Source of the DNA: a virus
Virus record (IMG/VR): IMGVR_UViG_3300030380_006185
Coordinates: 64,001-128,000 of that record
Reading direction: 5' to 3' (one strand)
Length of the DNA: 64,000 bases
The number at the start of each line of letters is the position of its first letter. Within the stretch, counting starts at the first letter, position 1. Below are positions 1 to 64,000 of the stretch, in pieces. Under the pieces are notes generated by a model, which saw only the letters and a list, made by a program, of their open reading frames with translations, was not told the origin of the DNA and ran no database searches. A program made the position numbers and the translations under genes.

Positions 1-42
1 TACGGTAACATACGAATTACCTTTTAATAATCCTCTTCCTCT

Positions 43-387
43 GGTAATAAACATTGTAATAAACATTGTAATAAACCTTGTGGTAATCCACGTTTTACCG
101 TGTGTTTCACGTGGTTTTGTATATACTTTTGGAAGTACGTTAAAAGGACGTGTCTGGGCAATGGATGGGTTAGGGTAGTGTTAAAACTATCCCCAACACA
201 TTGTAATACACTTTCCACACACTATATAATATTCTTGTAATAATCATTTTCTTTGGTAATAATCGTTTTCCACACCTTATCATTCATTCCACACATTGGT
301 AATTCACTTTCCGTGGTAATCAACGATTTTTGGTAATAATCATTGTAATAGATGTTTTGGTAATAATCATTGGTAATCCACGTTTTA
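43..387. repeat. Cluster of short direct repeats (13 x GTAAT core; 17- and 18-bp exact repeats)
   Basis: GTAAT at 44,56,68,83,203,237,256,299,316,333,345,360,373; TGGTAATCCACGTTTTA at 81 and 371; TTTTGGTAATAATCATTG at 328 and 355; AAACATTGTAAT tandem at 49 and 61. Confidence 0.8.
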
Positions 388-1180
388 TTTTGTTTATTCT
401 TCATCAATTCTCAATGTTGAACCAATTATGTTTTTCAGTGTATCCTCACATTCCTTTTTAAATGCACGTAACGATTCATCTATGTTTTCTCTTGTTACCT
501 CATTTGATCCATACTCGTTTTGATACTTAATGTGTTCAATCAAGTCATATAATGGTGCTGCTTCCCTATGGTAATTCACGTCCTCAAAACTATCTAGTAA
601 TTTCTCTAAATTATTTACACTCGTAGTTACCCCTGCTAATAACCCACAATTCAGCATTCCCTCATAATCAAAGTTTAAACTAAATGTATCACCTAATTTG
701 TATGTTTCTTTTTTCTGGGTATTTTCCTTCACGTACCACTCTCCGTTTATGTTTATTCTATGTTCCATTTTATTTATTTTTCCTTTTTATATCACTAATA
801 AAATTTTCTATGTACACTCCTACTCCTATAATACCTAAAACTATTACTAAACCAAGAGAAAAAACCATGAAATACATTAATATCCTAAGTAATAACATTT
901 CCATTATATTAAATTTTCTAATTCATCAATTTTATCACTTATTACCTGCATCTTTCTAGTAATTTTTTCTAATTCACGTTCTTTTTTATGAATAGCATCT
1001 GCATATTGATCACATATATGTCCACCCTCTGGTTCTGCATCTTCCTCCATTTCCCTATGTAATTGTTTTAACTCCTCTATAATACATTTTTGGTCATGTT
1101 CTAAATCCATGTGATCCATCCCTAAATTTAATTTTGCATCTAAAATATCTGTAATCTTCATAATTTTTCTCTTTATTTAT

Positions 1181-1219
1181 ACTATAATATACGAACTTCT
1201 AGTTAATTAAACTATTCCT
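1181..1219 (-). promoter_or_regulatory. Bipartite early promoter (representative copy of about 15): AGGAATA-N~17-TT(C/T)GTATATTAYAG
   Basis: Near-identical copies upstream of genes at ~1367,1719,3728,4929,5349,6159,7052,8005,8938,9924,11355,11606,11869,15428; 1721-1757 and 3730-3766 are identical over 37 bp. Confidence 0.8.
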
Positions 1220-1222
1220 TAT

Positions 1223-1363
1223 CTATTTTTTCCAAATTAACTTCCTATTAAACGAACTTATCATTACCTTATCTTTATTCCTTTGATAATAACTTTCAAA
1301 ACTTATATTTAGTTTTTCCTTAATGTAGTAAGGCCATAATTTCTTTTTTATCTCTTTTTTCAT
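1223..1363 (-). CDS. Small hypothetical protein (46 aa), not in ORF track; candidate leaderless gene
   Basis: Manual translation MKKEIKKKLWPYY...WKK*; ATG 4 nt after TATATTAC box. Confidence 0.55.
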   Translation of the reverse strand: MKKEIKKKLWPYYIKEKLNISFESYYQRNKDKVMISSFNRKLIWKK

Positions 1364-1755
1364 ACATGTAATATACGAACTTCTAGTAAATTAAACTATT
1401 CCCCTAGTATATACGTATTCGTTTGCTGGGTAGTATATAGTAAAAAGCTAGATCTCGTATTGTCCAACTATTTCATTTAGTAGCTCCTCCATTTCTAGCT
1501 CATCATCATGACATTGTTTTGAATTGTCACTATATCCACATAATGTGTGTCTTGACATGTGATATTCTATTATATTTCTTCCATTTACTAATTGCATTCT
1601 ACCATATCCATCACTATCAATATCGTATTGTGGAAATTTTTCGTTTACTACTTCGTAGAATCTACTTCTAATTTCTCTATGTATTTCTTTTTTTGTCATA
1701 ATTTCTCTCTCTAAATATAGTATAATATACGAACTTTTTTTCTAGAAAAATATTC

Positions 1756-2463
1756 CTACTTTTTTAAGAGTTTATATGTTTCTTTCCAATCATTAACTTG
1801 AAATACTTTATGTTTATCTCCCTTTAATACTTTAGCTAAGTCATAATCATTACCTCCAATTTCAGTTTTATCACCGTAGAAGTGAATATTAACATCTTCA
1901 TTTAGGTAATTTAATATCCAATCTTTAGCTTGGCCTTTACTAGCTCCTTTGGGATATATGTCTATTGAAATTTGTCCCCCAACTGAAACTTCTAGTTCTG
2001 GGAATGTGTTCATGATTTTTTCAACCATTTGAATTCTTTCATTAGAATTTTTATCCCATTCATAATAAGCTTCTCTTTCTTCTTGGGTACAATCCCTTCC
2101 AATAACAGAAAAATTTAATAATCCTACTCTTTCTTCAATGTGGTTTGAAGTTCTTTTTTCATAACTAGAACTAACTAGAAACCCTTCTAATAGTTTAATC
2201 AGTTGTGAATTAGGTTTCCATTCATTTTTGTAAATTTCATCCCCATTAACAAATATTTGATTACCACATGATTGGAGTGAGGCTGTTACATTTTTCCATA
2301 TATTTAATCCTACTTGTTCAATAGTTTTATCACTGTTGGAACCTGTTACAAAAAACACCTTTTTTCCTTTCATCCACTCACTAAAAAACTTTTCAAATTC
2401 TTTATCAATTGGTAATCTACTAGGTGTTAAAGTTCCATCTACATCAAATACGTAAGCTATCAT
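1756..2463 (-). CDS. Phosphomannomutase, eukaryote-type HAD-IIB family
   Basis: FDVDGTLT, VTGS, IEER-G-LNFS-IGR, GGQISIDI-PKG and FYGDKT-GGNDY motifs typical of PMM. Confidence 0.85.
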   Translation of the reverse strand: MIAYVFDVDGTLTPSRLPIDKEFEKFFSEWMKGKKVFFVTGSNSDKTIEQVGLNIWKNVTASLQSCGNQIFVNGDEIYKNEWKPNSQLIKLLEGFLVSSSYEKRTSNHIEERVGLLNFSVIGRDCTQEEREAYYEWDKNSNERIQMVEKIMNTFPELEVSVGGQISIDIYPKGASKGQAKDWILNYLNEDVNIHFYGDKTEIGGNDYDLAKVLKGDKHKVFQVNDWKETYKLLKK

Positions 2464-3176
2464 ATTTTTATTTTTATCTGCTTATTACTTTTTCAACCTT
2501 AATAGTTCCCGTGTTAATCATGTTTTTTACTCCAATCCAATCACCTTCATCTGCTATCCATTCTATTTCAAATGGTTTAAACTCGAATTGGAAATTACTT
2601 AAAGCAAATCCCATCCCACTCATTTTAAACTCATCATTATCATTCTTTCTGAATCGTAGTGTGTATTTATTATCACACATACAACTCACTACATAGAATA
2701 TTACTTCTTTAGCATTTTCCTTAACTGTTTTACCATTCATATAAAATGGGTTTTGTAATAACTCTTGATATTTACTCATAACTTTCTTTATTTACTATTT
2801 GAATTTATAAACATTTTTTTAACATCAAATTCTTCCTTTTTAGAAACAATTCCTTTAACAGCTTCATCTACTAACTCTTCAACATTAACTCCTAATTCTA
2901 GCATTTGCTTTTTAAATCCTCTATATGCTTCATATCCTGTATCAATGGGCATTCCTAAAAATTTAACATCATAGATATCAATAAATTCCGTATCTATCCC
3001 AACTGATCCATCTTTTTTATCATAGGCAATTATTTGATGCTCTACAGTTGCTTCTATTGCATCGTTTTTTCCAATTTTAATTTCATTAACAACTGTTACT
3101 AATAATGTTTTACTTCTAATTTTCATAACTTTTTTCCTTTTTTTCTCTATTTATACTATAATATACAAAAGAGCTT

Positions 3177-3707
3177 TTAATTAAGCTCTTCCTCTATTTT
3201 AAATGCTGATTCAACAGGTCGTCTATAACCACCAAACTGCATATCACCATTATCAAATATTACACCACCTTTACATACTAAGGCATGTTTATTAACTAGC
3301 AATATATAAGTTCCTTTTCTAAATCGTTGCATAAATGTTTTAACTGTATATGCTACTTTTTTATGTGTATAGTCCTTATTAATTAATCGTCCACCTGTTT
3401 TAGGTGTATCACCAATGTGTTTTACTTTAATTCGTTTTCCACCATTATCACTAAATAAACTTAATTGTCCTTCAGGTTGGAATTCAATAACTTCATTTTG
3501 TAAATCTTTCATTCTAAGATTACACATTTTAGTTCCTTTACCGTTTTTTCTATTAAATCGTTCCGCTACAAATTCATGTGCTGCTTCATAACTAACATCA
3601 AATGCATTAGAACAAGCCCTAACAAAACAATCATTTTTTTCACCACCTGCTAGTTTTGATTTACTTGTAACATCATAACCGCTTTTAAATACTTTTTCAC
3701 TTAACAT
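3177..3707 (-). CDS. Hypothetical protein, possible papain-like Cys/His peptidase fold
   Basis: NDCFVRA N-terminal Cys helix and later HAL...FD strand; weak pattern only. Confidence 0.35.
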   Translation of the reverse strand: MLSEKVFKSGYDVTSKSKLAGGEKNDCFVRACSNAFDVSYEAAHEFVAERFNRKNGKGTKMCNLRMKDLQNEVIEFQPEGQLSLFSDNGGKRIKVKHIGDTPKTGGRLINKDYTHKKVAYTVKTFMQRFRKGTYILLVNKHALVCKGGVIFDNGDMQFGGYRRPVESAFKIEEELN

Positions 3708-6700
3708 AACTTTCTTTTTTTAAATATACTATAATATACGAACTTTTTTTCTAGAAAAATATTCCTTAATCAAATTCAAATAAATCAATTATATTTTCTT
3801 CTGTTAATTGTGTTTTTTCATGAAAATCCTCATCATACATTTCAAAATCTTCATAATCATCTATTCCATTAACTGTAACTTCACCCTTACATTCTATTCC
3901 ATCACAATCAACGTAAATAAATCTCATACTAACGTTGTGAACATACTTATCTTCTAGTAATTCTTTAATATCATCCCCAATAGCCCTATCAGGTACTTCA
4001 GGTGTTTGATAATAGATTGATCTATGTCCCACACACAAATCAGTTATATATAAATTATTCTTCTCCATTTTTATGTTTCTTTTTTCTAGTATACTTCTTT
4101 TTATTCTTTTGAATACTTGGACGCGTTGCGTCATTAATTTCTTTCTGTGTTACTTTAATCTGTTTCACCTTCTAGTATTGTTACATCAGCATATTTTATT
4201 TTGCCTACTGTTTTTTTACCTAACATATCATAAGTGTATAACGTAACACAAGTAGGACCAAACTTAGTTACATTCATTCCATCTGAAAAACCTTTAAATA
4301 TTGCACCCGTTCCACGTTTCCCTTCACTACCATGTGTTCTAAACTTAGTTGGGTAATCACCATATTTACCATCAGGTCCTTCTTGATAATCTTTATGTCC
4401 TTTAACGTTGAATACTACTTTTTTAAATTGTAACTGTTCTTTAATTTCCTTAATTGTCATAACCTTTTTAATTTTGATGTAATATACGAAAAAGATTAAT
4501 ATAAATCTATTCCTCTCTCAACTCTCAAATTACCTATTAATTTGTGCTGGTAGTTGATTATTTCACCATACAATTCATTAACTAGTTCTTCATCAACCTC
4601 CATGATTGATGGTTCAAATTGGTTAAATACATTATCCACATCTAATAATGCTGTCATGGTACTACCACTACTTACATTTGGGAGATCATTCTCAAATTGT
4701 CCCTCTAGCCATTCTAAATACCAATCCTTTTGTATGAATAGACTTTTTTCTATTTCTACCTTAACACAATCTAGGAATTGTATTTTAGCTATCTTTTCAT
4801 ATCCCTTCTTTGCACTAAGGTTTTGATATGTGTACCAATGTTGAGCTATTTCAAATGAAATATCTATTTCATTTTCTATTATTGTTTTAAATAAATCCTT
4901 TGCTTTCATAATTTTTTTCTTTATTTATACTGAAATATACGAAAATATAGTTATATCTTCTATTCCCTAATTTAAACTTCTAGCCCAAATCACTCTAGCT
5001 ATTTTAAAATCAGATAATAAATTTAATTTCAACCCGTAACATTTAGCAATGTGCTTAATGTGTGGAAGTGCTTCTGTTAATTTTATTTTATTGTTCATTT
5101 CTTCTTTCCTCAAGATTTTTATTTACTGCTGTAATTTGTTCAATTGCTGTTTCTAATAGATTTTTAAAACAACCTGCTTCATATGTGTTTCTATCTCTCC
5201 AATCTAATTTTTCTGATTCTTCTTGTATTTCTTTGAATCGCTTTGGGAGATAATCAGCATATAATTGTATTTGTCTTTCTACAAAGCTATCTCTTTGTAT
5301 TCTTGCTAATTCTTTACTAAATTCCTTTGTCATAACCTTTTTTATTTAATATAATATACGAAATTAAGTTTAATAACCTTATTCCTCTTTAATATAATGT
5401 TTTATCTTTCTTAAATATTCTAGTGCTTTTTCTTCATCTACCCAGTATGCACTTTCACCTGGGGTTGAATTTGAAAATCCTTTAGTAACATGACTTAATC
5501 TTTCCTCTTTAATTTCACAAGAATCAGGATAGAAACTAACTTTTACTACATTAGCCTCAATTCTATAATGTACTTCTGGATCTTCTGGGAATTCTAATTT
5601 TAGTTGCATACTTATTCCTTAGTGAACATTAAGAATTTAATCTGATCAAAGTCATCTAAATAGTTTATTTCAATTTTATGCCCTTTATATACCCCTAAAT
5701 CTTCAGCGTATTCAATAAACGACATTCTATCTTCGGGGTGTGCTTTGGATTGCCATTTATTCCAATCCTCTCTTAATTTAACTTCTAATTCAATATTTTT
5801 ACTCATCATCTTGTTCTTTATTAAATTCATCAATTTGATCTGCTATTTGCATTAATCTTTCTGATGCGAAATTTTGTCCTTCATAGTTACCATCTCGTAA
5901 CAATAGAATAAGTGATGACATTTCTTCTCTCATTCCAAATTCCATTTTGAATGTTATTGTTTCTGCTTCTTTATTCATAACTTTTATTTACTTCTAATTG
6001 ACGTTCTACAAAATAATTTAAACTTTCTAGTGATTTTTTTATATTTTCACTATTATACTCAGACGGTGCTGCGTTTAATGCTTCGTGTAAGCGATTTGAG
6101 TGAAATACAATTTTTCTCTTATAACCTTTTTCTCTTTTCATAACTTTTCTTTAAATATACTGTAATATACGAAAATAATTTTATTCATCCTCTTCCTGAG
6201 TTAACCAAGATTGGAAAGTTATATTATCTAATTCTAAAATTTCTAGAAGCATATCACCTATTTCATTCATTGTTTGTTCTTTTGTTCTAATTAATGATTG
6301 TTCTAAATGACCTGTAGAATTATAATCAACATATTCTTTATGGTCTTTAAGTGTTTCTGCGAAATATTTTAATCGTCGTTTTAATTCTTTCATTTTTCAC
6401 ATTTTATTGAATCCTCTTTAGTAGGTTCTGAGTTTCTTAATCCACATTTGGTACATTCAACTGTACCATCTTTGTCTATTTGTTTATATGTGTGTTTCAT
6501 TGTTGTTTTGCTTTTAATATTGCTAAATATAATCCATAATCAAAATTGTCCCAATGTTCAATCCAGTCAATTACATTTGTTGCATTTCTTTTCATCTTAC
6601 CAACCTTTTTTATATTTTTCTAGAAATTCTTCTGTGTATAAATTACTAGCTCCGTTTCCTAAAACATCTTCCCACCAACGGATACCCATTTGTAAACGTG

Positions 6701-7095
6701 GTACTGCAAATTTACCTACATCATCATCTGCAATATAGAAAAATATATCATTTCTACCACCTGTTTCAGTACACTCTGGTGTGTCAGGTAATGTTTTTAC
6801 TTGTGTTTCAAATTTAACGGTAACATCCATTTGTTCTTTAAAGAAATTTTCTAATTCTTTAGCCCCGCCATCTGGCATGATTGTGCCTTGTAGTACACAT
6901 AATTGATTAAATTCACTCATAACTTTTATTTTAATAATTTTTGATGAAATCTAGTAAATCTTCTATAAACATTTCTCTCCCAGTTGGGCTTAGTTTTTTT
7001 AACTTATATTTGATTTTTATAAATACTTCTTTCATAACCTTTATTTTTATAATTGTAATATACAAAAAATATTTTATAACCTTTATTCCTAAATT

Positions 7096-7132
7096 AAAAA
7101 CCACCTAGGGCTCGTTTTGAGCCCCTTGGTGG
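7096..7132 (-). terminator. Rho-independent terminator
   Basis: CCACC..GGGCTC-AAAAC-GAGCCC..GGTGG stem followed by TTTTT on minus strand, just after 7144 stop. Confidence 0.75.
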
Positions 7133-7143
7133 AAAAGAATCGG

Positions 7144-7974
7144 TTATGAAGCGATTTCTTGTGGTACCAACTCATTTGCCATTGCAAATAATTTCTTGTT
7201 GATATCCATGTCTTGTTTAAAGTTTTTAACTTCTCGTGCTTTACGTGATCTAGCACCTGATAGGTATGAAAAATCACCTGTAATAATTTTTTCCTGTATT
7301 ACATTAAATACACTCCATAAATCATTACCTTTATCTTCATCACGAACTGGGTTGATTATTTCATCTAAATTAATTTTTGCTACTTTCAATTGATCCTCAG
7401 TGAATCGAGTTGTAAGTGATTTTTGAGCTAATTCTTTCATTTGCTTTTTATCTAACTCAATTGCTTTCATTTTATTCATTGAATCAACTGTTAGTGGTAA
7501 TTGCTCTACCATTTCTTTAATTTGCACTTGCAAATCCTCAAATGTATAACCCATGTGACGCATTTTAACATCATTGAATTTTTTATCAGCAATAACTAAT
7601 CCATTTGAACATACTAGTCGAAATAAACCAGCTGTAAATGTAAATGCATTTTTACCATCATGACTATTTGTCAATAGGATTTGTGGAAATACTGTATCTC
7701 CATCTGCACCATTAATAACAACATCAGGATTTCGAAACGTTAATAGGTGTTTCTGGAATCCCTTAGTGGTATTCTTACGTGCTTTAACTTGTTGGGCATC
7801 TACTACTCCCCAACCTAATTTGCTCATATCTTCTAGCACTTGTGCTGTTGGGATATGTGTGTAATGTTTTGAAACATTAGAGGCAGGCGTTTCAGTAAAC
7901 ACTGCTGGTGCTATCTCTCTAATTTCATCATTACTTAAAAACTTTAACTCTTTTGAATTTTGATCTGTAAACAT
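7144..7974 (-). CDS. DUF932-family phage/plasmid protein
   Basis: IAPAVF..SKHYTHIPT, H-LTFR, ILLTNSHDG, AGLFRLVCSNG and LWSVFNVIQE motifs. Confidence 0.85.
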   Translation of the reverse strand: MFTDQNSKELKFLSNDEIREIAPAVFTETPASNVSKHYTHIPTAQVLEDMSKLGWGVVDAQQVKARKNTTKGFQKHLLTFRNPDVVINGADGDTVFPQILLTNSHDGKNAFTFTAGLFRLVCSNGLVIADKKFNDVKMRHMGYTFEDLQVQIKEMVEQLPLTVDSMNKMKAIELDKKQMKELAQKSLTTRFTEDQLKVAKINLDEIINPVRDEDKGNDLWSVFNVIQEKIITGDFSYLSGARSRKAREVKNFKQDMDINKKLFAMANELVPQEIAS

Positions 7975-8064
7975 AACTTTTATTTTATTTTTTTTTAAAT
8001 TTATACTGTATTATACGAAAAATCTCCTGTAAAGCCAATTCCTCTTGTACAGGAGAAACTATAT

Positions 8065-8142
8065 TTAACCTTCTCTCCCACAATCAGGGCATATTTCATC
8101 TCCATATAACTCTGTTTCGTGGCAATTTTTACATTCATTCAT
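8065..8142 (-). CDS. 25-aa CPxCG-type zinc-ribbon microprotein, not in ORF track
   Basis: MNECKNCHETELYGDEICPDCGREG*; starts 6 nt after stop of 8149 gene. Confidence 0.6.
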   Translation of the reverse strand: MNECKNCHETELYGDEICPDCGREG

Positions 8143-8382
8143 AACTTATTATTTTATTGCAACTGTTCTCCAATATTTAGCATTTGGGTCTGTGTTTTCA
8201 ACTTCTCTCTTAACATCACCTATTGTGTGAACACCTTGTGCTGTGTTATCTAATGGAATTACTGGTGTATCATCTGGTAGTAAGTGGGCTAGAGCGTTTA
8301 TAAATCTCATCCCATTGCTTCGAAATGCTACTTCAACATAATCATCTTTTACTTTTACTCCGAATGTTGTACTCATAATTTA

Positions 8383-8919
8383 TTATTTTAATTTTCTAGC
8401 TTCTCTTATTGCTCCTTCTAAATAGTGAAAAACCCCACCTTGATGAAGTTCAGCATGATATTCATCATATAACCCATCTATTTTTTCTATAAACTCCTCA
8501 ATTCGTTTTGGTTTATTTAGTTGAAATTGGTTTCTTTTTTCCTCTTCACTTTTTTCATTATAAAATGTAATATGAAAACAATATGAAAAACTTTCATTGT
8601 AATCATTATTATTAGCCATTTCTTGAAGTTTTGCTACTGTAATATTTTCATAGAATTCTTTTCCTCTACCTACAACCTCACTTCGTAAATCCCCCCAACT
8701 ATCTTCACTAACATCTATACCTGGGTTTCCTAGCCAGTCATCATGGAATCGTTGACCTAATTCATTTACTTTGCTGCGAACAAACACATCAAGTTGTTTT
8801 ATTTCTGAGGGGGTGAAATTATCTATTAATTGTTGTTCAATTCTTCTATAATTACCATCTCTAGACCATTCTAGCTCTTTAATTTGTTGCCAATACTTAT
8901 CTTCTAACCATCTTCTCAT
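8383..8919 (-). CDS. DUF4240-like protein
   Basis: YWQQI start, VSEDSWGDLRSEVVGRGKEFYE and ESFSY resemble DUF4240 pattern. Confidence 0.55.
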   Translation of the reverse strand: MRRWLEDKYWQQIKELEWSRDGNYRRIEQQLIDNFTPSEIKQLDVFVRSKVNELGQRFHDDWLGNPGIDVSEDSWGDLRSEVVGRGKEFYENITVAKLQEMANNNDYNESFSYCFHITFYNEKSEEEKRNQFQLNKPKRIEEFIEKIDGLYDEYHAELHQGGVFHYLEGAIREARKLK

Positions 8920-10302
8920 AATTCTTATTTTTTTATAATTGTAATATACAAAAACCTTATTTAAAATTCTATTCCTCTAATGGAGTCATTGTAACAGCCA
9001 AATGAGTAGGTAAATAAAATACTTCACCAGCACACATATTATATTTAGGCCATTTATCATATTCTAGTATTTCATAATATGCTTTGTCACCTTCATAATA
9101 TAATAATCTAGCTTTTGTAGTTGGGGAAATATTTGTTGAAAATTTCCTTCCTATAACATTATCTAGTTTATCAATTACTACTTCTCTAGGTGTTATTCCT
9201 CTTCTTTGATCTGGGTAGCAATTACTCATCTTTCTAGTATTACAAATGAACCAAAATGATCATCAAACACTTCTAGTAGATTTTCATAATCTCCTGATGT
9301 CATTAATTCTAGGAGTTGATCTTGATCTTCTTTTGAATATCCTAACTGTCTAGCAAATCGTCTTGCATAACCCATTAATACAAATGCATTACCATCTGGA
9401 CCAGTTAGGTCAATTATTACTTTTCTTTGTGGTTGTTTTTTTCTTATCATTTTTTTCTTCTTTTTCTTATATATTTAATGACCCATCCAGTTAACATGAA
9501 TGTAGCAAATACCCAACTTATTACTAATAATGTAGTCATTTTTTATTTTAATTTAAATATTAACTTTGATGTTGGATAGTACATAACATCCCCAATCTTT
9601 AAATTGGATTTAAAGGGTACATCACCTAATCGTGTAATTACTACCTCTATACCATCATCAAAAACATCTTTCACAATACCTATCTTTTCCTGAGAATCAC
9701 CAGGGAATAATTCAATAGTTTTACCAATATACTTTTTCATAACTTATTTTTTTATTTTTTTTAATTTAAAATTGTATGGATTTGTAACTCATTTAATTTA
9801 CTAATAAAGTTAGGTTTTGATGTATGCCACCTTTTACCATGTATACTAATAGCATATTGTTTAATTTGTATCTTTTCATGCATTGATAACTGGTTATACT
9901 TTTTCATAACTTATTTTTTTATAATTATAATATACAAAAACTTTATTTAAAATTCTATTCCTTAATTAAAGATTTTCTGAATAAAATGCTTTATGTGCTG
10001 CTTCTTCTAGATCAAAATCATCATCTTCATATGATTCCCAATCATCAATTATTTCTTCTTCAACATCATCCTCATCTTTATATTCAGGTAATAATCCTAT
10101 TTTTTCTACAACCCACCATACTCTATCTTTGTACATATTAATAGATGTTCCATCTATATCAGTTATACCTTTATCTGTTAATTGAGCTAGATGTGCTATT
10201 AAATCACAGGTTAAATGGTCTAGTTCTTCTAAATCGTAATTATCTTCTTTTGATTTGGTTTTGATTGTTAACCACTTTTTTTCTATAATATTTTTTTCTT
10301 TT

Positions 10303-10512
10303 TTAGCCATTTTCACTATATTTTTTTAAATAATCTCTAATTTCTGCTGCTAGTTCATATTCTTCATCACTTACAGCATGTTCTTCCATATCTTTTAAGA
10401 GTAAATCCCAATTCCCCCCGAACTCTATCTTTAATAAACGATTTATTAAATGTTTTGATTCGAGGGATAGGTTACTTGCCTCTATAATTGGGTCTAATTT
10501 CATATTATTCAC
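10303..10512 (-). CDS. Small protein with UvrB/UvrC (UVR) motif
   Basis: MEEHAVSDEEYELAAEIRD. Confidence 0.6.
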   Translation of the reverse strand: MNNMKLDPIIEASNLSLESKHLINRLLKIEFGGNWDLLLKDMEEHAVSDEEYELAAEIRDYLKKYSENG

Positions 10513-11326
10513 TTACAATTACTGAATATTCAATTTTATTGTTTGTTAGGAAGAAATTCATTCTATCCTCAGCTCTACCATTACGGTTTTTCTGAAATGA
10601 CATATAAGCACCACCACCATCACGATCAGATTCACGTCGCATTTCAAGCAATGCATCAGTCATGTGCTTTAATTTATTTGAACCTACAAACTCACCTGAT
10701 TTAGTAACTTGTTGAATTAATAGGAATGAAGTATATTTATCTTCCTTATTTTCACCTTTGTTATTTCTAACACAAGTTTCAACTAACCATCCTTCAGCGG
10801 TTTTTCTATCCCAACCATTGTCATCACGAACACCTTCAATCACTTCAGCAATTGAATCAATTAATACTAAATCATAACCACGATCTAATGATTGCTCAAT
10901 AACATCTTTCATATTAAAACTCATGAAATCAGATGTAAATAATGTATCAACTAATCCAAATTGAGGAAAACGTTTTGTATATTTAAACATTTGTTTTCTA
11001 CCCATTTCAGCAGAAATAAATAAACATTTTCTACCTTTATTTTGAACAGCAGCAACCAAATCTAACATAATTGATGTTTTACCTACACCTGGGTCACCTA
11101 TTGCCATTATGTTTGATGCACATGGTATACCACCTTCAAATGAAAATAGTTGATCTACATTACGTAAACCTGTTCTCATTGATTCTAACATTTTAGGATC
11201 AATATCTAATTTATTTAATTTTGTAATTTGGTCAAAATCAATTAATGATGGGACCGGGGTCAAATTTTGAACTTTTCTTGGACGACCTCTTTTACCTGTT
11301 TTAACAACTCTTTGTGTAACTTTCAT
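10505..11326 (-). CDS. RadA/Sms-like RecA-family ATPase with N-terminal AT-hook-like motif
   Basis: Walker A GDPGVGKT, Walker B VLIDS, QVTKSGEFVGSNKLKHMTD and KNRNG (cf. RadA KNRFG); KRGRPRK. Confidence 0.8.
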   Translation of the reverse strand: MKVTQRVVKTGKRGRPRKVQNLTPVPSLIDFDQITKLNKLDIDPKMLESMRTGLRNVDQLFSFEGGIPCASNIMAIGDPGVGKTSIMLDLVAAVQNKGRKCLFISAEMGRKQMFKYTKRFPQFGLVDTLFTSDFMSFNMKDVIEQSLDRGYDLVLIDSIAEVIEGVRDDNGWDRKTAEGWLVETCVRNNKGENKEDKYTSFLLIQQVTKSGEFVGSNKLKHMTDALLEMRRESDRDGGGAYMSFQKNRNGRAEDRMNFFLTNNKIEYSVIVSE

Positions 11327-11912
11327 AACTTATTTTATTTTTTTTAAATTTATACTATATTATACGAACTCTTATTTTAAAACTCTATTCCTTAATTAAA
11401 AATTTATTTGTTTTCATAAAAATTTGGATGCTGTGGCCAAGTTGGGTTTTGTTTATGGTCATAATATATTCCAATAGCTAGAATTGTATTTAACCAAAAG
11501 AAAATAAAATATTTTCCAAAATGTCCTTTTATATACCATACTAAAAATACATACGCTAGATAAAATGTAAATAAGCCTCCTAACAATTCTCCTAATTTTT
11601 TCATACCTCAAATATACAAAACTAATTTTTAAAACTCTATTCCTTTAAAGATAACTTTTTTCTAATTTAAATAAAGTCCCACGTTGGATCATTTCAACTT
11701 GACGTTGGTTTTCTAATGGTTTAGCATCATCAATATTATCGCTAAATGCAGGTAAACCATGTTTAAGACCACAAAAAACCTGGCAGTATTCATTTAATAC
11801 AATGAATTTTTTGACAGGTTTTTCAATTTCTTTTTTATTTAAAACTAATTTCATTCTTTTTTATTTGAATGAAATATACAAAAATAAAATTTAAAAAAAT
11901 ATTCCTCTATTA

Positions 11913-12155
11913 TTAAAAGAAAAAATGTTTTAGCCAAGCTGTTAACCCATTTACATTAAGAATAACTAAATTCCACTGTTTTCGTACTGCAACTTGTACC
12001 AACACACAAATAAACCCCATAATATACAACGCAGGCTCAACAGTCCATTGAGCTGCAATTAAAAATCCTGTTCCCATATATCCTATTCTAGTAGCTAATC
12101 TTTCTGTTGGGGTTAATTTTCTATCTCTAACTAATGATTTAAACAGTTGTTTCAT
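11913..12155 (-). CDS. Small membrane protein
   Basis: Three hydrophobic segments. Confidence 0.6.
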   Translation of the reverse strand: MKQLFKSLVRDRKLTPTERLATRIGYMGTGFLIAAQWTVEPALYIMGFICVLVQVAVRKQWNLVILNVNGLTAWLKHFFF

Positions 12156-12737
12156 ATTTAGTTAGGAATTATTTCCGCATCTTTAATTGTTTCTACAAAT
12201 AAAAAATGAGAATCAGTTCGTAAAACATGATCAACTCCATATAGCCCATCTCTCCATATTTTAACATTCTCCATATTTAATACTCCTTCTTTATCTGTAA
12301 AGTGGGAAATTCTAATGTCTCTATGGACAAAATAACATTCACCACCATTTCTATAAAATTGTTTCATTTAATATTATATTCTTTTTTGTATTGTTCAATA
12401 AACGATTTACCAATCCCTATTTCTATTATTTCATAATTACTTGGTAATAAAGGATTTCTTTTTCTAGAATTTATAACCTCATCCACTCCATTTTCTGTAA
12501 TTAACATCCAGTATTTTTTTCCTGTTGGTTTTTTATAAACAACAACTGTGGTAATTTTTTTTTCTTCTGGTCTTCCTTTACTCATCATCTAAGGTATTAG
12601 CCACTAATAACACTCCAAATAATACTATAAATACCATCGCTATACTCATTCCTTTTTCCAATTATCTAGTATTACTGCTGCTATTAATAATAGAATACTA
12701 AAAGTTACTACTGCATATTCTATTGGGCTCATATTTA

Positions 12738-13511
12738 TTATTTTATTAAATTTATATGTCCGTGTACTTGTAATGTTTCTCCTAGAACATTAGTGTATAT
12801 TACTCTATAAAAATAAACTCCAATTGGAGAATTATTTCCATCCCAACCTTCATTTATGTTGTTATTTTCAAATACTATTTCATTCCATCTATTGTATATT
12901 TTGAAATCAAATTTTTCAATCCCATTCCCTATAGGTTGTAATATATCATTAGACCCATCTCCATTGGGTGTAAAAGAATTTGGAATATATAACCCAATTT
13001 CACATTCAGGTCCGACTTCAATGTAACCATCATATAATAAATAGTGATATGAATTGCAAACACTATTTATGTTATCTCCCCTAGATGTTACAATAATTGA
13101 TAAATCTAATTCTTCACAACTATCTTTAACTTGAATTTCAAAGCAAAATGAACGAATACAATCCCCAAAAAAATCCCAATCCCCTATATCATCTGAGGGG
13201 TTATTATTACTAGGGCCAAATTCAAAATGCCACCCATTATTCACCCACACCCAATCTCCTTCTGTTGTAATACTACAGTTTTGGGGTGGGTTAAGTGGAG
13301 TTAAATTTTCCCATCCTTCTCCTAATTCTACTTCTAGACTTTCTAATTTACAAGTACTACCTCCTGTCCATCCTTCCATTTGGTAACAAGCTAGAACTTT
13401 CTCACCTTTAGGGTAACTAGTTTTATCAGGGTCTAGGTATGATGTTTCTATCCCTATTGGGGATTGATTATAACTAAAAAGAGGTAATAATAAAAAAATT
13501 AATTTATTCAT
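12738..13511 (-). CDS. Secreted protein with T9SS type-B (gliding motility-associated, CHU_C-like) C-terminal domain
   Basis: Signal peptide then Q; C-terminal YIPNSFTPNGDGSND...IYNRW...WDG...GVYFY...GHINLIK. Confidence 0.9.
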   Translation of the reverse strand: MNKLIFLLLPLFSYNQSPIGIETSYLDPDKTSYPKGEKVLACYQMEGWTGGSTCKLESLEVELGEGWENLTPLNPPQNCSITTEGDWVWVNNGWHFEFGPSNNNPSDDIGDWDFFGDCIRSFCFEIQVKDSCEELDLSIIVTSRGDNINSVCNSYHYLLYDGYIEVGPECEIGLYIPNSFTPNGDGSNDILQPIGNGIEKFDFKIYNRWNEIVFENNNINEGWDGNNSPIGVYFYRVIYTNVLGETLQVHGHINLIK

Positions 13512-14205
13512 CTTCTATTTTTCTTCCACCATCTATTTGCTATAAAACCTATAACTAGTAACATTATACCAAATACAACTACTACATATTCTATTCCATT
13601 CATAATATTCTATTTTTGTTTTTTCCTAAATTTTTAATTATTTTCCAAATTAGAATTTTTTTTATCAAGTTTTTTATCATGTTTTTTGTCTTCTACATAA
13701 GCTGAAGGAGATGGTAATCCACTATAATGGCAATGATCTTTAGCAGGATAGTACTCCAATGTTTTAAAGCTATATTTTAATTTTTCTTTTCTTTTTTTCA
13801 TATTTTTTTGGTGGGAATCTACCCCAATTACCATGACCATCATAATCTATACTGTCATCATCTTTTATTTTTTTATTTTTATTTTTTTCTTGTTTTTCAA
13901 AAAATCCATAAAAAAGTATGTAAGAAACAAATATTACAGAACCAACAAAAAATATTATAAATCCCATCTATCTTTTACTATATGGAAATTTCTTTCTCTT
14001 CTCTTCAATGCCATACCAAAATTTCTCCTGGGATTCTGTGTTATAGTTACCTGCACCCATTGATCCAAGTTTTTTAATTTGTCTTTTATATTTATTTTGT
14101 GCTTTTTCTTGGGATTTATGTGATCTATTAACCATTCTTAACAGAAAAAACATATATGTTACAAATATAAAGAAACCAATACTAAATATTAATATATTCA
14201 TAACT

Positions 14206-14370
14206 TTACTTTTTTAATGTATTGAAAAAGGTTGCTAATCCCAAAATTGAAGGTACCCATATACCAACGAACATTCCTTCGTCTTTATAACCTCCAAACC
14301 ATAAACTAACTGAGAATAGGAAACTGATGAATGCTAGAAGTAAAGGATAATATTTTTCTAATTTTTTCAT
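14206..14370 (-). CDS. 54-aa two-TM membrane protein, not in ORF track
   Basis: MKKLEKYYPLLLAFISFLFSVSLWFGG...GIWVPSILGLATFFNTLKK*. Confidence 0.7.
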   Translation of the reverse strand: MKKLEKYYPLLLAFISFLFSVSLWFGGYKDEGMFVGIWVPSILGLATFFNTLKK

Positions 14371-14430
14371 TTTTTAAAAATTTTTATTTATTAAAATATA
14401 TGAAAAAATCCTTAGATTTCCAAAGAAAAA

Positions 14431-15105
14431 TTAATCAGTAGCAAATAAATCTCTTACTGCTTGTTCATTCCCTTCTGTATCTTCTTGTCCAACTAATTTA
14501 AGAATACCATCAATTATTTCCTCTTTAGCTTCTGGGGTGGTTTCGTTTCTGTATTTTAGAAGAAATTTAGTAATTGCTTCTTCTTTAGGTCTAGAAAGTT
14601 TCATTTTATAATCAACTATATCTCTAAAACTCATAAAACTATAACCATCTACTACACTACTATTTGCTAGTATTTGATCTGTTGATCCAACACTTATACC
14701 TGGTGGGTTCCAAGCTTTAAATGCTTCTATTTCATTTGAAGGTCTGTAGATACCCTTTTTATAATTTGATTTGTGTTTTTCCCAAGTACCATTCTTTTGG
14801 AGATATTTTTTTAAATTAGCCCATTCTTGTTCTCCTGGAATTACTAGGTCTAAATCACCTGGTTCAATTAATTTAAATGCTTTTCTAATTGCAGGGTATA
14901 AATACAATCTACCTGATCCAGATACTAAATATTTTTTGTGATCATCTTTTGTAATACCAAATGGTTCAAATATAAGTTCATCTGCTTGTTTTAGAAGGGA
15001 AGATAATTTACCTGTTATGGCTTCATCAATTTGAAGTGACTCTTCTATTTCACCCCATACTTCATTTACTAAAACCTCTTTAAGATAAATCTCTAATAAT
15101 TTCAT
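14431..15105 (-). CDS. Putative nucleotidyltransferase (Pol-beta superfamily) with MKL..I..E leader
   Basis: hhSGS...GDLDL motif; N-terminus MKLLEIYLKEVLVNE. Confidence 0.55.
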   Translation of the reverse strand: MKLLEIYLKEVLVNEVWGEIEESLQIDEAITGKLSSLLKQADELIFEPFGITKDDHKKYLVSGSGRLYLYPAIRKAFKLIEPGDLDLVIPGEQEWANLKKYLQKNGTWEKHKSNYKKGIYRPSNEIEAFKAWNPPGISVGSTDQILANSSVVDGYSFMSFRDIVDYKMKLSRPKEEAITKFLLKYRNETTPEAKEEIIDGILKLVGQEDTEGNEQAVRDLFATD

Positions 15106-15488
15106 TTTACTACTTTTTCTTTCACTTTTTTAATGATTTTTTCATCATAAAAACTTCTTAATTCTAAAGTTTTAAATGAAAAAAACATCCTTAGTGGACT
15201 TGGGCCTTTTAAATATAAAAAATTATAAGCTGACCACTCTGCTTTTTCCCAATAATTATCTTTAATAATTTCTAATAAAAGATCACCATTTTCATCAACA
15301 TGTTTCCAATCATAAATATGACATACTTTAGTAATACTTTTTAAAAATTTTCTAAATTTAATTGCTCTGATTAAAAATGATAATCCTATAAGTGATGTTC
15401 CTATTATATACATAACTTTTATTTTAAGGTAATATAAGAAAAAAAAGATAAAATCCCCATTCCTTTTTAAATTAATTTAATTAAAAAA

Positions 15489-15565
15489 TGGTGGAGGTAG
15501 AGGGAGTCGAACCCACGACCTCCTGCGTGCAAGGCAGGCGCTCTAGCCAGCTGAGCTATACCCCC
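15489..15565 (-). tRNA. tRNA-Ala(TGC), CCA encoded
   Basis: GGGGGTATAGCTCAGCTGG...CCTTGCACG...GTTCGACTCCCTCTACCTCCACCA; G3:U70. Confidence 0.95.
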
Positions 15566-15939
15566 ATTTTTCTATAGGAAATGGTAAATGAGAGACCAAA
15601 TACAATTCTTGCTAAGGCAACCCATAAAATGCAAATCCAAAAACTATTAATAGGAAGTGCTAAAAATAGTACACCCATAAATATAAACAAGTTTCTTAAT
15701 AGTTTGAAAAAATGCCAAGCATCTGTTAAACCTACTAGCAATGTAGTTGAAAAGAGAAATTTAGGGCCTTGTTTTGGGTCTCCATTTTTATATTTATTTT
15801 TCCATGAAATCTCTGGATTCCAAAATAATTGTGGGTTTTTAGAGTAAAAAACAGAATTATAAAAGTGAAATTGGAGGGTATCCATTACACCTTCACTTAC
15901 TCCTGATAAAATAAAGCAAACTAATCCAATATATTCCAC
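15556..15939 (-). CDS. Multi-pass membrane protein
   Basis: Four hydrophobic helices, SWKNKY and DAWH motifs; 3' end overlaps tRNA-Ala. Confidence 0.7.
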   Translation of the reverse strand: MEYIGLVCFILSGVSEGVMDTLQFHFYNSVFYSKNPQLFWNPEISWKNKYKNGDPKQGPKFLFSTTLLVGLTDAWHFFKLLRNLFIFMGVLFLALPINSFWICILWVALARIVFGLSFTISYRKMGV

Positions 15940-16307
15940 TAGTTATCTTTTCTATATTGGAGATACCAAACTAAAGAAGCTATAAACCCACCATAAGCAG
16001 CAATTCCAGTAGCTATTTTTAAATAGGTTGTGTCTAAGTATCCATTAGCCCACCAAAATGGGTATAATATACACATTACTAACATAAATAAAATTTGTAG
16101 TATGTGAATTGAGTGTTTTTTAAATCGTTTCATAGTTATAAATATTTAAACTTTTTTTATACTTCGGAGAGCTGATTTAAGGTGGGTAATAGTATCACTT
16201 AATGGTTTACTGTTTTCATCATTATACTTCTTTTCTAATTTAGAAATAAGTGTTTCTAATGAGGTTATTTCTACTTTTATTTTCATAATTTTTATTTTTA
16301 TTAATTG

Positions 16308-16380
16308 TTGTCCCACAAGGGCTCGAACCTCGACTCTTCTGGACCAAAACCAGACGTGTTGCCAATTACACCATAGGACA
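16308..16380 (-). tRNA. tRNA-Gln(TTG)
   Basis: TGTCCTATGGTGTAATTGGCAACAC...TTTTGGT...GGTTCGAGCC. Confidence 0.93.
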
Positions 16381-16384
16381 AAAG

Positions 16385-16458
16385 CGGACTGGACGGGACT
16401 CGAACCCGCGACCCCCTGCGTGACAGGCAGGTATTCTAACCAACTGAACTACCAGTCC
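16385..16458 (-). tRNA. tRNA-Asp(GTC)
   Basis: GGACTGGTAGTTCAGTTGGTTAGAATACCTGCCTGTCACGCAGG...GTTCGAGTCC. Confidence 0.95.
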
Positions 16459-16462
16459 TTTG

Positions 16463-16534
16463 TAGCCCATAGGAGAATCGAACTCCTGTTTCTAGGATGA
16501 AAACCTAGCGTCCTAACCACTAGACGAATGGGCC
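16463..16534 (-). tRNA. tRNA-Glu(TTC)
   Basis: GGCCCATTCGTCTAGTGGTTAGGAC...TTTTCAT...GTTCGATTC. Confidence 0.93.
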
Positions 16535-16632
16535 ATGTCCCCTAATAAAATCCCAAAAATATCTTTAGGTTTATTAGGGGGAAAGAAACATCTGAGAGTA
16601 AAAGGAGGGAGAACAGATGTTTCAAATGTTTG

Positions 16633-16716
16633 TACTCGAGGAGGGATTTGAACCCTCACGGGCTAATGCCCACAGGATTTTAAGTCCGGCGTGTCTACCA
16701 ATTCCACCACTCGAGC
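16633..16716 (-). tRNA. tRNA-Leu(TAA)
   Basis: GCTCGAGTGGTGGAATTGGTAGACAC...CTTAAAA, long variable arm, GGTTCAAATCC. Confidence 0.93.
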
Positions 16717-16837
16717 TAAAATCCTCTTATCTCTTTTTCTTTTTTTTCTTTTTTAATTTAAATGCTTCAATTGTTGTTAACCAATCTTTTAATGCTTCAA
16801 TTCTTTGTCTTGGTGGGTTTTTACTCATTTGTTATAA

Positions 16838-17266
16838 CTATTTATTTTTTAATTCTTTAATATGTTTACATTCTCTAGTTTTGGATCTCCAATATCCAGG
16901 ACAATTACATTTGTAACTATCCATTATTTTTCTTACTGTATAAACTGTATCACTAGAACTTGATTTAAATTTAAATAAATTTGGTTCTACTTTTGGTTCT
17001 GGTTTGGTAGGTTTAATCCAATTAATATCATCTAGTGTAGTATTTGGATCTACTTCTTTCCAATCAGGTACAAGGTATTTTTTATCTCCTACATTAAGTA
17101 AAGAAGGTGAAATATATTCATGTATGTAGTCATATTTAAAACGCTTTACACCTACAAACCTTCCTAATCCTTTTGGATAAAATTTAAATTGAGAACTTTC
17201 TCTATATACTAATCTAGTTCTTAAATTTCCGTACTTGTTTAAATTTGAAAACTCAAATAATGGCAT
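16838..17266 (-). CDS. SWIM zinc-finger protein
   Basis: YTV...CNCPG...CKHI. Confidence 0.75.
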   Translation of the reverse strand: MPLFEFSNLNKYGNLRTRLVYRESSQFKFYPKGLGRFVGVKRFKYDYIHEYISPSLLNVGDKKYLVPDWKEVDPNTTLDDINWIKPTKPEPKVEPNLFKFKSSSSDTVYTVRKIMDSYKCNCPGYWRSKTRECKHIKELKNK

Positions 17267-17816
17267 AACCTTAATTTTATAAAAACATACGAAAAAATTT
17301 TTACTTATCCAAATTCTTTTTTGGACGTCCTCTTTTAGGTTTGTTTTCTAGATACTTTATTGCTTTTACAATTTCAGCACATCTCTCATACATTTCTTTC
17401 TCCTCAAAAATAGATAAATGGTTTTTAAGTGTAGTTGAAAATTCTACTCTATCTATTGTAATATCATACATTGTCTGTTCCTGAACTACTAGTACAGATA
17501 AAGCATGATGGTGTTTCTTTTTTCCTTTAAGGTTACTCAGTACTGTATCAACTAAGGCATTAGCAATTCTAATATCTTTTTCTGCTATTAATTTTTCAAA
17601 CTCTTCTGTATCAAACACACTAATTTCTGTTGCCATTAATTCCATTTTAAAATAAATTTAAAAACTTTGGATCAATCTCCATTTTTTTGAGTTTAGTTGA
17701 AATTTCTTCATTCTTTAACATTTTAGTAGCTAATTTTTCTAAATGATTAGATCTTTGTTTAGAATAATCACTTACTAATTTATTATGTTTTTTCTTTTTC
17801 ATTCCAATTATAAATA

Positions 17817-18470
17817 TTATTTCTTTCTTGAAACAAGTGAATAAGGATCTTTATCTACTTTATCTTCCCATTCCCCTAATTCATCTAATTTCTTTTTGTG
17901 GTAATCATCTAATTGGAAATCTGAAGCATCTGTTGTATTGTATACAACTGAATGTCCTTCTAGTTTTTCAATATCTTTTTCATTAAATACTTTACCAATA
18001 TTTAAAAAATAACAATTATAACAAGACATTTGGGCATTACCATCTTGGAAATTATTTTTATTTCCATCTTTAAAAAACATTAATAGTGGTAATTTACCAT
18101 CTATATCTCGCTTTTCATCATAACCACAATGATAACACTGTTCTAGTAAATACCCAGCTTCAATCATTTTAAATTTAACTTTTTCCAAATTAAAAGATGA
18201 AGCATCTGCTCTACCATTTACTATATCATCAATCGCAGGTGCTTTTCTACCAAATGGAGTATCACTCATAAATTTTGGTATACCTTTTCCACTTTGATTT
18301 TTATGTAATTCAAATAAAGATAAACCTGTTTCATCATCTTTATATGATTGCATATAAGGTTTTAAATGTTGATATGAACAATTTAAATATCTAGCAGCTG
18401 CTAATACTGATTTGGTTTTAGCCATTGCTGCTAAACACATTTCTTTTGATATGGGTTTTGGTTTAGCCAT
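17817..18470 (-). CDS. HTH plus degenerate HNH-like zinc-binding protein
   Basis: AAARYLNCSY helix-turn-helix; CYHC...FFKDGNKNN...N...CYNCY. Confidence 0.6.
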   Translation of the reverse strand: MAKPKPISKEMCLAAMAKTKSVLAAARYLNCSYQHLKPYMQSYKDDETGLSLFELHKNQSGKGIPKFMSDTPFGRKAPAIDDIVNGRADASSFNLEKVKFKMIEAGYLLEQCYHCGYDEKRDIDGKLPLLMFFKDGNKNNFQDGNAQMSCYNCYFLNIGKVFNEKDIEKLEGHSVVYNTTDASDFQLDDYHKKKLDELGEWEDKVDKDPYSLVSRKK

Positions 18471-18843
18471 TAGTTTTCATCCATTTTTGATCACTATCTA
18501 ATTTAAAAGCTCCAATACATTGTTTATCCCATTCATTTGGTGATATTAATGATAGGAATACTTCTTCTTTAATATTACAATAAAGGTAATATGTCTCTCC
18601 TATTATAGGTTCAAAAGAATATTTTGAATTATAAACTAAATCATTCCAATCTATTTCTTCAATAAGTTGTCTGTATTGGTTTTTTAATTCTTCAAACCTA
18701 GTTTTAAATTGGTGATTTACCTTAATAACACTTCGTTGCTTCCACACTTCAATATCTTCTTTTTGTATAGCAGGTGCACCCACATTTGTAGTGTAAGGTG
18801 TTATACTAGGGTTATCTACTACTTGGTCTGGTTTTTTTGGCAT
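18463..18843 (-). CDS. DUF2452-like protein
   Basis: PYTTNVGAPAI, YSFEPIIGETYYLY, FLSLISPNEW. Confidence 0.75.
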   Translation of the reverse strand: MPKKPDQVVDNPSITPYTTNVGAPAIQKEDIEVWKQRSVIKVNHQFKTRFEELKNQYRQLIEEIDWNDLVYNSKYSFEPIIGETYYLYCNIKEEVFLSLISPNEWDKQCIGAFKLDSDQKWMKTNG

Positions 18844-18846
18844 GGT

Positions 18847-19326
18847 TTATTTTTTAATTGGGAGTCTTAAACCTACATTAAATATACTTCTAGTACCTAA
18901 AGAAATATCTCCCCCCGTACCTATTTCACCACAAAATACAAAGTGTAAACCAGTGTTAGGTCTAATATTTAATTGAGCGTAGCCCATCAATGGATAAGGT
19001 CTAATACCTAATATAATAGCTATTTGTTCCTTTTTACCATAATAAGAACCAACACCCACTTTTCCAGTTATAATATAAGGATAAGATAAACCTAGTTGTA
19101 TATCTATCAAACTATAGTCCCCCATAGGTATATTAGTACCTATCGATAATGAACCCATAAATTTATCATTATTTTCATAGGTTACACTCATATCTACAAT
19201 GTCTATAACTTCATCTTCATAGTTTACTGTAGTACTTACACCAGCATTAGCTTCTATATAAAAGGATTTGTTTTGTGAGTATAATAATCCAGGTATTAAT
19301 AAAATTAGTAGTAATATCTTTTTCAT
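18847..19326 (-). CDS. Putative small outer-membrane beta-barrel protein
   Basis: Signal peptide ending YSQ; alternating amphipathic strands; C-terminal FNVGLRLP. Confidence 0.55.
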   Translation of the reverse strand: MKKILLLILLIPGLLYSQNKSFYIEANAGVSTTVNYEDEVIDIVDMSVTYENNDKFMGSLSIGTNIPMGDYSLIDIQLGLSYPYIITGKVGVGSYYGKKEQIAIILGIRPYPLMGYAQLNIRPNTGLHFVFCGEIGTGGDISLGTRSIFNVGLRLPIKK

Positions 19327-19968
19327 TTATTTTATATTATGTTTTTTTAAAAATTCATGTAAATGTACTCCATCTGCAATATGGACCCACCCATCAGTTA
19401 TATCTCTTATTATAAATCCATCTTTATCGGTGTACTTATCATAAATGTTAATAAATATGTACCCATTTTCTAGGCATTTCTCATTTAGTAATTTATTGAA
19501 ATATAAATATGCTAATTTCCTTTCCTCATCACTTCCCACGTAAGGAGTATCTATTTCTGGGCAATCACTTTCTCTTGAGGGTGGCGGCACATTATATACA
19601 CAAATGTTTTTTAGGTTTACTTTTAGTCTATCTAAATTTACTTTTATAGCATTAAAGTAGTTGTTGATTAGTCTATCAATAACGTCTTTGTATGTTTGAG
19701 ATTTATTAACGTGTTTGTAAACATGACACCTACAGTCTATTTCTCCAAAACTAAAAACTAGACTATCTCCATCTTCTAGGTCAAATTTACTCACATCTAC
19801 CAATTCAAGTCCTTTAGTTCCAAAACTATTGCAAATAATAGCACCCATATGATGATGCTTAACACCTTCAGGCCATCCATTCCTTTTACATTTGTCGCTA
19901 AATCCTATGTTTATATCTGATTGAAGCGATTCTCCTGCGTGACTATCTCCAAATGTGTGAATTGCCAT
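19327..19968 (-). CDS. SGNH-like hydrolase/esterase
   Basis: FGDSH block I, GEIDCR, DGWVH block V. Confidence 0.65.
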   Translation of the reverse strand: MAIHTFGDSHAGESLQSDINIGFSDKCKRNGWPEGVKHHHMGAIICNSFGTKGLELVDVSKFDLEDGDSLVFSFGEIDCRCHVYKHVNKSQTYKDVIDRLINNYFNAIKVNLDRLKVNLKNICVYNVPPPSRESDCPEIDTPYVGSDEERKLAYLYFNKLLNEKCLENGYIFINIYDKYTDKDGFIIRDITDGWVHIADGVHLHEFLKKHNIK

Positions 19969-19971
19969 TTT

Positions 19972-20214
19972 TTAATCGTTTAGTTTATCAAATCCCTTTC
20001 CTTTTTTCTTTTCTCTTTGTTTAAATGCCTTGAATTCATCCTCTTCCATAATCACTAAATCTGTCCAAGTATGATCTTTTGACCCAAACATTACAGGAAC
20101 ACCACTTTTTGCTCCAGTTGTAGAACAATTAACACAAACTTTTGTTCCAGGTAAAGCCTTTAACCTTAATGGGTTAATAGGTTTCTTACATTTTACACAC
20201 ATTTCATTTTTCAT
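19972..20214 (-). CDS. TraR/DksA C4 zinc-finger protein
   Basis: CVKCKKPINPLRLKALPGTKVCVNC. Confidence 0.8.
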   Translation of the reverse strand: MKNEMCVKCKKPINPLRLKALPGTKVCVNCSTTGAKSGVPVMFGSKDHTWTDLVIMEEDEFKAFKQREKKKGKGFDKLND

Positions 20215-20632
20215 CGTACCGTTTTAAAAATTTTACTAATTGTCGAGGATTTTCAATAATATGTTCTTTTCCATCTTCATCCTCAATTGGTAATATTTTG
20301 TCATCTGGGGTTATACTTTCAAATACCCACCATAAGATAATTTCACTTTTCTTCTCCCCATAAAGTTTAACAATTAGGTCTTTAATAATAAATAAATATT
20401 TTTCTTCATACGCAAATAAATTTACTCCTGCTTTACTAACCCCCATTGTTAAAGATTCTATCTCACAAAGTCTTTCAATTAGTTCTAATAAAAATTTATC
20501 TTCTTTATTTTTGATAGTTCTTTTATTTTTTTTTAGATTAATTCCTTTTCCAAGTTTTTTAACTACTTTCTCAAATCTTTCTTCACTCATAACAAACTTT
20601 TTTAAGATAATACAATATATAAAAAGTATTCC

Positions 20633-20971
20633 TTATTTCCAAAATACCTGTATAAATATTAAAGAAAGAGATAGTAAAAGAGAAGTTAAAGTTTTTAATG
20701 TTATACCTTCTTTAAAAAATATTCCTACAAATAAAGCATAAACTAGTATTCCTACACCAAACCCTATAAAACGAGCTGGCCATAATGTACCGTCAAAGTG
20801 TTGTACTGTATATTTTGTTCCATAGATATATAAGTAAGAAATGGGTATACCAAATAATGCAAGTATAAAGGTATTTTTTTCAAACCAATTCCAAATGAAT
20901 TGACCATTTAATTGAAACCATGTTACTAAATGTGCTCCTAGAAAAAATAATATTCCAAATATTAATCGCAT
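20633..20971 (-). CDS. Four-TM membrane protein (SMR/DMT-like)
   Basis: 112 aa with four hydrophobic helices. Confidence 0.55.
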   Translation of the reverse strand: MRLIFGILFFLGAHLVTWFQLNGQFIWNWFEKNTFILALFGIPISYLYIYGTKYTVQHFDGTLWPARFIGFGVGILVYALFVGIFFKEGITLKTLTSLLLSLSLIFIQVFWK

Positions 20972-22206
20972 ATAATTAAGTTGTTTTCGTATGTCGTTAA
21001 ATCGTTGATTTGAATTTTTAAATTACCTAATTCAAATTCACCTATCTCTCCACTATCCTGAATTATTTCAGACAATTGTTGTATTATTTGCATATCTTGT
21101 TGAGTAAATTTATTGCCATTTATTTTAACAGTAATATTATCTTTAATAACATGTTTATTTGGATCAAATCCTTTAACTCTTTCATCTATATTAAATGAAC
21201 TATATTTTTGTTCTTCTTCACTGTATAAAACAAATTCTTCTAAATCAACGTAAAGATAATCACACCATGGTTCTAATGCTTGTATTAATTGTATATAGCA
21301 ATTTTCAACTACAATACCTACTTCATATTTAGGTGGTACAATTGGTTTCATTAAAGCATCATGTTTACAAAAATGCCCCCATTTACGAATAAATTCTCTA
21401 GTTGATTTTTGGTTTTGAGCTAACCATTCATCTGTTTCTCTATTTTTCATAAACACTTGACCATCAGGGTTTCGTTTTGCTCCATCGGCAAATCTACTCC
21501 CTCTACAAGTCATATGATAAACAAATCCTTCCCATGTTTGAATAAACTTAATTCCATTTAAATGAAAACGATTGAATATATCTGTATCTTCTTTTGATTG
21601 TGGAGCAAATATAGGGTCATGACCTCCTATTTCTTGAAAATCTTTTTTCCAAAATGCCCAAGGTGCAAATATACCTTCTGTAGTTTCTGGCATTGAAGAG
21701 GTATTAGCATTCAGGGGTTGGCCTATTTTTTCATGCATAAACTTAACCCTGTCTAATAGTTTTCTTTCATCAAACTCTTCAGGTTCAATACCACAATCTA
21801 ATAATATTTTTTCAGGGCCAGGTGGATGTAATGGTGGTTCGATTCTAGTAAGTGATACGATTGTTTTTTCCTTTAAATGTTTTTCAATCGCATCTAACGC
21901 ACCTGGACATAAGTACATATCAGCATGGTAAATCATACAAATATCATGTGTTGCTACTTCATTAACTAAACGATCGTATAGTATTGTATGACCTAAACGA
22001 GTTGGTCCTTCATTTCTAATTGCCTTAAATAATGGGTCTTTTTCCATCATTTCTTTACACCATTCCCAAGTATTATCCTTATCACTAAAGTCATCTGCTA
22101 CACAAATTTCTACTTCATGGTCACCTTGGTTTTTACGAATTGAATCATATGACCATTTAAGGTATTTAAGATTATTTCTACTTGGTTGGATAATTGATAT
22201 TTTCAT
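20962..22206 (-). CDS. Glycosyltransferase family 2
   Basis: ISIIQPSRN, VADDFSD, YHADM, IGGHD...EDTD. Confidence 0.85.
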   Translation of the reverse strand: MKISIIQPSRNNLKYLKWSYDSIRKNQGDHEVEICVADDFSDKDNTWEWCKEMMEKDPLFKAIRNEGPTRLGHTILYDRLVNEVATHDICMIYHADMYLCPGALDAIEKHLKEKTIVSLTRIEPPLHPPGPEKILLDCGIEPEEFDERKLLDRVKFMHEKIGQPLNANTSSMPETTEGIFAPWAFWKKDFQEIGGHDPIFAPQSKEDTDIFNRFHLNGIKFIQTWEGFVYHMTCRGSRFADGAKRNPDGQVFMKNRETDEWLAQNQKSTREFIRKWGHFCKHDALMKPIVPPKYEVGIVVENCYIQLIQALEPWCDYLYVDLEEFVLYSEEEQKYSSFNIDERVKGFDPNKHVIKDNITVKINGNKFTQQDMQIIQQLSEIIQDSGEIGEFELGNLKIQINDLTTYENNLIICD

Positions 22207-22212
22207 TTTTGA

Positions 22213-22737
22213 TTATTTAGGTTGTAAAATAGCTAATGTTTGAGTTGAATGAACTATTGAAGCTACTTCATTAAAATATTTTAAAGCTATGCGCCTATAT
22301 CTTTCACGATCTGGCATCCAGAAGTCATGAAAAAATACTAATCCATCTTCTTTAAGATATGGTAAACAATACTCAGCACAAAACTGTCTAGCCCTACCAT
22401 CTATTAATATTCTATCATATTTTTTCTTTATTTGTGACGGATATTCTATATAGGTTTTGTATCTATCAGGAGTACTTGGAAAATCAGACCCACCATCTTC
22501 TGTTGGTATATGATAATTTTGTATATTTTTGATTTTATCTTCTTTAATTTTATCATTAACTTTATCATACCATTCTTTATTATGTTCAATGGAATAATAT
22601 TTTTTAACATATTTAGAAAAAAGCATAGTACTGCCACCACAGCCCCATTCTAACATACTTTGTTCTTTATTTAAAAATGCAATTATTAAATTAATTTCAG
22701 AATCATGCATCCATGGTTTACTTGGTACTTCACTCAT
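22213..22737 (-). CDS. Class I SAM-dependent methyltransferase (polysaccharide O-methyltransferase-like)
   Basis: LEWGCGGST, SIEH..EW, YDRILIDGRAR, FFHD; start taken at ATGA overlap 22737. Confidence 0.8.
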   Translation of the reverse strand: MSEVPSKPWMHDSEINLIIAFLNKEQSMLEWGCGGSTMLFSKYVKKYYSIEHNKEWYDKVNDKIKEDKIKNIQNYHIPTEDGGSDFPSTPDRYKTYIEYPSQIKKKYDRILIDGRARQFCAEYCLPYLKEDGLVFFHDFWMPDRERYRRIALKYFNEVASIVHSTQTLAILQPK

Positions 22738-23525
22738 ATTTGTGTTATTGTTTGGTTTGGAAATTGATAATGACATACACCATCAATCATCATATTTTTA
22801 TGACTACAGTCATGTATTTGTTTATCTTTTATTTCTTTTAATAAGATTTTATATGATTTAGGTGATATTAAATGGTGTTTTGTTAAATCATTTCTTAGAA
22901 CACATTTTCTTAAAAATCTCTCACAGGTCCACCCATTAAAATACTCCCAGATTTTGCCATTATAATTTTTTATTTTTGAAATTGCTTTATAAGTCTCATT
23001 TAAATATTCTTTATCATTTAAATAATCAATTTTAGAAATGTTTATAAAATAAAAATTAGTTTGAGGAAAAAAATCATTTTTAATAATATCCTCAAAATTA
23101 AAATTATACTTAATCATTCCTCCATAACCTATACTACCTAAATAATAAAAATCAGCTTCTGGTATTTCTTTAAAGAAGATTTCATAATTTAATATAATAT
23201 CATTAGATGATTTACATAACCATGTTATATTATTTACTTTACAATAATCAACTAGTAAATTATCTAAATCAGCAGTTCCAAAGTTATGTCCTCTGTTAAT
23301 TTTAGAATCTAATATAATACAATCTGGAAAATATTTTTTCCATACTTCGTTATTTTGGTCTTGTAAATTGCAACTATAGTTTGTCGCTACTATTATATTT
23401 TTAAATTCTTCTAATACCTCTAAATTATATAATATATATTGTTCTAATGTCTCAAGATCATCTTCATTAGAAATATACCCTATAGTACCATAATATGTTT
23501 TATTAATAAGTTGCTTTAAATTCAT
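22734..23525 (-). CDS. Hypothetical protein, possible GT-A fold
   Basis: NRGH..G and CKSSNDII pattern within sugar cluster. Confidence 0.4.
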   Translation of the reverse strand: MNLKQLINKTYYGTIGYISNEDDLETLEQYILYNLEVLEEFKNIIVATNYSCNLQDQNNEVWKKYFPDCIILDSKINRGHNFGTADLDNLLVDYCKVNNITWLCKSSNDIILNYEIFFKEIPEADFYYLGSIGYGGMIKYNFNFEDIIKNDFFPQTNFYFINISKIDYLNDKEYLNETYKAISKIKNYNGKIWEYFNGWTCERFLRKCVLRNDLTKHHLISPKSYKILLKEIKDKQIHDCSHKNMMIDGVCHYQFPNQTITQI

Positions 23526-24117
23526 CTGGTGATATTAAAGTTAATAATTTAGTTCTATTAGTATTAAAATATTCCCATGAATCAATACCTTGTTGTAATT
23601 CATTTTTATCTATTTCAAAATCTTTTTGATTTTTTAAAATAACACCTACACCCCAATCATCATCTACCACAAAATGTTTATGTTGTGGATTATTTATTCT
23701 GGATTGTAAAAAGGCTTTATAAACATCTCCATTCCAATTTATTTGCCCATTTCTTGGAATTTGAGCATGTGCTTTAGTTGGTGGATTACAATCATGCATA
23801 GCAATTACACCTGTGTCAATACTATGTTTTAGACTATTATTAATATCTTTAATAACTTGAGTACTATGATGTAAACCATCAATGAATACTATATCATATT
23901 TAATATCAGGATGGTCTTTAATTAATTCAAAAAAATCATCTGATGTAACTGGATAGTTTACTTTGGGGTGTACTACACCTTCAGCTCCTGGGTCTACTCC
24001 ATCTTTATGAGGAATATTTACTGCTTCAATACATTCACCATTAAAAACTCCAATTTCTAAATAATTTACAAAGTTATTCTTTTTTATAAAAGTATTTATA
24101 ATATCAAATCTACGCAT
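23503..24117 (-). CDS. Class I SAM-dependent methyltransferase (Methyltransf_24-like)
   Basis: YLEIGV..G, GVDP, YDIVFIDGLH, MHDCNP. Confidence 0.85.
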   Translation of the reverse strand: MRRFDIINTFIKKNNFVNYLEIGVFNGECIEAVNIPHKDGVDPGAEGVVHPKVNYPVTSDDFFELIKDHPDIKYDIVFIDGLHHSTQVIKDINNSLKHSIDTGVIAMHDCNPPTKAHAQIPRNGQINWNGDVYKAFLQSRINNPQHKHFVVDDDWGVGVILKNQKDFEIDKNELQQGIDSWEYFNTNRTKLLTLISPDEFKATY

Positions 24118-24773
24118 TATATTAATGTATTATAAAATTCATTTTGTTTTTCTTGTTTTGTGAGTGTTTTAGGATGTTTTAAACACCATTCTTCTTCTGT
24201 TGGAAGGCAAGCTACTGTTTTATAACCTTCAAGAAATTCATGGATTTTTCGTGTCCACTTAATATTTTTAACATTTTTATAAACTCTCCATTGGTAATCA
24301 GGGAAATTAACCCAACCCTTATTATTTACCATCCAACCCCATTTATTAACATGTTCTTGTGTTAACCCTTCAACAGTATTAATTCTTGGAACTAAAATCA
24401 CATCAACATTGTTGTTTTCTAATACTTCTGGTAGGGCTTCTATCATATAAAGTGAAGGCATCTCATCTGCATCAATTTGGTAAATATAATCTCCTGAGCA
24501 ATATTTTGATATGTTGTTTTTAAAATTAGCAAAATGTCCATCCAATGCAAAATCACATATAAATTTAATTTGTCCTTCTCTATCTAAATTACCACAATAT
24601 AAATTAACTTCCATTTCAGGGGTTAATGGGGTATGGGATGCAGATTTTTTACATGCTTTGTCTTGTTGTACAACTATTTCATCTTGGGGTCGTTTGTTTC
24701 GGATTAAAAAATTGACTAAATTTTGTATTTCTACAAATTCATTACATACTGTTATAGCGTAACTTATTTTCAT
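24117..24773 (-). CDS. Glycosyltransferase family 2
   Basis: ISYAITVCNE, QIDADE, PDYQWR, IHE. Confidence 0.85.
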   Translation of the reverse strand: MKISYAITVCNEFVEIQNLVNFLIRNKRPQDEIVVQQDKACKKSASHTPLTPEMEVNLYCGNLDREGQIKFICDFALDGHFANFKNNISKYCSGDYIYQIDADEMPSLYMIEALPEVLENNNVDVILVPRINTVEGLTQEHVNKWGWMVNNKGWVNFPDYQWRVYKNVKNIKWTRKIHEFLEGYKTVACLPTEEEWCLKHPKTLTKQEKQNEFYNTLI

Positions 24774-25597
24774 TGAGCATGGTTTTCTAAATCATTTAAT
24801 AGTGCTAATGCTTCACCAAAATTAAAATAATGGGCTTTGCATATTCTTATGTAATACTCATTTGTTTTTGTTATTTGTCCTATACTAATTTCAATGTTTG
24901 TAACTTCTATAGCTTTATCTACTTTTAATAACTTTGTTTCTTTTTCTGTCATAACTTTTATTTAAAATGGTAAATCATCTACTTTATTATTTGATTTAAA
25001 ATGAGGAAGTAACAGATCTATTTTATCTTCTAATAATTTAACTCTATCTTCTAATAATCTAATTTTATCTTCTAAAGCTACTTGTGCCGCAGGTTTTTTA
25101 TTAAAATATTCATCTAAAAATGAAGTTGGGTACATACAAACATATCCTGCTGGTACTAGGGATGTTTCTATATCTTTTTTCCCAACATAAACACCCTTAG
25201 AAACAGCAGCAGCATGTACTTTTGTTCCTAAATCTTTTCCTGCTGGTCTACCTAAATAATCATATAAACTTTGGGTTTCTATAAGCATAACTTTTATTTT
25301 ACTATGTAAACCATTTCTTGTCCCTTTTTTTCTCCTTCAGTCCACTTTGCAATTCCATGATTTTTACGAATATCAGAGATAATTCTACCTGCTTCGTTTT
25401 CAGAAATGTTTTTAAAGGATAAAGTGGTTTGGATACATTTTTTCTTCTTAGGTTTAAGAACAACGTTCTCTTTTGTGCCAACATTTACTTGATTTACTTC
25501 AAAAAATACTGGTTCTTCTAAGTGTACTGTTAATCTTGTCATAACTTTTAATTTTTTAATATACTAAAATATACAAAACATTTATTAAGATACCTAC

Positions 25598-26062
25598 CTA
25601 TTCTGGTAGGATTCCAATATGGGATAATGCATCTATGTATTCTCTTTCTGGGAAGTATTTTATATTATCCATGTCCATTCTATATTCCATGAATTCACCT
25701 TCTTTACCAGGTATAGGGTATTTTTCTTTATCTTCTTCAGAAACTTTAACAGCTTTAACTGCTGCCCACCCCCATTGACTTGAATTAGATCCATTAGCAA
25801 ATATCATTCCTATACCTTTTTGGTTAATAGTATTTGGAATCCATACGAGTTTTGTTTTTGGGTCTTCCCAAGCTAAATCTTTATATAATTCAGGTAAAAC
25901 CTCCATTTGATGATTATAAAAATCTTCACCTTCTTTCATCAAACTGTTTGTCCAAAACCCACAACTCAAACTTAAGTAGTTAGTAATGTCAGGTGTTACT
26001 TGAGTTTTATAACATAAATCTCCTCCTGATTTTGGGCAGTTAATTATTTCTTCGTGTGTCAT
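25598..26062 (-). CDS. Hypothetical protein
   Basis: 154-aa ORF coupled to GT genes. Confidence 0.7.
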   Translation of the reverse strand: MTHEEIINCPKSGGDLCYKTQVTPDITNYLSLSCGFWTNSLMKEGEDFYNHQMEVLPELYKDLAWEDPKTKLVWIPNTINQKGIGMIFANGSNSSQWGWAAVKAVKVSEEDKEKYPIPGKEGEFMEYRMDMDNIKYFPEREYIDALSHIGILPE

Positions 26063-27375
26063 ACTTTTTTTAGTTTTGGTAATTGCAATTTTGGTAGTTC
26101 TGGTTTATCCTTTTTTATTTTTTTTAATTTAGGTAATTTTAATTCTACTTGTTTTGGGAATTCAGGTAATCTTTCTGTGAGTACTTTATCTATTTTTTCT
26201 TTCATTGCTTCAAATGAAAACTTTGATCTAGAATGAAAGCCTTGTCGTTTTGCTAAATCTTTATATCTTTTATAATTTGTAAAAATGTCTTTAAAATAGT
26301 GCCCTACTTGACCGGTATCAACATTAAACCATTGTGCTTCTTTTAATAACATATTGTTTGCTGCTGAAGGGTGAACTTCTTTTAAAGTTCCACTCATCAT
26401 TGTTGTAAAGTTAGGATTAAGATAATCTGTATGCCCACTCCAATTTGTTGTTAAAATTGGTTTGTTGGTTAAAGAAAATTCAAGTAGTGGTCTACCAAAT
26501 CCTTCACCTTTAGTTAAATTAACCATCGCTTTAACTTTTGAATGGTTGTATATCTCATTCATTTCCTCATCAGTAAACTCACCATGTAGTAAATATACAT
26601 TTGGTAAATTCTTTGATTTACAAGTAGCTTTAATTGCTTTAATTTTTTCAATTATAGTATCTCTATCCATATAAGAGGATCCAACTTGAGATGTTTTTAA
26701 AATAAGAGCAGGTTTCTTTGATTTATTTTTAAATGTTTCAAAAAACGCTTTTATCATTAACCCAACATTTTTTCTATCTTCACCTATATCTCCTTGAATC
26801 CAATGTCCTACAAACAAATATGCAAATGATTCTTTTACATTAGATAAATCAAATGTTGATTGTATTGGTTTATAAACATCTGTGTTTACTCCTTCAAACA
26901 TTATTTCACTTTCACCTTCCCATATAATATGCCCTACAGGTTGGTTTGTTTGTTTATCTCTTTTTTCAAATTTACTATTCTTTAAAACATCAATTGTATG
27001 TTTAGAAGAACCTAAAATTAAATCCATTCTTCTACAACCTTCAACCCATTCAGCAGGTGCTATAGTTGTTTCAATCCCTGCTGTAATTCCAATATTATAT
27101 TTACCTACTTTTTGAAATTCATTTGGAACTGTTATTTGTGCCCAAATCTCTGGTTGGGATGGTAATTGAGGGGTGGTTAATAAAAGTGGTTCTAGGAAAT
27201 CCCATTCAGGATTATTTTTAATAAAACCAAATGGGGTGTTTCCCCATCTTTGAGGTAGAATTTTTACATCATATTTTTCTAATTCTACAACTGCTTTAAC
27301 TATATCTCTTGATCTTGCTCCATATCCAGAGTAAGTATCAATAGGACAGCTTATTACAAATACTGGTTTGCTCAT
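26059..27375 (-). CDS. Glycosyltransferase family 4 (GT-B)
   Basis: SGYG, DRKN, GEGFGRPLLE, TNWSGH. Confidence 0.85.
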   Translation of the reverse strand: MSKPVFVISCPIDTYSGYGARSRDIVKAVVELEKYDVKILPQRWGNTPFGFIKNNPEWDFLEPLLLTTPQLPSQPEIWAQITVPNEFQKVGKYNIGITAGIETTIAPAEWVEGCRRMDLILGSSKHTIDVLKNSKFEKRDKQTNQPVGHIIWEGESEIMFEGVNTDVYKPIQSTFDLSNVKESFAYLFVGHWIQGDIGEDRKNVGLMIKAFFETFKNKSKKPALILKTSQVGSSYMDRDTIIEKIKAIKATCKSKNLPNVYLLHGEFTDEEMNEIYNHSKVKAMVNLTKGEGFGRPLLEFSLTNKPILTTNWSGHTDYLNPNFTTMMSGTLKEVHPSAANNMLLKEAQWFNVDTGQVGHYFKDIFTNYKRYKDLAKRQGFHSRSKFSFEAMKEKIDKVLTERLPEFPKQVELKLPKLKKIKKDKPELPKLQLPKLKKV

Positions 27376-27381
27376 AACTTT

Positions 27382-28821
27382 TTAGTATAATAATTCGTGA
27401 TTAATTGTATCTTCTTCAACTTCATTTACATTGATTAGCTCATATTTTTCGCGTGGAGTCCACGTGTTAAATAATTTATCTATCGCATTAATTGCGCGTT
27501 CTGCCATAGCTTCACTTGTAAGTCCTGCTTTTTCTACAGCCCACTCTCTACCTTCTTTACCTAAACGTTTTCTTTCATCTCTACCCATATAATATAAATT
27601 TTCAATTTGGATAGTTGCATCTTCAGGTTTGCACCTATCATCCCAAATATAAGGGGTTTTAGGAGAACCTTGTAAAGATCTATTTGTTGGGAATACTGGG
27701 AATGACCAACTTCCATGTTTTTGATATCTTCCAGTATGATTTGAAGGTATTTCAGGGGTTGGTTCATACCAATTCCCATCTTCATCTTCAAATCCCATTT
27801 GGTCTTGCATTCCACCAGTTACATTAGCTATAATTGGAGTACCTGCTAATATTGCTTCGGTTAATGTTAATCCCCAACCTTCATTTGAAGTTAATAATAT
27901 TTGAGCATCAGCTAAATTATACATAAAATTTAACTCTTTATTTCCTAACTTACTAGTAGAGAATAAAATTGCTTCAGGGTAATCTTTAAATAAAATTTTT
28001 CTTACTTCCTCAAGATTAGTTCCATGCTCACTTACTATTTCAGTATGGAGAATTAAAGAACACTTTTCTGCTTTTTCTTTAGGTAATTTATCTAAAAAGT
28101 ATCTAAACGCAAGCATTGTATCTGGGATTTGTTTTCTTCTAATGTTTCTTGAATTGAAAAATAAAACAAAATCTTTTTCTTTCCCACCAAAGATATGTGA
28201 TTTAAATTGTTCAAATTCTTTTAGATCAGATTCATTTTCAAGTGGGTAATAAATGTTATGATTTAAACCATGTGGAACATATTCTATTACTTTATTTTTT
28301 GCTTTATCTCCTAAAACAAGTTCATTTATAAGCTTTGTTTGTTTGGAAATAGCTAAAAGTGCATCACATGACTCGTAAAATGATTTATTATAAAGAGGAG
28401 TTGGATAATCATCCCAAATATTCAAATAAATAATTGGAACCTCTTGTCTAATTTCATTTTCCATAGCAAACAACCACTCAAAATATCTTGGATCAGTAAT
28501 AATCATTATAGCATCAGGCTTTTCAGTAGCCATTAATTGTCTAACTAAATTCCCATCTCCATAACCATCTACAGGATATAAAAATACTGAGGAATCTTCT
28601 ATTTCTGCATTTTTATTTGTATCGGAAGATAAATCAAATCTTTTACCTTTTTCAGGGTGTTTTATAGCTCCTGCTACATTAACCCAATTAAAGTGTTGGC
28701 AAGTATTAATTACCATTTCACGAGCAACTGTTGCTACTCCTGAGTGGACTCTAATATCATCGCAAATTAATAGGATTTTTTTTCTCTCATTTTGAGGGAG
28801 ATAACCAAATTTTTCTTTCAT
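27382..28821 (-). CDS. Glycosyltransferase family 4 (GT-B)
   Basis: HSGV, RNIRRK, NEGWGLTLTEAILAGTPII. Confidence 0.88.
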   Translation of the reverse strand: MKEKFGYLPQNERKKILLICDDIRVHSGVATVAREMVINTCQHFNWVNVAGAIKHPEKGKRFDLSSDTNKNAEIEDSSVFLYPVDGYGDGNLVRQLMATEKPDAIMIITDPRYFEWLFAMENEIRQEVPIIYLNIWDDYPTPLYNKSFYESCDALLAISKQTKLINELVLGDKAKNKVIEYVPHGLNHNIYYPLENESDLKEFEQFKSHIFGGKEKDFVLFFNSRNIRRKQIPDTMLAFRYFLDKLPKEKAEKCSLILHTEIVSEHGTNLEEVRKILFKDYPEAILFSTSKLGNKELNFMYNLADAQILLTSNEGWGLTLTEAILAGTPIIANVTGGMQDQMGFEDEDGNWYEPTPEIPSNHTGRYQKHGSWSFPVFPTNRSLQGSPKTPYIWDDRCKPEDATIQIENLYYMGRDERKRLGKEGREWAVEKAGLTSEAMAERAINAIDKLFNTWTPREKYELINVNEVEEDTINHELLY

Positions 28822-28857
28822 ATAACTTTTTTATTTTTTAAATATAAAACTTAGATT

Positions 28858-29046
28858 TTAATCTTCCAAGCTTAAATTTGTGTGGTTATGAATTTGTTTT
28901 CTAAATTCTTCATCCGTTAAATATAAATGGATTGCTCTTTCGGATAATTTTTGAAATGAAAACTTTCTCTTAATACATTCTACTTTAAATGTTTCAAACA
29001 GTGTTTTATCAATTTTTACACTAGTTAATTGTTGATCTTTTGACAT
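28858..29046 (-). CDS. Ribbon-helix-helix DNA-binding protein
   Basis: TSVKIDKTLFETFK...SFQKLSERAIHLYL. Confidence 0.6.
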   Translation of the reverse strand: MSKDQQLTSVKIDKTLFETFKVECIKRKFSFQKLSERAIHLYLTDEEFRKQIHNHTNLSLED

Positions 29047-29090
29047 TATATTCTTATTTTAATATTGTTGGATATACATATATGAGTATT

Positions 29091-30026
29091 TTAGTAAGTC
29101 GCAGAACATAAGTGAGTTTTGTTAAAAGGACACCAATGACAGTTTTTATGTGGAGTTGGTTGATGATCTTTATCTAAATACCCATCTTGACCAAATGCTT
29201 CATTTATAAAATTATTAAGGGATTTTTGAACTCTATTCATCTTAACTTTACCTGAGGGGGGTGTGAATGTTTGGATTCTTCTAATTACAAATTCTTTACT
29301 TTCGTATAGTTTACGTTTAACGATAAAAAACTCAACCTCTATTTTTTCAACGGGAACATTATATAGTTCAGCAAAATATTTTTTATACAACACCAATTGA
29401 AGTTGTTTATTTTCATCTGATTTCATTGTTTTATTCCAACCAGATTTGCTTGTTTTAATATCTATAATTTTAAATGTTTGGGTTGGTTCATGATACATTA
29501 CAACATCTAAATATCCCTGTAATAATAGGTTAGGTTTATATTTATGAGGTGTTACTTTAACAGGTACTTCACATCCAACTAAATGCCAACCACGTTTTGA
29601 AAAATATTTTTTCTTTCTTTTAGCAAATTCTCTAATTATTTCAACTCCATCTTCATAAAACTCTCTTAGCTCTTCTGGGGATGAGAAATGTTGTTTATTA
29701 TTGGATTTGTATTGTTTGATATATTCTTCTCTAAGAGTTTCCTCTAACATTTCAGAGGTATTTATTCGATCTGCTTCAGCATAGCTTTTATCATACATTA
29801 CTGTAAGGTAATGTTGTAATACTTCGTGCAAAGCGGTTCCAAATACAGTATGGATACTTGAGGTGAATTGTTTATGACCTTCTCTATATTGTAATGACCA
29901 TTTTTTAGGGCATTCATTAAACATAGATAGTTGAGAATAAGAAATTGCCTTTTGATAAGCAAAATTTATCTCAGGCAATTGTTTCTCTCTAATCTCTTTG
30001 AGGATAGAGGGTTTTTTCTTTGACAT
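29091..30026 (-). CDS. PD-(D/E)XK exonuclease (Cas4/AddB-like, four Cys)
   Basis: SYSQL...CP, GTALH, GYLD, IIDIKT, QL-LY, C-terminal CxxC-x6-C. Confidence 0.85.
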   Translation of the reverse strand: MSKKKPSILKEIREKQLPEINFAYQKAISYSQLSMFNECPKKWSLQYREGHKQFTSSIHTVFGTALHEVLQHYLTVMYDKSYAEADRINTSEMLEETLREEYIKQYKSNNKQHFSSPEELREFYEDGVEIIREFAKRKKKYFSKRGWHLVGCEVPVKVTPHKYKPNLLLQGYLDVVMYHEPTQTFKIIDIKTSKSGWNKTMKSDENKQLQLVLYKKYFAELYNVPVEKIEVEFFIVKRKLYESKEFVIRRIQTFTPPSGKVKMNRVQKSLNNFINEAFGQDGYLDKDHQPTPHKNCHWCPFNKTHLCSATY

Positions 30027-30040
30027 AACTATAAAATACA

Positions 30041-30066
30041 AAAAAAGCCTGTCAAAGACAAGCTTT
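30041..30066 (-). terminator. Rho-independent terminator
   Basis: AAAGCTTGTC-TTT-GACAGGCTTT then T-run. Confidence 0.7.
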
Positions 30067-30091
30067 AATTTAATTTATATAAGAGTTTAGT

Positions 30092-30436
30092 TTATTTTCT
30101 ATTATAATCGTCTTCAATTCTTACTATATCATCTTCTCCAAAATACGAGCCGTGTTGGACTTCTATAAAGACTAAATCTTTTTCTTCTTTATTTTCAACT
30201 CTATGTTTTACACCTTGAGGAATTAAAACAGTTTCTCCATACTCATAATTACGTATTTCATCATCAAGAGTTATAGTGGCAACCCCAGAAACAACTGTCC
30301 ACACCTCACTTCTTTTAAAATGATATTGGTAACTAAGTCTACCTCCTGGGATAACAGTTATTTGTTTTACTTTACATTTTTCATTTGAGAGGAGAATTTC
30401 GTATTTACCCCAAGGTCTACTTTCATTTTCTTCCAT
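30092..30436 (-). CDS. Mannose-6-phosphate isomerase type II cupin
   Basis: RPWGKY, LSYQYH..RSE, FIEVQHGSYFGEDDIVRIEDDY. Confidence 0.9.
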   Translation of the reverse strand: MEENESRPWGKYEILLSNEKCKVKQITVIPGGRLSYQYHFKRSEVWTVVSGVATITLDDEIRNYEYGETVLIPQGVKHRVENKEEKDLVFIEVQHGSYFGEDDIVRIEDDYNRK

Positions 30437-30442
30437 AGTGTT

Positions 30443-30865
30443 TTATTTTTTTAATAGCCAACTACTAGATTGTATCTTGTCACCAAGCCCATCTAAAAGT
30501 TTTATCCCTAATTCATTGCAAATTGGACTTTCTGGGATAGATTGGTTGTTTTGGTCTCCTCCATTGGCAAAATATAATTCCCATGTTTTACCATATTCAT
30601 TATGGATATGTTTTAGGGTTTCTATTTGCGTTCTGTCTTCATCTATAGAAATTAAAGCATGTCCAACATATTTTATAGAACTTACTATTTCTAATCTTTC
30701 ATTTTCTTCTTGGAATTCTTTTGATCCCTTTAATTCTCTTTGTAGGTCAGAATTAACTATAGCTATGACATAATCATCACTAAATTCTTTAGCTTTTCTT
30801 AAAAGTTCTAGGTGTCCTTTATGGATGGGGTTAAAATATCCACTAACTATAACTACTTTTCTCAT
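30443..30865 (-). CDS. Cytidylyl/adenylyltransferase (TagD/RfaE-like)
   Basis: SGYFNPIHKGH, FANGGD, KIQSSS. Confidence 0.88.
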   Translation of the reverse strand: MRKVVIVSGYFNPIHKGHLELLRKAKEFSDDYVIAIVNSDLQRELKGSKEFQEENERLEIVSSIKYVGHALISIDEDRTQIETLKHIHNEYGKTWELYFANGGDQNNQSIPESPICNELGIKLLDGLGDKIQSSSWLLKK

Positions 30866-30867
30866 TT

Positions 30868-30936
30868 TTAACAATTACAGCAGTTACAGCTACAACTAGT
30901 TTTACATTTACATGTTTGGCAGTTACAATCTTTCAT
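30868..30936 (-). CDS. Metallothionein-like microprotein (22 aa, 9 Cys), not in ORF track
   Basis: MKDCNCQTCKCKTSCSCNCCNC*; exactly fills the gap between flanking genes. Confidence 0.7.
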   Translation of the reverse strand: MKDCNCQTCKCKTSCSCNCCNC

Positions 30937-30942
30937 TTTTTT

Positions 30943-31179
30943 TTATTTTATGATTCCGGCTCTCACCATCATTTTTTTTCTTTCAGCTAGTGCTTCTTCT
31001 CCACCCATTATAGCTTCAAAATCAATCATCCCTAACTCACCAGCAACTCTACTCAATTCAATCATATTATTTGCTACTTTACGGAGTTCTTCATCAGATG
31101 AAGCATCATCTTTAGCAAATTCTAGTACTCGAAGGAGTAAAGGGATTGATAATTCAACTGTAGTTTTTGGGTTTCTCAT
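30943..31179 (-). CDS. Hypothetical protein with C-terminal KMMVRAGI motif
   Basis: Motif shared with 31179 and 37283 proteins. Confidence 0.7.
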   Translation of the reverse strand: MRNPKTTVELSIPLLLRVLEFAKDDASSDEELRKVANNMIELSRVAGELGMIDFEAIMGGEEALAERKKMMVRAGIIK

Positions 31180-31565
31180 TATGCAAATTTTGCTCTTACT
31201 GCAGCTCCTAAATCCGCATCATTAGAATGTTTTTTAATCATTTTTCTAACTTCTCCTCTAATAGCTTCTGCACTAGCATCAATTCCTACTGCTTCTTCCA
31301 TTGTATCATCTTCTTCATAGTATGATTCTTTTACATCATCTTCCTCATACATACCTTCTTTAACTTCTTTTTCCTCTTTTTCTTCTCCTTCATTCATAAA
31401 ATGCTCAAAAGCCATTTCATAATCTGATTTTTCACGAGGTGGGATTTGGGTAATTGCTTCAACTCCAACGATTCCACCAGCCATGTAGTGTTCGTTTAAG
31501 TTTTCTTTTTCTTCATTAACAGGCACTCCTGCTAATTTTTGCATTCGATTTAATTCTTTTGACAT
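31179..31565 (-). CDS. Acidic protein with RMQKLAG motif; candidate virion internal/scaffold protein
   Basis: Glu-rich, repeated (L/V/M)xE sites, preceded by ATATTTATAA motif. Confidence 0.5.
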   Translation of the reverse strand: MSKELNRMQKLAGVPVNEEKENLNEHYMAGGIVGVEAITQIPPREKSDYEMAFEHFMNEGEEKEEKEVKEGMYEEDDVKESYYEEDDTMEEAVGIDASAEAIRGEVRKMIKKHSNDADLGAAVRAKFA

Positions 31566-31992
31566 TTTATAGTATTTTATTATAAATATTAACCTTTTAT
31601 TGTTCTTTCAATTTTTTCAAGATAAAGTATAGCATCCATATGTTCTTGTTTAGCATGTTCTATCCAATCTAGGATGCCTAAGTCTGTTCTATCTAAATCT
31701 GTATTGTATTTTTCTTTTCCAAATTTAGCTCTTTCAATAAATTGATCAATAACTGAATCAACTATTGAGTCTGTTTTTTCAATTTTTCTTTTTTTCATGT
31801 ATGTACCAAGGTAAAGTGTCTTTTTTCTTTTTAGGTTTTTCATACCAACCTACATTAGGAAGAATTGTACCTAAATGACTTTTATCTAATAATTCAATGT
31901 TATAGGTTTTAGGAGATTTAATTTCTATTATTTCTCCTGTATAGCTTTCTCCTAAAAATGTACAATGTACTTTATCTCCTATTTTTAGTTTT

Positions 31993-32451
31993 TTACCCAC
32001 TTTTTAATAGTTTTTTAGATTCTTTTTCATCAACACCCATAGTATGGAGTATATTTAGGGTTTCTTTCTTTTTTAAAACTTCTAAGTATCTAGCAGCTGT
32101 AAATTTACCACATTGAAAATAGTCACTTAAAATTTCTACAAGTTGTGGATTAGGGGATTTTTTCTTACTTTTTATATACTTTAAGAAAACCTTCTTTTTT
32201 GGAATCATTTCTCTATAAATATTATAGGTTTGTATTTTATTATCGTAAGGTATAGTTTGGACATGATTAGTCAATTCAACGTAATTTACATTCATAGACA
32301 CAAACCGATGAATCATATAGGAGTTAAAACAATCCCATGATTCATCAGTAAAACAATTAGCAGGTGTTTTATATAGAGTGATTTCATTTAACCACCCCCA
32401 TATATTTTTTATCTGCTTTCTGCCTGGTCTAGGGTATCTACTAGTCTTCAA
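31993..32451 (-). CDS. Clamp-loader small subunit (T4 gp62-like)
   Basis: YMIHRFVSM, KKKVFLKYIK, YFQC..A..Y; position near large subunit. Confidence 0.7.
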   Translation of the reverse strand: MKTSRYPRPGRKQIKNIWGWLNEITLYKTPANCFTDESWDCFNSYMIHRFVSMNVNYVELTNHVQTIPYDNKIQTYNIYREMIPKKKVFLKYIKSKKKSPNPQLVEILSDYFQCGKFTAARYLEVLKKKETLNILHTMGVDEKESKKLLKSG

Positions 32452-32705
32452 TAGTCATATCTTTATATTCTTCTCTAATTTCAGGTGGAATAGAATCTTT
32501 AAGAATTTTCTTTGATTCTAAATCATAAAATACAGGGATAGGCATAAGCATATCTTCATCTGTTCCTGTTACAAATTTGGATACTTTACGAATTACTACC
32601 GCTTGTCCAAATAATTTACCTCCATCGAATCCCTCTACTGCTGTAGTGTTTGTTAGGTCAATGTTTGGTTGTTGTGGGGGTGCTTGATTTTGCATTATTT
32701 ATTAT

Positions 32706-33614
32706 TTATTTAATTGTTTCTATTATTTTGGCTATTGCCGACATTATATTAATCTCTTTATCAATTCGGAAATTTGCTTGAAAAAGATGTTCATTTAGTA
32801 TTATAGTTACTGATCCTTCCTTATCTTTAGCATATACTGAAATATGTTCAAATAGTAAGCGGTATAGTTCTTCAAAATCTTTTACACCACTATCTGCTAT
32901 AATTTGTCTTATTTTAATCCAGTTTTTTGTTTGGGTAAGTTCTTTTAGTACTTCTTTAGTATAATTGTTTGAAGCTAAAACTGATTCATTTATTTTAAGT
33001 TTACCATCTTGGTTAGATAATTGGATTGTATTCAACATTTTTCTAACATCAGGATAGTTTTTATTTACTATAGTAGCTACTTCTTTAACATCATGTGAAA
33101 TACTTTCTTTTTCCATTACATCTGCTAAATGTTTTGCAATAACTGATTTTGATGGTGGAACAATTTTAAGTACTTGACAACGTGATTGTATTGGATCAAT
33201 AATTCTCTCAACAAAATTACACGTTAATATAAAGCGAGTTGAACGAGAAAATGTTTCAATTACGTTTCTAAGTGCTGCTTGTCCATTTATAGTAATAAAA
33301 TCTGCTTCATCTAAGATAACTACTTTTATACCATTCCAAGAAGCAGCAGAAGCGAATCCTTTTACTTTTTCTCTGATTGTATCAATTCCATTTTCATCAC
33401 TTGCGTTAATATAAAGATGGTCACAGTTTAGATTTTTAACTATAAGTTTAGCTAGTGTAGTTTTACCTGTTCCAGCAGGTCCATAGAATATAAAGTTTTG
33501 GATGTCGTTTTGGTCAAGATATTTTTGAATTGTCTCTTTGACTTGTTCATTTCCTACATAATCTTGTAAAACAGTAGGACGGTATTTTTCAACTAACAAA
33601 GTGTTGTCTTTCAT
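32706..33614 (-). CDS. Clamp-loader ATPase (RFC / T4 gp44-like)
   Basis: VEKYRP, GPAGTGKT, NASDENGID, ILDEAD, QSRC. Confidence 0.95.
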   Translation of the reverse strand: MKDNTLLVEKYRPTVLQDYVGNEQVKETIQKYLDQNDIQNFIFYGPAGTGKTTLAKLIVKNLNCDHLYINASDENGIDTIREKVKGFASAASWNGIKVVILDEADFITINGQAALRNVIETFSRSTRFILTCNFVERIIDPIQSRCQVLKIVPPSKSVIAKHLADVMEKESISHDVKEVATIVNKNYPDVRKMLNTIQLSNQDGKLKINESVLASNNYTKEVLKELTQTKNWIKIRQIIADSGVKDFEELYRLLFEHISVYAKDKEGSVTIILNEHLFQANFRIDKEINIMSAIAKIIETIK

Positions 33615-33665
33615 AACTTATTTTTATAACCTAATTATACAAAAACTTTTACCAATAGGCAAGTT

Positions 33666-34331
33666 TTATTTTTTAAAATATTGATTATAAGTTGTTTCTA
33701 CAAATTCATCATAAACAGGATGAAACATATATTCATCGATTCCCCTTCTAAGGATATCATCAGTTGTTATAAGAAATTCTCTTGGGGTGTATGTACCAGC
33801 ATCATCTCTTATCCATTGTTTAATGTCTTCTTCAGTAAAACCTCTATATGTAGCAATATCAACTTTTTTAAATTTTATATAATCTTTTATATCCTTAACT
33901 ATTTTTGATTGTTTTGAATATAGAAAACTTTTTAATTCTTCAGGAGTACCAAGTTTATTTTCATTAATTGCGCTATGTATTTCCTCTAAAGTATCTATTT
34001 CTAATTCACTTTCAAATCCATACCTATTAGAAAGTTTAGTTAAAATATTTTTAACTTTAATTTTATCTTTTCTATTAACTAGTATTTTAAGATTTTTATC
34101 ACTAATCCCATGATCATTTTCTACTGCAGCGTCAAAAGATTGAAGAAGGGATTCAACGTCATTTCTAAATTTTTTATATTTTTTTTCAAAATATGGTTCC
34201 CCTACTTTATCACTGTAGGTCATTAAATACAAGTGGACTAAATCATCTTTTGGTTTATAATCTATTGTACGAAGTTCTAATACCTTAGATATTTCCTCTT
34301 TGATAAGTTGTTTTAGTTGGGAATGTTTCAT
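33666..34331 (-). CDS. Leader-array protein, leader A (MKHSQLKQLIKEEI)
   Basis: Shared N-terminus, unique C-terminus. Confidence 0.85.
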   Translation of the reverse strand: MKHSQLKQLIKEEISKVLELRTIDYKPKDDLVHLYLMTYSDKVGEPYFEKKYKKFRNDVESLLQSFDAAVENDHGISDKNLKILVNRKDKIKVKNILTKLSNRYGFESELEIDTLEEIHSAINENKLGTPEELKSFLYSKQSKIVKDIKDYIKFKKVDIATYRGFTEEDIKQWIRDDAGTYTPREFLITTDDILRRGIDEYMFHPVYDEFVETTYNQYFKK

Positions 34332-34333
34332 TT

Positions 34334-34945
34334 TTATCTTTTTGGAAGTCTTCTCTTTAAAAGTAACTTATAGTCATAATCAACCATTTTATCTAAACCT
34401 GAATGGAATCCACGATTTCCACCCTCACGGTAGAAAAAGAAATATAATTTATGTTTAGGTGAATAATAATATTCAGATGAAAGTGATGTTGACAATGGTG
34501 TTTTTTTATAATTTTGTTCTATAGCTTGTTTAAATTCATCACGTGTCATACCATCAGTAGCTACATAAAGTTGTGTATGACCTAATGCCCCACTTGAAGT
34601 TCCTTCAACGTATGCTTTTATTGCTATACCCTTTTCTTCTAGTTCTTTAGCTAAAGCAGAAGCATCGTTCCATACTTTACTATCAGTACGAACTTCATCA
34701 ATTGGAAGAGAATTAACTTGAGCTTCTGCATCTCTTACCATTTTAAAGAATTTAGGTAAATCTTTTTTACTAATTTTAAGGTATGCGTCTCCACCATATG
34801 AATCACTACCTATAATAAAATACAAGTTACCATCAACACCAAATTTTAAATTTGCTACACCCAACATCTTAGATAAATGTTTACCTTCATTTAATACGCT
34901 ACGTATTTCCTCTTTAATAAGTTTTTTTAGTTGTGAGTGTTTCAT
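34334..34945 (-). CDS. Leader-array protein, leader A
   Basis: MKHSQLKKLIKEEIRSVLNE. Confidence 0.85.
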   Translation of the reverse strand: MKHSQLKKLIKEEIRSVLNEGKHLSKMLGVANLKFGVDGNLYFIIGSDSYGGDAYLKISKKDLPKFFKMVRDAEAQVNSLPIDEVRTDSKVWNDASALAKELEEKGIAIKAYVEGTSSGALGHTQLYVATDGMTRDEFKQAIEQNYKKTPLSTSLSSEYYYSPKHKLYFFFYREGGNRGFHSGLDKMVDYDYKLLLKRRLPKR

Positions 34946-35274
34946 CTTATTTTATTTAAAATGCTGTTAAAAATTTCTATCTCATCAGAAAAGAAATTAT
35001 CTCCCTTATTTTGCATTTCTTCAACCTTCATTTCTAGAAAATAAATTAATTTTCTTCTCTCTATAGGAGTAAGCTCAAGCGATTCATTTAATAGCTTATT
35101 TTCAGCTAATTGTACTTTTTTATTATAATGTGATTTTAGAACCATATTTATAGCATCTCTAAACTTCCAAAAGGGAGTTGAATATACTAAAGTTCTAATT
35201 TTACCTGCTAAATCAATTGTTGAAGCATTAGATATTTCTTCTTTAATAAGTTTTTTTAGTTGTGAGTGTTTCAT
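34942..35274 (-). CDS. Leader-array protein, leader A with internal leader-B fragment
   Basis: MKHSQLKKLIKEEI ... LAENKLLNE. Confidence 0.85.
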   Translation of the reverse strand: MKHSQLKKLIKEEISNASTIDLAGKIRTLVYSTPFWKFRDAINMVLKSHYNKKVQLAENKLLNESLELTPIERRKLIYFLEMKVEEMQNKGDNFFSDEIEIFNSILNKIR

Positions 35275-35756
35275 GATACGCTTTTTGTAATCTTCAGTTG
35301 TTTTAAATCTTTTAAATATTCATCTGTCATTACAAGAATTACTCCCATTTTGTAATGTGGTTGTTGAGAGGTAAATGAAAGTTCAGTTACTTTTGGGTTG
35401 AATCTAGGAGGTTTGTTATTGTAATATTGTATTTGATATACACCAAATTCTTTTCCTTCACCTTCTTTATCGGGGTGAGGGTCTTGTGGATAGTTCCCTT
35501 CAAATTGGTTATATTGAATATGTGAAAACATTGGAGATGTTGTTTTTTCAGGTGTCATCAAGTTCAATGTAGCTTCTTTCATACTACTAACTGCGTTTGG
35601 GAAGTATCGTTTAATAACTTCCATATCTTCAGCATCAGGTTTATTTCGTTCAACGTATTTTACAATTTTATCACCTGAAAAATTTTTGTAGGTGGCTTCA
35701 TTTAATGCGCTACGTATTTCCTCTTTGATGAGTTGTTTTAATTCGGAGTGTTTCAT
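35271..35756 (-). CDS. Leader-array protein, leader A
   Basis: MKHSELKQLIKEEIRSALNE. Confidence 0.85.
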   Translation of the reverse strand: MKHSELKQLIKEEIRSALNEATYKNFSGDKIVKYVERNKPDAEDMEVIKRYFPNAVSSMKEATLNLMTPEKTTSPMFSHIQYNQFEGNYPQDPHPDKEGEGKEFGVYQIQYYNNKPPRFNPKVTELSFTSQQPHYKMGVILVMTDEYLKDLKQLKITKSVS

Positions 35757-35757
35757 C

Positions 35758-35997
35758 TTATTTTTGTGAAAATCGAAAATATTTTCTTATTGTATCCTTA
35801 ATATCCAACTCATTATTTTTCCAGTATTTTTCATCAAAAGAATCATAATCATCACCAGGTTGTGCTTCTAACCCCTTTTCATATGCTACTTGAAAATGAA
35901 TTTTAAGAGCATTTGTTAATGAGGTATCTGGGAATTGGGTATCTTCATTTAATAGCTTATTTTCAGCTAAATATTTTTTTAAGTCAAAGTTTTTCAT
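35758..35997 (-). CDS. Leader-array protein, leader B (MKNFDLKKYLAENKLLNE)
   Basis: Shared N-terminus. Confidence 0.85.
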   Translation of the reverse strand: MKNFDLKKYLAENKLLNEDTQFPDTSLTNALKIHFQVAYEKGLEAQPGDDYDSFDEKYWKNNELDIKDTIRKYFRFSQK

Positions 35998-36003
35998 TTT
36001 ATT

Positions 36004-36240
36004 TTATATATTGTTACTAATTTCTTTTAATTTTGAAATAATTGCTTTAATTTCTTTACTATAAAGTTGTATATTTTCTTTTTCATCAAACATGTATTCT
36101 CTAACATTTGAATTTAAAATGTTATTTAACTGTTCAATAGATCGATCAAATGCATCTTTAAAGGTATTAGGTTTATTATAAAAGTTTTCATTTAATAGCT
36201 TATTTTCAGCTAAATATTTTTTTAAATTAAAGTTTTCCAT
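36004..36240 (-). CDS. Leader-array protein, leader B
   Basis: MENFNLKKYLAENKLLNE (start 36240). Confidence 0.85.
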   Translation of the reverse strand: MENFNLKKYLAENKLLNENFYNKPNTFKDAFDRSIEQLNNILNSNVREYMFDEKENIQLYSKEIKAIISKLKEISNNI

Positions 36241-36241
36241 T

Positions 36242-36793
36242 TTAATCAAATTTATAATATTTCTTTTTGTTCCTTATAGTACCTAATAATATGTTATTTA
36301 TTACGTCTGTAACTGTTTTTAAACTTCTATCTAATTCCTCTTCAGATTGATCATTTTTTACTGCAGTCATAAAAACATCATCTAATGCTTTTACTATGGA
36401 TTTTCTTAGTGGATTATATAATTCTACTGATACTCCAGATACATAATTTCGGTGCATTGGATTAGCTTCAATCTCATTCACTTCATTTAGTTCTCCTTCA
36501 CTACGTAAATGTCCTACTACATATTCTTTATATCTTTCAATTATATCTAATATAGTAAAATTGTCTGGAAATTGGTTTGCTGTAGTTCTTTGTAACATTT
36601 CTTTATCAGTGTATCTGTTGGAATATTCAGGGTGTGCCTTGTCAAACCCATCCATTGAACCAAACTGAGCCTTCCATGATTTTCTTTTATATGCTTCTGA
36701 TCCTTTATTTTCGGGGTCTTGGTTAGGATCATATTCATTTAAAGCATTATGTACTTCTTCTTTAATAAGTTGTTTTAGTTCTGATGGTTTCAT
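36242..36793 (-). CDS. Leader-array protein, leader A
   Basis: MKPSELKQLIKEEVHNALNE. Confidence 0.85.
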   Translation of the reverse strand: MKPSELKQLIKEEVHNALNEYDPNQDPENKGSEAYKRKSWKAQFGSMDGFDKAHPEYSNRYTDKEMLQRTTANQFPDNFTILDIIERYKEYVVGHLRSEGELNEVNEIEANPMHRNYVSGVSVELYNPLRKSIVKALDDVFMTAVKNDQSEEELDRSLKTVTDVINNILLGTIRNKKKYYKFD

Positions 36794-36999
36794 TAATAGT
36801 ATCCTCCTCTATATTTTAAAGTTTTTGCTATTGGCTCTAGTTTTGATGCTAAAGCAACTTTACCATCTTTAGATAAAATATCACCTAAATCTTTTACTGC
36901 TTTAACAATTCCATCAATTTTTTCTAATTCTTCATCAAAATTTTCTTCTTTCACTAGCTTATTTTCAGCTAAGTATTTTTTTAAATTAAATTCTTTCAT
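36793..36999 (-). CDS. Leader-array protein, leader B
   Basis: MKEFNLKKYLAENKLVKE. Confidence 0.85.
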   Translation of the reverse strand: MKEFNLKKYLAENKLVKEENFDEELEKIDGIVKAVKDLGDILSKDGKVALASKLEPIAKTLKYRGGYY

Positions 37000-37010
37000 T
37001 TTAATTAAAT

Positions 37011-37286
37011 TTACATTTTATATATTGTTGGCAAGTCATTTTTTGATACAGTATCACCTAATTCAATTACCCAATAAGCACTTTCTGGTAGACCCATTTC
37101 TTTTCCAATAACCGCTCGTATTTCTTCTAAAGTTGCTTCTCTGGTAAGTTCAAGAAAATCTCCATAGGATTCATAACGATCTATACTATATTTTAGTACT
37201 CTGTATATTCCAGGTTTGAAGATTTCTGTTTCCTCATTTAATAGCTTATTTTCAGCTAAGTATTTTTTTAAATTAAATTCTTTCAT
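37011..37286 (-). CDS. Leader-array protein, leader B
   Basis: MKEFNLKKYLAENKLLNE. Confidence 0.85.
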   Translation of the reverse strand: MKEFNLKKYLAENKLLNEETEIFKPGIYRVLKYSIDRYESYGDFLELTREATLEEIRAVIGKEMGLPESAYWVIELGDTVSKNDLPTIYKM

Positions 37287-38236
37287 AATCCTGCTCTTTT
37301 TTGCATTAAATATAGATCTAAATCAAATTCTATACCTTCTTTTAATGACGCCTTTTTAATTAATAGTTTTTGTCTTTGATCAGGTGAAATACCTGTTACA
37401 ACTAGTTTATATTTTCTTTTACCATCTACCTCAACTGGTTCAGTTTTATAATTTGCAGATGGAACATCTCCAATTTCTTTTTGAAATTGTTTTCTAATTT
37501 TTTCTACTTTATCTAAAGAATCAGCCATAGCAGAAAGTGGTGGAACAACTTTTTTTTCAGGTTTTTTAATTACCTCACCTGCATCGTCTGTTTTTTCAAC
37601 ATCAACAATTTCATACTCTAAACCTGAGTTATCCATTATTGTTTTCATTACTTTTTGAAGGTATGGTTTTGGTTTGTAAGGGCTGTTTTCTAATGGGAAA
37701 ATAATTTTACCATCTTTTACATTAAAATGAACATCTTTTTCTAATCTACCAGCATACTTTTTTAAGTTAGCTGGTGTTTTTAATGGGAAATAATTTTTAC
37801 CATATCTACCAATAAAATCTTTTGGGAGTTGTTTTCCCTCTAATGTATATAAATAATCTTCTATTTCACCTTCATTTCCTGCAGTTTGCCATTCTTCAAA
37901 TCCTGCTTTTGCTTGCTCCATTGCTTTTTCATAATCTTCGGGAGCTCGTTTTTTGATATCAATAAGTTTAAACCCTTTTGCATCATTAGATCTTTCTGTC
38001 CAATCATTCCAAGCTGCTCTTGTTTTTTGAGCAGGAACAGAAGGTCCAAATGCTTTTTGTATAGCTTTTGGGTCACGTAGGTTTTGAGCATAGATACCAT
38101 AGTTGTCTATATTATCTAAAGCGTCTAATGCAGCTGGTATATCTGTAGGTTGGATAGCAAGGTCGTATTGAACCTTAAGTTGCTTCATTCCATCTTCTTC
38201 ACCCTCTACCTCTCTTAAAATATCTGTTAATTTCAT
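37283..38236 (-). CDS. Leader-array protein, leader C (MKLTDILRE), C-terminal MQKRAGL
   Basis: 317-aa ORF within array. Confidence 0.8.
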   Translation of the reverse strand: MKLTDILREVEGEEDGMKQLKVQYDLAIQPTDIPAALDALDNIDNYGIYAQNLRDPKAIQKAFGPSVPAQKTRAAWNDWTERSNDAKGFKLIDIKKRAPEDYEKAMEQAKAGFEEWQTAGNEGEIEDYLYTLEGKQLPKDFIGRYGKNYFPLKTPANLKKYAGRLEKDVHFNVKDGKIIFPLENSPYKPKPYLQKVMKTIMDNSGLEYEIVDVEKTDDAGEVIKKPEKKVVPPLSAMADSLDKVEKIRKQFQKEIGDVPSANYKTEPVEVDGKRKYKLVVTGISPDQRQKLLIKKASLKEGIEFDLDLYLMQKRAGL

Positions 38237-38496
38237 ATTTGGGCAATAGTTGGGTGTGGCCTATAATCAGGGTATTTTTCTTTAAAATGAGTTTTTAAAT
38301 GATGAGCTATTGCTAAATATGCGTTTTCTGCTTTTTCTGCTGTACGAATATCGTCTGATTTAAGAGCAAGAATAGCATTTGAAAATTTTGCTTGAGCTAT
38401 TGCTAAGTTTTCTGCTGCTCTACTTTCAAATTGGCCTATATACTGTTCCTCAAGTTTATTTTCAGCTAAATATTTTTTTAGATTAAAATTGTCCAT
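38233..38496 (-). CDS. Leader-array protein, leader B
   Basis: MDNFNLKKYLAENKLEE. Confidence 0.85.
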   Translation of the reverse strand: MDNFNLKKYLAENKLEEQYIGQFESRAAENLAIAQAKFSNAILALKSDDIRTAEKAENAYLAIAHHLKTHFKEKYPDYRPHPTIAQI

Positions 38497-38508
38497 TTGA
38501 TTATTTTG

Positions 38509-38518
38509 TTATAAATAT
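38509..38518 (-). promoter_or_regulatory. Putative late promoter ATATTTATAA
   Basis: Same 10-mer at 31580,17808,16136 and a variant at ~56087, each shortly upstream of a start codon. Confidence 0.6.
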
Positions 38519-38520
38519 AT

Positions 38521-38550
38521 AAAAAAGGGGACCAATTACATTGGATCCCC
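38521..38550 (-). terminator. Rho-independent terminator ending chaperonin operon
   Basis: GGGGATCCAAT-GTA-ATTGGTCCCC then TTTTTT. Confidence 0.75.
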
Positions 38551-38799
38551 GTAAATATTATATCTTTTAGTTGGTTCAGGAAGTATTTCCTCTTCTTCAC
38601 TTCTTATAGCAAATAATTTACTATCTAAAGGTGCTAAACGAAATTCAACTTTTTCTTGGTTTTTATCAAACCATGCTTCTAAAGCATCAGTTATTGATTC
38701 ATGAATTATTTCTTTTTCATCATTAACAAGTACCCACCTGTCTCCAGGTGGTACTCGTGTTGCAATTAATTCATTTATTTCTACTACTTGTGTTTCCAT
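38536..38799 (-). CDS. Hypothetical protein
   Basis: 87-aa ORF coupled to groEL. Confidence 0.7.
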   Translation of the reverse strand: METQVVEINELIATRVPPGDRWVLVNDEKEIIHESITDALEAWFDKNQEKVEFRLAPLDSKLFAIRSEEEEILPEPTKRYNIYGDPM

Positions 38800-38800
38800 A

Positions 38801-40735
<1,935 letters not shown>

Positions 40736-40739
<4 letters not shown>

Positions 40740-41092
40740 AATTCTACTTTGTTTAATAATGTTTCTAATCCGTTTCTTACTTCTTCCCAAGAACTAATAT
40801 AGTCTTGGATTGAACTATATTCTCCTGGGTTGTTGTAAAATTTTTCTTTTGCTATTCTGTTTAAGGCATTTCTAAAACTTGAATAATAACCTACAGTTTT
40901 TTCAACTTCTTTACCTGTTGCTTTTCTTCCAGCAAACCCACGAGTAGAAATTGATTTTTCTATCACAGTAAAGTTTGTTGCATCTTTAGAAATATAAAAG
41001 GGTTCCATTAGTGGATCTTTTATAATACAATAAGATAAATTTTGTGTTTGTGTGTCTTTTGAGGGACGTCCTCTTTTTGTAGTTTTTGGCAT
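40736..41092 (-). CDS. Hypothetical protein with AT-hook-like KRGRP
   Basis: 118-aa ORF upstream of groES. Confidence 0.7.
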
Positions 41093-41163
41093 AACTAAAT
41101 TTAAATTTGTTCGTATAAATGTACAAATAAAATTGCGCTAGAGCACGCTTTTTTTAATAAAAC

Positions 41164-41589
41164 TTACTTAATTTTAATTGATTTTGGTTTTGAACTTTCA
41201 GCTAAAGGAATAAATACTTCAAGCAATCCATTTTCTAGTTTAGCTTCTGTTTGAGCTAAATCAAATTTGGGAGCTATTTTATACCCTAGGTTAAAAGATT
41301 TTTTAGACAAACCATGATAAATTGTTCCTTCAGGAACGTTTTCATTTTTGTCATTTTTTTCATAACTAATTTTTAATACATCATCTTCAATATCTATTAT
41401 AATATCTTTCTTAGTTAAACCAGTACAAGCAATCTCAAAATTGAGGCCTTTACTATTATAAAAAATATTTAGTGGATGTGGTTGTTTGGAATTTAATGCA
41501 GGTGCAAATTGGTCTTGCGCATTAAAAAAATTGCGGAATAAAATATCGAAAGGACTATGTTGCCTTTCATAAAATTCTAATGTACTCAT
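41164..41589 (-). CDS. Small heat-shock protein Hsp20
   Basis: PLNI, EIACTGL.K.DI, AKLENGLLEVFIP, PKSIKIK (IXI). Confidence 0.92.
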   Translation of the reverse strand: MSTLEFYERQHSPFDILFRNFFNAQDQFAPALNSKQPHPLNIFYNSKGLNFEIACTGLTKKDIIIDIEDDVLKISYEKNDKNENVPEGTIYHGLSKKSFNLGYKIAPKFDLAQTEAKLENGLLEVFIPLAESSKPKSIKIK

Positions 41590-41676
41590 ATCATTAATTA
41601 TTGTGAGCGCCTTAGCTGCTCGGGTTTATAAAAACATAACTTGTGCTCTAGCTACAATGTTATTTGTTAATACATA

Positions 41677-42411
41677 TTAAAAAGCACTTTCTTCTTTACG
41701 AATCATGTAATAAGTGCTTGTGGTATTTTCAGATTTAAATTCTAATTTAAGTAAACCTTGATAACTTAAACATAAAGTTCCTTCCTCTAGATCTTTATTT
41801 ACATTTAAAATAGTTTTAAACATATCTGAATTAAAAGGAATGCTTACATCTGCTTGTCTTATTTCTCCTGTTAGATTATAAGTAATTTTATTGTTATGAC
41901 CTTGTTCATCTCCAAAAGTAACTACACATAAATCATCTCCATCTAAATCTGTATCTGGGGATATAGTCATGTTTCCTATACCCGCTAAAGCAGATTTTGC
42001 TTTAACTAAATTATCTACTTGTTCTTTTTCAAGTGGTAAAACCATATCCCATTTAGGTTCATCTACTGTACCTGGTTTGGCTATAAGTAAAGGATCAGAT
42101 AAAGCATATGTTAAATTAAAATCACTATCAGCTAAAAACATTTTAGTGTAAACAGCTTTTGTTTTTTCAAAATTAATTAAAAGATCACCTGAAGTTATAT
42201 TTACTAAACTAAGTAGTTTTTTAGTGTCAAAAATAGCTAAATTACTATCTTCAACATTTATATCAGTATGAGTAACATTTCCTATTACTTCTTTATTTAT
42301 AGACATAAAGTCTATATTTAATTTTTTATCTTGTATATTCCATTTAACAGACTCTATCTCACCAAGATAATATTTGTTTATAACACTTTGTAAAACTAAT
42401 TTATTAACCAT
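41677..42411 (-). CDS. Sliding clamp (gp45/PCNA-like)
   Basis: 244 aa beta-rich, C-terminal GLLKLEF...STYYM; next to PolB, clamp loader present. Confidence 0.7.
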   Translation of the reverse strand: MVNKLVLQSVINKYYLGEIESVKWNIQDKKLNIDFMSINKEVIGNVTHTDINVEDSNLAIFDTKKLLSLVNITSGDLLINFEKTKAVYTKMFLADSDFNLTYALSDPLLIAKPGTVDEPKWDMVLPLEKEQVDNLVKAKSALAGIGNMTISPDTDLDGDDLCVVTFGDEQGHNNKITYNLTGEIRQADVSIPFNSDMFKTILNVNKDLEEGTLCLSYQGLLKLEFKSENTTSTYYMIRKEESAF

Positions 42412-42443
42412 ATTTTAAATATAATAATTTTTTATTAAATAAC

Positions 42444-43376
42444 CTAACTAAAATTGAAAAACTTGTCTTTATATGGATTTAAATTTAATGACCAACCTAA
42501 ATCATCATAAAAACCCTCTAACTTATTTAGTAATATAGCATCAAATATTTTTTGTCTATCAGCATATTTTTCCATAAACTCCTCTATTTTAGGTGGTAAA
42601 TCAAAATCTAAAAACCCTAATGTATCTATCTGGTATGGGTTTGGTTTTAGGTAAATGAATTTAATTTTATCACCTTGTGCTATATAAGAATGTTTAGTGT
42701 TTAATTTCCAAAATCTAATTAAATCGTTATATACAGCAGCAGCTTTAGCACTTACAGGGGCACCTTTAATCATTTGGGTAAACATTTCACCTGCTTTAGG
42801 TTTACGACCCATATACTTGTTTAATGTTTTTACTCCTGTTGGGTTGCCTAATTTAACTAAAGGGATATCTCCATTTAAGATTTGGTTTTTGAATTCTTTA
42901 ACTTTTTGATCTACATCAGTTTGTGTAGAACCCTTCAAAACATCAATTAAAATATCTTTAAAAAACTTACCTAATACAGGTGGAAAATTTGCTTTTTTAA
43001 ACTCAAGACCTTTTATATCAAGTGACTCTTTTACTATACCTTCTTGTTTAGTAATCCATTGAGCATATCTTCTAGTTTTTCTAAAATAAGCTGATCTGAT
43101 TACACATTCAGTCTTCATTTCAAGTCTATGAGTAGGGACATTAAAACATTCTTTAGCTAGTGTATTATAAGAATCTGTGATAATATCTTGATATTTAAGG
43201 GCTACCTTTTCAAGTTTTTCATCCTTATCTTCATCAGACATTTTATCAAAATCAGGATAGAAGTGTTTTAGGATAGGTTCAGCATGAAAGTAGTTGCTAT
43301 CTGTGTCTACATAAGCACAGTAGTTTACATCACCTTCATCACAAATCATCCACGGTACGTCTTCTATATGCTTCAT
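42444..43376 (-). CDS. Family B DNA polymerase, C-terminal subunit (palm motif C and thumb)
   Basis: YVDTDS, RRYA, IKGLE; start MKHIED at 43376. Confidence 0.9.
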   Translation of the reverse strand: MKHIEDVPWMICDEGDVNYCAYVDTDSNYFHAEPILKHFYPDFDKMSDEDKDEKLEKVALKYQDIITDSYNTLAKECFNVPTHRLEMKTECVIRSAYFRKTRRYAQWITKQEGIVKESLDIKGLEFKKANFPPVLGKFFKDILIDVLKGSTQTDVDQKVKEFKNQILNGDIPLVKLGNPTGVKTLNKYMGRKPKAGEMFTQMIKGAPVSAKAAAVYNDLIRFWKLNTKHSYIAQGDKIKFIYLKPNPYQIDTLGFLDFDLPPKIEEFMEKYADRQKIFDAILLNKLEGFYDDLGWSLNLNPYKDKFFNFS

Positions 43377-43377
43377 T

Positions 43378-43641
43378 TTAAAATCTTTGATCAATTCCAG
43401 GTGCTACCATTTTACCACTTGGTTTTTCTCCTTTTGAGGTAAGCACTTCATGAGGTGGAACTACTTCTATTTTAACACCTTGTATTTTACATTTGCCTCC
43501 TTGTTTAAGGAATTTTTTAAATAATATTTCTTGTTTTTCTGTCCAAGATTCACTTCTTTTTATTATAGTTTGTTTATCTACTATAACATTATCAAATTTA
43601 ACTTGAACATTTTTTCTTATTGATTGTGGGGAAAGTGCCAT
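43378..43641 (-). CDS. 87-aa basic hypothetical protein between the PolB halves
   Basis: TAATG-coupled to PolB-N stop. Confidence 0.75.
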   Translation of the reverse strand: MALSPQSIRKNVQVKFDNVIVDKQTIIKRSESWTEKQEILFKKFLKQGGKCKIQGVKIEVVPPHEVLTSKGEKPSGKMVAPGIDQRF

Positions 43642-45416
43642 TATATTTCTGTTTTCATTAGTTTATTAATATGTCTATTTGCTGCTAAAGCTGATTCCTG
43701 AATGATTCTCCATCCACTTAATGTAATTGCTTCGCTCAATATTGCTTCATTCATCGCGTATCTAAATGTAGGTAAGGCAGTTGCACCATACAAACTATTC
43801 AGCAAAATTTTCATTGTATATTGCTTTAAATGAAACGAAGCACCTAATTCAGAATTACCTGATTTATATGCTTTTTTCATAGCATTTTTATATTTTACCC
43901 TTTCATCAAACCATTTATTCAAAATAATTGAAAGTACTGATTGTTTATCTGTTCTAAAAAATGTACCATTTGCAGAAACAGCCATTTCCATATCCTCAAT
44001 TAAGTTAATTAAATTACCTACTTCAATTTGAGTGCGTTTACCTTTAGCATTTTCAATAGTAAGTTCTTCTTGTGGGTCTTTTTTCTTTAAATCATTTAAA
44101 CCTAAATAGTTATTTCTAGAAGGGGAATAATATGTTGATTTTGTCTCCTTATCAGTAACCATATAAGGTCTATATTTTAGGTTTTCAGGTAAAGTTTGAC
44201 TTATAATTCTACCTACCATTGTTTCTTTACCTATATTTAAAGACATAATAATACAAGGATATAGTGAAGTTAAATCTTCATCAAACATATATTTGTATAC
44301 ACCTGCTTTAGGACAAAACAGATAACCACCTGCATATCCTTTTTTCTTTTTAGGGTTTGGTTCTTTTCTAGGTGGTATTATACCTTCAGATAATAGATAA
44401 GCTGAAATGGCTCCATCTTGTGTAACTGTATTGTGGTATACTTCTCCATAGTTGTGTTTTCCTTTATGGGATAAGTTTTTAGTTAATGCTAGATATTCTA
44501 ATTTTTTGTCTAATTCAACTAAAATTTCAACATCACGAAAGTTATATTCTATAAATGTTTCAATATCTTCTTCAAATAGTCTATCTAAAGAACCATTATA
44601 TTCTATTTTATTTAAACCAGCATACTTTTCACCTAATGCATCTAACTTCCAACTTGGTTCATCTTCCCAACTATATTTTTTATGTAAACGCATATAATCA
44701 AGTGACTCAACCCCCGCTATCTCTATTGGTTGGTTTGAATCATATATCTCATTTGTTTTAAAACTACGTTTTTCTTTTACTTTTAAAATAGGAGATAAAT
44801 ACTCAACCATTTCTTCACCTAGTACATTTTTAATTCTATAGTACAAGTAAGGAATATCAAAATAATCACTATTATAACCTACAAGGATATCTGGGTCTAG
44901 TTCTCTCATGTAAGTGAGGAATTTAGATAGTAATACTTCTTCATTGTAAACAGGGATTATTTCTTTATTCCCATTTACTGTTGGTTGGATTTGTTGTTTT
45001 GGATCAAGAATAATGATTTTCCATTCATCTTCTTGTTTAAAATACCAAGCAATTGAAGTAACCTTTTTAGGTGCAGATTGAATATATTCAGGAGTTAAAG
45101 CATCTCCCATTTCAATCTCAATATCAAAAAATATCTCTTTATGAGTAGTTGAAGGTTCATCATTAATTCCATACTTATCAATTAAGAAATTTTGATAAGG
45201 TGACATATCATGAAAATGAAGACCTGGTGTGTCTCTTTTCCATTTATATATCTTTTTTAATGGTTCACCATTTAGACCTTTGTACTTTGCTTCACTTTCA
45301 CTACATTCAACATAAGCAGGAGAGGACCATTCACTAGTTGAATAGCCCTCATCAGTCCATAGGTGGATTAAATATTTATTATAACTTTTATATTCAGCAA
45401 AACACTTTTTGTACAT
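43641..45416 (-). CDS. Family B DNA polymerase, N-terminal subunit (3'-5' exo, motifs A and B)
   Basis: FDIE, GYNSDYFD, YNFRD, YAGG, DLTSLYP, KILLNSLYG. Confidence 0.92.
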   Translation of the reverse strand: MYKKCFAEYKSYNKYLIHLWTDEGYSTSEWSSPAYVECSESEAKYKGLNGEPLKKIYKWKRDTPGLHFHDMSPYQNFLIDKYGINDEPSTTHKEIFFDIEIEMGDALTPEYIQSAPKKVTSIAWYFKQEDEWKIIILDPKQQIQPTVNGNKEIIPVYNEEVLLSKFLTYMRELDPDILVGYNSDYFDIPYLYYRIKNVLGEEMVEYLSPILKVKEKRSFKTNEIYDSNQPIEIAGVESLDYMRLHKKYSWEDEPSWKLDALGEKYAGLNKIEYNGSLDRLFEEDIETFIEYNFRDVEILVELDKKLEYLALTKNLSHKGKHNYGEVYHNTVTQDGAISAYLLSEGIIPPRKEPNPKKKKGYAGGYLFCPKAGVYKYMFDEDLTSLYPCIIMSLNIGKETMVGRIISQTLPENLKYRPYMVTDKETKSTYYSPSRNNYLGLNDLKKKDPQEELTIENAKGKRTQIEVGNLINLIEDMEMAVSANGTFFRTDKQSVLSIILNKWFDERVKYKNAMKKAYKSGNSELGASFHLKQYTMKILLNSLYGATALPTFRYAMNEAILSEAITLSGWRIIQESALAANRHINKLMKTEI

Positions 45417-45640
45417 ATTCTACTTACTTGAGGTAGATTTCTTTTTAGTAGTTGTTTTCTTTGTTGTTGATTTTGTATTTAAAGATGGTTCTTTAATCAA
45501 TTCAATTTCTTTATCTAAACTATCAACAATCCCTATTAAAGTACTATGTGGTATTCTAGATATTACAGTTCTTGGAATATTATTCAAATGTGTTCTTAAA
45601 CTATTTGATAGTTGTTTTAAATTTTCTTTATTCATTATTT

Positions 45641-46240
45641 TTATTTTTTTAAGTTTAAAAATTGTTTTAAATTTGGTCTAAAGTAGTTTATATTTTTCAT
45701 TACTTTTCTATCACGTGTTCTATAGACGATATAATAGTCTTCAACCTTTTCATAGTGACATGCTTCCTTTTGCTCTTCGGCACGTACTCTAACGGTCTCT
45801 TGTGCCTCTTCTTCACTAGAACAAGCTTTTGACATATTCGATGCTTGTACTTCTTGATACGCTGGCCATATTTGGTCTTTAAGACCATGTAACATAGTGC
45901 CGTTGCCCAGGGAAACGTAGGCAATGTCACATAAAGCATCAAGAACTTCAACAATGTTTCCTGTTTCACAGGCTTCTTTATATTCTTCGAGCTCTTCAAG
46001 GATGAAGTCATATACAAACTGCCATTCCTTTTTTTCTGGGATTGTAGGTTCATAGTTATTTGGTTTACCCATTGTGTGATTAAATTCTTCTACCTCACTT
46101 ACAAATGGTATATAATTTGGTTGTGGTTCTGGTTGTAAAGGATTTACTTCTTCTGTTAGTCTTTCATAGTACGGATTTAGTTCTCCGGTTTGGGGGTCGT
46201 GAGTAGGAATTAAATCTACTACATTTTTTCCTTTATTCAT
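45641..46240 (-). CDS. MazG-like / PRA-PH family nucleoside triphosphate pyrophosphohydrolase
   Basis: EELEEY...EVLDALCDIAYV, EVQASNMSK. Confidence 0.85.
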   Translation of the reverse strand: MNKGKNVVDLIPTHDPQTGELNPYYERLTEEVNPLQPEPQPNYIPFVSEVEEFNHTMGKPNNYEPTIPEKKEWQFVYDFILEELEEYKEACETGNIVEVLDALCDIAYVSLGNGTMLHGLKDQIWPAYQEVQASNMSKACSSEEEAQETVRVRAEEQKEACHYEKVEDYYIVYRTRDRKVMKNINYFRPNLKQFLNLKK

Positions 46241-46256
46241 AATTTTATATTTAGTT

Positions 46257-47342
46257 TTAAGAAATGTGAATTAAACTTGACCATAGCTCATGAGGTACAT
46301 CACTACTAAAGTTACTATCAGGAGCTAACATAACTGAAATAGCATCATGAGAATGGAGTGATTCTTGGTGTGAACATACCACTCTAAAATCTTTAATTCT
46401 TTTATCTTCTATTAATTGTTCATATAATAGTCTAGCAGCATCTTCAACAAATTTTAGATATGAACCATTTAGTTCTGCAAACGCCATTTCATCTTCTCGT
46501 TTAACCATTACTTGGGTTTCTGTTTGAAGTGCTTCAATACACATTTCTTGTAAGTCCTCAATCCAAACCATATCATCAAATTCTACAGATACTCTAGTTA
46601 CAGATCTTTGTGAATGGGATACTGTTGCTTTATTTCTATATTTTCTAGCAAACTCAGCTAATTCATAAGAGCAAGGACAAGCTGATGAGTATACAAAGTC
46701 AAAGTGAATAATTTTTCTTAGTTCACCTTGTTTATTTAAATCACCTTCTAAAGTAACATCATAATATTGATATCCAGCATTATCAGATCTTAGTGACTTT
46801 TGGATTATAGGGTATGAAAATTTAAGTGATATTTTAGAATCAAATGATTTCAATTTATCTTGGTAAGCAGACAAAACAGTTTCTAATTTATCTATACTAA
46901 AAGTATCATTTTTAAATTCATAAAATGATCTCATAATACGAGACATATTAATTCCTTTTTTATGAGCTTCAAGTGATACAGTTCCTGTTACTTTAGTTTC
47001 TAATTCTAAAATACCATTATCTCTTGTTTTATATTTTAAAGGTAATCTAAAGTTATGAATTCCAACTTGTTGAATCTCAACAGGAGAACCTTGAATAAGT
47101 GAAGAAGGGCCATTCTGTAAATCTGGGAATGTTTCAATATCTTCTTTAGTAGGGCTATAATCTACATCATATTCTCTATTAGGTTCATCATATTTAATTG
47201 AGTAATCATTTTCAGGGGGAGATTTATAAGATTTAACGTCTCCTACCCATTCATACTTTTTAATAAATTTCTTTTTTGTTTTGTTTTTTAACATATAATC
47301 TATTTTTAATGTAAATATAAAAAATTTTTTAGTTTTTTCCAA
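46257..47342 (-). CDS. folE2: GTP cyclohydrolase IB (true start probably slightly downstream)
   Basis: PDLQN, IQQVGI, KGINMSR, SACPCS, HSQRS, KREDE, FVEDAAR, ESLHSH. Confidence 0.93.
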   Translation of the reverse strand: MEKTKKFFIFTLKIDYMLKNKTKKKFIKKYEWVGDVKSYKSPPENDYSIKYDEPNREYDVDYSPTKEDIETFPDLQNGPSSLIQGSPVEIQQVGIHNFRLPLKYKTRDNGILELETKVTGTVSLEAHKKGINMSRIMRSFYEFKNDTFSIDKLETVLSAYQDKLKSFDSKISLKFSYPIIQKSLRSDNAGYQYYDVTLEGDLNKQGELRKIIHFDFVYSSACPCSYELAEFARKYRNKATVSHSQRSVTRVSVEFDDMVWIEDLQEMCIEALQTETQVMVKREDEMAFAELNGSYLKFVEDAARLLYEQLIEDKRIKDFRVVCSHQESLHSHDAISVMLAPDSNFSSDVPHELWSSLIHIS

Positions 47343-47757
47343 CCATTACTTTATAATCTTGTATAGGTTTTGAATCTTTATTTTCCCAAGGATAAACAAT
47401 CCAATCATTACTTTCAAATTTACAAGCATAGTAACGAGGTTCATACTTTGAAGTATGAGGTTTGTAATGGAGAACAGCAGTGTAATATTCATACAAATTT
47501 TGGAGAGTTTCTCCACTATCACAAATATCATCTACAAATAATGTTTCATTATGAGGATGTCTTTCAGATAAAGAATGATAAGGTATTCTCATTTTATGAG
47601 ATAACATAATAGCAGGAGTAAGCCCTCCTCTAGGTATTCCACATATATGAGTAAATTCTTTACCTGATTCTAAAATGTTTTTATGTAAGGTATCAACTAG
47701 TTCTTCTACCTCTTTCCAACTTATGTATATTTTTTTTATTTTATCTTTTTCCACCAT
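47329..47757 (-). CDS. Purine phosphoribosyltransferase (Gpt-like, type I PRT)
   Basis: GIPRGG, LFVDDICDSGET, WIVYPWE. Confidence 0.9.
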   Translation of the reverse strand: MVEKDKIKKIYISWKEVEELVDTLHKNILESGKEFTHICGIPRGGLTPAIMLSHKMRIPYHSLSERHPHNETLFVDDICDSGETLQNLYEYYTAVLHYKPHTSKYEPRYYACKFESNDWIVYPWENKDSKPIQDYKVMVGKN

Positions 47758-48124
47758 AATATTTTATTCCGTGACCTTCAGCTATTAATACTTCTTGTAA
47801 TGTAGGAGAAGGGGGTTCATGTTTAAGTGATTGATCTTTATAAAAATCTATTAATTGAATTTCTCCTAAACATCTACCAAATTTACCTACTCCAAAAGAT
47901 CTTAAAATAAACCTATTTTCATTTTTTTTCAAAATTTCTATAACTCTATTTTTTGCAGCTAAACCTTTTTTCTTTTCTTCTAAATCTCTTGTACGGGATT
48001 CAGGGGCATCCATACCATGTAATCTAATTCTTATTTTTTTAAAAGTACTAAACCCTAAATCTACCATAGCGTCAATAGTATCACCATCAACTACTTTTAT
48101 TACTGTTGCATTATACTCAAACAT
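47741..48124 (-). CDS. Thermonuclease (SNase-like)
   Basis: VVDGDT, IRLHGMDAPE, KFGRCLG. Confidence 0.9.
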   Translation of the reverse strand: MFEYNATVIKVVDGDTIDAMVDLGFSTFKKIRIRLHGMDAPESRTRDLEEKKKGLAAKNRVIEILKKNENRFILRSFGVGKFGRCLGEIQLIDFYKDQSLKHEPPSPTLQEVLIAEGHGIKYYGGKR

Positions 48125-48135
48125 GCCTTATATTT

Positions 48136-48921
48136 TTACACTCCTCTTTCTGTGTCAAATGCTATTATATGGTCTCTACCTGTTAAATTATAGCCATATT
48201 CAGCACATAAATCAAATACTAAAGGATACATTTTAATTAATTCTTTTCTTGTATCACCCGCAGGCATTATAAATGTTTTATGTTTTGGTATTTCCATTTT
48301 AATTCTAAAGTCCTCTATTTCTTTTAAACACTCATCAGTACCATCCCAAACTGGTTTATAATGATAATCAGTGTGGTAGTCTAATGTTTTTCTAATAGCA
48401 CTATAATTTAGTCTTAATTTATTATGTTGCTTAATCATTCTTTCATCTGTTTCTTTTCCATTAGGTGTTAAAGCACCTAATTTAGGAACAGAATTAGAAA
48501 ATTTAGGAGATAGAGAAATCAAACCTAATGGAAAATCAGTTTTAAGAAAATGAGAACCTTCAGTTTCAATAGTAATAAGAATGCCTCTTTGATTTGCAAA
48601 ATGAGTTAACTCATTTACTAATTTAGGATGCATTGTAGGAGAACCACCTGTTAACATCATTTCTTTTACATGGGGGTTTTCATCATATATTTTAATAATA
48701 TCATTAAAATTAAATGTTCCTTTTTCTGGGTGGATGCTTGTGTACCAAGAATCACACCACCCTCCTTCTTCTCCAAAGTAACACCTGTGAGTGCACCCAG
48801 TTGTTCTAACTGCAATGGTAGGTCTTCCAAATCGGCTACCTTCAGATTGAACACACCTATATAATTCTAGTATAGGTAATCTTTTATCAAAATCTTTTAT
48901 TCTTCCTAATGGTTTTTCCAT
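48136..48921 (-). CDS. queE: 7-carboxy-7-deazaguanine synthase (radical SAM)
   Basis: VQSEG...VRTTGC-x3-C...WCDS, LTGGSP, IETEG, LSPK. Confidence 0.92.
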   Translation of the reverse strand: MEKPLGRIKDFDKRLPILELYRCVQSEGSRFGRPTIAVRTTGCTHRCYFGEEGGWCDSWYTSIHPEKGTFNFNDIIKIYDENPHVKEMMLTGGSPTMHPKLVNELTHFANQRGILITIETEGSHFLKTDFPLGLISLSPKFSNSVPKLGALTPNGKETDERMIKQHNKLRLNYSAIRKTLDYHTDYHYKPVWDGTDECLKEIEDFRIKMEIPKHKTFIMPAGDTRKELIKMYPLVFDLCAEYGYNLTGRDHIIAFDTERGV

Positions 48922-48983
48922 ACTATTTTATTAAAATATATTTAATTTTTATGTTGTTATAAGTAACTGTTGATATCCAATAA

Positions 48984-49445
48984 TTATTCTCCATAAATTG
49001 CTGTATTTTTTCCATGTTCCATAAATTCAACTTGTACTACTCTTACTCGTCCATCTGTTTCTTCCTCAACAAACATATTAAGTTTATTGTAGATATACTC
49101 AGCAAATTTTTCTGCACCAGTAGCATCTATTACTCTTAATTGGATTAAATTTTGTGCATCCATCATTCTAAATGAATCCAATTCGGGGTCGTCGTTTGCA
49201 GCAATTAATGTGTGATCAAACATGTAATCCATCCAGTCTTTAGGGGACATACCATCTATTTGGGTTTTAGCTCGTTTCATTCCTCCAAAGTCCCAAACCC
49301 AATTTCTATGGTCAAGTAACCCTTCAAAAGTTACTTTAAATGATACTCCATACCCATGTAAATAACTACAATGTGTTTCTTTTGCTCTCCATTGACGGAA
49401 TACTGTACTAAATCCGTCAAATATTTTAGTTGATTGATGTTTCAT
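48984..49445 (-). CDS. queD: 6-carboxy-5,6,7,8-tetrahydropterin synthase
   Basis: HCSYLHGY, WDFG, FDHT, GAEKFA. Confidence 0.9.
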   Translation of the reverse strand: MKHQSTKIFDGFSTVFRQWRAKETHCSYLHGYGVSFKVTFEGLLDHRNWVWDFGGMKRAKTQIDGMSPKDWMDYMFDHTLIAANDDPELDSFRMMDAQNLIQLRVIDATGAEKFAEYIYNKLNMFVEEETDGRVRVVQVEFMEHGKNTAIYGE

Positions 49446-50311
49446 TATTTTATATTTAATTGTTCTTTTTCATACTCTGAAAGTACTTGTTCAACATATA
49501 TTCTTGCTGTTTCCCATTTTACAGGGCCTGTTTCATCAGCATATCTTACAGGATCAGGTCTTCCCAATTTAATAAATGCTTCTACTCGTTCAACTGAACT
49601 AGCTGATTTGTAATCTGAAAACCAATTATCACCTGAAGTAGATATAATTTGGATTGGTTTGTAACTTGTATTTGTACGAGAATAAACTTCATCAAAATCA
49701 AAACCTAAATATTTACATAGTTTTTCTCCATCTTGTAAGATAGTAAATTTATCACCTTCAAGATAAGGTGTAAAGTAACCTACTTTATCAGCATCCCAAT
49801 TGCCTATTCTAAAAGCTGCATCGTCTGCATCTCTAAACTCTTGTCTGCAATCTGGGTAAATAGCATGATCACCTGCATGGATACCAAGTGCAATATCACA
49901 ACCTTCACCTGTTTGGTTTGCTCTAGATAATGCTACTGCTTGTGTAATAGAGGCAAATATTTTATTTCTATTAGGTACAACAGTTGCTTTCATATTATCT
50001 TCAGCATAATGACCTTCGGGTACTTCATCTCCACCATCCACTAAAGCAGAATCAAGTAAATCAACTAAACCATCTAGCTTAATTACTCTATATTTAACAC
50101 CAGGATGTGAATCCCCATGTACTCCAATATTAATCATTACCTCATTATTAATATAATCTACTAATGATTGAGCGCGTTCTAACTCAACTCTATGTTTTTG
50201 TCCATAATCAAATGAAATAGCTGTTACCGTGTCATATTCTTTAAGACAACGTAACAACAATGTACTGGAATCCATTCCTCCAGATAGGGAAACTACAACA
50301 TGTTTTTCCAT
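49445..50311 (-). CDS. queC: 7-cyano-7-deazaguanine synthase
   Basis: SGGMDS, FDYGQKH, VPNRN, YPDCR. Confidence 0.93.
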   Translation of the reverse strand: MEKHVVVSLSGGMDSSTLLLRCLKEYDTVTAISFDYGQKHRVELERAQSLVDYINNEVMINIGVHGDSHPGVKYRVIKLDGLVDLLDSALVDGGDEVPEGHYAEDNMKATVVPNRNKIFASITQAVALSRANQTGEGCDIALGIHAGDHAIYPDCRQEFRDADDAAFRIGNWDADKVGYFTPYLEGDKFTILQDGEKLCKYLGFDFDEVYSRTNTSYKPIQIISTSGDNWFSDYKSASSVERVEAFIKLGRPDPVRYADETGPVKWETARIYVEQVLSEYEKEQLNIK

Positions 50312-50478
50312 AATTCTTCGTTATTTAAATGTTTAAATTCTTCTATTGTTAATCCTTTCATTAACATAAATGCTTCAAAATCTATGTCTAATAAACGATA
50401 ATAATCATACCAATTTTCTTTCCATTCTTCACGGAATTTTTCAAATTCAATTTTTTTATTTAAATCTTTTTCAGTCAT
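50293..50478 (-). CDS. Hypothetical protein upstream of queC
   Basis: MTEKDLNKK...; ATGA-coupled start. Confidence 0.6.
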   Translation of the reverse strand: MTEKDLNKKIEFEKFREEWKENWYDYYRLLDIDFEAFMLMKGLTIEEFKHLNNEELWKNML

Positions 50479-50567
50479 TCTATCATCATTATTAATATCA
50501 TTATTATGGAAAAGATTACTATACCTAACCATGCTTCAAAACAACCTGTATTTTCTTCTTTACTCAT
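50475..50567 (-). CDS. Micro-ORF, 30 aa, single TM, started by the last junction repeat
   Basis: MSKEENTGCFEAWLGIVIFSIIMILIMMIE*. Confidence 0.6.
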   Translation of the reverse strand: MSKEENTGCFEAWLGIVIFSIIMILIMMIE

Positions 50568-50730
50568 CTTCTATGTTTTTTATTTTTTTAATAATAAACT
50601 CAGATGATATAAGTTCTCTTACCCATCCTTCAATACCATTAAACCCATTTTTAATAATGTCATTACATATATTTTTAGTATAGTTAATAACTAATTCTTC
50701 AAATTCTTTTCTTGAAATTTCTTTACTCAT
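50560..50730 (-). CDS. Cassette micro-ORF, 56 aa
   Basis: MSKEISRKEF...KNIEDE*. Confidence 0.65.
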   Translation of the reverse strand: MSKEISRKEFEELVINYTKNICNDIIKNGFNGIEGWVRELISSEFIIKKIKNIEDE

Positions 50731-50742
50731 TTTTGTTTTGGT

Positions 50743-51039
50743 TTATACAATTTGTGCAATCAATTCATCCTTATTAGTAAAGACATCTTCTTGACTATAC
50801 CAATCGTATGAACTTTGGGTACTTTTTGTATGTGGATGTATGAAATCTCTTTTTGTTTCTATAAGATAATCTATTTCAATACCCGACATTTCAGTAAAAG
50901 TTCCATCTAAATTACCCTTAGTATAAGGTTGTTGTTCGGTAACTCTAATCTTGTCTATCCTATTTTTACTTATCTTTTTATCTCTTAATACATAGACATC
51001 TTGCCCTACTTCATACTTTACATTATATTGTTTACTCAT
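50743..51039 (-). CDS. Cassette ORF, 98 aa
   Basis: MSKQYNVKYEVGQDVY. Confidence 0.75.
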   Translation of the reverse strand: MSKQYNVKYEVGQDVYVLRDKKISKNRIDKIRVTEQQPYTKGNLDGTFTEMSGIEIDYLIETKRDFIHPHTKSTQSSYDWYSQEDVFTNKDELIAQIV

Positions 51040-51233
51040 CTTTGTTTTGGTTTTAAGTATTCTTCAATATCTCTTGACATCTCATCAAAGGTTATCCCTT
51101 GTGTGTCTGCCATATCTTGAATCTGTTTATCAGTAAGTACTAAAAAGTTAGCCTTAGGTTTTCTGTTCTTATGAATTTCATTAGCTTCCTTTAGTAACTT
51201 ACTGACTAATTTCTTATCTTCTTCTTTACTCAT
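51036..51233 (-). CDS. Cassette ORF, 65 aa
   Basis: MSKEE...KPKQR*. Confidence 0.7.
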   Translation of the reverse strand: MSKEEDKKLVSKLLKEANEIHKNRKPKANFLVLTDKQIQDMADTQGITFDEMSRDIEEYLKPKQR

Positions 51234-51487
51234 CTTTGTTTTGGTTTATTTATAAGTAACTTTGTTAATTCTTCTTCAACATCAGGATGATAATATACAT
51301 CAAGTCCATTCCACCAACTAACAAAAGATTCTTCACCCATTCGTTTCTTTAATTGTTTCTTCTTCTTTCTGGGTAATCTACCGTACCATTCTTTATTATT
51401 TTCACAAACTTTCCATTCATGTTGTAATGGTATCACCTCACCCTTAACCTCAATGGTTTCTAACTGTATGTTAATCTCTTTACTCAT
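51230..51487 (-). CDS. Cassette ORF, 85 aa
   Basis: MSKEI...KPKQR*. Confidence 0.7.
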   Translation of the reverse strand: MSKEINIQLETIEVKGEVIPLQHEWKVCENNKEWYGRLPRKKKKQLKKRMGEESFVSWWNGLDVYYHPDVEEELTKLLINKPKQR

Positions 51488-51632
51488 CTTTGTTTTGGTT
51501 TAAGTATTCTTGAAAATTTATTGTTCTATCAACTTCTTTTAGTGTTTCTTCCACCACCATTTTTAGTGTTTCATCTTCAGATTCAACCACCCATCCCTTT
51601 TTATGAACCCATTTGTAATTTACTTCTTTCAT
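51480..51632 (-). CDS. Cassette micro-ORF, 50 aa
   Basis: MKEVNYKW...LNQNKDE*. Confidence 0.65.
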   Translation of the reverse strand: MKEVNYKWVHKKGWVVESEDETLKMVVEETLKEVDRTINFQEYLNQNKDE

Positions 51633-51790
51633 CTTTGTTTTGGTTTAAGTGTTCTGATAGATTTAGGGATATAGGGTAATATTTTAACCTTACCGCCATA
51701 CTCTTCTTTAATGGACTTTATTATAGTTTCTTTCATTTCTTTAGTATACGAACTAAAATCTTCTGGTGTATGTACTGTTATTTTACTCAT
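51629..51790 (-). CDS. Cassette micro-ORF, 53 aa
   Basis: MSKITVHTPE...LKPKQR*. Confidence 0.65.
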   Translation of the reverse strand: MSKITVHTPEDFSSYTKEMKETIIKSIKEEYGGKVKILPYIPKSIRTLKPKQR

Positions 51791-51802
51791 CTTTGTTTGG
51801 GT

Positions 51803-51931
51803 TTATCTAGTTTCATAATAACCTTTGCCTTTGTAATTCACATTTTTGTCTTTTCCAATGTAAAACAAGAACCATATAATGGTAATAATAAAAACCAATT
51901 TAAGTATTAATCCAATATCAATTCTTCTCAT
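51803..51931 (-). CDS. Cassette micro-ORF, 42 aa, single TM
   Basis: MRRIDIGLILKLVFIITIIWFLFY...ETR*. Confidence 0.6.
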   Translation of the reverse strand: MRRIDIGLILKLVFIITIIWFLFYIGKDKNVNYKGKGYYETR

Positions 51932-52124
51932 CTTTGTTTTGGTTTTTAATATTCAACACCCATTCCAGTAAATCAACCATACTACATTGTGTTTCGAATT
52001 GATGATGTTTTTCAGATATGCCCCACAAACCCCCATTTGGTGGATTATTTAAGAAATGAGATAATTCATCTTTATGTTTATTCATTTCTATTAATTTTTC
52101 ATATATTTCTTCTCTACTTCTCAT
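51918..52124 (-). CDS. Cassette ORF, 68 aa
   Basis: MRSREEI...NQNKDEKN*. Confidence 0.7.
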   Translation of the reverse strand: MRSREEIYEKLIEMNKHKDELSHFLNNPPNGGLWGISEKHHQFETQCSMVDLLEWVLNIKNQNKDEKN

Positions 52125-52366
52125 CTTCTTTGTTTTTGTTTAGTATCAATAATATGCTCACCATCACCTAGATGTAATGTTTCCATATGGATTTTAGCTG
52201 AATAAAGGTAATCCTTTTTCCATCCAAAAATATCATCGGTCTGATAACCGTTTCCCATCAAGTATCTTTCAGCATGTAGTTTAGTTTCAAAATACATATA
52301 AGACTTAGTATTATACTTACCATCATATTGATTGAAGTTTATAATTGCTATTGTTTTGTTACTCAT
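52121..52366 (-). CDS. Cassette ORF, 81 aa
   Basis: MSNKT...KQKQRR*. Confidence 0.7.
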   Translation of the reverse strand: MSNKTIAIINFNQYDGKYNTKSYMYFETKLHAERYLMGNGYQTDDIFGWKKDYLYSAKIHMETLHLGDGEHIIDTKQKQRR

Positions 52367-52378
52367 CTTTGTTTTAGT

Positions 52379-52495
52379 TTATAATTTAGTTATTGAATAT
52401 AATAAAATACTTATGACAATTCCTATAAAAATACCAATAGTAATTCCTTTTGATAAAGCCCAGTTCATATCTCTAACGTAATCTTCGTGTCTCAT
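52379..52495 (-). CDS. Cassette micro-ORF, 38 aa, single TM
   Basis: MRHEDYVRDMNWALSKGITIGIFIGIVISILLYSITKL*. Confidence 0.6.
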   Translation of the reverse strand: MRHEDYVRDMNWALSKGITIGIFIGIVISILLYSITKL

Positions 52496-52998
52496 CTTCT
52501 TTGTTTTGGTGGTCTACCTCTTCTTTCTATTGATCTACCAGAGCGATCAAATGTTTTTAAACAATACATATAAAATTCTTCTGTTGTACCATCAAAATTT
52601 ATAATATGCTCTTCATACTCATCTTTTGTCATAACAAATTCTCGTAAAAAACCTTTTTGTAGTGCTTCTAATTTAGCAGTTTCATCTTTTTCAAAATCTT
52701 CAATTAATCGTTTTCTTCGAGCTAAATCGACTTGGTTTGATTCAATTAATCTTTGATGATCATTACCATAAGATTTAAATACTTCATTAAGTTCTATCTC
52801 AGTTAATTTCCACTGCCAGTAATAATGTGAAAATTCATATTCACCGTTTTTAATACGATCTAAAAATGTTGATTTTTTTGGTAATGGTGGGGTTTTTGTT
52901 GTATATCGTCTCCACCAAAAGAATTGATTATAATTTAAGGGTTGTAACTGTTTTATTTTTTGTTTTACAGTTTTTTCATCAGACGTATTGTATAACAT
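52492..52998 (-). CDS. Hypothetical protein heading the cassette array
   Basis: 168 aa, ends RRGRPPKQRR* in the first junction repeat. Confidence 0.75.
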   Translation of the reverse strand: MLYNTSDEKTVKQKIKQLQPLNYNQFFWWRRYTTKTPPLPKKSTFLDRIKNGEYEFSHYYWQWKLTEIELNEVFKSYGNDHQRLIESNQVDLARRKRLIEDFEKDETAKLEALQKGFLREFVMTKDEYEEHIINFDGTTEEFYMYCLKTFDRSGRSIERRGRPPKQRR

Positions 52999-53045
52999 AA
53001 CCTTTAATTTGTAGTAATATAAGAAAAAAACTTGTAATCTCCAAG

Positions 53046-53840
53046 CTATAATCCGTTTATTTCACGAAACTTTTTAACATTATACTCTATAAACTCTAAA
53101 TTAGCATCCTTTTCTTCTATATCTTGAAAATTATTCATATTTGCCTCTGGTTTATGAGGTAAACCTAAATCAAAATACATTTTTTGTTCAATGCCCGCCA
53201 TTACTGGGTTTGATGTATCTATTGATTCAATACATTTCATGTTTTTATATAATCCAAATTCAATTGGGGAAGCAGTGCCTAATAAATGTACTCTATCTGT
53301 TGGGGATAATATTCCATCTTTTATTAAATTGTTTATAACCATATATCTACCAATTGCTTTACCAAAATCTTTATTTGGGTGGGGGCAAACATCATTATAA
53401 TATGAAGCACCGTATGAATATGCTATTTTTTTATATCCTAAATCTTTATACATTTGAGTACATAACGCTGCATAATGTTGTGTTTTAGCTTGTACTACTG
53501 CAACCTTAGTAACTCCTTCAGGTAATTCAATTTGAGACCATATTTTAGCATTTCTAACTGATTCGCTATAATCTTCCCAAACATCAGGTACTATAAATTC
53601 ATCAGGTTTAATTTCTTTAATCCAATGTAGTAAACGATCTGTATTATATGCTTCTCCTAATTCATGTAGTGAATTATCCATTACAACATATCTACCTATA
53701 CTTTTAACATTATTAAAAAATGTTCTATACTCTTCATTTTGATCTAATAAATGAGGTAAACAATAATCATAGTCATTAAATTCAAGACTTTTACTTAATA
53801 AACAAAATGGTACTTCGTGAGATATTTTTACTTTTTTCAT
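53046..53840 (-). CDS. TGT-fold 7-deazaguanine transglycosylase-like protein (DpdA family)
   Basis: MDNS, VPDV, VAVVQ, VHLLG and SIDTS motifs in TGT order; linked to queCDE/folE2. Confidence 0.72.
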   Translation of the reverse strand: MKKVKISHEVPFCLLSKSLEFNDYDYCLPHLLDQNEEYRTFFNNVKSIGRYVVMDNSLHELGEAYNTDRLLHWIKEIKPDEFIVPDVWEDYSESVRNAKIWSQIELPEGVTKVAVVQAKTQHYAALCTQMYKDLGYKKIAYSYGASYYNDVCPHPNKDFGKAIGRYMVINNLIKDGILSPTDRVHLLGTASPIEFGLYKNMKCIESIDTSNPVMAGIEQKMYFDLGLPHKPEANMNNFQDIEEKDANLEFIEYNVKKFREINGL

Positions 53841-53881
53841 AACCTAAATATAATTAATAACCTTTAAAAAAACACGTAACC

Positions 53882-54904
53882 TTAATAAGTTTTAGTGTTA
53901 TCTTCGTCTATTTCTTTTATTTTTTGTTGTAAATTTTGTATAGCAATCCCTGATTTTTTACTAGATGCTCCTTGTTTTTGGATTTTTTGGATTTCATCTA
54001 AATATTGTTGTTTTTCTTTTGAAATTAGAGGGGGAGATGAAGGTAAAATGATTTTAGGGGTTGGTTGTTTTTTAACTAATGTTCTTTTTTTTTCTTTATA
54101 TAAGTTAACTTTAGGTTTATTTTTTAAAAATAAATTATTTGCAGAAATAAGTAACATAACAGCTAAGGGATCAAAAACAAATATAAAAACTAATATAAAC
54201 CAATTTACTACTTGGTCAGTATCTTTTCCTGTAATATTAGCAACATATTTTAAAGGTCCAATTTCAGCAGCAACATCTGAGTTAGTTTCTAGGTCTAATA
54301 TATTTAAATCAAGTTGGGTTACACTATCATTTAAAGCATCTTGTTTTAAAGCTATACTATCTCTTCTAGCAGTTTGAGAATCTAATTGTTGTTGTATAAT
54401 TCTACGAGTTGAAGATGATTGAGTAGTTATAAGTTGCCCTTCACTATTAGTATATTGAATAACATTATTACCTAAACTTTCACTTAATTGAATAATTTGA
54501 GTATTTATATCTTGTTGTTCTTTTGATATGTTTTTTATTTGTTGTTTATATCTATCTCGTTTTTTTACTTGAACTTCAACTTGTTTATCTACTGCTTGCA
54601 TTTTATAGGATGTTTCTTGATATGCAGAAACTAAAAATCCGTAAATTCCAAGTGAGGTTATAGCCATCAATGCAATTAAAGCTGTAATAAGGTATGTTTT
54701 TTTAAGCCAATGGATAGTCTTCCAGAATCTTTCTAAATATGAAGCAGTAATCAGTTTAGATGCTTCAAGTATGCCAGCCATTATAATAACTGCTGTTGCT
54801 TGTGATGCAAATAACTTACTAATACCAAAAACACTATAATATGCCGCTACTGTTGCTAAACTTAAAGCAGCTACTAAAATTAATATTGGGAAAAATCGTT
54901 TCAT
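53882..54904 (-). CDS. Membrane protein with long coiled coil
   Basis: Three N-terminal TMs, coiled coil, EIGPLKYVA, FVFDPLAV TM. Confidence 0.75.
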   Translation of the reverse strand: MKRFFPILILVAALSLATVAAYYSVFGISKLFASQATAVIIMAGILEASKLITASYLERFWKTIHWLKKTYLITALIALMAITSLGIYGFLVSAYQETSYKMQAVDKQVEVQVKKRDRYKQQIKNISKEQQDINTQIIQLSESLGNNVIQYTNSEGQLITTQSSSTRRIIQQQLDSQTARRDSIALKQDALNDSVTQLDLNILDLETNSDVAAEIGPLKYVANITGKDTDQVVNWFILVFIFVFDPLAVMLLISANNLFLKNKPKVNLYKEKKRTLVKKQPTPKIILPSSPPLISKEKQQYLDEIQKIQKQGASSKKSGIAIQNLQQKIKEIDEDNTKTY

Positions 54905-54911
54905 AGCGTGT

Positions 54912-54938
54912 AAAATAAGGAGCCCCTCTTGGGGCTCC
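54912..54938 (-). terminator. Terminator-like hairpin after lysis cassette
   Basis: GGAGCCCC-AAGA-GGGGCTCC then TTATTTT. Confidence 0.7.
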
Positions 54939-54956
54939 AAATATTTTTAAATAAAA

Positions 54957-55112
54957 TTATGATTTAAAAGCAAGTAAGAATTCTCTTACTCCAATACCGA
55001 ATGCAATACCTGCATATAATACAGCACCTTTTAACAATAATGCAACACCAACTCCACCTGCTAAAGCAGCTCGGAACCATGATGAGTTTACGATTGATTT
55101 GATTTTATTCAT
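54957..55112 (-). CDS. 51-aa membrane protein (holin/antiholin candidate), not in ORF track
   Basis: MNKIKSIVNSSWFRAALAGGVGVALLL...REFLLAFKS*. Confidence 0.65.
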   Translation of the reverse strand: MNKIKSIVNSSWFRAALAGGVGVALLLKGAVLYAGIAFGIGVREFLLAFKS

Positions 55113-55131
55113 TATATTGATTTTTGGGGGT

Positions 55132-55836
55132 TTATACTATTTTACTAGATTCAACTTCTTGAATCATTTGGAAATGAACTTTAGCTATTCTATCTCTACC
55201 TTCTTCTGATAAAAGATACTTGTGACAGTTATCTGAATTAGTCATAAAAAAATTTTCAGAAAGTATTGCAGGCATTGAAGTATTAATAAGAACGTAAAAA
55301 TTAGATTCTTGATCTACATCACCATCTGAATAGGTGTCTTTTCTCATGTATTCTCCTGGAAACTCTCTAAGTGCTTTTTCAAATAATATAGTAGCTATAT
55401 CATCCGATTTAGTTTCACCTACTGAAGTATACACTGACCACCCATTAGCAGACTCACTACTAAATCCATTAGCATGTACACTTACATATATGCATTTTTG
55501 TGATGAAGATTTTGCTATTTGGTTGGCTGTTTTAACACGTTCTGAAAGGCTTATATCTTCTTGAGTGTCAACTAAATTAATATATTCGATTCCTGCTTCA
55601 TTGCACATTTTAACTAAACGATTTACAATTGCTCTATTAAATTCTCCTTCAAATAATTGAGTCCCATCAGGCCACACAGGTGATCTTTTGCCTGGTGTTT
55701 GGTATACCCCATCTATAATACCACCATGCCCATTATCAAATATCCAAAGATAATTTGATTTAGGTGTTGGGTTATTTTGGGTAACAGTAAGATCATATTC
55801 TGTCCCACAATTAGGACATTTTATTGTTTTATCCAT
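55132..55836 (-). CDS. N-acetylmuramoyl-L-alanine amidase (Amidase_3), probable endolysin
   Basis: DNGHGG, E..FNR, LSERV..AN, VSVHAN, FYVL...PAILSENFFM; N-terminal CPNC. Confidence 0.92.
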   Translation of the reverse strand: MDKTIKCPNCGTEYDLTVTQNNPTPKSNYLWIFDNGHGGIIDGVYQTPGKRSPVWPDGTQLFEGEFNRAIVNRLVKMCNEAGIEYINLVDTQEDISLSERVKTANQIAKSSSQKCIYVSVHANGFSSESANGWSVYTSVGETKSDDIATILFEKALREFPGEYMRKDTYSDGDVDQESNFYVLINTSMPAILSENFFMTNSDNCHKYLLSEEGRDRIAKVHFQMIQEVESSKIV

Positions 55837-56074
55837 TGGAGTCTGTTTTATTTGTTTTAGAGTTAGCAAAGGCTTTAATTGTTGAAACACCCAACATAGT
55901 GGCTGAGAAGATAAGCATTGAGTCAAATAATCTTTCATTTATTGAAAAAAAATGAAAACCATCACCTATAAAGGCAATACAAACAAGAATCCCAGAAATA
56001 ATACCCATTGTTTTTTTAGAGGAATATTTACTGTCGTTTAGGTCTTCTTTAAAAATATCTTTTACAAACTTCAT
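55829..56074 (-). CDS. Two-TM holin-like protein
   Basis: SSKK then two TMs, directly upstream of amidase. Confidence 0.6.
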   Translation of the reverse strand: MKFVKDIFKEDLNDSKYSSKKTMGIISGILVCIAFIGDGFHFFSINERLFDSMLIFSATMLGVSTIKAFANSKTNKTDSNG

Positions 56075-56098
56075 AGTGTTGTTTGTTAATAAATATTG

Positions 56099-57808
56099 TT
56101 AACCGTCACAACTTACACAATCTGCAATTCTTGATCCTAAATCTCCTTTAATTACTGAGTCTGTTCTTAGGTAATAAAGGGTTTTTATTCCTAATTTCCA
56201 TGCTTCTATATGAACTTGATTTATCCATCTAGGTGAGTCAGTTGGTGAAAAACATAAATTAAGAGATTGAGTTTGATCTATATATTTTTGTCTAATAGCA
56301 GCTTGCTGAACTAAACCTAATTGATTAATTTCTGCAAAAGTTAAAAATACTTCTTTATCATCTTCATTTAATACTTCACTTGGTAAATTTTGAACAGACC
56401 CATCATCTGCTAAAATTTGATCCCATACTTTATCTATATCATGACCTTTTTCTCTTAGAAGATTTTGTAAATCTGGATTTTTAACAATAAATGTGCCTTT
56501 AGCACCATTAAATGTGTACATATTAGCAGGATAAGGCTCAATACCAGCTGAGCAGTTGCTAATTCTAGAATTGGAGACAGTAGGGGCAATAGCTAAAACA
56601 TGAGTATTTCTCATTCCAGTACCTTTACACCATAAAGGTTCACCGTATTCTTGGGCTAATTGTCTACTTGCTGCTTCTGCTTTAAGTTTTATATTACTAA
56701 AAATGGTGTGTGTCCAAGCTGTAGAAGCAATTGAATTAAAAGGTAAATTTTTCTTTTGTAAAAAGGTATGCCAACCCATTACTCCTAAACCTAATGCTCT
56801 GCCTTTTGAAGCATGTCTATGTGTACGCTTCATAGATTCTTGTCCACTAGTTTTATCTATAAATTCTTGCATTACACCATCTAAAAAGTAAACAGCAGTT
56901 TCAACTACATCAGTATCTTTCCATTCATCGTATTTAGCTAAATTTAATGAAGATAAACAACATATAAATGAATGCTCTTCGTCTGTGTGTAGTGTTATTT
57001 CAGAACAAATATTAGTCATAGACACGTTTAAATTATTCATTAAATATGCCATAGGATTATCTTTATTAATGTTATCTTCAAACATTATATAAGGTTCACC
57101 TGTTTCAACCCGTGACTTTAAAATTTCTAACCATAAATCCATTGCTTCTTGATCTCGATCATTTAATTTTCTCATAAAGGTATCATCAACAACTACACAT
57201 TGGTGTAAATTTAAACACTGTCTATTTGGGTCACCTTTAGGTCTACGAATTTGTAAAAATTCTTTAATATCTGGGTGGTTAATATTTAGATTAACAGATG
57301 CTGCTCCTCTTCTTACTGATCCTTGGTTGGTTGCTATAATGGTTGAATCATAAATTTTAGCCCAAGGTACTACACCTTCACTTTTACCATTTCCTCTAAT
57401 TGAAGCACCTCTTCCTCTAATTTTAGATAAAGAAATACCAACACCCCCACCATAAGAAGTTAATCTCATTAGTTCAGCATTTGTTAAACCAATACCTCTA
57501 ACTGAGTCAGGAGTATCAATTCCAAAACATGAGATAGGTAAACCTCTATCTGTTCCAGTATTTGATAAGACAGGGGAAGCTAAACCAATCCACCCATTCC
57601 AAATATATTTAAAAAACTTTCCTGCTAAATCAGGTCGTTCTAATCTATCAGCAACTGCATTAGCTACTCTTCTATATGCTTTTTTAGGTGTTTCACCTGG
57701 GAGGAGATATCCCTTTGAGATTGTAGACAAAGCTACTTCATCTAAAAATTCAGGGTAATCTTTACCTTTTTCCCATTGTGTATAATCTGCAATTAAATTG
57801 TTATCCAT
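56099..57808 (-). CDS. nrdA: Ribonucleotide reductase class Ia alpha subunit (no ATP cone)
   Basis: ISCF, QGSVRRGA, TNICSEI, APTVS, KTLYY, C-terminal CVSC. Confidence 0.95.
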   Translation of the reverse strand: MDNNLIADYTQWEKGKDYPEFLDEVALSTISKGYLLPGETPKKAYRRVANAVADRLERPDLAGKFFKYIWNGWIGLASPVLSNTGTDRGLPISCFGIDTPDSVRGIGLTNAELMRLTSYGGGVGISLSKIRGRGASIRGNGKSEGVVPWAKIYDSTIIATNQGSVRRGAASVNLNINHPDIKEFLQIRRPKGDPNRQCLNLHQCVVVDDTFMRKLNDRDQEAMDLWLEILKSRVETGEPYIMFEDNINKDNPMAYLMNNLNVSMTNICSEITLHTDEEHSFICCLSSLNLAKYDEWKDTDVVETAVYFLDGVMQEFIDKTSGQESMKRTHRHASKGRALGLGVMGWHTFLQKKNLPFNSIASTAWTHTIFSNIKLKAEAASRQLAQEYGEPLWCKGTGMRNTHVLAIAPTVSNSRISNCSAGIEPYPANMYTFNGAKGTFIVKNPDLQNLLREKGHDIDKVWDQILADDGSVQNLPSEVLNEDDKEVFLTFAEINQLGLVQQAAIRQKYIDQTQSLNLCFSPTDSPRWINQVHIEAWKLGIKTLYYLRTDSVIKGDLGSRIADCVSCDG

Positions 57809-57813
57809 AACTT

Positions 57814-58803
57814 TTAAAATATTGAAGTGGAATCCCACTCTAAGTGTCCTTTACTATAATTTGTTACTCTATTAGCAAAAAAGTCTGTATGTTGCTTTCC
57901 AGCACTTAATGAATCAAACCATTTCATGTTTTTAACTGAAGTCATATCAACATCTAATATAATGGGTCTATATCCTAAGTCTGATAGTTTTGTATTGACT
58001 CTATTTTTAATAAAATTTTGTAGGTCATATTTTGAACATCCTTCAAGATCACCTAATTCATAAACTTTATCTATAAAATCTAATTCAAGTTGAAGAGAAA
58101 GTAATGCAGCTTCATTAATTGATGCTTCTAATTCAGGTGTTTTTAAATGTGGGTTTTCTTCTAATAATGTTCTAAATAACCAACACCCTGCTTCTGAGTG
58201 CATTGATTCATCTCTAATACTCCATTCAACAATTTGTCCTACACCTTTTAATTTGTTTCTCATTTTAAATGAAAGTAAAACAGCAAATGAAGAAAATAAA
58301 TTTACACCTTCTGTAAATGCAGAAAATACAGCTAACGATTTAGCTCTTTCATGCCAATCTACTTCTCCATTAAATGAATCTCTAACATCCATTAATGTTT
58401 CTATTTTAGCCATTGTGGTTTCATCTTCTAAAAATTCACTAAAATCATCTAATCCTAATTCTTCATTCAATAAAGAATAAGCTTCAGCGTGAATAGTTTC
58501 CATAGCACCAAAAGTTGTGGCCATTGCTATAATTTCAGGTTTTCTAAACCATTTTGTAACTAATCCTGTCCAATAATCATTTACAACGGTTTCAGTTTGT
58601 GCAAACCCTTTTAAAATTGAACCTATTATATTTTTTTCAGTTTCTGTAAGATTTTGTTTCCAGTCATTTACATCTGACATCATAGGTACTTCTGTGTGTA
58701 TCCAATGAGCTTGTTGTTGTTTTAGCCAATAGTCAAAGGCTTGGGGGTATTCAAAAGGTTTATAGACTATTCTTTCTTGTAGTAAGTTTGTTTTTTTAGA
58801 CAT
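57814..58803 (-). CDS. nrdB: Ribonucleotide reductase class Ia beta subunit
   Basis: ETIHAEAY, EGVNLFSSF, DESMH, DFFANRVTNY. Confidence 0.95.
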   Translation of the reverse strand: MSKKTNLLQERIVYKPFEYPQAFDYWLKQQQAHWIHTEVPMMSDVNDWKQNLTETEKNIIGSILKGFAQTETVVNDYWTGLVTKWFRKPEIIAMATTFGAMETIHAEAYSLLNEELGLDDFSEFLEDETTMAKIETLMDVRDSFNGEVDWHERAKSLAVFSAFTEGVNLFSSFAVLLSFKMRNKLKGVGQIVEWSIRDESMHSEAGCWLFRTLLEENPHLKTPELEASINEAALLSLQLELDFIDKVYELGDLEGCSKYDLQNFIKNRVNTKLSDLGYRPIILDVDMTSVKNMKWFDSLSAGKQHTDFFANRVTNYSKGHLEWDSTSIF

Positions 58804-58824
58804 TTTTTTAATAAAATTTTTAGG

Positions 58825-60186
58825 TTATGAATTTAATTCAAAGAACTTTCTTTTTAACATTTGACGATCTAAATTGTCAAAATTATCATGACTTGAAGAA
58901 TTTGGTAATACAACGGTATCAGCTTCATCATCATAGACATCTCCAATCTCTATTTTTCCAATAGTTGTGTCTACATTTACTTGATAGGTAAGGCCATCCA
59001 TCCCATATCGGTTTTTCATAATGTGAAATCTTCCTGTTCCGTTAACTTTATCTTCTTTTTTCCGTGATAGAGAGATTGACAGATCTGTTATCATCATTTT
59101 ATCGTAGCTACCAGCTGCTTTGTCACCTTCTATGACATTATCTTTAGCGCCTGCTCTATTTACTTGGGAAACCGACCATATCGGTATATTTAGTTGTCTT
59201 GCCAATCCCTTTGTACTAGTATAAATATCATCAATTTCACCTTTACGATCAACTGTTTTCTTTTTTGTTGAAAGTAAATCAATATAATCAATAAGAATTA
59301 GATCAGGTTTGATTCCTAAATCAGTAACTTTTTTAATATGCGCTTCTATTGTAGACATAGTAGTTTTACCCATAGGATATTCTTTAATTATTAATTCGCC
59401 TGGGAGTTCGGGTACTGTTTCTTCTACTTTAGTTTTATGTTTTTCTAATGTATCTACAGGTACACTAGTAAAGAAAGCATCATATCGTCTACCTGTATAA
59501 GATTCACTTAATTCTAGTGTATAATGGATTACATTATATCCCATTTTAACAGCAAACCCACCCAAAGCAACTAATGTCCAAGATTTACCACCACCTGGGT
59601 TACCAAATATTAATCCTAAGTCACCATTACCTAAACCACCTTGTATTAATTGGTTTATAGGTTCCCAAGGAGTTGGGACAATTGTTCTATGATCTTCTCT
59701 ATATCTAGACTCTACATCTTTTCTATATTCATGTCCTATATTTTTATCTTGACCAGCTTTCATAGCTGCTTCAATCATAAATTTTATAGAATCATAATCC
59801 CCTGCTTTAAGTAAATCAACACTATTTAATAATGCTTTTTTAAGTTGTTGGTTTTTACAAAATGCAGAGAATTCTTCTTGAACATAAGCTAAATCATCAA
59901 TATCTGCTTTATATGCTTCACGAAGTTGTTCTCTAATTGAAACTTGAAGTACTTCATTCTCTACTTTTTTCATTTCAACTTTTAAAATATCCATTGAAAT
60001 AGTAGTATGATATTTTTCATAATAATCTAATATTTCATTTATAACCCATTTATGTGCTGGGTTGGTGAAATATTCACTATCTAAAACATCATTTATATTT
60101 TGTAAAAAATTCTTATGTGTTAACAGGGAAGAAATTACTTTCATTTGAAAGACTGGTCCATATTCGTCAATTGATTTTAACGTCAT
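58825..60186 (-). CDS. DnaB-like replicative helicase (gp41-like)
   Basis: GNPGGGKS, TLEL, IDYID, SQVNR, KNRYG. Confidence 0.93.
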   Translation of the reverse strand: MTLKSIDEYGPVFQMKVISSLLTHKNFLQNINDVLDSEYFTNPAHKWVINEILDYYEKYHTTISMDILKVEMKKVENEVLQVSIREQLREAYKADIDDLAYVQEEFSAFCKNQQLKKALLNSVDLLKAGDYDSIKFMIEAAMKAGQDKNIGHEYRKDVESRYREDHRTIVPTPWEPINQLIQGGLGNGDLGLIFGNPGGGKSWTLVALGGFAVKMGYNVIHYTLELSESYTGRRYDAFFTSVPVDTLEKHKTKVEETVPELPGELIIKEYPMGKTTMSTIEAHIKKVTDLGIKPDLILIDYIDLLSTKKKTVDRKGEIDDIYTSTKGLARQLNIPIWSVSQVNRAGAKDNVIEGDKAAGSYDKMMITDLSISLSRKKEDKVNGTGRFHIMKNRYGMDGLTYQVNVDTTIGKIEIGDVYDDEADTVVLPNSSSHDNFDNLDRQMLKRKFFELNS

Positions 60187-60219
60187 TTTTTATAACTTTT
60201 ATTTAAATGTAACAATAAT

Positions 60220-61248
60220 TTATTTGTCTTCCAACAAATTTTCAAAAACTTCTTTAATCCATATATCAACATTTCTTATTAAACCTCCAAGTTGGTCTTG
60301 TTGATACATTTCTACAAATTGTGAAGGTAAATAGTTTAAAGGTTCATTTTCTACAAACTTATCTATAAACATTTTATCCTTATCATCCATCATAGGATTT
60401 GACAGATCCATAACCTTATATTTATTTTCTAATAATTCTATATCGTGTAAAACACGAGCATATATTACATGATCTTTTAATTTTTCTTCACATAAATCTA
60501 ATAGATCATCAAAAGACATATTTTTTTCTGTAAGTTCAGGAAATAATTTATATAATTTTTTAAGTCCTAATCCTTTAATACCTGGTATTCCATCAGAGTT
60601 ATCTCCCATTAATAATTTATATAGTAAAAAATTGTGAGGTGTAACTTTAAATTTATCCTTTACAGTTTGACTTACATAAAACTCTTTTTCAATTGGTCTA
60701 TAAACAACAGTGTTTTCATCAACTAATTGAAGATAATCTTTATCACTAGATACTATAAAAGCCCTATCATCAGGTTTAGTAGGTAATGTTTGAGCTAAAT
60801 AAGCTATAATATCATCTGCTTCTACTTTATCAATTGATATAGTTTTTACTGGAAGGGTTTTTAGGTACTGAATTATTCTGGTGATTTGGTCAACTTTAGC
60901 TTGGTCTTCTTCTTCTATGTTATCAAATATATCCCAATTAGTAATTCTATTTACATTCCTATTAGATTTATATTCAGGGATAATGTTTTTTCTATTATTA
61001 GAAGACCCAACCCCATCAAACACAACATATACTTGAGTTGGTTGGATATGTTTAATCAAAAAACCAAGTGATCGAAAAAATCCCCCTAAACCTCCAATAT
61101 GTGCCCCATCGGGGTTGACAGCTCTTATAACACTAAAATTTCTGAAAAACAAATTTAAGCCGTCGATGAGCATATATCGTTCGGTTGTTGGCAATTCTTG
61201 TCCGTTTTCTTGAATATTATCAAGGAGGTTTAGAAGGTCTTTTTTCAT
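60220..61248 (-). CDS. 5'-3' exonuclease / RNase H (FEN family)
   Basis: IDGLN, VFDG, YKSNR, EADD, SSDKD, GDNSDGIPGIKGLG. Confidence 0.93.
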   Translation of the reverse strand: MKKDLLNLLDNIQENGQELPTTERYMLIDGLNLFFRNFSVIRAVNPDGAHIGGLGGFFRSLGFLIKHIQPTQVYVVFDGVGSSNNRKNIIPEYKSNRNVNRITNWDIFDNIEEEDQAKVDQITRIIQYLKTLPVKTISIDKVEADDIIAYLAQTLPTKPDDRAFIVSSDKDYLQLVDENTVVYRPIEKEFYVSQTVKDKFKVTPHNFLLYKLLMGDNSDGIPGIKGLGLKKLYKLFPELTEKNMSFDDLLDLCEEKLKDHVIYARVLHDIELLENKYKVMDLSNPMMDDKDKMFIDKFVENEPLNYLPSQFVEMYQQDQLGGLIRNVDIWIKEVFENLLEDK

Positions 61249-61255
61249 ATAACTT

Positions 61256-62332
61256 TTATTCTGGTTCAGTAACAAAGGCTTCAACTTGTGAAGTATCGGA
61301 ATTTTCTTCAATTATATTAAAGTCTCCTCCACCTAACACACGTCTCCACTCTTCTACTTGTGATTCTTTGTATTTCTTTAAATCTTTATCTGTGTCTGTA
61401 ATAAATCCATGAGGGGTCATAATAATTCTTCCTCTAGATTGTATACCATTAATGTGATTTTTATCAATCTGTAAATTGGTTCGTTTAGCAAATTCTACTT
61501 GTTTACCATCTTTGATAGCTTTTAGCTTGGATGTTCCAGAATCTGCAATATTTCCAAATGTTACTACAAATGTAGCATCAAACCACATTGCAAAACCACC
61601 TTTATTCATTAATTTAGGTTGTCCCATAGGTACAACAGGTTTAGCTGCCCAAACTTTATTAACACAAACTAAAGTATTCGTGTATTTTGAGCTTTCTTTA
61701 CGTGATAATGTAATACGCTGGTTAACATTATTTCCGAATTGAGTTGACATAGCACCTGCATTCCATTCATTGTTGTTTTTGTTTGATTTAACAGACATTT
61801 CACAAGGTACAGAACCAATTGAATCCCATAAAAATAAGAGATCATATGGTAAATTACCTTTCTTTTGTTCATCCATTAAATCTAAAATAAATGCAGCAAC
61901 ATCTTCAATTGTGTTAATAGATTCTCTATCAACATAAATAAATTGACCTTCATAATCAATTAATTCACCTGTATTTTCATCTAATATTTCATTAACTTCA
62001 AAGCCCATCATCTTAGCATGCTCCCAAGACCACTTCATTTCAGTTACAATAAAAACAGGTAATATACCACGTTTTTGGGCAGCAACTGCTGCCTCAAGTA
62101 ACGCGGTAGTTTTTCCTGTGTCTGAATGTCCTCTAAGTAAAACAATATGACCTAAAGGTATTCCTGGTACTGATGTAACTTCTTGAAATGCCGGTGAAAG
62201 TGGGATCCAATCTTGTGCTTTAAATTTAACATTAGATGCTAAACCTTTTTTGTTTTTAAAACTATTTAAATTAAAACTAGATTTCAATTCCTTATCTACT
62301 GCTTCTGACAGTGATTTTCTTTTTCTTGGCAT
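61256..62332 (-). CDS. RecA/UvsX-like recombinase
   Basis: GHSDTGKT, WDSIG, GGFAMWF. Confidence 0.85.
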   Translation of the reverse strand: MPRKRKSLSEAVDKELKSSFNLNSFKNKKGLASNVKFKAQDWIPLSPAFQEVTSVPGIPLGHIVLLRGHSDTGKTTALLEAAVAAQKRGILPVFIVTEMKWSWEHAKMMGFEVNEILDENTGELIDYEGQFIYVDRESINTIEDVAAFILDLMDEQKKGNLPYDLLFLWDSIGSVPCEMSVKSNKNNNEWNAGAMSTQFGNNVNQRITLSRKESSKYTNTLVCVNKVWAAKPVVPMGQPKLMNKGGFAMWFDATFVVTFGNIADSGTSKLKAIKDGKQVEFAKRTNLQIDKNHINGIQSRGRIIMTPHGFITDTDKDLKKYKESQVEEWRRVLGGGDFNIIEENSDTSQVEAFVTEPE

Positions 62333-62342
62333 ATAAATTTAT

Positions 62343-63170
62343 TTAAAAGGGTAAACCGTCTTCTTCGTCAAACATCTCACTGAATTTATCAGCTTTAGTT
62401 TCTTTCTTTTTAGTAGAGAGGCTATAATTTGATTCAACTTTTTCATCATCAAAACCACTTGCAGGTTCAGAAGAAATTTCTCCTTCTTCATCTGTTGGGT
62501 CTAACCATTCTTGTAAAGCACCTTTAAGAGTGTCAAAAGGGAGTGGACGATAAGTTTCTTTAGGGTTTTGTTGGTCATCTAACCATGTTTCAACTTGCGC
62601 CTTATCTTTTGATAGTGGGGTTTGCTTCATTGAAGGGGAGATAGTTGTTTTGTTGTACTGAGTACCATTAGTATCAGGTCCAGTAGTAACTAATTTAATG
62701 TCTCTACCATTTACAATATCTGTGAAATCACCTACTTCTTCATCAGCAGCTAAATTCAAAAATGCTTCATATACTTGTTTACCAAATTCCCACATTTGAA
62801 CACCTTCTGATTCCTGTCCTCTAACAACTACAGGTACAAAAGTACGGGTTTTTGGATCTAACTTTTTAGCTAGAGACCAATTCTCTTTATCATTAGTACC
62901 TCTAAGTTGCTTTGCAAACTCAGCAATTGGATCTTTTTCATCCCAATTTAGTGGAGAAGCTAGCATTCTAAATTTACCAATATTATAATAAAATTGCATT
63001 TCAGTAAAAGGATATTCTTTATTGTATTTAAATGGTACAACTCTTACTGTTTGTTTACCTATTGAAGGTTTGAATTTTTTTAACTGAGGGTAATCAGATT
63101 TGTTACTTCCATTGTTATTGGAAGATTTTTGGAATGTGTCAAGTTTTTTCTTGATTGCATCTAGATTCAT
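62343..63170 (-). CDS. Single-stranded DNA-binding protein (gp32-like)
   Basis: VRVVP, DPIAEF, WEFGKQVY, GRDI, acidic tail ending DGLPF. Confidence 0.8.
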   Translation of the reverse strand: MNLDAIKKKLDTFQKSSNNNGSNKSDYPQLKKFKPSIGKQTVRVVPFKYNKEYPFTEMQFYYNIGKFRMLASPLNWDEKDPIAEFAKQLRGTNDKENWSLAKKLDPKTRTFVPVVVRGQESEGVQMWEFGKQVYEAFLNLAADEEVGDFTDIVNGRDIKLVTTGPDTNGTQYNKTTISPSMKQTPLSKDKAQVETWLDDQQNPKETYRPLPFDTLKGALQEWLDPTDEEGEISSEPASGFDDEKVESNYSLSTKKKETKADKFSEMFDEEDGLPF

Positions 63171-63230
63171 AATAATAACTAATTTAAAAATTTATAACTG
63201 TAATATAATAACTAATTTTTAAACAACCAA

Positions 63231-63707
63231 CTATAATTCAATAATCTTATGAATTTTTGTATTCAATTGTTTAATTTCGTTGTGTTGGGTGAGAAGGATA
63301 CAATTTCTGTAGTGTTGCCAATTAATTGGGAACTTAGTATCTACTACTCCACCATTTAACTTTTTTATAAGCTCGTTTAGAGCATTTATCGTATATAAGG
63401 TATTCGATTCTTTTTTTCTATGAACAAGGATTGTATTTTCAGGTATATCATTTATATTACCTTGATCTACATTATATGTTACAACGTATTCATTGTTACT
63501 TTTAACCTGTAATGCAAACATTTTGTTGTACATTATAACATACTGGCTAGATAGAGATTCAACTAGATTATCCAGCTCATCTAAAGTAGTAAAAGTACAA
63601 AATAATCTATTATTCATTGACGTAAGGTCTATAGAACTATTAAAGTCATATATGTTATACGTATTGGGGGAAGTTTCTAAGGTGTTAAGCATAACTTGTT
63701 GGTGCAA
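63231..63707 (-). CDS. Hypothetical protein
   Basis: NTILVHRKKESNTLYTINALN; embedded in replication module. Confidence 0.7.
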   Translation of the reverse strand: MHQQVMLNTLETSPNTYNIYDFNSSIDLTSMNNRLFCTFTTLDELDNLVESLSSQYVIMYNKMFALQVKSNNEYVVTYNVDQGNINDIPENTILVHRKKESNTLYTINALNELIKKLNGGVVDTKFPINWQHYRNCILLTQHNEIKQLNTKIHKIIEL

Positions 63708-63999
63708 AACTATAATCTTTGCCTGTTTTTGTTTTAATTTGTAAATTTCTTTGTTTAAATATTTCTTTAATTTGTTCTAAAACCTCTGTTTCTGTTTCAT
63801 CATAATCTAATAAAAATGAATCATAAACATACAATACGAGTTTAGTCTTTTTCCCTCGTAAAAGTTTAAAAATATCCCATATTATAAGAACATTAGTTGA
63901 GGTTTCCAAGTTTTGTAGTAAATAATTTAAAAGTTTTTGTGGATTCATATTATCCAATTTATCCTTTTCAAATCTATACTTAGATATTGGACACTCAAT
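63685..63999 (-). CDS. Family A DNA polymerase-like protein, C-terminal end (5' truncated by window)
   Basis: Frame open to window edge; NYLLQ and LVLYVYDSFL (cf. NxxIQ and LQVHDE motif C). Confidence 0.7.
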   Translation of the reverse strand: MECPISKYRFEKDKLDNMNPQKLLNYLLQNLETSTNVLIIWDIFKLLRGKKTKLVLYVYDSFLLDYDETETEVLEQIKEIFKQRNLQIKTKTGKDYSFAPTSYA

Positions 64000-64000
64000 G

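What the first reader, a model, noticed from the sequence alone, without database searches (positions are those of the whole stretch)
33666..38496. Polymorphic array of 11 genes with constant N-terminal leaders and unrelated cargo domains (candidate capsid-loaded effector system)
Seen: five ORFs begin MK(H/P)S(Q/E)LK(Q/K)LIKEE(I/V), five begin M(K/E/D)(N/E)F(N/D)LKKYLAENKL and one begins MKLTDILRE. Similarity stops abruptly, typically at LNE, and the rest of each protein is unrelated. The leaders are also 40-60 bp DNA repeats. The array is insulated by a terminator and preceded by the putative late motif. Established: T4 internal proteins carry a short capsid-targeting leader cleaved by gp21 after (I/L)xE and are injected, with IPI* inhibiting GmrSD. 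Inference: an expandable library of packaged and injected effectors, e.g. anti-defence proteins, with two or three interchangeable address tags.
Basis: partly seen in the sequence, partly recalled or inferred. Interest (0 to 1): 0.85.

Follow-up and report, generated by a model that had tools for sequence, protein, structure and literature searches.

The report
Leader-tagged capsid cargo gene array
A distant T4-like phage has 11 adjacent late genes for unrelated proteins that each start with one of three short tags ending in its head protease's cut motif. They are most likely loaded into the capsid as T4 loads its internal proteins, but packaging, cleavage and injection are untested.

Summary
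Eleven tightly packed minus-strand genes (38496-33666) carry leader A (MKHSQLKQLIKEEIxxxLNE, 5 genes), leader B (MKEFNLKKYLAENKLLNE, 5) or leader C (MKLTDILRE, 1), followed by unrelated orphan cargo.

The 156-kb genome is a distant T4-type phage with a Gp23 capsid protein and a Peptidase_S77 (gp21-type) prohead protease. The capsid site that aligns with T4's E65|A66 cut reads LVTE|A. Both main leaders contain (L/I)xE at residues 10-12 and again at 17-20, where similarity stops.

The array is one unit. It lies behind a terminator and the motif ATATTTATAA, which also precedes the sheath, tube, adaptor and head genes.

Close relatives with 88-97% identical flanks hold 3-7 genes here, with swapped, fused or novel cargo. 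In IMG/VR, 131 leader-bearing ORFs fall into 95 cargo clusters, and three clusters occur with either leader. A leader-A profile finds 1,280 protein clusters. All five near-complete leader-bearing contigs encode S77.

Best reading (0.65): these are T4-style capsid-targeting propeptides on packaged cargo, with LNE joints that also serve as recombination points. Injection and anti-defence roles are untested. Cargo searches and folds gave no function.

This is a new variant of a known kind. The scan has reported similar arrays in other genomes.

The parts
38521..38550 (-). Intrinsic terminator ending the upstream GroES-GroEL-87aa unit: hairpin 38550-38527, then U6 at 38526-38521
   Evidence: Sequence. 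RNA fold -13.6 kcal/mol, z -2.5.
38509..38518 (-). Late-promoter-like motif ATATTTATAA, 12 nt upstream of the g1 ATG
   Evidence: 22 copies on the coding strand against 3 on the other. All are intergenic, 2-24 nt before a start codon. They precede both tail sheath genes, the tube, a virion protein, the adaptor and a head-module gene.
38233..38496 (-). g1, 87 aa, leader B (MDNFNLKKYLAENKLEE|)
   Evidence: Orthologues at 67-92% identity in L015 and L016.
37283..38236 (-). g2, 317 aa, leader C (MKLTDILRE|). The conserved member of the array. Its C-terminus, ...LMQKRAGL*, resembles the scaffold C-terminus.
   Evidence: 520 metagenomic homologues, none with a Pfam domain. AF2 pLDDT 66, with residues 1-22 disordered. 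C-terminal motif.
37011..37286 (-). g3, 91 aa, leader B (…AENKLLNE|)
   Evidence: In relatives L035 and L044 the same cargo follows an extra block of about 160 aa.
36793..36999 (-). g4, 68 aa, leader B (…AENKLVKE|)
   Evidence: The cargo is absent from the relatives examined.
36242..36793 (-). g5, 183 aa, leader A (MKPSELKQLIKEEVHNALNE|)
   Evidence: 78% orthologue in L035.
36004..36240 (-). g6, 78 aa from the ATG at 36240, leader B
35758..35997 (-). g7, 79 aa, leader B
   Evidence: In L044 its cargo is fused to the C-terminal module of g9.
35271..35756 (-). g8, 161 aa, leader A
34942..35274 (-). g9, 110 aa, leader A, with an internal leader-B remnant AENKLLNE at residues 57-64 (35106-35083)
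   Evidence: The module after the remnant is 93% identical to the C-terminus of a B-tagged protein in L044.
34334..34945 (-). g10, 203 aa, leader A, with two cargo modules
   Evidence: 7 homologues in 5.8 billion proteins. Modules recombine at ...LNE joints.
33666..34331 (-). g11, 221 aa, leader A, module 1, an internal leader-A remnant EEIHSAINE at residues 116-124 (33986-33960), then variable module 2
   Evidence: 16 homologues. Only module 1 is conserved, and the break falls at the remnant. AF2 domain limits agree.
33634..33662 (-). Sigma-70-like promoter (TTGCCT-17-TATAAT) that starts the next unit, the clamp loader. It marks the downstream limit of the array.
31179..31589 (-). Related tagged gene outside the array: 128 aa, MSKELNRMQKLAGVPVNE... 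(tag D), with its own ATATTTATAA at 31589-31580

Best explanation
The array is a single late transcription unit of cassette genes. Their products are recruited into the assembling prohead by short N-terminal propeptides, the functional equivalents of the T4 capsid-targeting sequence. They are then freed from those propeptides by the phage's gp21-type (Peptidase_S77) prohead protease, which cuts after Glu in (L/I/V)-x-E. The likely cut sites are IKE/LAE at residue 12 and LNE and variants at residues 17-20. The mature cargo would stay in the head with the DNA, as T4 IPI-III and Alt do. Some of it may be ejected into the host. The conserved leader DNA and its LNE joint also act as recombination points. 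They allow cassettes to be swapped, re-tagged or fused in frame, and a protease site at each joint would resolve such fusions. Shown here: the anatomy, the protease and capsid families, the shared late-type motif, the polymorphism and the tag interchange. Inferred: binding to the core, cleavage, packaging and delivery.
For: 1) T4-type head. The MCP matches Pfam Gp23 at 1e-74. Peptidase_S77 matches at 3.7e-26, above the cut-off, between the portal and the scaffold. The T4 gp23 cut E65|A66 aligns with LVTE61|A62.
2) Both leaders carry (L/I)xE at residues 10-12 and at the point where similarity ends. This matches the 10-20-residue T4 propeptides and their redundant sites (PMC5694885, PMC9026906).
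3) Across IMG/VR, a [LIVM]xE follows leader B in 36/37 ORFs, against 1-2/37 in control windows. It follows leader A in 66/94, against 2-10/94. P2 and spacing vary.
4) Head-module proteins have the same design: MDRIKEIVRNKLKE|...YLLIKE|G, protease MNKELLIE|T and scaffold ...DLLKE|A. Immuto encodes MKKSQIVKAVQEVLEE... between its portal and protease.
5) The ATATTTATAA motif is shared with the sheath, tube, adaptor and head genes. The array is one tight operon with gaps of -4 to +11 nt.
6) The locus holds 3-7 leader genes in relatives with 88-97% identical flanks, 11 here. This parallels the polymorphic T-even ip loci (PMC3012670, PMC9026906).
7) The peptide, not just the DNA, is under selection. 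Synonymous:nonsynonymous differences are 29:20 and 20:17 in the leader cores. A back-translated degenerate pattern finds the tags in 43 and more than 119 IMG/VR stretches.
8) Three cargo clusters occur with either A or B, joined at LNE.
9) S77 is present in 5/5 leader-bearing contigs that are at least 90% complete. In fragments it is found about as often as their completeness predicts.
10) AF2 leaves the g2 leader disordered and models the g11 leader as a low-confidence helix (pLDDT about 40) outside the confidently folded module.
Against: There are no virion proteomics, N-terminal data or expression data for this phage or any relative. Every step from binding to delivery rests on analogy. The leaders are not alignable with the T4 CTS MKTYQEFIAE beyond a general pattern. 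The mature cargo is not basic (pI 4.6-9.2), unlike T4 IPI-III. Leader B is not amphipathic as a single helix, and leader A only weakly so. g9 lacks the second site. (L/I)xE is a short motif in a K/E/L/I-rich proteome; LNE is enriched only 2.2-fold overall. The 'late' label for ATATTTATAA rests only on the genes it precedes. S77 is common among large marine phages, so 5/5 co-occurrence is modest evidence.
Confidence: 0.65

Rival explanations
1. The proteins are targeted and cleaved, but they are not effectors. They are accessory prohead-core or scaffold components, like T4 gp67/gp68, or inert filler. They would be degraded or expelled during maturation, or stay in the head for a structural or DNA-packing role, and would have no function in the next host.
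For: The same leaders occur on proteins in the head module. g2 ends in the scaffold's C-terminal motif. Several mature products would be only 50-73 aa. No cargo shows any effector-like domain.
Against: Essential core parts should be conserved. Here gene content turns over between relatives with 88-97% identical flanks, and most cargo is rare (7 and 16 homologues in 5.8 billion proteins). That pattern fits accessory arms-race genes better. g2 alone fits this rival well.
Confidence: 0.15
2. The leaders are a shared docking helix for some other common partner, not a capsid address. The partner could be a host hub protein, the adjacent phage GroEL/GroES, or a self-association module. On this reading the (L/I)xE is incidental to a K/E/L-rich helix.
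For: The array lies directly beside GroES/GroEL. Leader A is helical and mildly amphipathic. The motif LIKEE necessarily contains IxE.
Against: This does not explain the second, variably spaced [LIVM]xE exactly at the cargo joint, or its reuse at internal module joints. It also does not explain the leaders on head-module proteins, the late-type motif or the link with S77-encoding genomes. Sequence-unrelated leaders A and B substitute for each other.
Confidence: 0.1
3. The repeats are conserved mainly as nucleic acid. They would be recombination joints or translation-initiation regions for cassette genes, and the encoded peptide would have no function of its own.
For: Leaders are 85-89% identical DNA repeats. 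Recombination within them is evident from swaps, fusions and remnants. Genes overlap as ATGA or TAATG, which suggests translational coupling.
Against: Conservation starts at the ATG, not in the upstream region (35-39% identity). Synonymous changes are over-represented. The peptide is kept across very distant contigs with different codons, and 1,280 clusters at 50% identity match a protein profile, mostly at residue 1. A recombination role is compatible with the best explanation and is included in it.
Confidence: 0.07

Closest known systems
Phage T4 / T-even internal proteins (IPI, IPII, IPIII and the polymorphic ip loci) with the capsid targeting sequence MKTYQEFIAE, cleaved by gp21
   Same: A short (10-20 aa) conserved N-terminal leader sits on otherwise unrelated small proteins. 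The leader ends in hydrophobic-x-Glu. The phage has a gp21-family protease and a Gp23 capsid. The locus varies between close relatives while the leader is kept (PMC3012670, PMC9026906).
   Different: The leader sequences are not recognisably homologous. There are three or four tag classes instead of one. There are 11 tandem genes here, with about 13 more tagged ORFs elsewhere by a loose pattern (24 of 243 in all), against 3 IPs in T4. The cargo is not basic. Internal leader remnants and in-frame cassette fusions are seen. Nothing has been shown experimentally.
T4 Alt, gp67, gp68 and gp24, and the ejection / inner-body proteins of phiKZ, 201phi2-1 and SPN3US, processed by gp21-like proteases
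   Same: Propeptides are removed after Glu at a short motif. Propeptides carry redundant sites. Paralogues share identical N-termini (PMC5694885). Enzymes can be cargo; one IMG/VR cargo gives a weak Tox-ART-HYD1 hit (6e-4), reminiscent of Alt.
   Different: Giant-phage propeptides are mostly longer than 100 aa and use A/S/G-x-E. Here the tags are 12-20 aa and use L/I/V-x-E.
Scaffolding-protein C-terminal coat-binding peptides (e.g. P22) and encapsulin cargo-loading peptides
   Same: A short terminal peptide suffices to address cargo to the inside of an HK97-fold shell. Here the scaffold's C-terminal RMQKLAGIIK recurs at the C-terminus of g2 and near the N-terminus of other small proteins.
   Different: This is analogy only. 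No binding has been shown. The N-terminal copies are followed by a putative protease site, which encapsulins lack.
Polymorphic toxin / effector systems (conserved N-terminal trafficking region, variable C-terminal cargo, cassette arrays)
   Same: The architecture and evolutionary mode match: a constant address, hypervariable cargo, and recombination at the junction.
   Different: The delivery vehicle is different (a phage head). No toxin or immunity pairs are present, and the tags are far shorter.

Membership tests
T4-type CTS-tagged head-internal proteins | The phage encodes a gp21-family (Peptidase_S77) prohead protease and a Gp23-type capsid | tested here: met
   PF03420 at 3.7e-26, above the cut-off, at G000 11751-12221. 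PF07068 at 1e-74. Gene order is portal, X, X, protease, scaffold, MCP.
T4-type CTS-tagged head-internal proteins | A conserved 10-20-residue N-terminal leader shared by otherwise unrelated proteins | tested here: met
   In IMG/VR, 131 leader ORFs fall into 95 cargo clusters.
T4-type CTS-tagged head-internal proteins | The leader ends in the protease motif (hydrophobic-x-Glu) that the same phage uses on its capsid protein | tested here: met
   The MCP site aligned to T4 E65|A66 is LVTE|A. Leaders end LNE, LEE, VKE or LRE. Positional enrichment is 36/37 and 66/94 against controls of 11% or less.
T4-type CTS-tagged head-internal proteins | The leader is actually removed by the protease | not testable with these tools
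   Needs N-terminal or semi-tryptic peptide mass spectrometry, or an in vitro cleavage assay.
T4-type CTS-tagged head-internal proteins | The proteins are present inside proheads or virions and are ejected with the DNA | not testable with these tools
   No proteome was found for this phage or for immuto.
T4-type CTS-tagged head-internal proteins | Sequence homology of the leader to the T4 CTS (MKTYQEFIAE) | tested here: inconclusive
   Only visual comparison with the CTS as recalled from memory. The shared features are MK at the start, a hydrophobic residue at P3 and Glu at P1. Peptides of 10-20 aa cannot be tested for homology.
T4-type CTS-tagged head-internal proteins | The locus is polymorphic between close relatives while the leader is retained | tested here: met
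   Six related contigs were compared; the four that span the whole interval hold 3-7 leader genes against 11 here, with flanks 88-97% identical. Cargo is replaced, extended or fused.
T4-type CTS-tagged head-internal proteins | Expressed when proheads assemble (late) | tested here: inconclusive
   g1 is preceded by ATATTTATAA, which it shares with structural genes. There are no transcript data.
T4-type CTS-tagged head-internal proteins | Small basic DNA-associated proteins (as T4 IPI-III) | tested here: not met
   Predicted mature pI is 4.6-9.2, mostly neutral or acidic. This is not a requirement for packaging: T4 Alt and foreign CTS fusions are packaged (PMC9026906).

The most novel reading that the evidence does not exclude
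The tags form a portable 'capsid address code' shared by a large clade of uncultured T4-type phages, estimated at roughly 150-380 kb. It has at least four tag classes (A, B, C, and a D tag copied from the scaffold's own C-terminal peptide). In this code an (L/I/V)xE joint serves as both protease site and recombination point. Any ORF could then be captured, re-tagged, strung into polyproteins and delivered with the DNA. This would be a phage counterpart of polymorphic effector systems, with more than a thousand cargo families.
Probability: 0.35. Interest if true: 0.8.

Novelty: new variant of a known kind. Interest (0 to 1): 0.6.

Why it matters
If the tags work as inferred, these phages carry much larger and more fluid sets of virion-delivered proteins than the three internal proteins of T4. 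The leader sequence alone would then identify packaged cargo directly in metagenomes; at least 1,280 protein clusters match leader A. That would give a defined list of first-minute infection proteins, such as candidate anti-defence or host take-over factors, in phages of marine and freshwater Bacteroidota, whose cargo is otherwise entirely orphan. It would also give new short tags for loading foreign proteins into non-coli phage heads. Finally, it would be a clear case of a protease site doubling as a module joint in gene shuffling.

Tried and rejected
Family searches found nothing above threshold for the array proteins: Pfam on all 11, PHROGs on g1-g10, PADLOC on all but g7. Pfam on 95 IMG/VR cargo representatives gave only stray hits: DUF285 on a likely non-leader provirus ORF, DUF6576, and a weak Tox-ART-HYD1.

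AF2 of g2 (pLDDT 66) and g11 (pLDDT 54) gave no informative fold. Foldseek against PDB found no hit at E<=0.001. VIA-wide gave only generic ferredoxin-like matches with Z<=7.6. The atlas search gave only ACT/ferredoxin-like shapes. The protein-atlas feature search on g10 gave no usable hit.

Complex prediction of the scaffold with the g10 leader returned no verdict and is not used as evidence either way.

tblastn against cultured phages found no match for a 22-aa leader or for g2. Immuto was shown to carry tags only by a direct pattern scan.

A megablast of the region found only GroEL-level similarity to Bacteroides phages.

The hydrophobic-moment test did not support an amphipathic helix for leader B, and support for leader A was marginal.

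No virion proteome for immuto or its relatives was found in the literature. Repoila et al. 1994 (PMC395341) is not held, so it is cited only through reviews.

The idea that the cargos are fast-diverged paralogues was rejected. Lengths range from 68 to 317 aa, there is no pairwise similarity, and the predicted secondary structures differ.


Full report
**What is there**

The window is bases 64001-128000 of a 156,273-bp virus record. It has 29.8% G+C, and 153 of 160 ORFs of 100 aa or more lie on the minus strand. Between the GroES/GroEL genes (40790-38801) plus a conserved 87-aa ORF and the clamp-loader gene (33614-32706) lie 11 minus-strand ORFs.

- g1, g3, g4, g6 and g7 start M(K/E/D)(N/E)F(N/D)LKKYLAENKL (leader B).
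- g5, g8, g9, g10 and g11 start MK(H/P)S(Q/E)LK(Q/K)LIKEE(I/V) (leader A).
- g2 starts MKLTDILRE (leader C).

Gaps between genes are -4 to +11 nt. With the leaders removed, the proteins (68-317 aa) show no convincing similarity to one another. None matches Pfam, PHROGs or PADLOC.

**The repeat is real and begins at the ATG**

Within a class the first 45 nt are 85-89% identical. The 45 nt upstream are 35-39% identical and the region downstream 28-35%. In the leader cores, synonymous differences are as common as nonsynonymous ones (29:20 for A, 20:17 for B). That points to selection on the peptide.

Genome-wide, [LIVM]xx[LIVM][LIVM][KR]E[EV] occurs 11 times, always in the first 25 residues of an ORF. 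A looser form is about 8-fold enriched at N-termini. About 24 of 243 ORFs carry an A-like, B or D tag. They include genes upstream of the terminase: 19662-20486, 22820-23590, 23844-24278, 24278-25435 and 28065-28793.

**The phage is a distant T4 relative**

- The MCP (G000 8558-10213) matches Pfam Gp23 at 1e-74.
- The nearest cultured relative is Flavobacterium phage vB_FspM_immuto, at 60% MCP identity. Microcystis phage Mel-JY01 and Rhodothermus phage RM378 follow.
- A Peptidase_S77 (T4 gp21) protease gene lies between the portal and a very acidic scaffold-position gene, as in T4.
- When the MCP N-terminus is aligned with a T-even gp23, the T4 maturation site (...FLTE65|A66, position from my own knowledge) falls on ...QLVTE61|ASATNQ. 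In immuto it falls on ...QIVSE|A.

The expected specificity is therefore hydrophobic-x-Glu.

**The leaders look like substrates**

Leaders A and B have (L/I)xE at residues 10-12 (IKE, LAE). They have a second site at residues 17-20 (LNE, LEE, VKE, LE), exactly where similarity stops. Leader C has LRE at residues 7-9.

T4 head propeptides are 10-20 residues long, target proteins to the core and are removed by gp21. Redundant sites within propeptides are known (PMC9026906, PMC5694885).

Proteins encoded inside the head module have the same design:

- a 143-aa protein, MDRIKEIVRNKLKE|MSATNQGGASF, whose predicted mature end mimics that of the MCP;
- a 608-aa protein, ...YLLIKE|G;
- the protease, MNKELLIE|T, which parallels the LIE-9 of T4 gp21 (PMC9026906);
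- the scaffold, ...DLLKE|A.

Immuto encodes a 73-aa protein, MKKSQIVKAVQEVLEE..., between its portal and protease. It also has a tandem set gp095-gp092 with A-, A-, C- and B-type starts.

**Expression context**

A hairpin (38550-38527, -13.6 kcal/mol) followed by U6 ends the upstream unit. ATATTTATAA follows at 38518-38509.

This motif occurs 22 times on the coding strand and 3 times on the other. Every coding-strand copy is intergenic and lies 2-24 nt before a start codon. It precedes both tail-sheath paralogues, the tail tube, a virion structural protein, the head-tail adaptor and a head-module gene. It also precedes g1 and five other tagged genes. I read it as the late promoter element; this is inference. 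The clamp-loader gene after g11 has its own sigma-70-like promoter.

**Relatives**

Back-translated leader patterns were scanned against IMG/VR.

- Leader B gave 43 stretches with 47 matches, 46 of them at ORF N-termini.

Six contigs are close relatives, with flanking GroEL, clamp loader and other genes 88-97% identical. The four that span the whole interval hold 3, 4, 5 and 7 leader genes in this position, against 11 here. In them:

- g2 is always kept;
- the g3 cargo sits behind an extra block of about 160 aa;
- the g7 cargo is fused to the C-terminal module of g9;
- several cargos are new.

Among near-complete leader-bearing genomes, ours has the most copies: 6 B-type against 0-2, and 9 K-x-LIKE matches against 1-3.

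**Interchangeable tags and module joints**

The 131 distinct leader ORFs in the fetched loci fall into 95 cargo clusters. Three clusters occur with either A or B, spliced at the LNE.

A [LIVM]xE follows leader B in 36/37 ORFs, against 1-2/37 in control windows. It follows leader A in 66/94, against 2-10/94. P2 and spacing are variable.

g9 contains an internal AENKLLNE. g11 contains an internal EEIHSAINE, exactly where its homologues switch to other C-terminal modules. One of those modules is a stand-alone leader-A gene in contig L035. The g10 modules also recombine at ...LNE.

A leader-A profile finds 1,280 clusters (50% identity) in 1.84 billion representatives at E<=0.001. Of the best 150, 134 match from residue 1-4. 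Some hold two or three complete in-frame leaders, for example ...ET-MKKSELQRIIREEISKVMNE-.... The (L/I)xE joint thus marks module boundaries whether it is terminal or internal. That is what a cleavage site which doubles as a recombination point would produce.

**Association with the protease**

All 5 leader-bearing contigs that are at least 90% complete encode S77, as do 7 of the 9 large contigs held. Ten contigs of 42-94 kb are 15-55% complete fragments of large genomes, and 3 of them include S77, about the number expected from their coverage. No complete tag-bearing genome without S77 was seen. Size-matched controls were not run.

**A further tag**

The motif RMQKLAG(I/L/V) ends the scaffold-position proteins (...ARMQKLAGIIK* here...WQKLAGIIK* in immuto). 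It also ends g2 and its homologues. Near the N-terminus of other small proteins it is followed by (I/V)xE, including the late-motif gene at 31565-31179. I found it independently.

**Function of the cargo**

This is unknown. g2 has 520 homologues and no Pfam domain. Its AF2 model has a disordered leader and a C-terminal ferredoxin-like domain, with no significant structural neighbour. g11 module 1 is a small alpha/beta domain. The rarity and turnover of the cargo fit accessory, conflict-driven genes. The anti-defence role and injection rest only on the T4 IPI* precedent (PMC3012670).

**Verdict**

The capsid-targeting and cleavage reading is the best-supported mechanism (0.65). The effector or anti-defence part is open. 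The principle is known from T4. The new elements are the tag families, their number and interchangeability, the scale, the LNE module joints with polyprotein-like fusions, and the scaffold-derived tag. The scan has reported similar leader arrays in several other uncultured T4-like genomes.

Noticed in passing
window 31179-31565 (-); G000 10240-11628 (-); window 37283-37306 (-): The motif (F/L)xRMQKLAG(I/L/V) sits at the extreme C-terminus of the scaffold-position protein and of g2. It also sits near the N-terminus of a 128-aa late gene, where it is followed by VNE. In the fetched IMG/VR loci it is C-terminal 25 times, N-terminal 16 times and internal 5 times. It may be a coat-binding peptide reused as an address tag.
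   Followed up: partly
L001:14124-14555 (-) and L001:8558-10213 (-): The 143-aa head-module protein reads MDRIKEIVRNKLKE|MSATNQGGASFTPGEG. Its predicted mature N-terminus closely mimics that of the MCP (LVTE|ASATNQGGGTFSVGQGE).
   Followed up: no
window 38801-40790 (-): The phage encodes GroEL (547 aa) and GroES directly upstream of the array. They are conserved in all relatives. In contig L016 the GroEL gene is split into 371-aa and 157-aa ORFs.
   Followed up: no
L006:1662-3356 (-) and L006:3405-5129 (-): There are two adjacent tail-sheath paralogues (564 and 574 aa, both phrog_23 at about 1e-75). Each has its own ATATTTATAA motif.
   Followed up: no
L054, L063, L094, L114 (IMG/VR loci): In a few proteins the leader-A core occurs at the extreme C-terminus (...LKKLIKEEVKKILK*, 14 residues before the stop). 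This suggests the tag can also work, or be captured, C-terminally.
   Followed up: no
G000 30041-30586 (-), 33140-33901 (-), 30589-33156 (-): Enzyme-like proteins also start with A-like tags: a HAD-type protein (MSNLFELYKLIKE|N...DMDGV) and a P-loop protein (MVSLVKLLKE|I...GPAGSGKS). The 855-aa protein has four (L/I)NE sites. The 608-aa head-module protein has five.
   Followed up: partly
L066:12872-13501 (-), L123, L136 (IMG/VR loci): Some leader-A cargos share a GTLYHFT-type motif. One IMG/VR cargo representative, not identified by the search, gives a weak Tox-ART-HYD1 Pfam hit (6e-4). These may be packaged ADP-ribosyltransferases analogous to T4 Alt.
   Followed up: no
whole G000 proteome: LNE is the fifth most over-represented tripeptide (46 observed against 21 expected). 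IKE is also about 2-fold enriched.
   Followed up: partly

Follow-up and report, generated by a model that had tools for sequence, protein, structure and literature searches.

A candidate DpdA3-type 7-deazaguanine DNA-modification module with a facultative nuclease-phosphoribosyltransferase cassette in an uncultured relative of Flavobacterium phage immuto

Introduction

How would a phage that encodes the enzymes of 7-deazaguanine synthesis place the modified base in its DNA, and what part would a purine phosphoribosyltransferase (PRT) encoded among those enzymes play? These questions are raised by the 156,273-bp (156-kb) genome of an uncultured phage related to Flavobacterium phage immuto, in which a run of minus-strand genes encodes QueC, QueD, QueE, a SNase-like nuclease, a Gpt-like PRT, FolE2, a MazG-like NTPase, a 71-aa ORF and a split PolB. 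A preliminary description of the 64,000-nucleotide window containing this run linked it to a 7-deazaguanine genome and proposed that the PRT brings the base into DNA through the nucleotide pool; salvage by the PRT of guanine released by DpdA was given as an alternative. The published DpdA3 systems are those of phages immuto, phiST and CP220, in which all G is replaced (100%), and 7-deazaguanine in virion DNA has been demonstrated for these three phages alone (PMC10516641).

Results

Gene content and the predicted base

Gene identities were assigned by Pfam and NCBIfam profile searches with PHROG as an additional source (Table 1), and cluster content was compared across 41 related loci. The profile searches reproduced the gene order given in the preliminary description, and the phage RNR that it invoked was located as a class I enzyme with alpha and beta subunits. 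Its remark that FolE2 is encoded rather than FolE was borne out as an in-place displacement, as FolE2 occupies the position where relatives have FolE-IA; by comparison with the start in a relative, FolE2 probably begins at an internal ATG at 47294. The PolB that it placed at the end of the run is present but not intact, being split into three ORFs whose pieces align colinearly, at residues 43-609 and 624-909, with the unsplit 909-aa PolB of a relative.

Table 1. Features of the module and associated genes (positions in the window)
Feature	Position	Strand	Evidence or remark
Class I RNR beta	57814-58803	-	Pfam (6.5e-65)
Class I RNR alpha	56099-57838	-	Pfam (1e-105)
DpdA3-type transglycosylase homolog, 264 aa	53046..53840	-	immuto DpdA3 match, PHROG 19058, AF2/Foldseek
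orf168, basic protein (pI 9.2)	52492..52998	-	frequent DpdA3 neighbor
QueC, 288 aa, variant without C-terminal Zn-binding Cys cluster	49445..50311	-	Pfam QueC, E 7e-36
QueD (6-carboxytetrahydropterin synthase)	48984..49445	-	Pfam PTPS, 2e-14
QueE-like radical SAM (CDG synthase)	48136..48921	-	TIGR03365, 2e-13
SNase-like nuclease, 127 aa, facultative cassette	47741..48124	-	Pfam, 2.6e-4; PHROG 452 endonuclease, 1e-28
Gpt-like loop-less 6-oxopurine PRT, 142 aa, facultative cassette	47329..47757	-	Pribosyltran, 7e-8; XPRT NF006613, 5e-12
FolE2 (GTP cyclohydrolase IB)	46257..47342	-	NF010200, 271 bits vs cut-off 215
MazG-like all-alpha NTP pyrophosphohydrolase	45641..46240	-	Pfam PRA-PH, 4e-10; PHROG 671, 2.5e-28; directly upstream of PolB
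71-aa ORF	45420..45635	-	no family match in Pfam, NCBIfam or PHROG
Split family-B DNA polymerase, three ORFs	42444..45416	-	Pfam
PolB N part, 591 aa	43641-45416	-	
PolB 87-aa ORF	43378-43641	-	
PolB C part, 316 aa	42444-43394	-	

QueC scored 124 bits against TIGR00364, below the cut-off of 150; its PP-loop domain was recognized by the Pfam QueC profile, and in alignment its Zn-binding Cys cluster is replaced by other residues. The immuto QueC, which is 76% identical, functions in a phage whose modified base derives from preQ1 (PMC10516641). With immuto proteins as queries, tblastn found no QueF, DpdN, FolE-IA or ThyA anywhere in the 156,273-bp genome, which extends to the full genome the lack of QueF first noted in the window, and DpdL is likewise absent. 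Since QueC is present and QueF and DpdN were not found, preQ0 is the predicted base: FolE2, QueD, QueE and the Zn-less QueC would convert GTP to preQ0, and with DpdL also missing the gene content predicts dPreQ0 or its amide in DNA, unlike the formyl-preQ1 of immuto.

A DpdA3 homolog upstream of the gene run

The preliminary description did not include a DpdA3 homolog located 2.7 kb upstream of the gene run. This protein shares 36% identity with immuto DpdA3 (E 5e-51), matches PHROG 19058 (4e-34) and also matches the CP220 and phiST homologs. Pfam TGT (PF01702) gave no match to it at E<=1, and its DUF6610 match is weak. Its structure was predicted with AF2 (pLDDT 88.5), and a Foldseek search with the model returned the Z. 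mobilis TGT, ArcTGT and DpdA 7ui4 at probability 1.0 (TMq 0.54-0.64). No Cys/His cluster for a C-terminal Zn-binding subdomain occurs in its 264 residues, and the model indicates a minimal TIM-barrel TGT fold without the Zn subdomain. The protein is acidic (pI 5.5, with a median of 5.4 for DpdA3). Three Asp residues that are candidates for the catalytic positions, D55 (MDNS), D86 (PD) and D208 (DTS), are invariant in the sequences of eight diverse DpdA3 members. The neighboring orf168, which had no match in Pfam, PHROG or Atlas, adjoins DpdA3 in 21 of the 41 related loci.

The genome therefore belongs with the published DpdA3 systems by virtue of this homolog: it combines a DpdA3 subfamily gene with a GTP-to-7-deazaguanine pathway of FolE2 (replacing FolE), QueD, QueE and QueC, and the module is a further member of an already published gene set. 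The preliminary description was right to connect the gene content with a predicted 7-deazaguanine genome; relatives that carry the module have all of their G replaced (100%; PMC10516641). The closest parallel is immuto, with homologous DpdA3, QueC, QueD (69% identical), QueE (66%), PRT (52%) and MazG-like (77%) proteins in the same neighborhood, where the polymerase is followed by GroES/GroEL. The present phage differs in having FolE2 for FolE, a split PolB where immuto has an annotated PolA, an inserted SNase, and a kinase-like gene that lies outside the cluster. The systems of phiST (dDG, Cellulophaga) and CP220 (dADG, Campylobacter) also combine DpdA3 and a CDG pathway with a PRT homolog in the genome (PMC10516641). 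Both differ in lacking QueC, phiST has DpdL, and their PRT is located elsewhere, beside RNR in phiST and, in CP220, beside a radical-SAM gene; sequence identity is low (DpdA3 21-34%, PRT 22-32%).

The SNase and PRT genes form an optional cassette

The closest relative (G009; 155.7 kb, 96% complete) is 85-93% identical in nucleotide sequence across the cluster, and its comparison with the present genome shows a clean 770-bp gap, 47359-48128, spanning exactly the SNase-like nuclease and the PRT. No PRT was found anywhere in that relative by six-frame hmmsearch --max, and it has no SNase-like nuclease, a gene present in 11 of the 41 related loci. The PRT is missing from 8 of the 41, and these eight clusters are contiguous and retain DpdA3, QueCDE, FolE, MazG and PolB. 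In one relative (L181) an Hpt-type HGPRT is encoded at the PRT position, and in a complete genome (G010) such an enzyme is encoded elsewhere. The SNase and PRT genes thus form an optional cassette of two genes, inserted where QueE and FolE2 meet, and the PRT is not indispensable to the cluster. Host PRTs could compensate for the absent phage enzyme in the closest relative, a point that counts against the salvage explanation favored below.

A cassette of this kind might be a generic nucleotide-scavenging auxiliary with no specific tie to deazaguanine, its position a product of mosaic insertion; it is one among 35 unaligned segments between the two genomes, and MazG homologs of the same type occur in phage groups not recovered by DpdA3 or PRT searches. 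The distribution of the PRT makes this reading very unlikely, as the phage enzyme is found almost exclusively with que genes, usually abutting FolE or QueE. Co-occurrence of PRT and que genes across phages, which the preliminary description had suggested examining, was observed in ~40 of 51 viral loci at a distance of up to 10 kb, and in 24 of 25 phage records. Both near-complete genomes (2/2) with a PRT of the RNR-adjacent type carry que genes, and fusions of a PRT domain to FolE occur in siphophages in which a DpdA is encoded as well.

Does the PRT act on a deazapurine?

In the route originally proposed, the PRT would join preQ0 or CDG to PRPP, kinases and the phage RNR would convert the product to a dNTP, the MazG-like enzyme would remove dGTP, and PolB would incorporate the analogue. 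A precedent exists in TubE, an archaeal-GpT-like PRT that uses 7-carboxy-7-deazaguanine, so canonical PRT motifs are compatible with a deazapurine substrate (PMC6112128). TubE and ToyH, from the Streptomyces tubercidin and toyocamycin clusters, are likewise purine-type PRTs encoded with FolE, QueD and QueE homologs, and TubE was aligned by its authors to the Sulfolobus GpT-2 structure (4Z1O), also a top PDB match of the phage PRT, so that the two enzymes have this structural relative in common (PMC6112128). Unlike TubE, which has 194 aa and proven CDG use (PMC6112128), the phage PRT has 142 aa, is loop-less and is optional in its cluster. The clustering of PRT, MazG, RNR and PolB and the tight linkage of the phage PRT to que genes also favor this route, as does the occurrence of a PRT homolog in all three phages demonstrated to replace 100% of G. 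According to a passage of PMC10516641 that cites the finding, an ADG nucleoside was reported from CP220-infected cells, which supports the route and counts against guanine salvage.

The enzyme itself has the features of a 6-oxopurine PRT. It shares its fold with E. coli Gpt and the archaeal HGXPRTs, and the structures that it matches best include those of Sulfolobus HGXPRT and APRT, together with P. horikoshii 1vdm and E. coli XGPRT. Alignment with E. coli Gpt (XGPRT) showed that, as in the archaeal HGXPRTs, the RGG of the PPi loop, the DDxxD[ST]G motif (VDDICDSGET), the Lys equivalent to K115 and the base-stacking W-I-x-x-P-W motif (WIVYPW) are kept; the motif Asp is equivalent to E. coli Gpt D92, which contacts N7 in XGPRT/HGPRT. 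These residues are the same in clusters of the QueC, DpdL and RNR-adjacent types, whatever the pathway end product. The VDDICDS signature is also shared by PRTs of Ca. Actinomarina and archaea, which are encoded on the chromosome as stand-alone genes and have no que neighbors. The phage PRT differs from Gpt and the archaeal enzymes in a Cys preceding the third Asp, in its almost constant association with que genes, and in the deletion of the flexible catalytic loop that separates the PPi loop from the PRPP motif, by which it is shorter than 1vdm and Gpt by ~20 residues. Loop-less PRTs are found throughout the immuto-like clade, and the missing loop counts against salvage as the function of the enzyme.

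Because the PRT is optional, keeps 6-oxopurine signatures and has an HGPRT in its place in a relative, we do not take a nucleotide-pool route through the PRT to be the core mechanism. The gene content on which that proposal was built was right, but its mechanism is weakened by these three points and by the DpdA family gene present in PRT/que clusters wherever enough sequence existed to look, and we regard it as unlikely.

The MazG-like NTPase and base exchange on free nucleotides

The MazG-like NTPase adjoins PolB, is 76-77% identical to its immuto homolog and had no sequence match in the PDB. It is encoded beside the polymerase in 35 of the 41 related loci, and an NTP pyrophosphohydrolase is also found in that position in phiST, where an all-alpha NTPase gene stands beside the cluster. 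A salvage model leaves the conservation of this enzyme unexplained, which counts against that model.

Pre-replicative base replacement in phages uses dCTPase, dCMP hydroxymethylase and dNMP kinase in T4, and PurZ, MazZ and DatZ in S-2L. The present phage resembles these systems in encoding an all-alpha NTP pyrophosphohydrolase beside a replicative polymerase and in having relatives that replace one base completely. It differs in that it offers no base-transfer enzymes beyond a TGT-fold protein and a PRT that is optional. To our knowledge, all other complete base replacements in phages are pre-replicative, which counts against a post-replicative action of DpdA3.

By analogy with the T4 pathway, DpdA3 might act on free deoxynucleosides or deoxynucleotides instead of DNA. 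Here dGTP would be converted to dGMP or dG by the MazG-like enzyme (in CP220, by an HD enzyme), DpdA3 would swap guanine for the deazaguanine, and P-loop and host kinases would rebuild the dNTP for PolB, leaving the PRT to recycle guanine only. Such a scheme would explain the optional PRT, and it is consistent with the conserved MazG-PolB adjacency and with a minimal acidic barrel lacking the Zn subdomain, although overall charge is weak evidence. An AAA_28-type kinase-like gene adjoins DpdA3 in CP220, where an HD-phosphohydrolase/P-loop gene lies on the other side of DpdA3; in immuto the kinase is two genes off, beside DpdN, and the present genome has a homolog outside the cluster. However, neither the present genome nor any of 79 close relatives has the kinase next to DpdA3, and its phage homologs are mostly from Streptomyces phages, with no que genes in the one such region inspected. 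We know of no TGT-fold enzyme that acts on free nucleotides, and we consider this scheme distinctly unlikely.

Discussion

The analysis establishes gene identities, folds, synteny and where the cassette is present or absent; for the working of the module, we infer the substrates of all its enzymes, which modified base is made and at what level, and what the MazG-like NTPase does. Our preferred explanation, held with slightly better than even confidence, is that the locus encodes a phage module for 7-deazaguanine DNA modification of the DpdA3 type, in which the cassette PRT serves guanine salvage. The TGT-fold DpdA3 homolog would exchange guanine in DNA for the deazaguanine base; in the relatives that have been studied, ~100% of G is replaced. 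It counts against this explanation that DpdA3 activity has never been demonstrated and heterologous tests were unsuccessful (PMC10516641).

Full replacement of G in DpdA3 phages might instead proceed through the nucleotide pool by either of two entries, with the PRT making a deazaguanine nucleotide (host PRTs covering its absence) or DpdA3 swapping the base on dG, dGMP or dGTP. The MazG-like enzyme would supply or exclude the guanine nucleotide, a P-loop kinase would rebuild the triphosphate and PolB would incorporate it. We hold this broader possibility to be fairly unlikely.

Guanine salvage, the alternative in the preliminary description, fits better than the pool route proposed there, given the presence of DpdA3, the facultative PRT with its 6-oxopurine residues, and the substituting Hpt-type HGPRT. 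As the PRT is optional and missing from a close relative, it most likely just recycles guanine, feeding FolE2. It would act on ordinary guanine (or hypoxanthine or xanthine) freed by the exchange or by nucleic acid degradation, and the product GMP would return through GTP to FolE2. Such recycling would halve the amount of guanine that the modification costs, and the PRT would also clear free guanine, a possible competitor of deazaguanine in the exchange.

Organization of the deazaguanine gene run

Profile searches confirmed the gene order proposed in the preliminary description, queC-queD-queE-SNase-PRT-folE2-MazG-like-small ORF-PolB, where SNase is a staphylococcal-type nuclease-like gene and PRT a small Gpt-like 6-oxopurine phosphoribosyltransferase. 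The run is on the minus strand, as are all long ORFs in a full ORF listing of 38-56 kb of the window. It is preceded upstream by genes for a class I ribonucleotide reductase (RNR), DnaB, a 5'-3' exonuclease, a RecA/UvsX-like protein and a gp32-like protein, and followed downstream by Hsp20, GroES and GroEL. The family-B DNA polymerase is split into a 591-aa N part, an 87-aa ORF and a 316-aa C part, colinear with the unsplit 909-aa homolog of a relative; the two parts are separated by ~250 bp containing the 87-aa ORF. The same split is common to the closest relative, G009, and several other relatives, while loci L006 and L185 carry an intact PolB of ~900 aa.

Features of the gene run and related genes (window coordinates unless stated)
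Feature	Position	Strand	Basis or remark
QueC	49445-50311	-	profile search
QueD	48984-49445	-	profile search
QueE	48136-48921	-	profile search
SNase-like nuclease	47741-48124	-	profile search
Purine PRT, 142 aa	47329-47757	-	profile search
FolE2	46257-47342	-	score above NCBIfam equivalog cut-off
MazG/PRA-PH-type NTP pyrophosphohydrolase	45641-46240	-	profile search
71-aa ORF between MazG-like gene and PolB		-	no match in profile searches
Family-B DNA polymerase, split	42444-45416	-	profile search
orf168	52492-52998		adjoins DpdA3 homolog
AAA_28-type kinase-like gene	own genome 20516-21046, outside window (= L245:4517-5047); also L244:9494-10036; L001:15618-16142		
PRT-FolE fusion	L056:7019-7912; L141:35672-36565		siphophage loci
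Hpt-type HGPRT	L181:15701-16213; G010:142169-142675		

The window covers bases 64001-128000 of its source, an IMG/VR virus record of 156,273 bp that is estimated to be 96% complete; the G+C content is 29.8%. Searching phage records with the region by megablast returned no match. The phage is a relative of Flavobacterium phage immuto, with amino-acid identities of 76% for QueC, 77% for the MazG-like protein, 69% for QueD, 66% for QueE, 52% for the PRT and 57% for GroEL. This kinship, together with the low G+C and the presence of a CHU_C type IX secretion sorting domain in the ORF at 12738-13511, points to a host in the Bacteroidota. One block at 20962-28821 combines a methyltransferase gene with four genes for glycosyltransferases of the GT1 and GT2 families. 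Along the plus strand of the whole window GC skew stays below zero (down to -0.42); as the minus strand carries the genes, the coding strand is rich in G and poor in C, in a phage for which G modification is predicted.

Predicted base and the DpdA3 homolog

Searches of the whole genome by tblastn found no homologs of QueF, DpdN, FolE-IA or ThyA, extending genome-wide the earlier remark that no QueF was seen in the window, and preQ0 or its amide is therefore predicted as the modified base. The previously noted use of FolE2 in place of FolE also held, as FolE2 occupies the exact position of FolE-IA in relatives; it was seen only in this sub-lineage (the window, G009 and L197) and in one jumbo-phage contig.

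The DpdA3 homolog, a putative transglycosylase, was unmatched by the Pfam TGT model. Its AlphaFold model (pLDDT 88.5) matched tRNA-guanine transglycosylases and the DNA preQ0 insertase DpdA (7ui4) with a Foldseek probability of 1.0, and it is a minimal 264-aa barrel in which the Asp-containing motifs are invariant and the Zn subdomain is missing. DpdA3 was defined by Hutinet, Cui et al. 2023 (PMC10516641), who reported replacement of essentially all G by fdPreQ1 in immuto, dDG in phiST and dADG in CP220, and unsuccessful reconstitution of DpdA3 activity. The present system is a further member of this published kind. The canonical C-terminal cluster of Zn-binding cysteines is missing from QueC in this clade; taken together with the zinc-independent FolE2 and the DpdA3 homolog lacking the TGT Zn subdomain, this suggests that the pathway here may be a low-zinc version.

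The median pI of DpdA3 proteins is acidic (5.4), and in 21/41 relatives DpdA3 is adjoined by orf168, a basic protein of 168 aa. No family was detectable for orf168, and an Atlas search returned unnamed clusters only, at 0.76; it could be a partner protein of DpdA3.

The PRT belongs to the deazaguanine pathway in phages

A survey of PRT and que gene co-occurrence across phages, as suggested in the preliminary description, placed the PRT in the deazaguanine pathway. The PRT lies within or beside a FolE/QueE/QueD(/QueC) cluster in ~40 of 51 IMG/VR loci that encode a related PRT, and in most of the remainder it adjoins RNR; two near-complete genomes of this RNR-adjacent type carry a QueD homolog elsewhere. 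Among 50,697 phage records the PRT was found in 25, and in at least 24 of these, que or GTP-cyclohydrolase genes lie at the matching position or close to it. All three of the phages with known 100% replacement of G are among them, and Escherichia phage records gave no match. Fusions of a PRT domain to the FolE (GTP cyclohydrolase I) N-terminus are found in 42-kb siphophages of Pseudomonas, Stenotrophomonas and Variovorax, and in the Stenotrophomonas record the fusion is directly upstream of a gene annotated as queuine tRNA-ribosyltransferase. Our literature searches found no paper that links a PRT to phage deazaguanines or explains it: PMC6884629 and PMC10516641 do not mention a phosphoribosyltransferase and leave the NTPase unexplained, and a jumbo-phage review mentions PRTs solely in NAD and Ter systems.

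By all sequence and fold criteria applied, the PRT is predicted to be a canonical 6-oxopurine enzyme. It keeps the RGG PPi loop, the PRPP motif VDDICDSGET including the Asp aligned with E. coli Gpt D92, the Lys aligned with Gpt K115, and a W-I-x-x-P-W motif. The nearest structures to its AlphaFold model (pLDDT 87.7) are Sulfolobus HGXPRT and APRT, P. horikoshii 1vdm and E. coli XGPRT. About 20 residues of the flexible loop are missing from the PRT, as from the entire immuto-like clade. Stand-alone PRTs encoded on chromosomes of Ca. Actinomarina and several archaea share the VDDICDS signature, and que genes are absent within 8 kb of them. Base-contact residues are identical across QueC-type, DpdL-type and RNR-adjacent clusters and do not track the pathway end product, although such constancy would also be expected with a shared intermediate such as CDG. 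A caveat on reading the PRT as an ordinary guanine enzyme comes from TubE, a comparable kind of PRT, which uses 7-carboxy-7-deazaguanine in vitro (PMC6112128). The PRT tree (61 rows) is poorly resolved, with phage and MAG rows intermixed, and supports no clade claim.

The PRT is an optional cassette

We collected 80 viral loci with a DpdA3 at least 59% identical to that of the window and based counts on those extending 7 kb or more downstream (41 loci). QueC, QueD and QueE are present in all 41, FolE in 37 (FolE2 in one further locus), the MazG-like gene in 35, PolB in 33, the Gpt-like PRT in 29 and the SNase in 11, so that the SNase falls outside the conserved part of the module. In eight loci the string DpdA3-QueCDE-FolE(-MazG)(-PolB) is contiguous and has no PRT.

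G009 (155,669 bp, 96% complete, circularly permuted relative to the window's genome) is 95% identical in DpdA3 and 85-93% identical in nucleotide sequence across the cluster. It shares the architecture of the window, FolE2 and the split PolB included, except that FolE2 comes directly after QueE: the sole unaligned stretch in the QueC-to-PolB run is window 47359-48128, exactly the SNase and PRT. Quick-search negatives were distrusted, since PF01702 and DpdA3-profile searches of Pseudomonas phage PP992516 were empty, yet its Stenotrophomonas relative has a gene annotated as queuine tRNA-ribosyltransferase at the corresponding position, which is unannotated in PP992516. G009 and G010 were therefore rechecked by six-frame hmmsearch --max. 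No PRT (best E 3.7) or SNase was found in the entire genome of G009, and no Gpt-like PRT in G010, which is complete with terminal repeats. The G009 junction has no clean direct repeat; a stretch of ~12 nt is similar to the beginning of the SNase gene, a hint that the cassette was deleted in G009. The micro-ORF stretch between QueC and orf168 (50579-52499) is also unaligned. In total, 35 unaligned segments of at least 400 bp separate the two genomes, which are thus mosaics of small cassettes.

Classical Hpt-type HGPRT genes are present in immuto-like phages without the Gpt-like PRT. In L181 the gene is immediately upstream of FolE, the place of the Gpt-like gene elsewhere, and in G010 it is distant from the cluster. 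The PRT is thus an optional cassette, and recruitment to this place has involved two distinct guanine-PRT families. Each of these findings fits an enzyme wanted for ordinary guanine phosphoribosylation, and neither is compatible with the sole entrance to a modified-nucleotide pool. In the route first proposed, the PRT would make a deazaguanine nucleotide for reduction by RNR, with dGTP depletion by the MazG-like enzyme and incorporation by PolB; absence of the PRT from G009 and the eight contiguous loci makes this unlikely as the core mechanism.

Proposed mechanism

The alternative raised in the preliminary description, that the PRT salvages guanine, fits better with an optional PRT and an HGPRT at the same place in L181. 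Most likely, FolE2, QueD, QueE and QueC would produce preQ0, DpdA3 would install it in place of G, and the PRT, perhaps aided by the nuclease, would convert released or scavenged guanine to GMP and on to the GTP consumed by FolE2. From TGT chemistry we infer that each modified position would otherwise cost one dGTP and one GTP, and that free guanine could compete with preQ0 in the exchange.

Salvage leaves unexplained the conservation of the MazG-like NTPase, the most conserved accessory, which usually abuts PolB and had no sequence match in the PDB. DpdA3 itself, rather than the PRT, may instead make a modified nucleoside or nucleotide. This reading is kept alive by the conserved MazG-like NTPase; by an all-alpha NTPase within the phiST cluster that is unrelated to the window's MazG-like protein; by the acidity of DpdA3; and by CP220, in which DpdA3 is flanked by an HD-phosphohydrolase/P-loop gene (a fusion) on one side and a P-loop kinase-like gene on the other. 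The CP220 kinase-like protein is homologous to the immuto "thymidylate kinase", whose gene is two genes away from DpdA3, beside DpdN, and to an AAA_28 protein elsewhere in the window's genome (29-32% identity among the three phages). However, the kinase-like gene is not adjacent to DpdA3 in the 79 close relatives; its phage homologs are mostly in Streptomyces phages, with no que genes in the one Streptomyces phage region examined. A weak thymidylate-kinase match at 33348-33482 was rejected as a clamp-loader AAA+ protein.

The predicted combination of DpdA3, plain preQ0, zinc-independent FolE2 and Zn-less QueC widens the known variety slightly. This phage and its near-twin G009 form a natural pair with and without the cassette. 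The pair shows that the PRT is an accessory and not where the pathway is entered, so that the question of how G is fully replaced now centres on DpdA3 and the MazG-like enzyme.

Follow-up and report, generated by a model that had tools for sequence, protein, structure and literature searches.

Several described phage systems combine small accessory genes with short repeats. According to the modular theory of lambdoid phages, short conserved boundary sequences at gene borders guide the homologous exchange of modules. Those sequences are sporadic and differ from border to border, whereas at the locus described here one fixed sequence flanks all genes and has a coded function. In T4-type phages, promoter-early stem-loops (PeSLs) consist of an intergenic sigma-70 promoter and a terminator hairpin, and each gene is therefore its own transcription unit; PeSL mini-circles were demonstrated by PCR (Arbiol et al. 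2010, PMC2839356; Comeau et al. 2014, PMC4122927). The SAS repeats of Cluster K mycobacteriophages are 13-bp sequences of the GGGATAGGAGCCC type with the Shine-Dalgarno core AGGAG, and they lie 3-7 bp before the start codon (Pope et al. 2011, PMC3203893).

The window is a 64-kb stretch of the 156,273-bp virus record of an uncultured marine phage, a 96%-complete genome labelled W in contig comparisons. The nearest isolate was Flavobacterium phage immuto, with amino acid identities of 74% for RNR and 68% for the UvsX-like protein. The 197 ordinary gene starts of the phage were A-rich and carried no Shine-Dalgarno sequence. A Bacteroidota host was inferred from the nearest isolate and from this absence. 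In other gene classes of this genome, the start regions were observed to carry different stereotyped repeats.

At window positions 50559-52513, 11 minus-strand copies of the motif TTAAACCAAAACAAAG-ATG-AGTAAA were found, with none elsewhere in the 156-kb genome (Table 1). A search with the 23-mer at up to 3 mismatches gave eight minus-strand copies against 0 expected from 100 shuffles. Three of them were exact, two had one mismatch, two had two and one had three. Inspection added three more diverged copies (J1, J3 and J11), and the copy numbers of the preliminary description, 11 in total with three exact and two single-mismatch, were thus confirmed. Within the window an 11-mer core of the motif was confined to the array, and a 13-mer core was confined to it within the whole record when up to 1 mismatch was allowed. 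In agreement with the earlier claim, the motif did not precede the core genes of this genome. It was A/C-rich on one strand and, again as described before, not palindromic.

Table 1. Flanking genes, cassette ORFs and junction copies (J) of the array, in window coordinates.
Feature	Position	Strand	Remarks
Conserved 168-aa gene	52492..52998	-	AT-hook-like C-terminus RRGRPPKQRR; left anchor of variable region
J1	52487..52513	-	AGA inserted before ATG (ATG 52493-52495); heads 38-aa ORF
Cassette ORF, 38 aa	52379..52495	-	hydrophobic segment
J2	52358..52380	-	2 mismatches; breakpoint of L255 deletion and L256 replacement
Cassette ORF, 81 aa	52121..52366	-	
J3	52116..52141	-	AGA-insertion variant; ATG 52122-52124; family D15
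Cassette ORF, 68 aa	51918..52124	-	
J4	51923..51945	-	2 mismatches
Cassette ORF, 42 aa	51803..51931	-	hydrophobic segment
J5	51782..51804	-	1 mismatch
Cassette ORF, 53 aa	51629..51790	-	
J6	51624..51646	-	3 mismatches
Cassette ORF, 50 aa	51480..51632	-	
J7	51479..51501	-	exact
Cassette ORF, 85 aa	51230..51487	-	
J8	51225..51247	-	exact; second L255 deletion breakpoint
Cassette ORF, 65 aa	51036..51233	-	
J9	51031..51053	-	exact
Cassette ORF, 98 aa	50743..51039	-	
J10	50722..50744	-	1 mismatch
Cassette ORF, 56 aa	50560..50730	-	
J11	50559..50581	-	diverged upstream half; ATG 50565-50567; right end of W/L126 replaced segment
Cassette ORF, 30 aa	50475..50567	-	hydrophobic
Conserved 61-aa gene	50293..50478	-	79 aa if start 50532; right anchor of region

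The ATG-to-ATG distances in the array were 129-309 bp, and the cassettes abutted without a spacer. One unrelated ORF in each interval had been proposed, which held for all 11; the proposed range of 38-98 aa did not, since the smallest ORF has 30 aa. Outside the ends coded by the motif, no similarity was found among the 11 ORFs (best E 0.17). None of them matched a Pfam family, and the only PHROG match was a weak one of the 98-aa ORF to a family of unknown function. It had also been noted that the repeat supplies the next ATG and that the upstream ORF ends in KPKQR*, NQNKDE* or at an earlier stop. Six ORFs began with MSK, three with MR, and one each with MSN and MKE, and the ends were KPKQR* (three ORFs), KQKQRR*, NQNKDE*, NQNKDEKN* or a stop at or before the motif TAA.

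Homologs of several cassettes were found in other phage contigs. Amino acid identities were 94-97% for the 38-aa cassette (L014 and L106), 79% and 65% for the 68-aa cassette (L042/G001 and L077, respectively), 90% for the 42-aa cassette (L023/G004), 79% for the 53-aa cassette (L106, dN/dS 0.31) and 63-65% for the 65-aa cassette (L007/L016/L019). The homologs of the 65-aa cassette had an identical motif at dS ~0.95, and the 30-aa ORF was conserved with L126, L106 and L014. As a separate observation, the AGA variant of J1 travelled with the 38-aa cassette in both of its relatives. The median dN/dS of the cassettes was 0.30 (39 pairs). Judged by these ratios, the cassettes are real genes under purifying selection.

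The array lies between two conserved genes. In at least 20 related loci, no more than about 25 nt separate queC from a gene for a 264-aa DpdA-like protein. The gene order in this clade was DpdA-like gene, 168-aa gene, array, 61/79-aa gene and queC. The view that the array interrupts the dpdA-queC linkage was therefore upheld, with the nuance that the 168-aa and 61/79-aa genes also intervene. Among the viral loci fetched, 80 held a homolog of the 168-aa gene. The gene was truncated precisely at the motif in this clade, and its last codons form the first junction copy, J1. At the other end, the 61-aa gene shares an ATGA overlap with the 30-aa ORF and also overlaps queC. From its sequence, the left anchor, which is the capture site, is a chance look-alike of the motif within coding sequence. 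The array probably entered this site by recombination with the motif-like stretch CCACCAAAACAA, which codes for the AT-hook tail of the 168-aa gene.

The anatomy of the joint was determined from an alignment of 276 distinct motif copies. Conservation was limited to about 25 nt, from -16 to +9 relative to the ATG (TT AAACCAAAACAAAG ATG AGT AAA), and only codon periodicity followed. The ATG was invariant. Among 239 distinct copies, 229 headed an ORF of at least 20 codons (median 61 aa). The motif holds one stop in each frame, namely TAA at -15, the TGA in ATGA and TAA at +6. The upstream ORF ended at a built-in stop in 202 of the 239 copies, and the three stops were used 97, 58 and 47 times. These counts bore out the earlier proposal that the repeat terminates any incoming frame. 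Built-in stops that were not used were still conserved (T-15 71-72%, A+4 ~100%, T+6 ~90%).

The leader was compared with what is known of initiation in Flavobacterium. In F. johnsoniae, A at -3, -6, -12 and -13 raises translation, and replacement of positions -14 to -11 by UCCC results in poorer translation (PMC6847099). In the 276 motif copies, A was present at each of these four positions in at least 97%. The leader is A-rich and has neither a Shine-Dalgarno sequence nor a G-rich block. Six junctions folded at -0.8 to -5.1 kcal/mol with z-scores of -1.2 to +1.0, and the core was unpaired in every structure. The motif thus meets the criteria of Bacteroidota-type initiation (PMC6847099) in its four A positions, its lack of a Shine-Dalgarno sequence and its low structure; a function in translation is inferred. 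The Bacteroidota A-rich rule does not account for C at -5, -10 and -11 or for G at -1, all of which are near-invariant.

These features can be set against those of the SAS. Each is an asymmetric repeat, present in one orientation, directly at the start codons of some non-structural genes that belong to different families. Host genomes contain neither repeat, and the stop of the upstream gene falls within some copies of each. A translational role is suspected for both, and for neither has the function been proven. However, the joint has another sequence, lacks a Shine-Dalgarno core and is fixed to the ATG, whereas the SAS are confined to one phage cluster and were not reported as recombination breakpoints (PMC3203893).

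The unexplained C and G positions also leave room for the possibility that the motif is primarily an expression signal for a specific factor, with recombination a mere by-product of its conservation. Such a signal could be an RNA-processing site, a translational operator or a phage-specific promoter from which leaderless transcripts start at the ATG. The motif stands at a fixed distance from the ATG, the block from -16 to +9 is as long as a promoter of a single-subunit RNA polymerase, and the other start-region repeats of this genome would fit such a use. However, neither a multisubunit RNA polymerase nor sigma-70 region 2 could be detected in the genome. Searches for a T7-type polymerase and for RegA also gave no match, but their controls were silent. 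The motif contained no -35/-10 hexamers, and 44 sigma-70-like promoter sites were counted in 48500-55500 against 43.2 expected, which is no excess. The Bacteroidota -7 box (TAnnTTTG) was absent from the motif and the junctions, and the only one in the array lay inside the 81-aa ORF. No candidate motif-specific factor was common to the array-bearing genomes. In addition, three frame-specific stops are kept and used, which would not be required of a promoter. We therefore regarded this explanation as unlikely.

Comparison of relatives located the breakpoints. In non-colinear homologous cassette pairs, nucleotide homology ended inside the motif at 87 of 93 left ends and 41 of 43 right ends. The 98-aa cassette was 97-99% identical in nucleotides to copies in L058 and L014 among unrelated neighbours, and the identity stopped in the motif on both sides. 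In W, L126, L127/L075 and L128, the 168-aa gene was 96-97% identical, and four different cassette sets occupied the site. Between W and L075, nucleotide identity of ~97% in this gene ended in the motif, and homology of L075 and L126 to W stopped or resumed in motif copies. L073 and L103 had identical flanks and differed by a clean indel of one cassette, 179 bp long and bounded by a 24-nt repeat. Recent events were seen in the Tara Oceans contigs L255 and L256, whose 168-aa protein was 100% identical to that of W. L255 is W minus exactly six cassettes, by a 1,110-bp deletion between two motif copies. It matched W at 99.7% before and 97.6% after the deletion, and the flanks overlapped by exactly the 23-nt motif. 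The replacement variant L256 was 100% identical to W up to J2 and unrelated beyond it. Motif variants showed that crossovers occurred at differing points within the site. The prediction that cassette content and order vary, with breakpoints in the repeat, was thereby fulfilled. Of the three contrary outcomes named in the preliminary description, all were checked and none was seen. At the level of sequence comparison, the joint was demonstrated to be a crossover site for cassettes.

All of these data are metagenome assemblies, and repeats invite misjoins. The unrelated cassettes might thus have been joined by assemblers into chimeric contigs. Two W-specific junction strings (exact 36-43-mers) were indeed absent from IMG/VR and JGI contig scans. 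However, independent marine assemblies, made from different samples and with different assemblers, showed the whole W array in the same order (Tara Oceans ENA, JGI 3300030103 and Logan ERR2750828). The exact 85-aa protein was present, in the same order, in 11 contigs from other assemblies (8 places listed). Other arrays, such as L007/L016/L032 and L065/L082/L119, were recovered in identical form from two or three samples. Some contig names also show large k-mers (k119, k127) that exceed the repeat in length, and purifying selection on the cassettes argues against chimeras. An artefact is very improbable.

The repeat was then followed across lineages. The preliminary description had proposed a search of phage contigs for it. 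Of 119 viral contigs that were fetched, 88 contained motif arrays, whereas the motif occurred only 4 times in 596 Gb of prokaryote genomes. The arrays were clustered at one or two places per genome, and 74 cassette families recurred among differing neighbours. G001, G003 and G004 carried the same motif in clustered arrays and had just 11-18 of 197 proteins in common with this phage; two of them shared cassettes with W (G001 at 79% and G004 at 90% amino acid identity). G002 held a copy of the 98-aa cassette with 97% identity, and its core proteins reached only 31-43%. Judging from these comparisons, members of a single phage population exchange cassettes, as do close relatives and also very distant phages, which presumably co-infect the same marine hosts. 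In cassette pairs at dS 0.27-1.1, the identity of the motif was 89.6%, against 38.7% in the next 30 nt upstream. This figure is partly biased, because copies were picked at up to 4 mismatches. Among distant homologs (<65% amino acid identity) of the same cassette families, 21 of 30 had no motif, which indicated that it is dispensable for expressing cassette genes.

Common descent could in principle explain the joints without exchange, if the array were one old tandem gene family of which only the ends were retained. Co-oriented small genes that share their first and last codons do resemble a paralog array. However, the bodies are dissimilar and differ in length and type (membrane and soluble), the common ends are read in three different frames, and near-identical cassettes are shared by genomes in which the core proteins reach 31-43% identity or show no detectable relationship. 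We gave this possibility next to no credence.

The enzymes that could act at the joint were searched for in the genome. In HMM searches of the 96%-complete genome, neither a tyrosine recombinase (PF00589; control positive in 14/14 genomes) nor a serine recombinase (PF00239) was matched, in agreement with the earlier remark that no integrase was seen. The phage encodes gp32-like and UvsX/RecA-like proteins and a 5'-3' exonuclease. A repeat of 25 nt is short for strand exchange of the RecA/UvsX type. A dedicated site-specific system would also account for much of the pattern, if an unrecognised recombinase or nuclease read the 25-nt site and cut and joined cassettes as IntI does at attC/attI. 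The site is kept letter for letter, non-A positions included, across phages sharing almost no genes, arrays are clustered, and one fixed site next to a conserved gene holds varying content. However, besides the missing recombinases, the terminase was the only protein common to four array-bearing genomes at the BLAST level, and the 168-aa neighbour was absent from G001-G004. The site neither is palindromic nor folds, crossover points vary within it, and the left anchor is a chance look-alike in a coding sequence. Such a system is quite improbable, and we infer that the exchange is driven by homology and not by an unknown enzyme.

The same evidence defined the relation to integrons. As in integrons, co-oriented and unrelated cassettes, apparently without promoters of their own, lie at one site beside a conserved gene, their content differs among close relatives, and cassettes are common to unrelated carriers. 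In contrast to integrons, the array has no IntI, no attC sites, which are imperfect inverted repeats that fold as a single strand, and no attI/Pc platform. Its recombination site is also the gene start and stop, and crossovers occur at varying points within it. The term integron-like, used earlier, holds as an analogy of outcome only, because the defining parts are absent.

The likeness to PeSLs is closer in some respects. In both cases, small ORFans in the hyperplastic regions of large lytic phages are flanked by short conserved regulatory repeats. Where close relatives differ by an indel or a replacement, the change ends in these repeats, and for both the proposed mechanism is homologous recombination. 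The phage also has a T4-like recombination set (gp32-like, UvsX-like). However, the joint has no promoter, hairpin or intergenic space, and is a translational stop-start overlap with a stop for each frame. Promoter signals inside the array were not above chance, and no upstream promoter was identified. Moreover, the joint is only about 25 nt long and is common to phages with almost no shared genes.

Taken together, the results were best explained by a joint that stops and restarts translation and at the same time serves as a crossover point for short-homology recombination, an explanation to which we assign a probability of about 0.72; the recombination enzyme and the role in expression are inferred. 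On the mRNA, the motif would end any incoming ORF, whatever its frame, through TAA at -15, TGA or TAA at +6. Translation would restart at the ATG behind an unstructured A-rich leader of the kind used by Bacteroidota ribosomes. Since each frame has a stop and translation restarts, a promoterless string of mini-genes could be translated from one transcript whatever the frame of the neighbour. This role was inferred from the sequence and from published Flavobacterium data, without expression data. Crossovers at the joint insert, delete, replace and exchange whole cassettes, and they occur at the motif because identical letters flank every cassette. Most likely they proceed by ordinary short-homology recombination or annealing without a dedicated site-specific enzyme. 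This step is inferred, and the enzymes could be the gp32-like, UvsX/RecA-like and exonuclease proteins of the phage, or those of the host.

A broader reading is possible, but we consider it doubtful. The joint might serve phages of different families as a standard connector to a shared pool of mini-genes and work like an integron that lacks an integrase, with its letter-perfect conservation due mainly to recombination-driven self-propagation and its value in translation secondary. The self-propagating drive may pass via excised circles, and the three-frame stop and restart would let any cassette function wherever it landed. If this were true, marine phages of unrelated families would trade accessory genes as plug-in units.

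Phage genes are mostly small ORFans of unknown origin, and their movement between phages is poorly understood. The stop-restart joint offers a concrete, testable route for this movement, by way of a 25-nt element with exact breakpoints. The case includes recent events in one Tara Oceans phage population and single 100-300-bp genes moved between phages that otherwise share almost nothing. The PeSL idea concerns transcription signals in T4-like phages of enterobacteria and Vibrio, and it is here extended to a translational joint of marine phages whose hosts are probably Flavobacteriia. The case also suggests a way in which very compact gene coupling is possible in hosts that lack Shine-Dalgarno sequences. 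Finally, the motif is a practical handle: a scan of metagenomes with it brings up arrays of accessory genes, which are likely enriched in host-takeover or anti-defence genes.

The source record (156,273 bp, 96% complete, 29% GC) represents an uncultured virus, and nearly all of its genes lie on the minus strand; the window covers bases 64001-128000 of it. The nearest cultured relative was Flavobacterium phage vB_FspM_immuto from the Baltic Sea, with protein identities of 76% for QueC, 74% for ribonucleotide reductase, 68% for the UvsX-like protein and 45% for the baseplate-J-like protein. Exact-protein look-ups also recovered the phage from marine assemblies, Tara Oceans among them. The preliminary description had reported an array of small ORFs, each opened by a short stop-start repeat, and this observation was confirmed. 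Eleven copies of the repeat were present, each heading one unrelated ORF of 30-98 aa whose ATG came from the repeat, and the ORFs abutted or overlapped with zero spacer. Eight copies differed by three mismatches or fewer from the 23-mer first described, whereas none was expected by chance; three were more diverged, and two of these had three extra nucleotides, AGA, inserted ahead of the ATG. When the whole record was scanned, the motif was not found elsewhere. The eleven products showed no mutual relatedness, and three had a membrane-type hydrophobic segment. None matched a Pfam family, and the sole PHROG match was weak, linking the 98-aa ORF to a family of unknown function. The exact junction strings of this phage gave no matches in IMG/VR and JGI contigs, and the array was instead confirmed in other assemblies through exact-protein look-ups. 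The features discussed are collected in the table. A 15-nt tandem repeat, CAGGAAGTGCTGATA, was found at both record ends, which suggests that the record is circularly permuted or that it joins within a repeat-rich gene. A contig of the same phage with an identical 168-aa protein (L257; NCBI GCA_002684275.1, contig NYUV01000053.1) was binned in a public MAG assembly. The taxon assigned to that MAG might point to the host, or the contig may have been binned there by mistake.

Features of the array, its surroundings and other repeats (window positions unless marked as whole record)
Feature	Position	Strand	Remark
Motif copies	52513-50559	-	eleven copies
Second and eighth motif copies	52358-52380; 51225-51247	-	
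168-aa gene	52492-52998	-	homologs at at least 80 viral loci, usually beside a DpdA-like gene and queC
Gene called dpdA in the preliminary description	53046-53840	-	weak DUF6610 match, below cut-off (E 0.0013)
GC hairpin with T-run	54919-54938	both	8 pairs, 7 of them G-C; terminator-like
Likely true start (ATG) of 340-aa membrane protein	54903-54905		hairpin ~15 nt upstream
5'-3' exonuclease, RecA/UvsX-like ATPase, gp32-like single-strand-binding protein	60220-63170	-	T4-like recombination/replication trio, side by side
GTATATTATAGTATAATTAAAA-type repeats	whole record 59.3-67.7 kb; last copies ~1100-3740		~9 copies, before small genes
AAATAAAAGTTATG element	whole record 54.2-154.4 kb; examples 5989, 6931, 7985, 15424, 24963, 25299, 60204, 61260	-	~10 copies ending in a start codon
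CAGGAAGTGCTGATA tandem repeat	whole record 1-96 and 156166-156252		outside the window

The same site was compared in relatives through the 168-aa gene that borders the array. At most loci with a homolog, this gene, a DpdA-like gene and queC followed one another in that order, tightly packed and without an array. In four contigs the 168-aa gene was 96-97% identical, and the segment from it to the conserved 61/79-aa gene before queC differed. The phage under study held eleven cassettes there (each a mini-ORF with its joint), a 156-kb contig (L126) held two, one of 99 aa and the 30-aa one, another (L128) held two others, and L127/L075 held at least six that were different again. In the alignments of L075 and L126, homology to the phage stopped and resumed in motif copies. 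Two contigs with an identical 168-aa protein were structural variants of the phage. In the first, L255 from Tara Oceans, identity was 99.7% down to the second motif copy and 97.6% from the eighth, and the two matches overlapped by the 23-nt motif, which reads as the clean loss (or gain) of 1,110 bp comprising six cassettes. The second, L256, was 100% identical down to the second copy and unrelated beyond it. Cassette content thus varied among close relatives, as had been anticipated.

Exchange was then followed across all loci listed. The 385 motif-headed ORFs were translated and clustered (median 61 aa), giving 74 families and 177 singletons, and families recurred among differing neighbours; a 45-46-aa family, for example, was found in three contexts. 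Among cassettes at different loci, 165 homologous pairs were used to map where nucleotide homology ends. In 68 pairs the sequences were colinear through 300-nt flanks and therefore represented the same phage sampled twice, which also shows the arrays to be reproducible. In the non-colinear pairs, 87 of 93 left ends of homology lay 7-26 nt before the ATG, and 41 of 43 right ends lay 0-30 nt past the next ATG. The 98-aa cassette was 97-99% identical in the phage, L058 and L014 with both flanks unrelated, and identity broke within the motif. Two other contigs (L073 and L103) had identical flanks and differed by one 179-bp cassette bounded by a 24-nt repeat. The AGA-insertion variant of the joint travelled with a 38-aa cassette, whereas the upstream half of the joint varied with the neighbour, so that crossovers were placed within the A/C-rich core. 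Judged from sequence comparison, these results showed that cassettes enter and leave arrays, replace one another and are transferred, and that the breakpoints lie in the joint. The shuffling with breakpoints in the repeat that the preliminary description had proposed was borne out.

Such exchange was not confined to close relatives. Three whole contigs (G001, 242 kb; G003, 126 kb; G004, 210 kb) shared only 11-18 of 197 proteins with the phage, at 24-63% identity, and the terminase large subunit was the sole protein common to all. In each, the motif was present as a single clustered array, and homologs of cassettes of the phage were found at 79% amino acid identity in G001 and 90% in G004. A further genome, G002, had core proteins only 31-43% identical to those of the phage, yet its 98-aa cassette was 97% identical. 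Near-identical cassettes in phages with distant cores indicated that single cassettes had moved recently between distant phages. In the 380-kb G002 record (IMGVR_UViG_3300030102_006934), core genes were doubled, with the baseplate-J-like gene at 27 and 259 kb and the UvsX-like gene at 19 and 252 kb, and two motif arrays were present at 90.6-92.3 and 375-380 kb. This record, although labelled complete, may be a fusion of two related phage genomes.

IMG/VR was scanned with a 20-mer from the motif, and at least 119 stretches were obtained; among the matches listed, 88 of 119 had two or more same-strand copies at gene-typical spacing. A logo of 276 distinct copies among these matches limited conservation to positions -16 to +9, TT AAACCAAAACAAAG ATG AGT AAA, and past +9 it showed nothing except codon periodicity and A-rich codons two to five. 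Three stops were built in, one per frame: TAA at -15 in the frame of the ATG, TGA in ATGA, and TAA at +6. The upstream ORF terminated at these in 47, 58 and 97, respectively, of 239 distinct copies among the matches listed, and each stop remained conserved in copies where a different one was used. Since all three were used and the unused ones were kept, conservation acts at the level of DNA rather than peptide, in agreement with the first reading of the repeat. The junction RNA showed no folding.

It was also considered whether the motif is merely the generic start context of this phage. The motif carries A at -3, -6, -12 and -13, and in F. johnsoniae the same four upstream A positions raise initiation in ribosome profiling and reporters, while the ribosomes ignore Shine-Dalgarno sequences (PMC6847099). 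The 197 ordinary gene starts of the phage were likewise A-rich and without Shine-Dalgarno. However, C at -5, -10 and -11 was found in only 5-7% of ordinary starts at each position, whereas it was invariant in the motif, and TTAAACC was not linked to other gene starts. A generic start context was thus ruled out; the motif is instead a specialised version of the start context used locally. Two other stereotyped start regions were observed. The GTATATTATAGTATAATTAAAA-type repeats probably represent early promoters that have a leader in common and are a different class from the junction motif. The AAATAAAAGTTATG element, similar to AAACCAAAATTAAAAGTTATG in the relatives L145, L152 and L153, may serve another gene class as promoter or start signal.

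The cassettes appeared to be under selection, with a median dN/dS of 0.30 in 39 non-colinear pairs. In pairs with synonymous divergence of 0.27-1.1, the 25-nt joint was 89.6% identical compared to 38.7% in the preceding 30 nt, although the former value is somewhat inflated by the way copies were chosen. A less biased test started from protein homology. The motif was kept in 27 of 30 homologs at 65-80% amino acid identity, whereas 21 of 30 more distant homologs had an ordinary start region instead. The motif thus tracks array membership rather than gene family, and it is not required for expression as such. A host-derived signal was rejected, because bacterial and archaeal genomes totalling 596 Gb contained just four occurrences of the 20-mer, each on an AT-rich MAG contig, and two of those contigs had one or two further copies close by. 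No cultured carrier was found: immuto had no copies, the 30-nt junction gave only chance partial matches by BLAST against 50,697 GenBank phage records, and the 98-aa cassette had no tblastn match in GenBank phage records. The motif string was in no paper found, and keyword searches turned up nothing on it. The motif belongs to a group of uncultured phages.

The 168-aa gene was rejected as an obligatory platform gene, since it was absent from G001-G004 and most of its homolog loci lacked an array. Its family matched nothing in Pfam or PHROG, and its C-terminus carried a conserved RRGRP(P)K, an AT-hook-like tail; the protein may bind DNA as a partner of the 7-deazaguanine module. The coding sequence of this tail (CCACCAAAACAA) resembles the motif, and in the clade of the phage the gene is truncated exactly there, apparently a trace of the recombination by which an array first came to this site. 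The gene called dpdA had a PHROG match of unknown function and no PDB relative and lay directly before queC in many relatives; DUF6610 corresponds to the DpdA4 subgroup (PMC10516641). The hairpin before the 340-aa membrane protein leaves no room for a promoter, and the transcription unit of the array is therefore undefined.

As inferred from the sequence together with the published Flavobacterium work, the joint would end any incoming frame and then restart translation without Shine-Dalgarno. Cassette exchange would proceed by short-homology recombination through general functions. This was inferred because genes for a gp32-like protein, a RecA/UvsX-like ATPase and a 5'-3' exonuclease are present, and because no tyrosine or serine recombinase was found and neither a multisubunit RNA polymerase nor sigma region 2 could be detected in the 96%-complete genome. 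Searches for RegA and T7-type RNA polymerase gave no match, but their controls were silent too and they were uninformative. The inference also rests on the lack of a candidate factor common to array-bearing genomes: whole-genome BLAST revealed no shared trans-factor, although remote homologs were not excluded, and a specific factor likewise remains possible. The invariance of the C and G positions and the identity of an enzyme able to use a 25-nt homology are left unexplained. Nor was it excluded that the joint itself spreads in a drive-like way.

With exchange at the joint as the preferred reading, known systems were compared. Integrons also form variable cassette arrays, but IntI and folded attC were tested for in the phage and were absent. 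The start-associated sequences (SAS) of Cluster K mycobacteriophages resemble the motif in position and in being phage-specific, but they have a Shine-Dalgarno core and a variable distance from the start, and no link to recombination was reported for them (PMC3203893). Of the systems described so far, the PeSLs of T4-type phages come closest. These repeats combine a promoter with a terminator, lie on either side of ORFans in hyperplastic regions, and bring about modular shuffling as well as mini-circles (PMC2839356, PMC4122927). The outcome is the same; in contrast, the joint has no promoter, hairpin or intergenic DNA and is a translational stop-start overlap. The original interpretation of a gene-shuffling platform was supported in its testable parts. 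The joint is a well-documented example of a PeSL-like shuffling element, but of a stop-start type inferred to act in translation.
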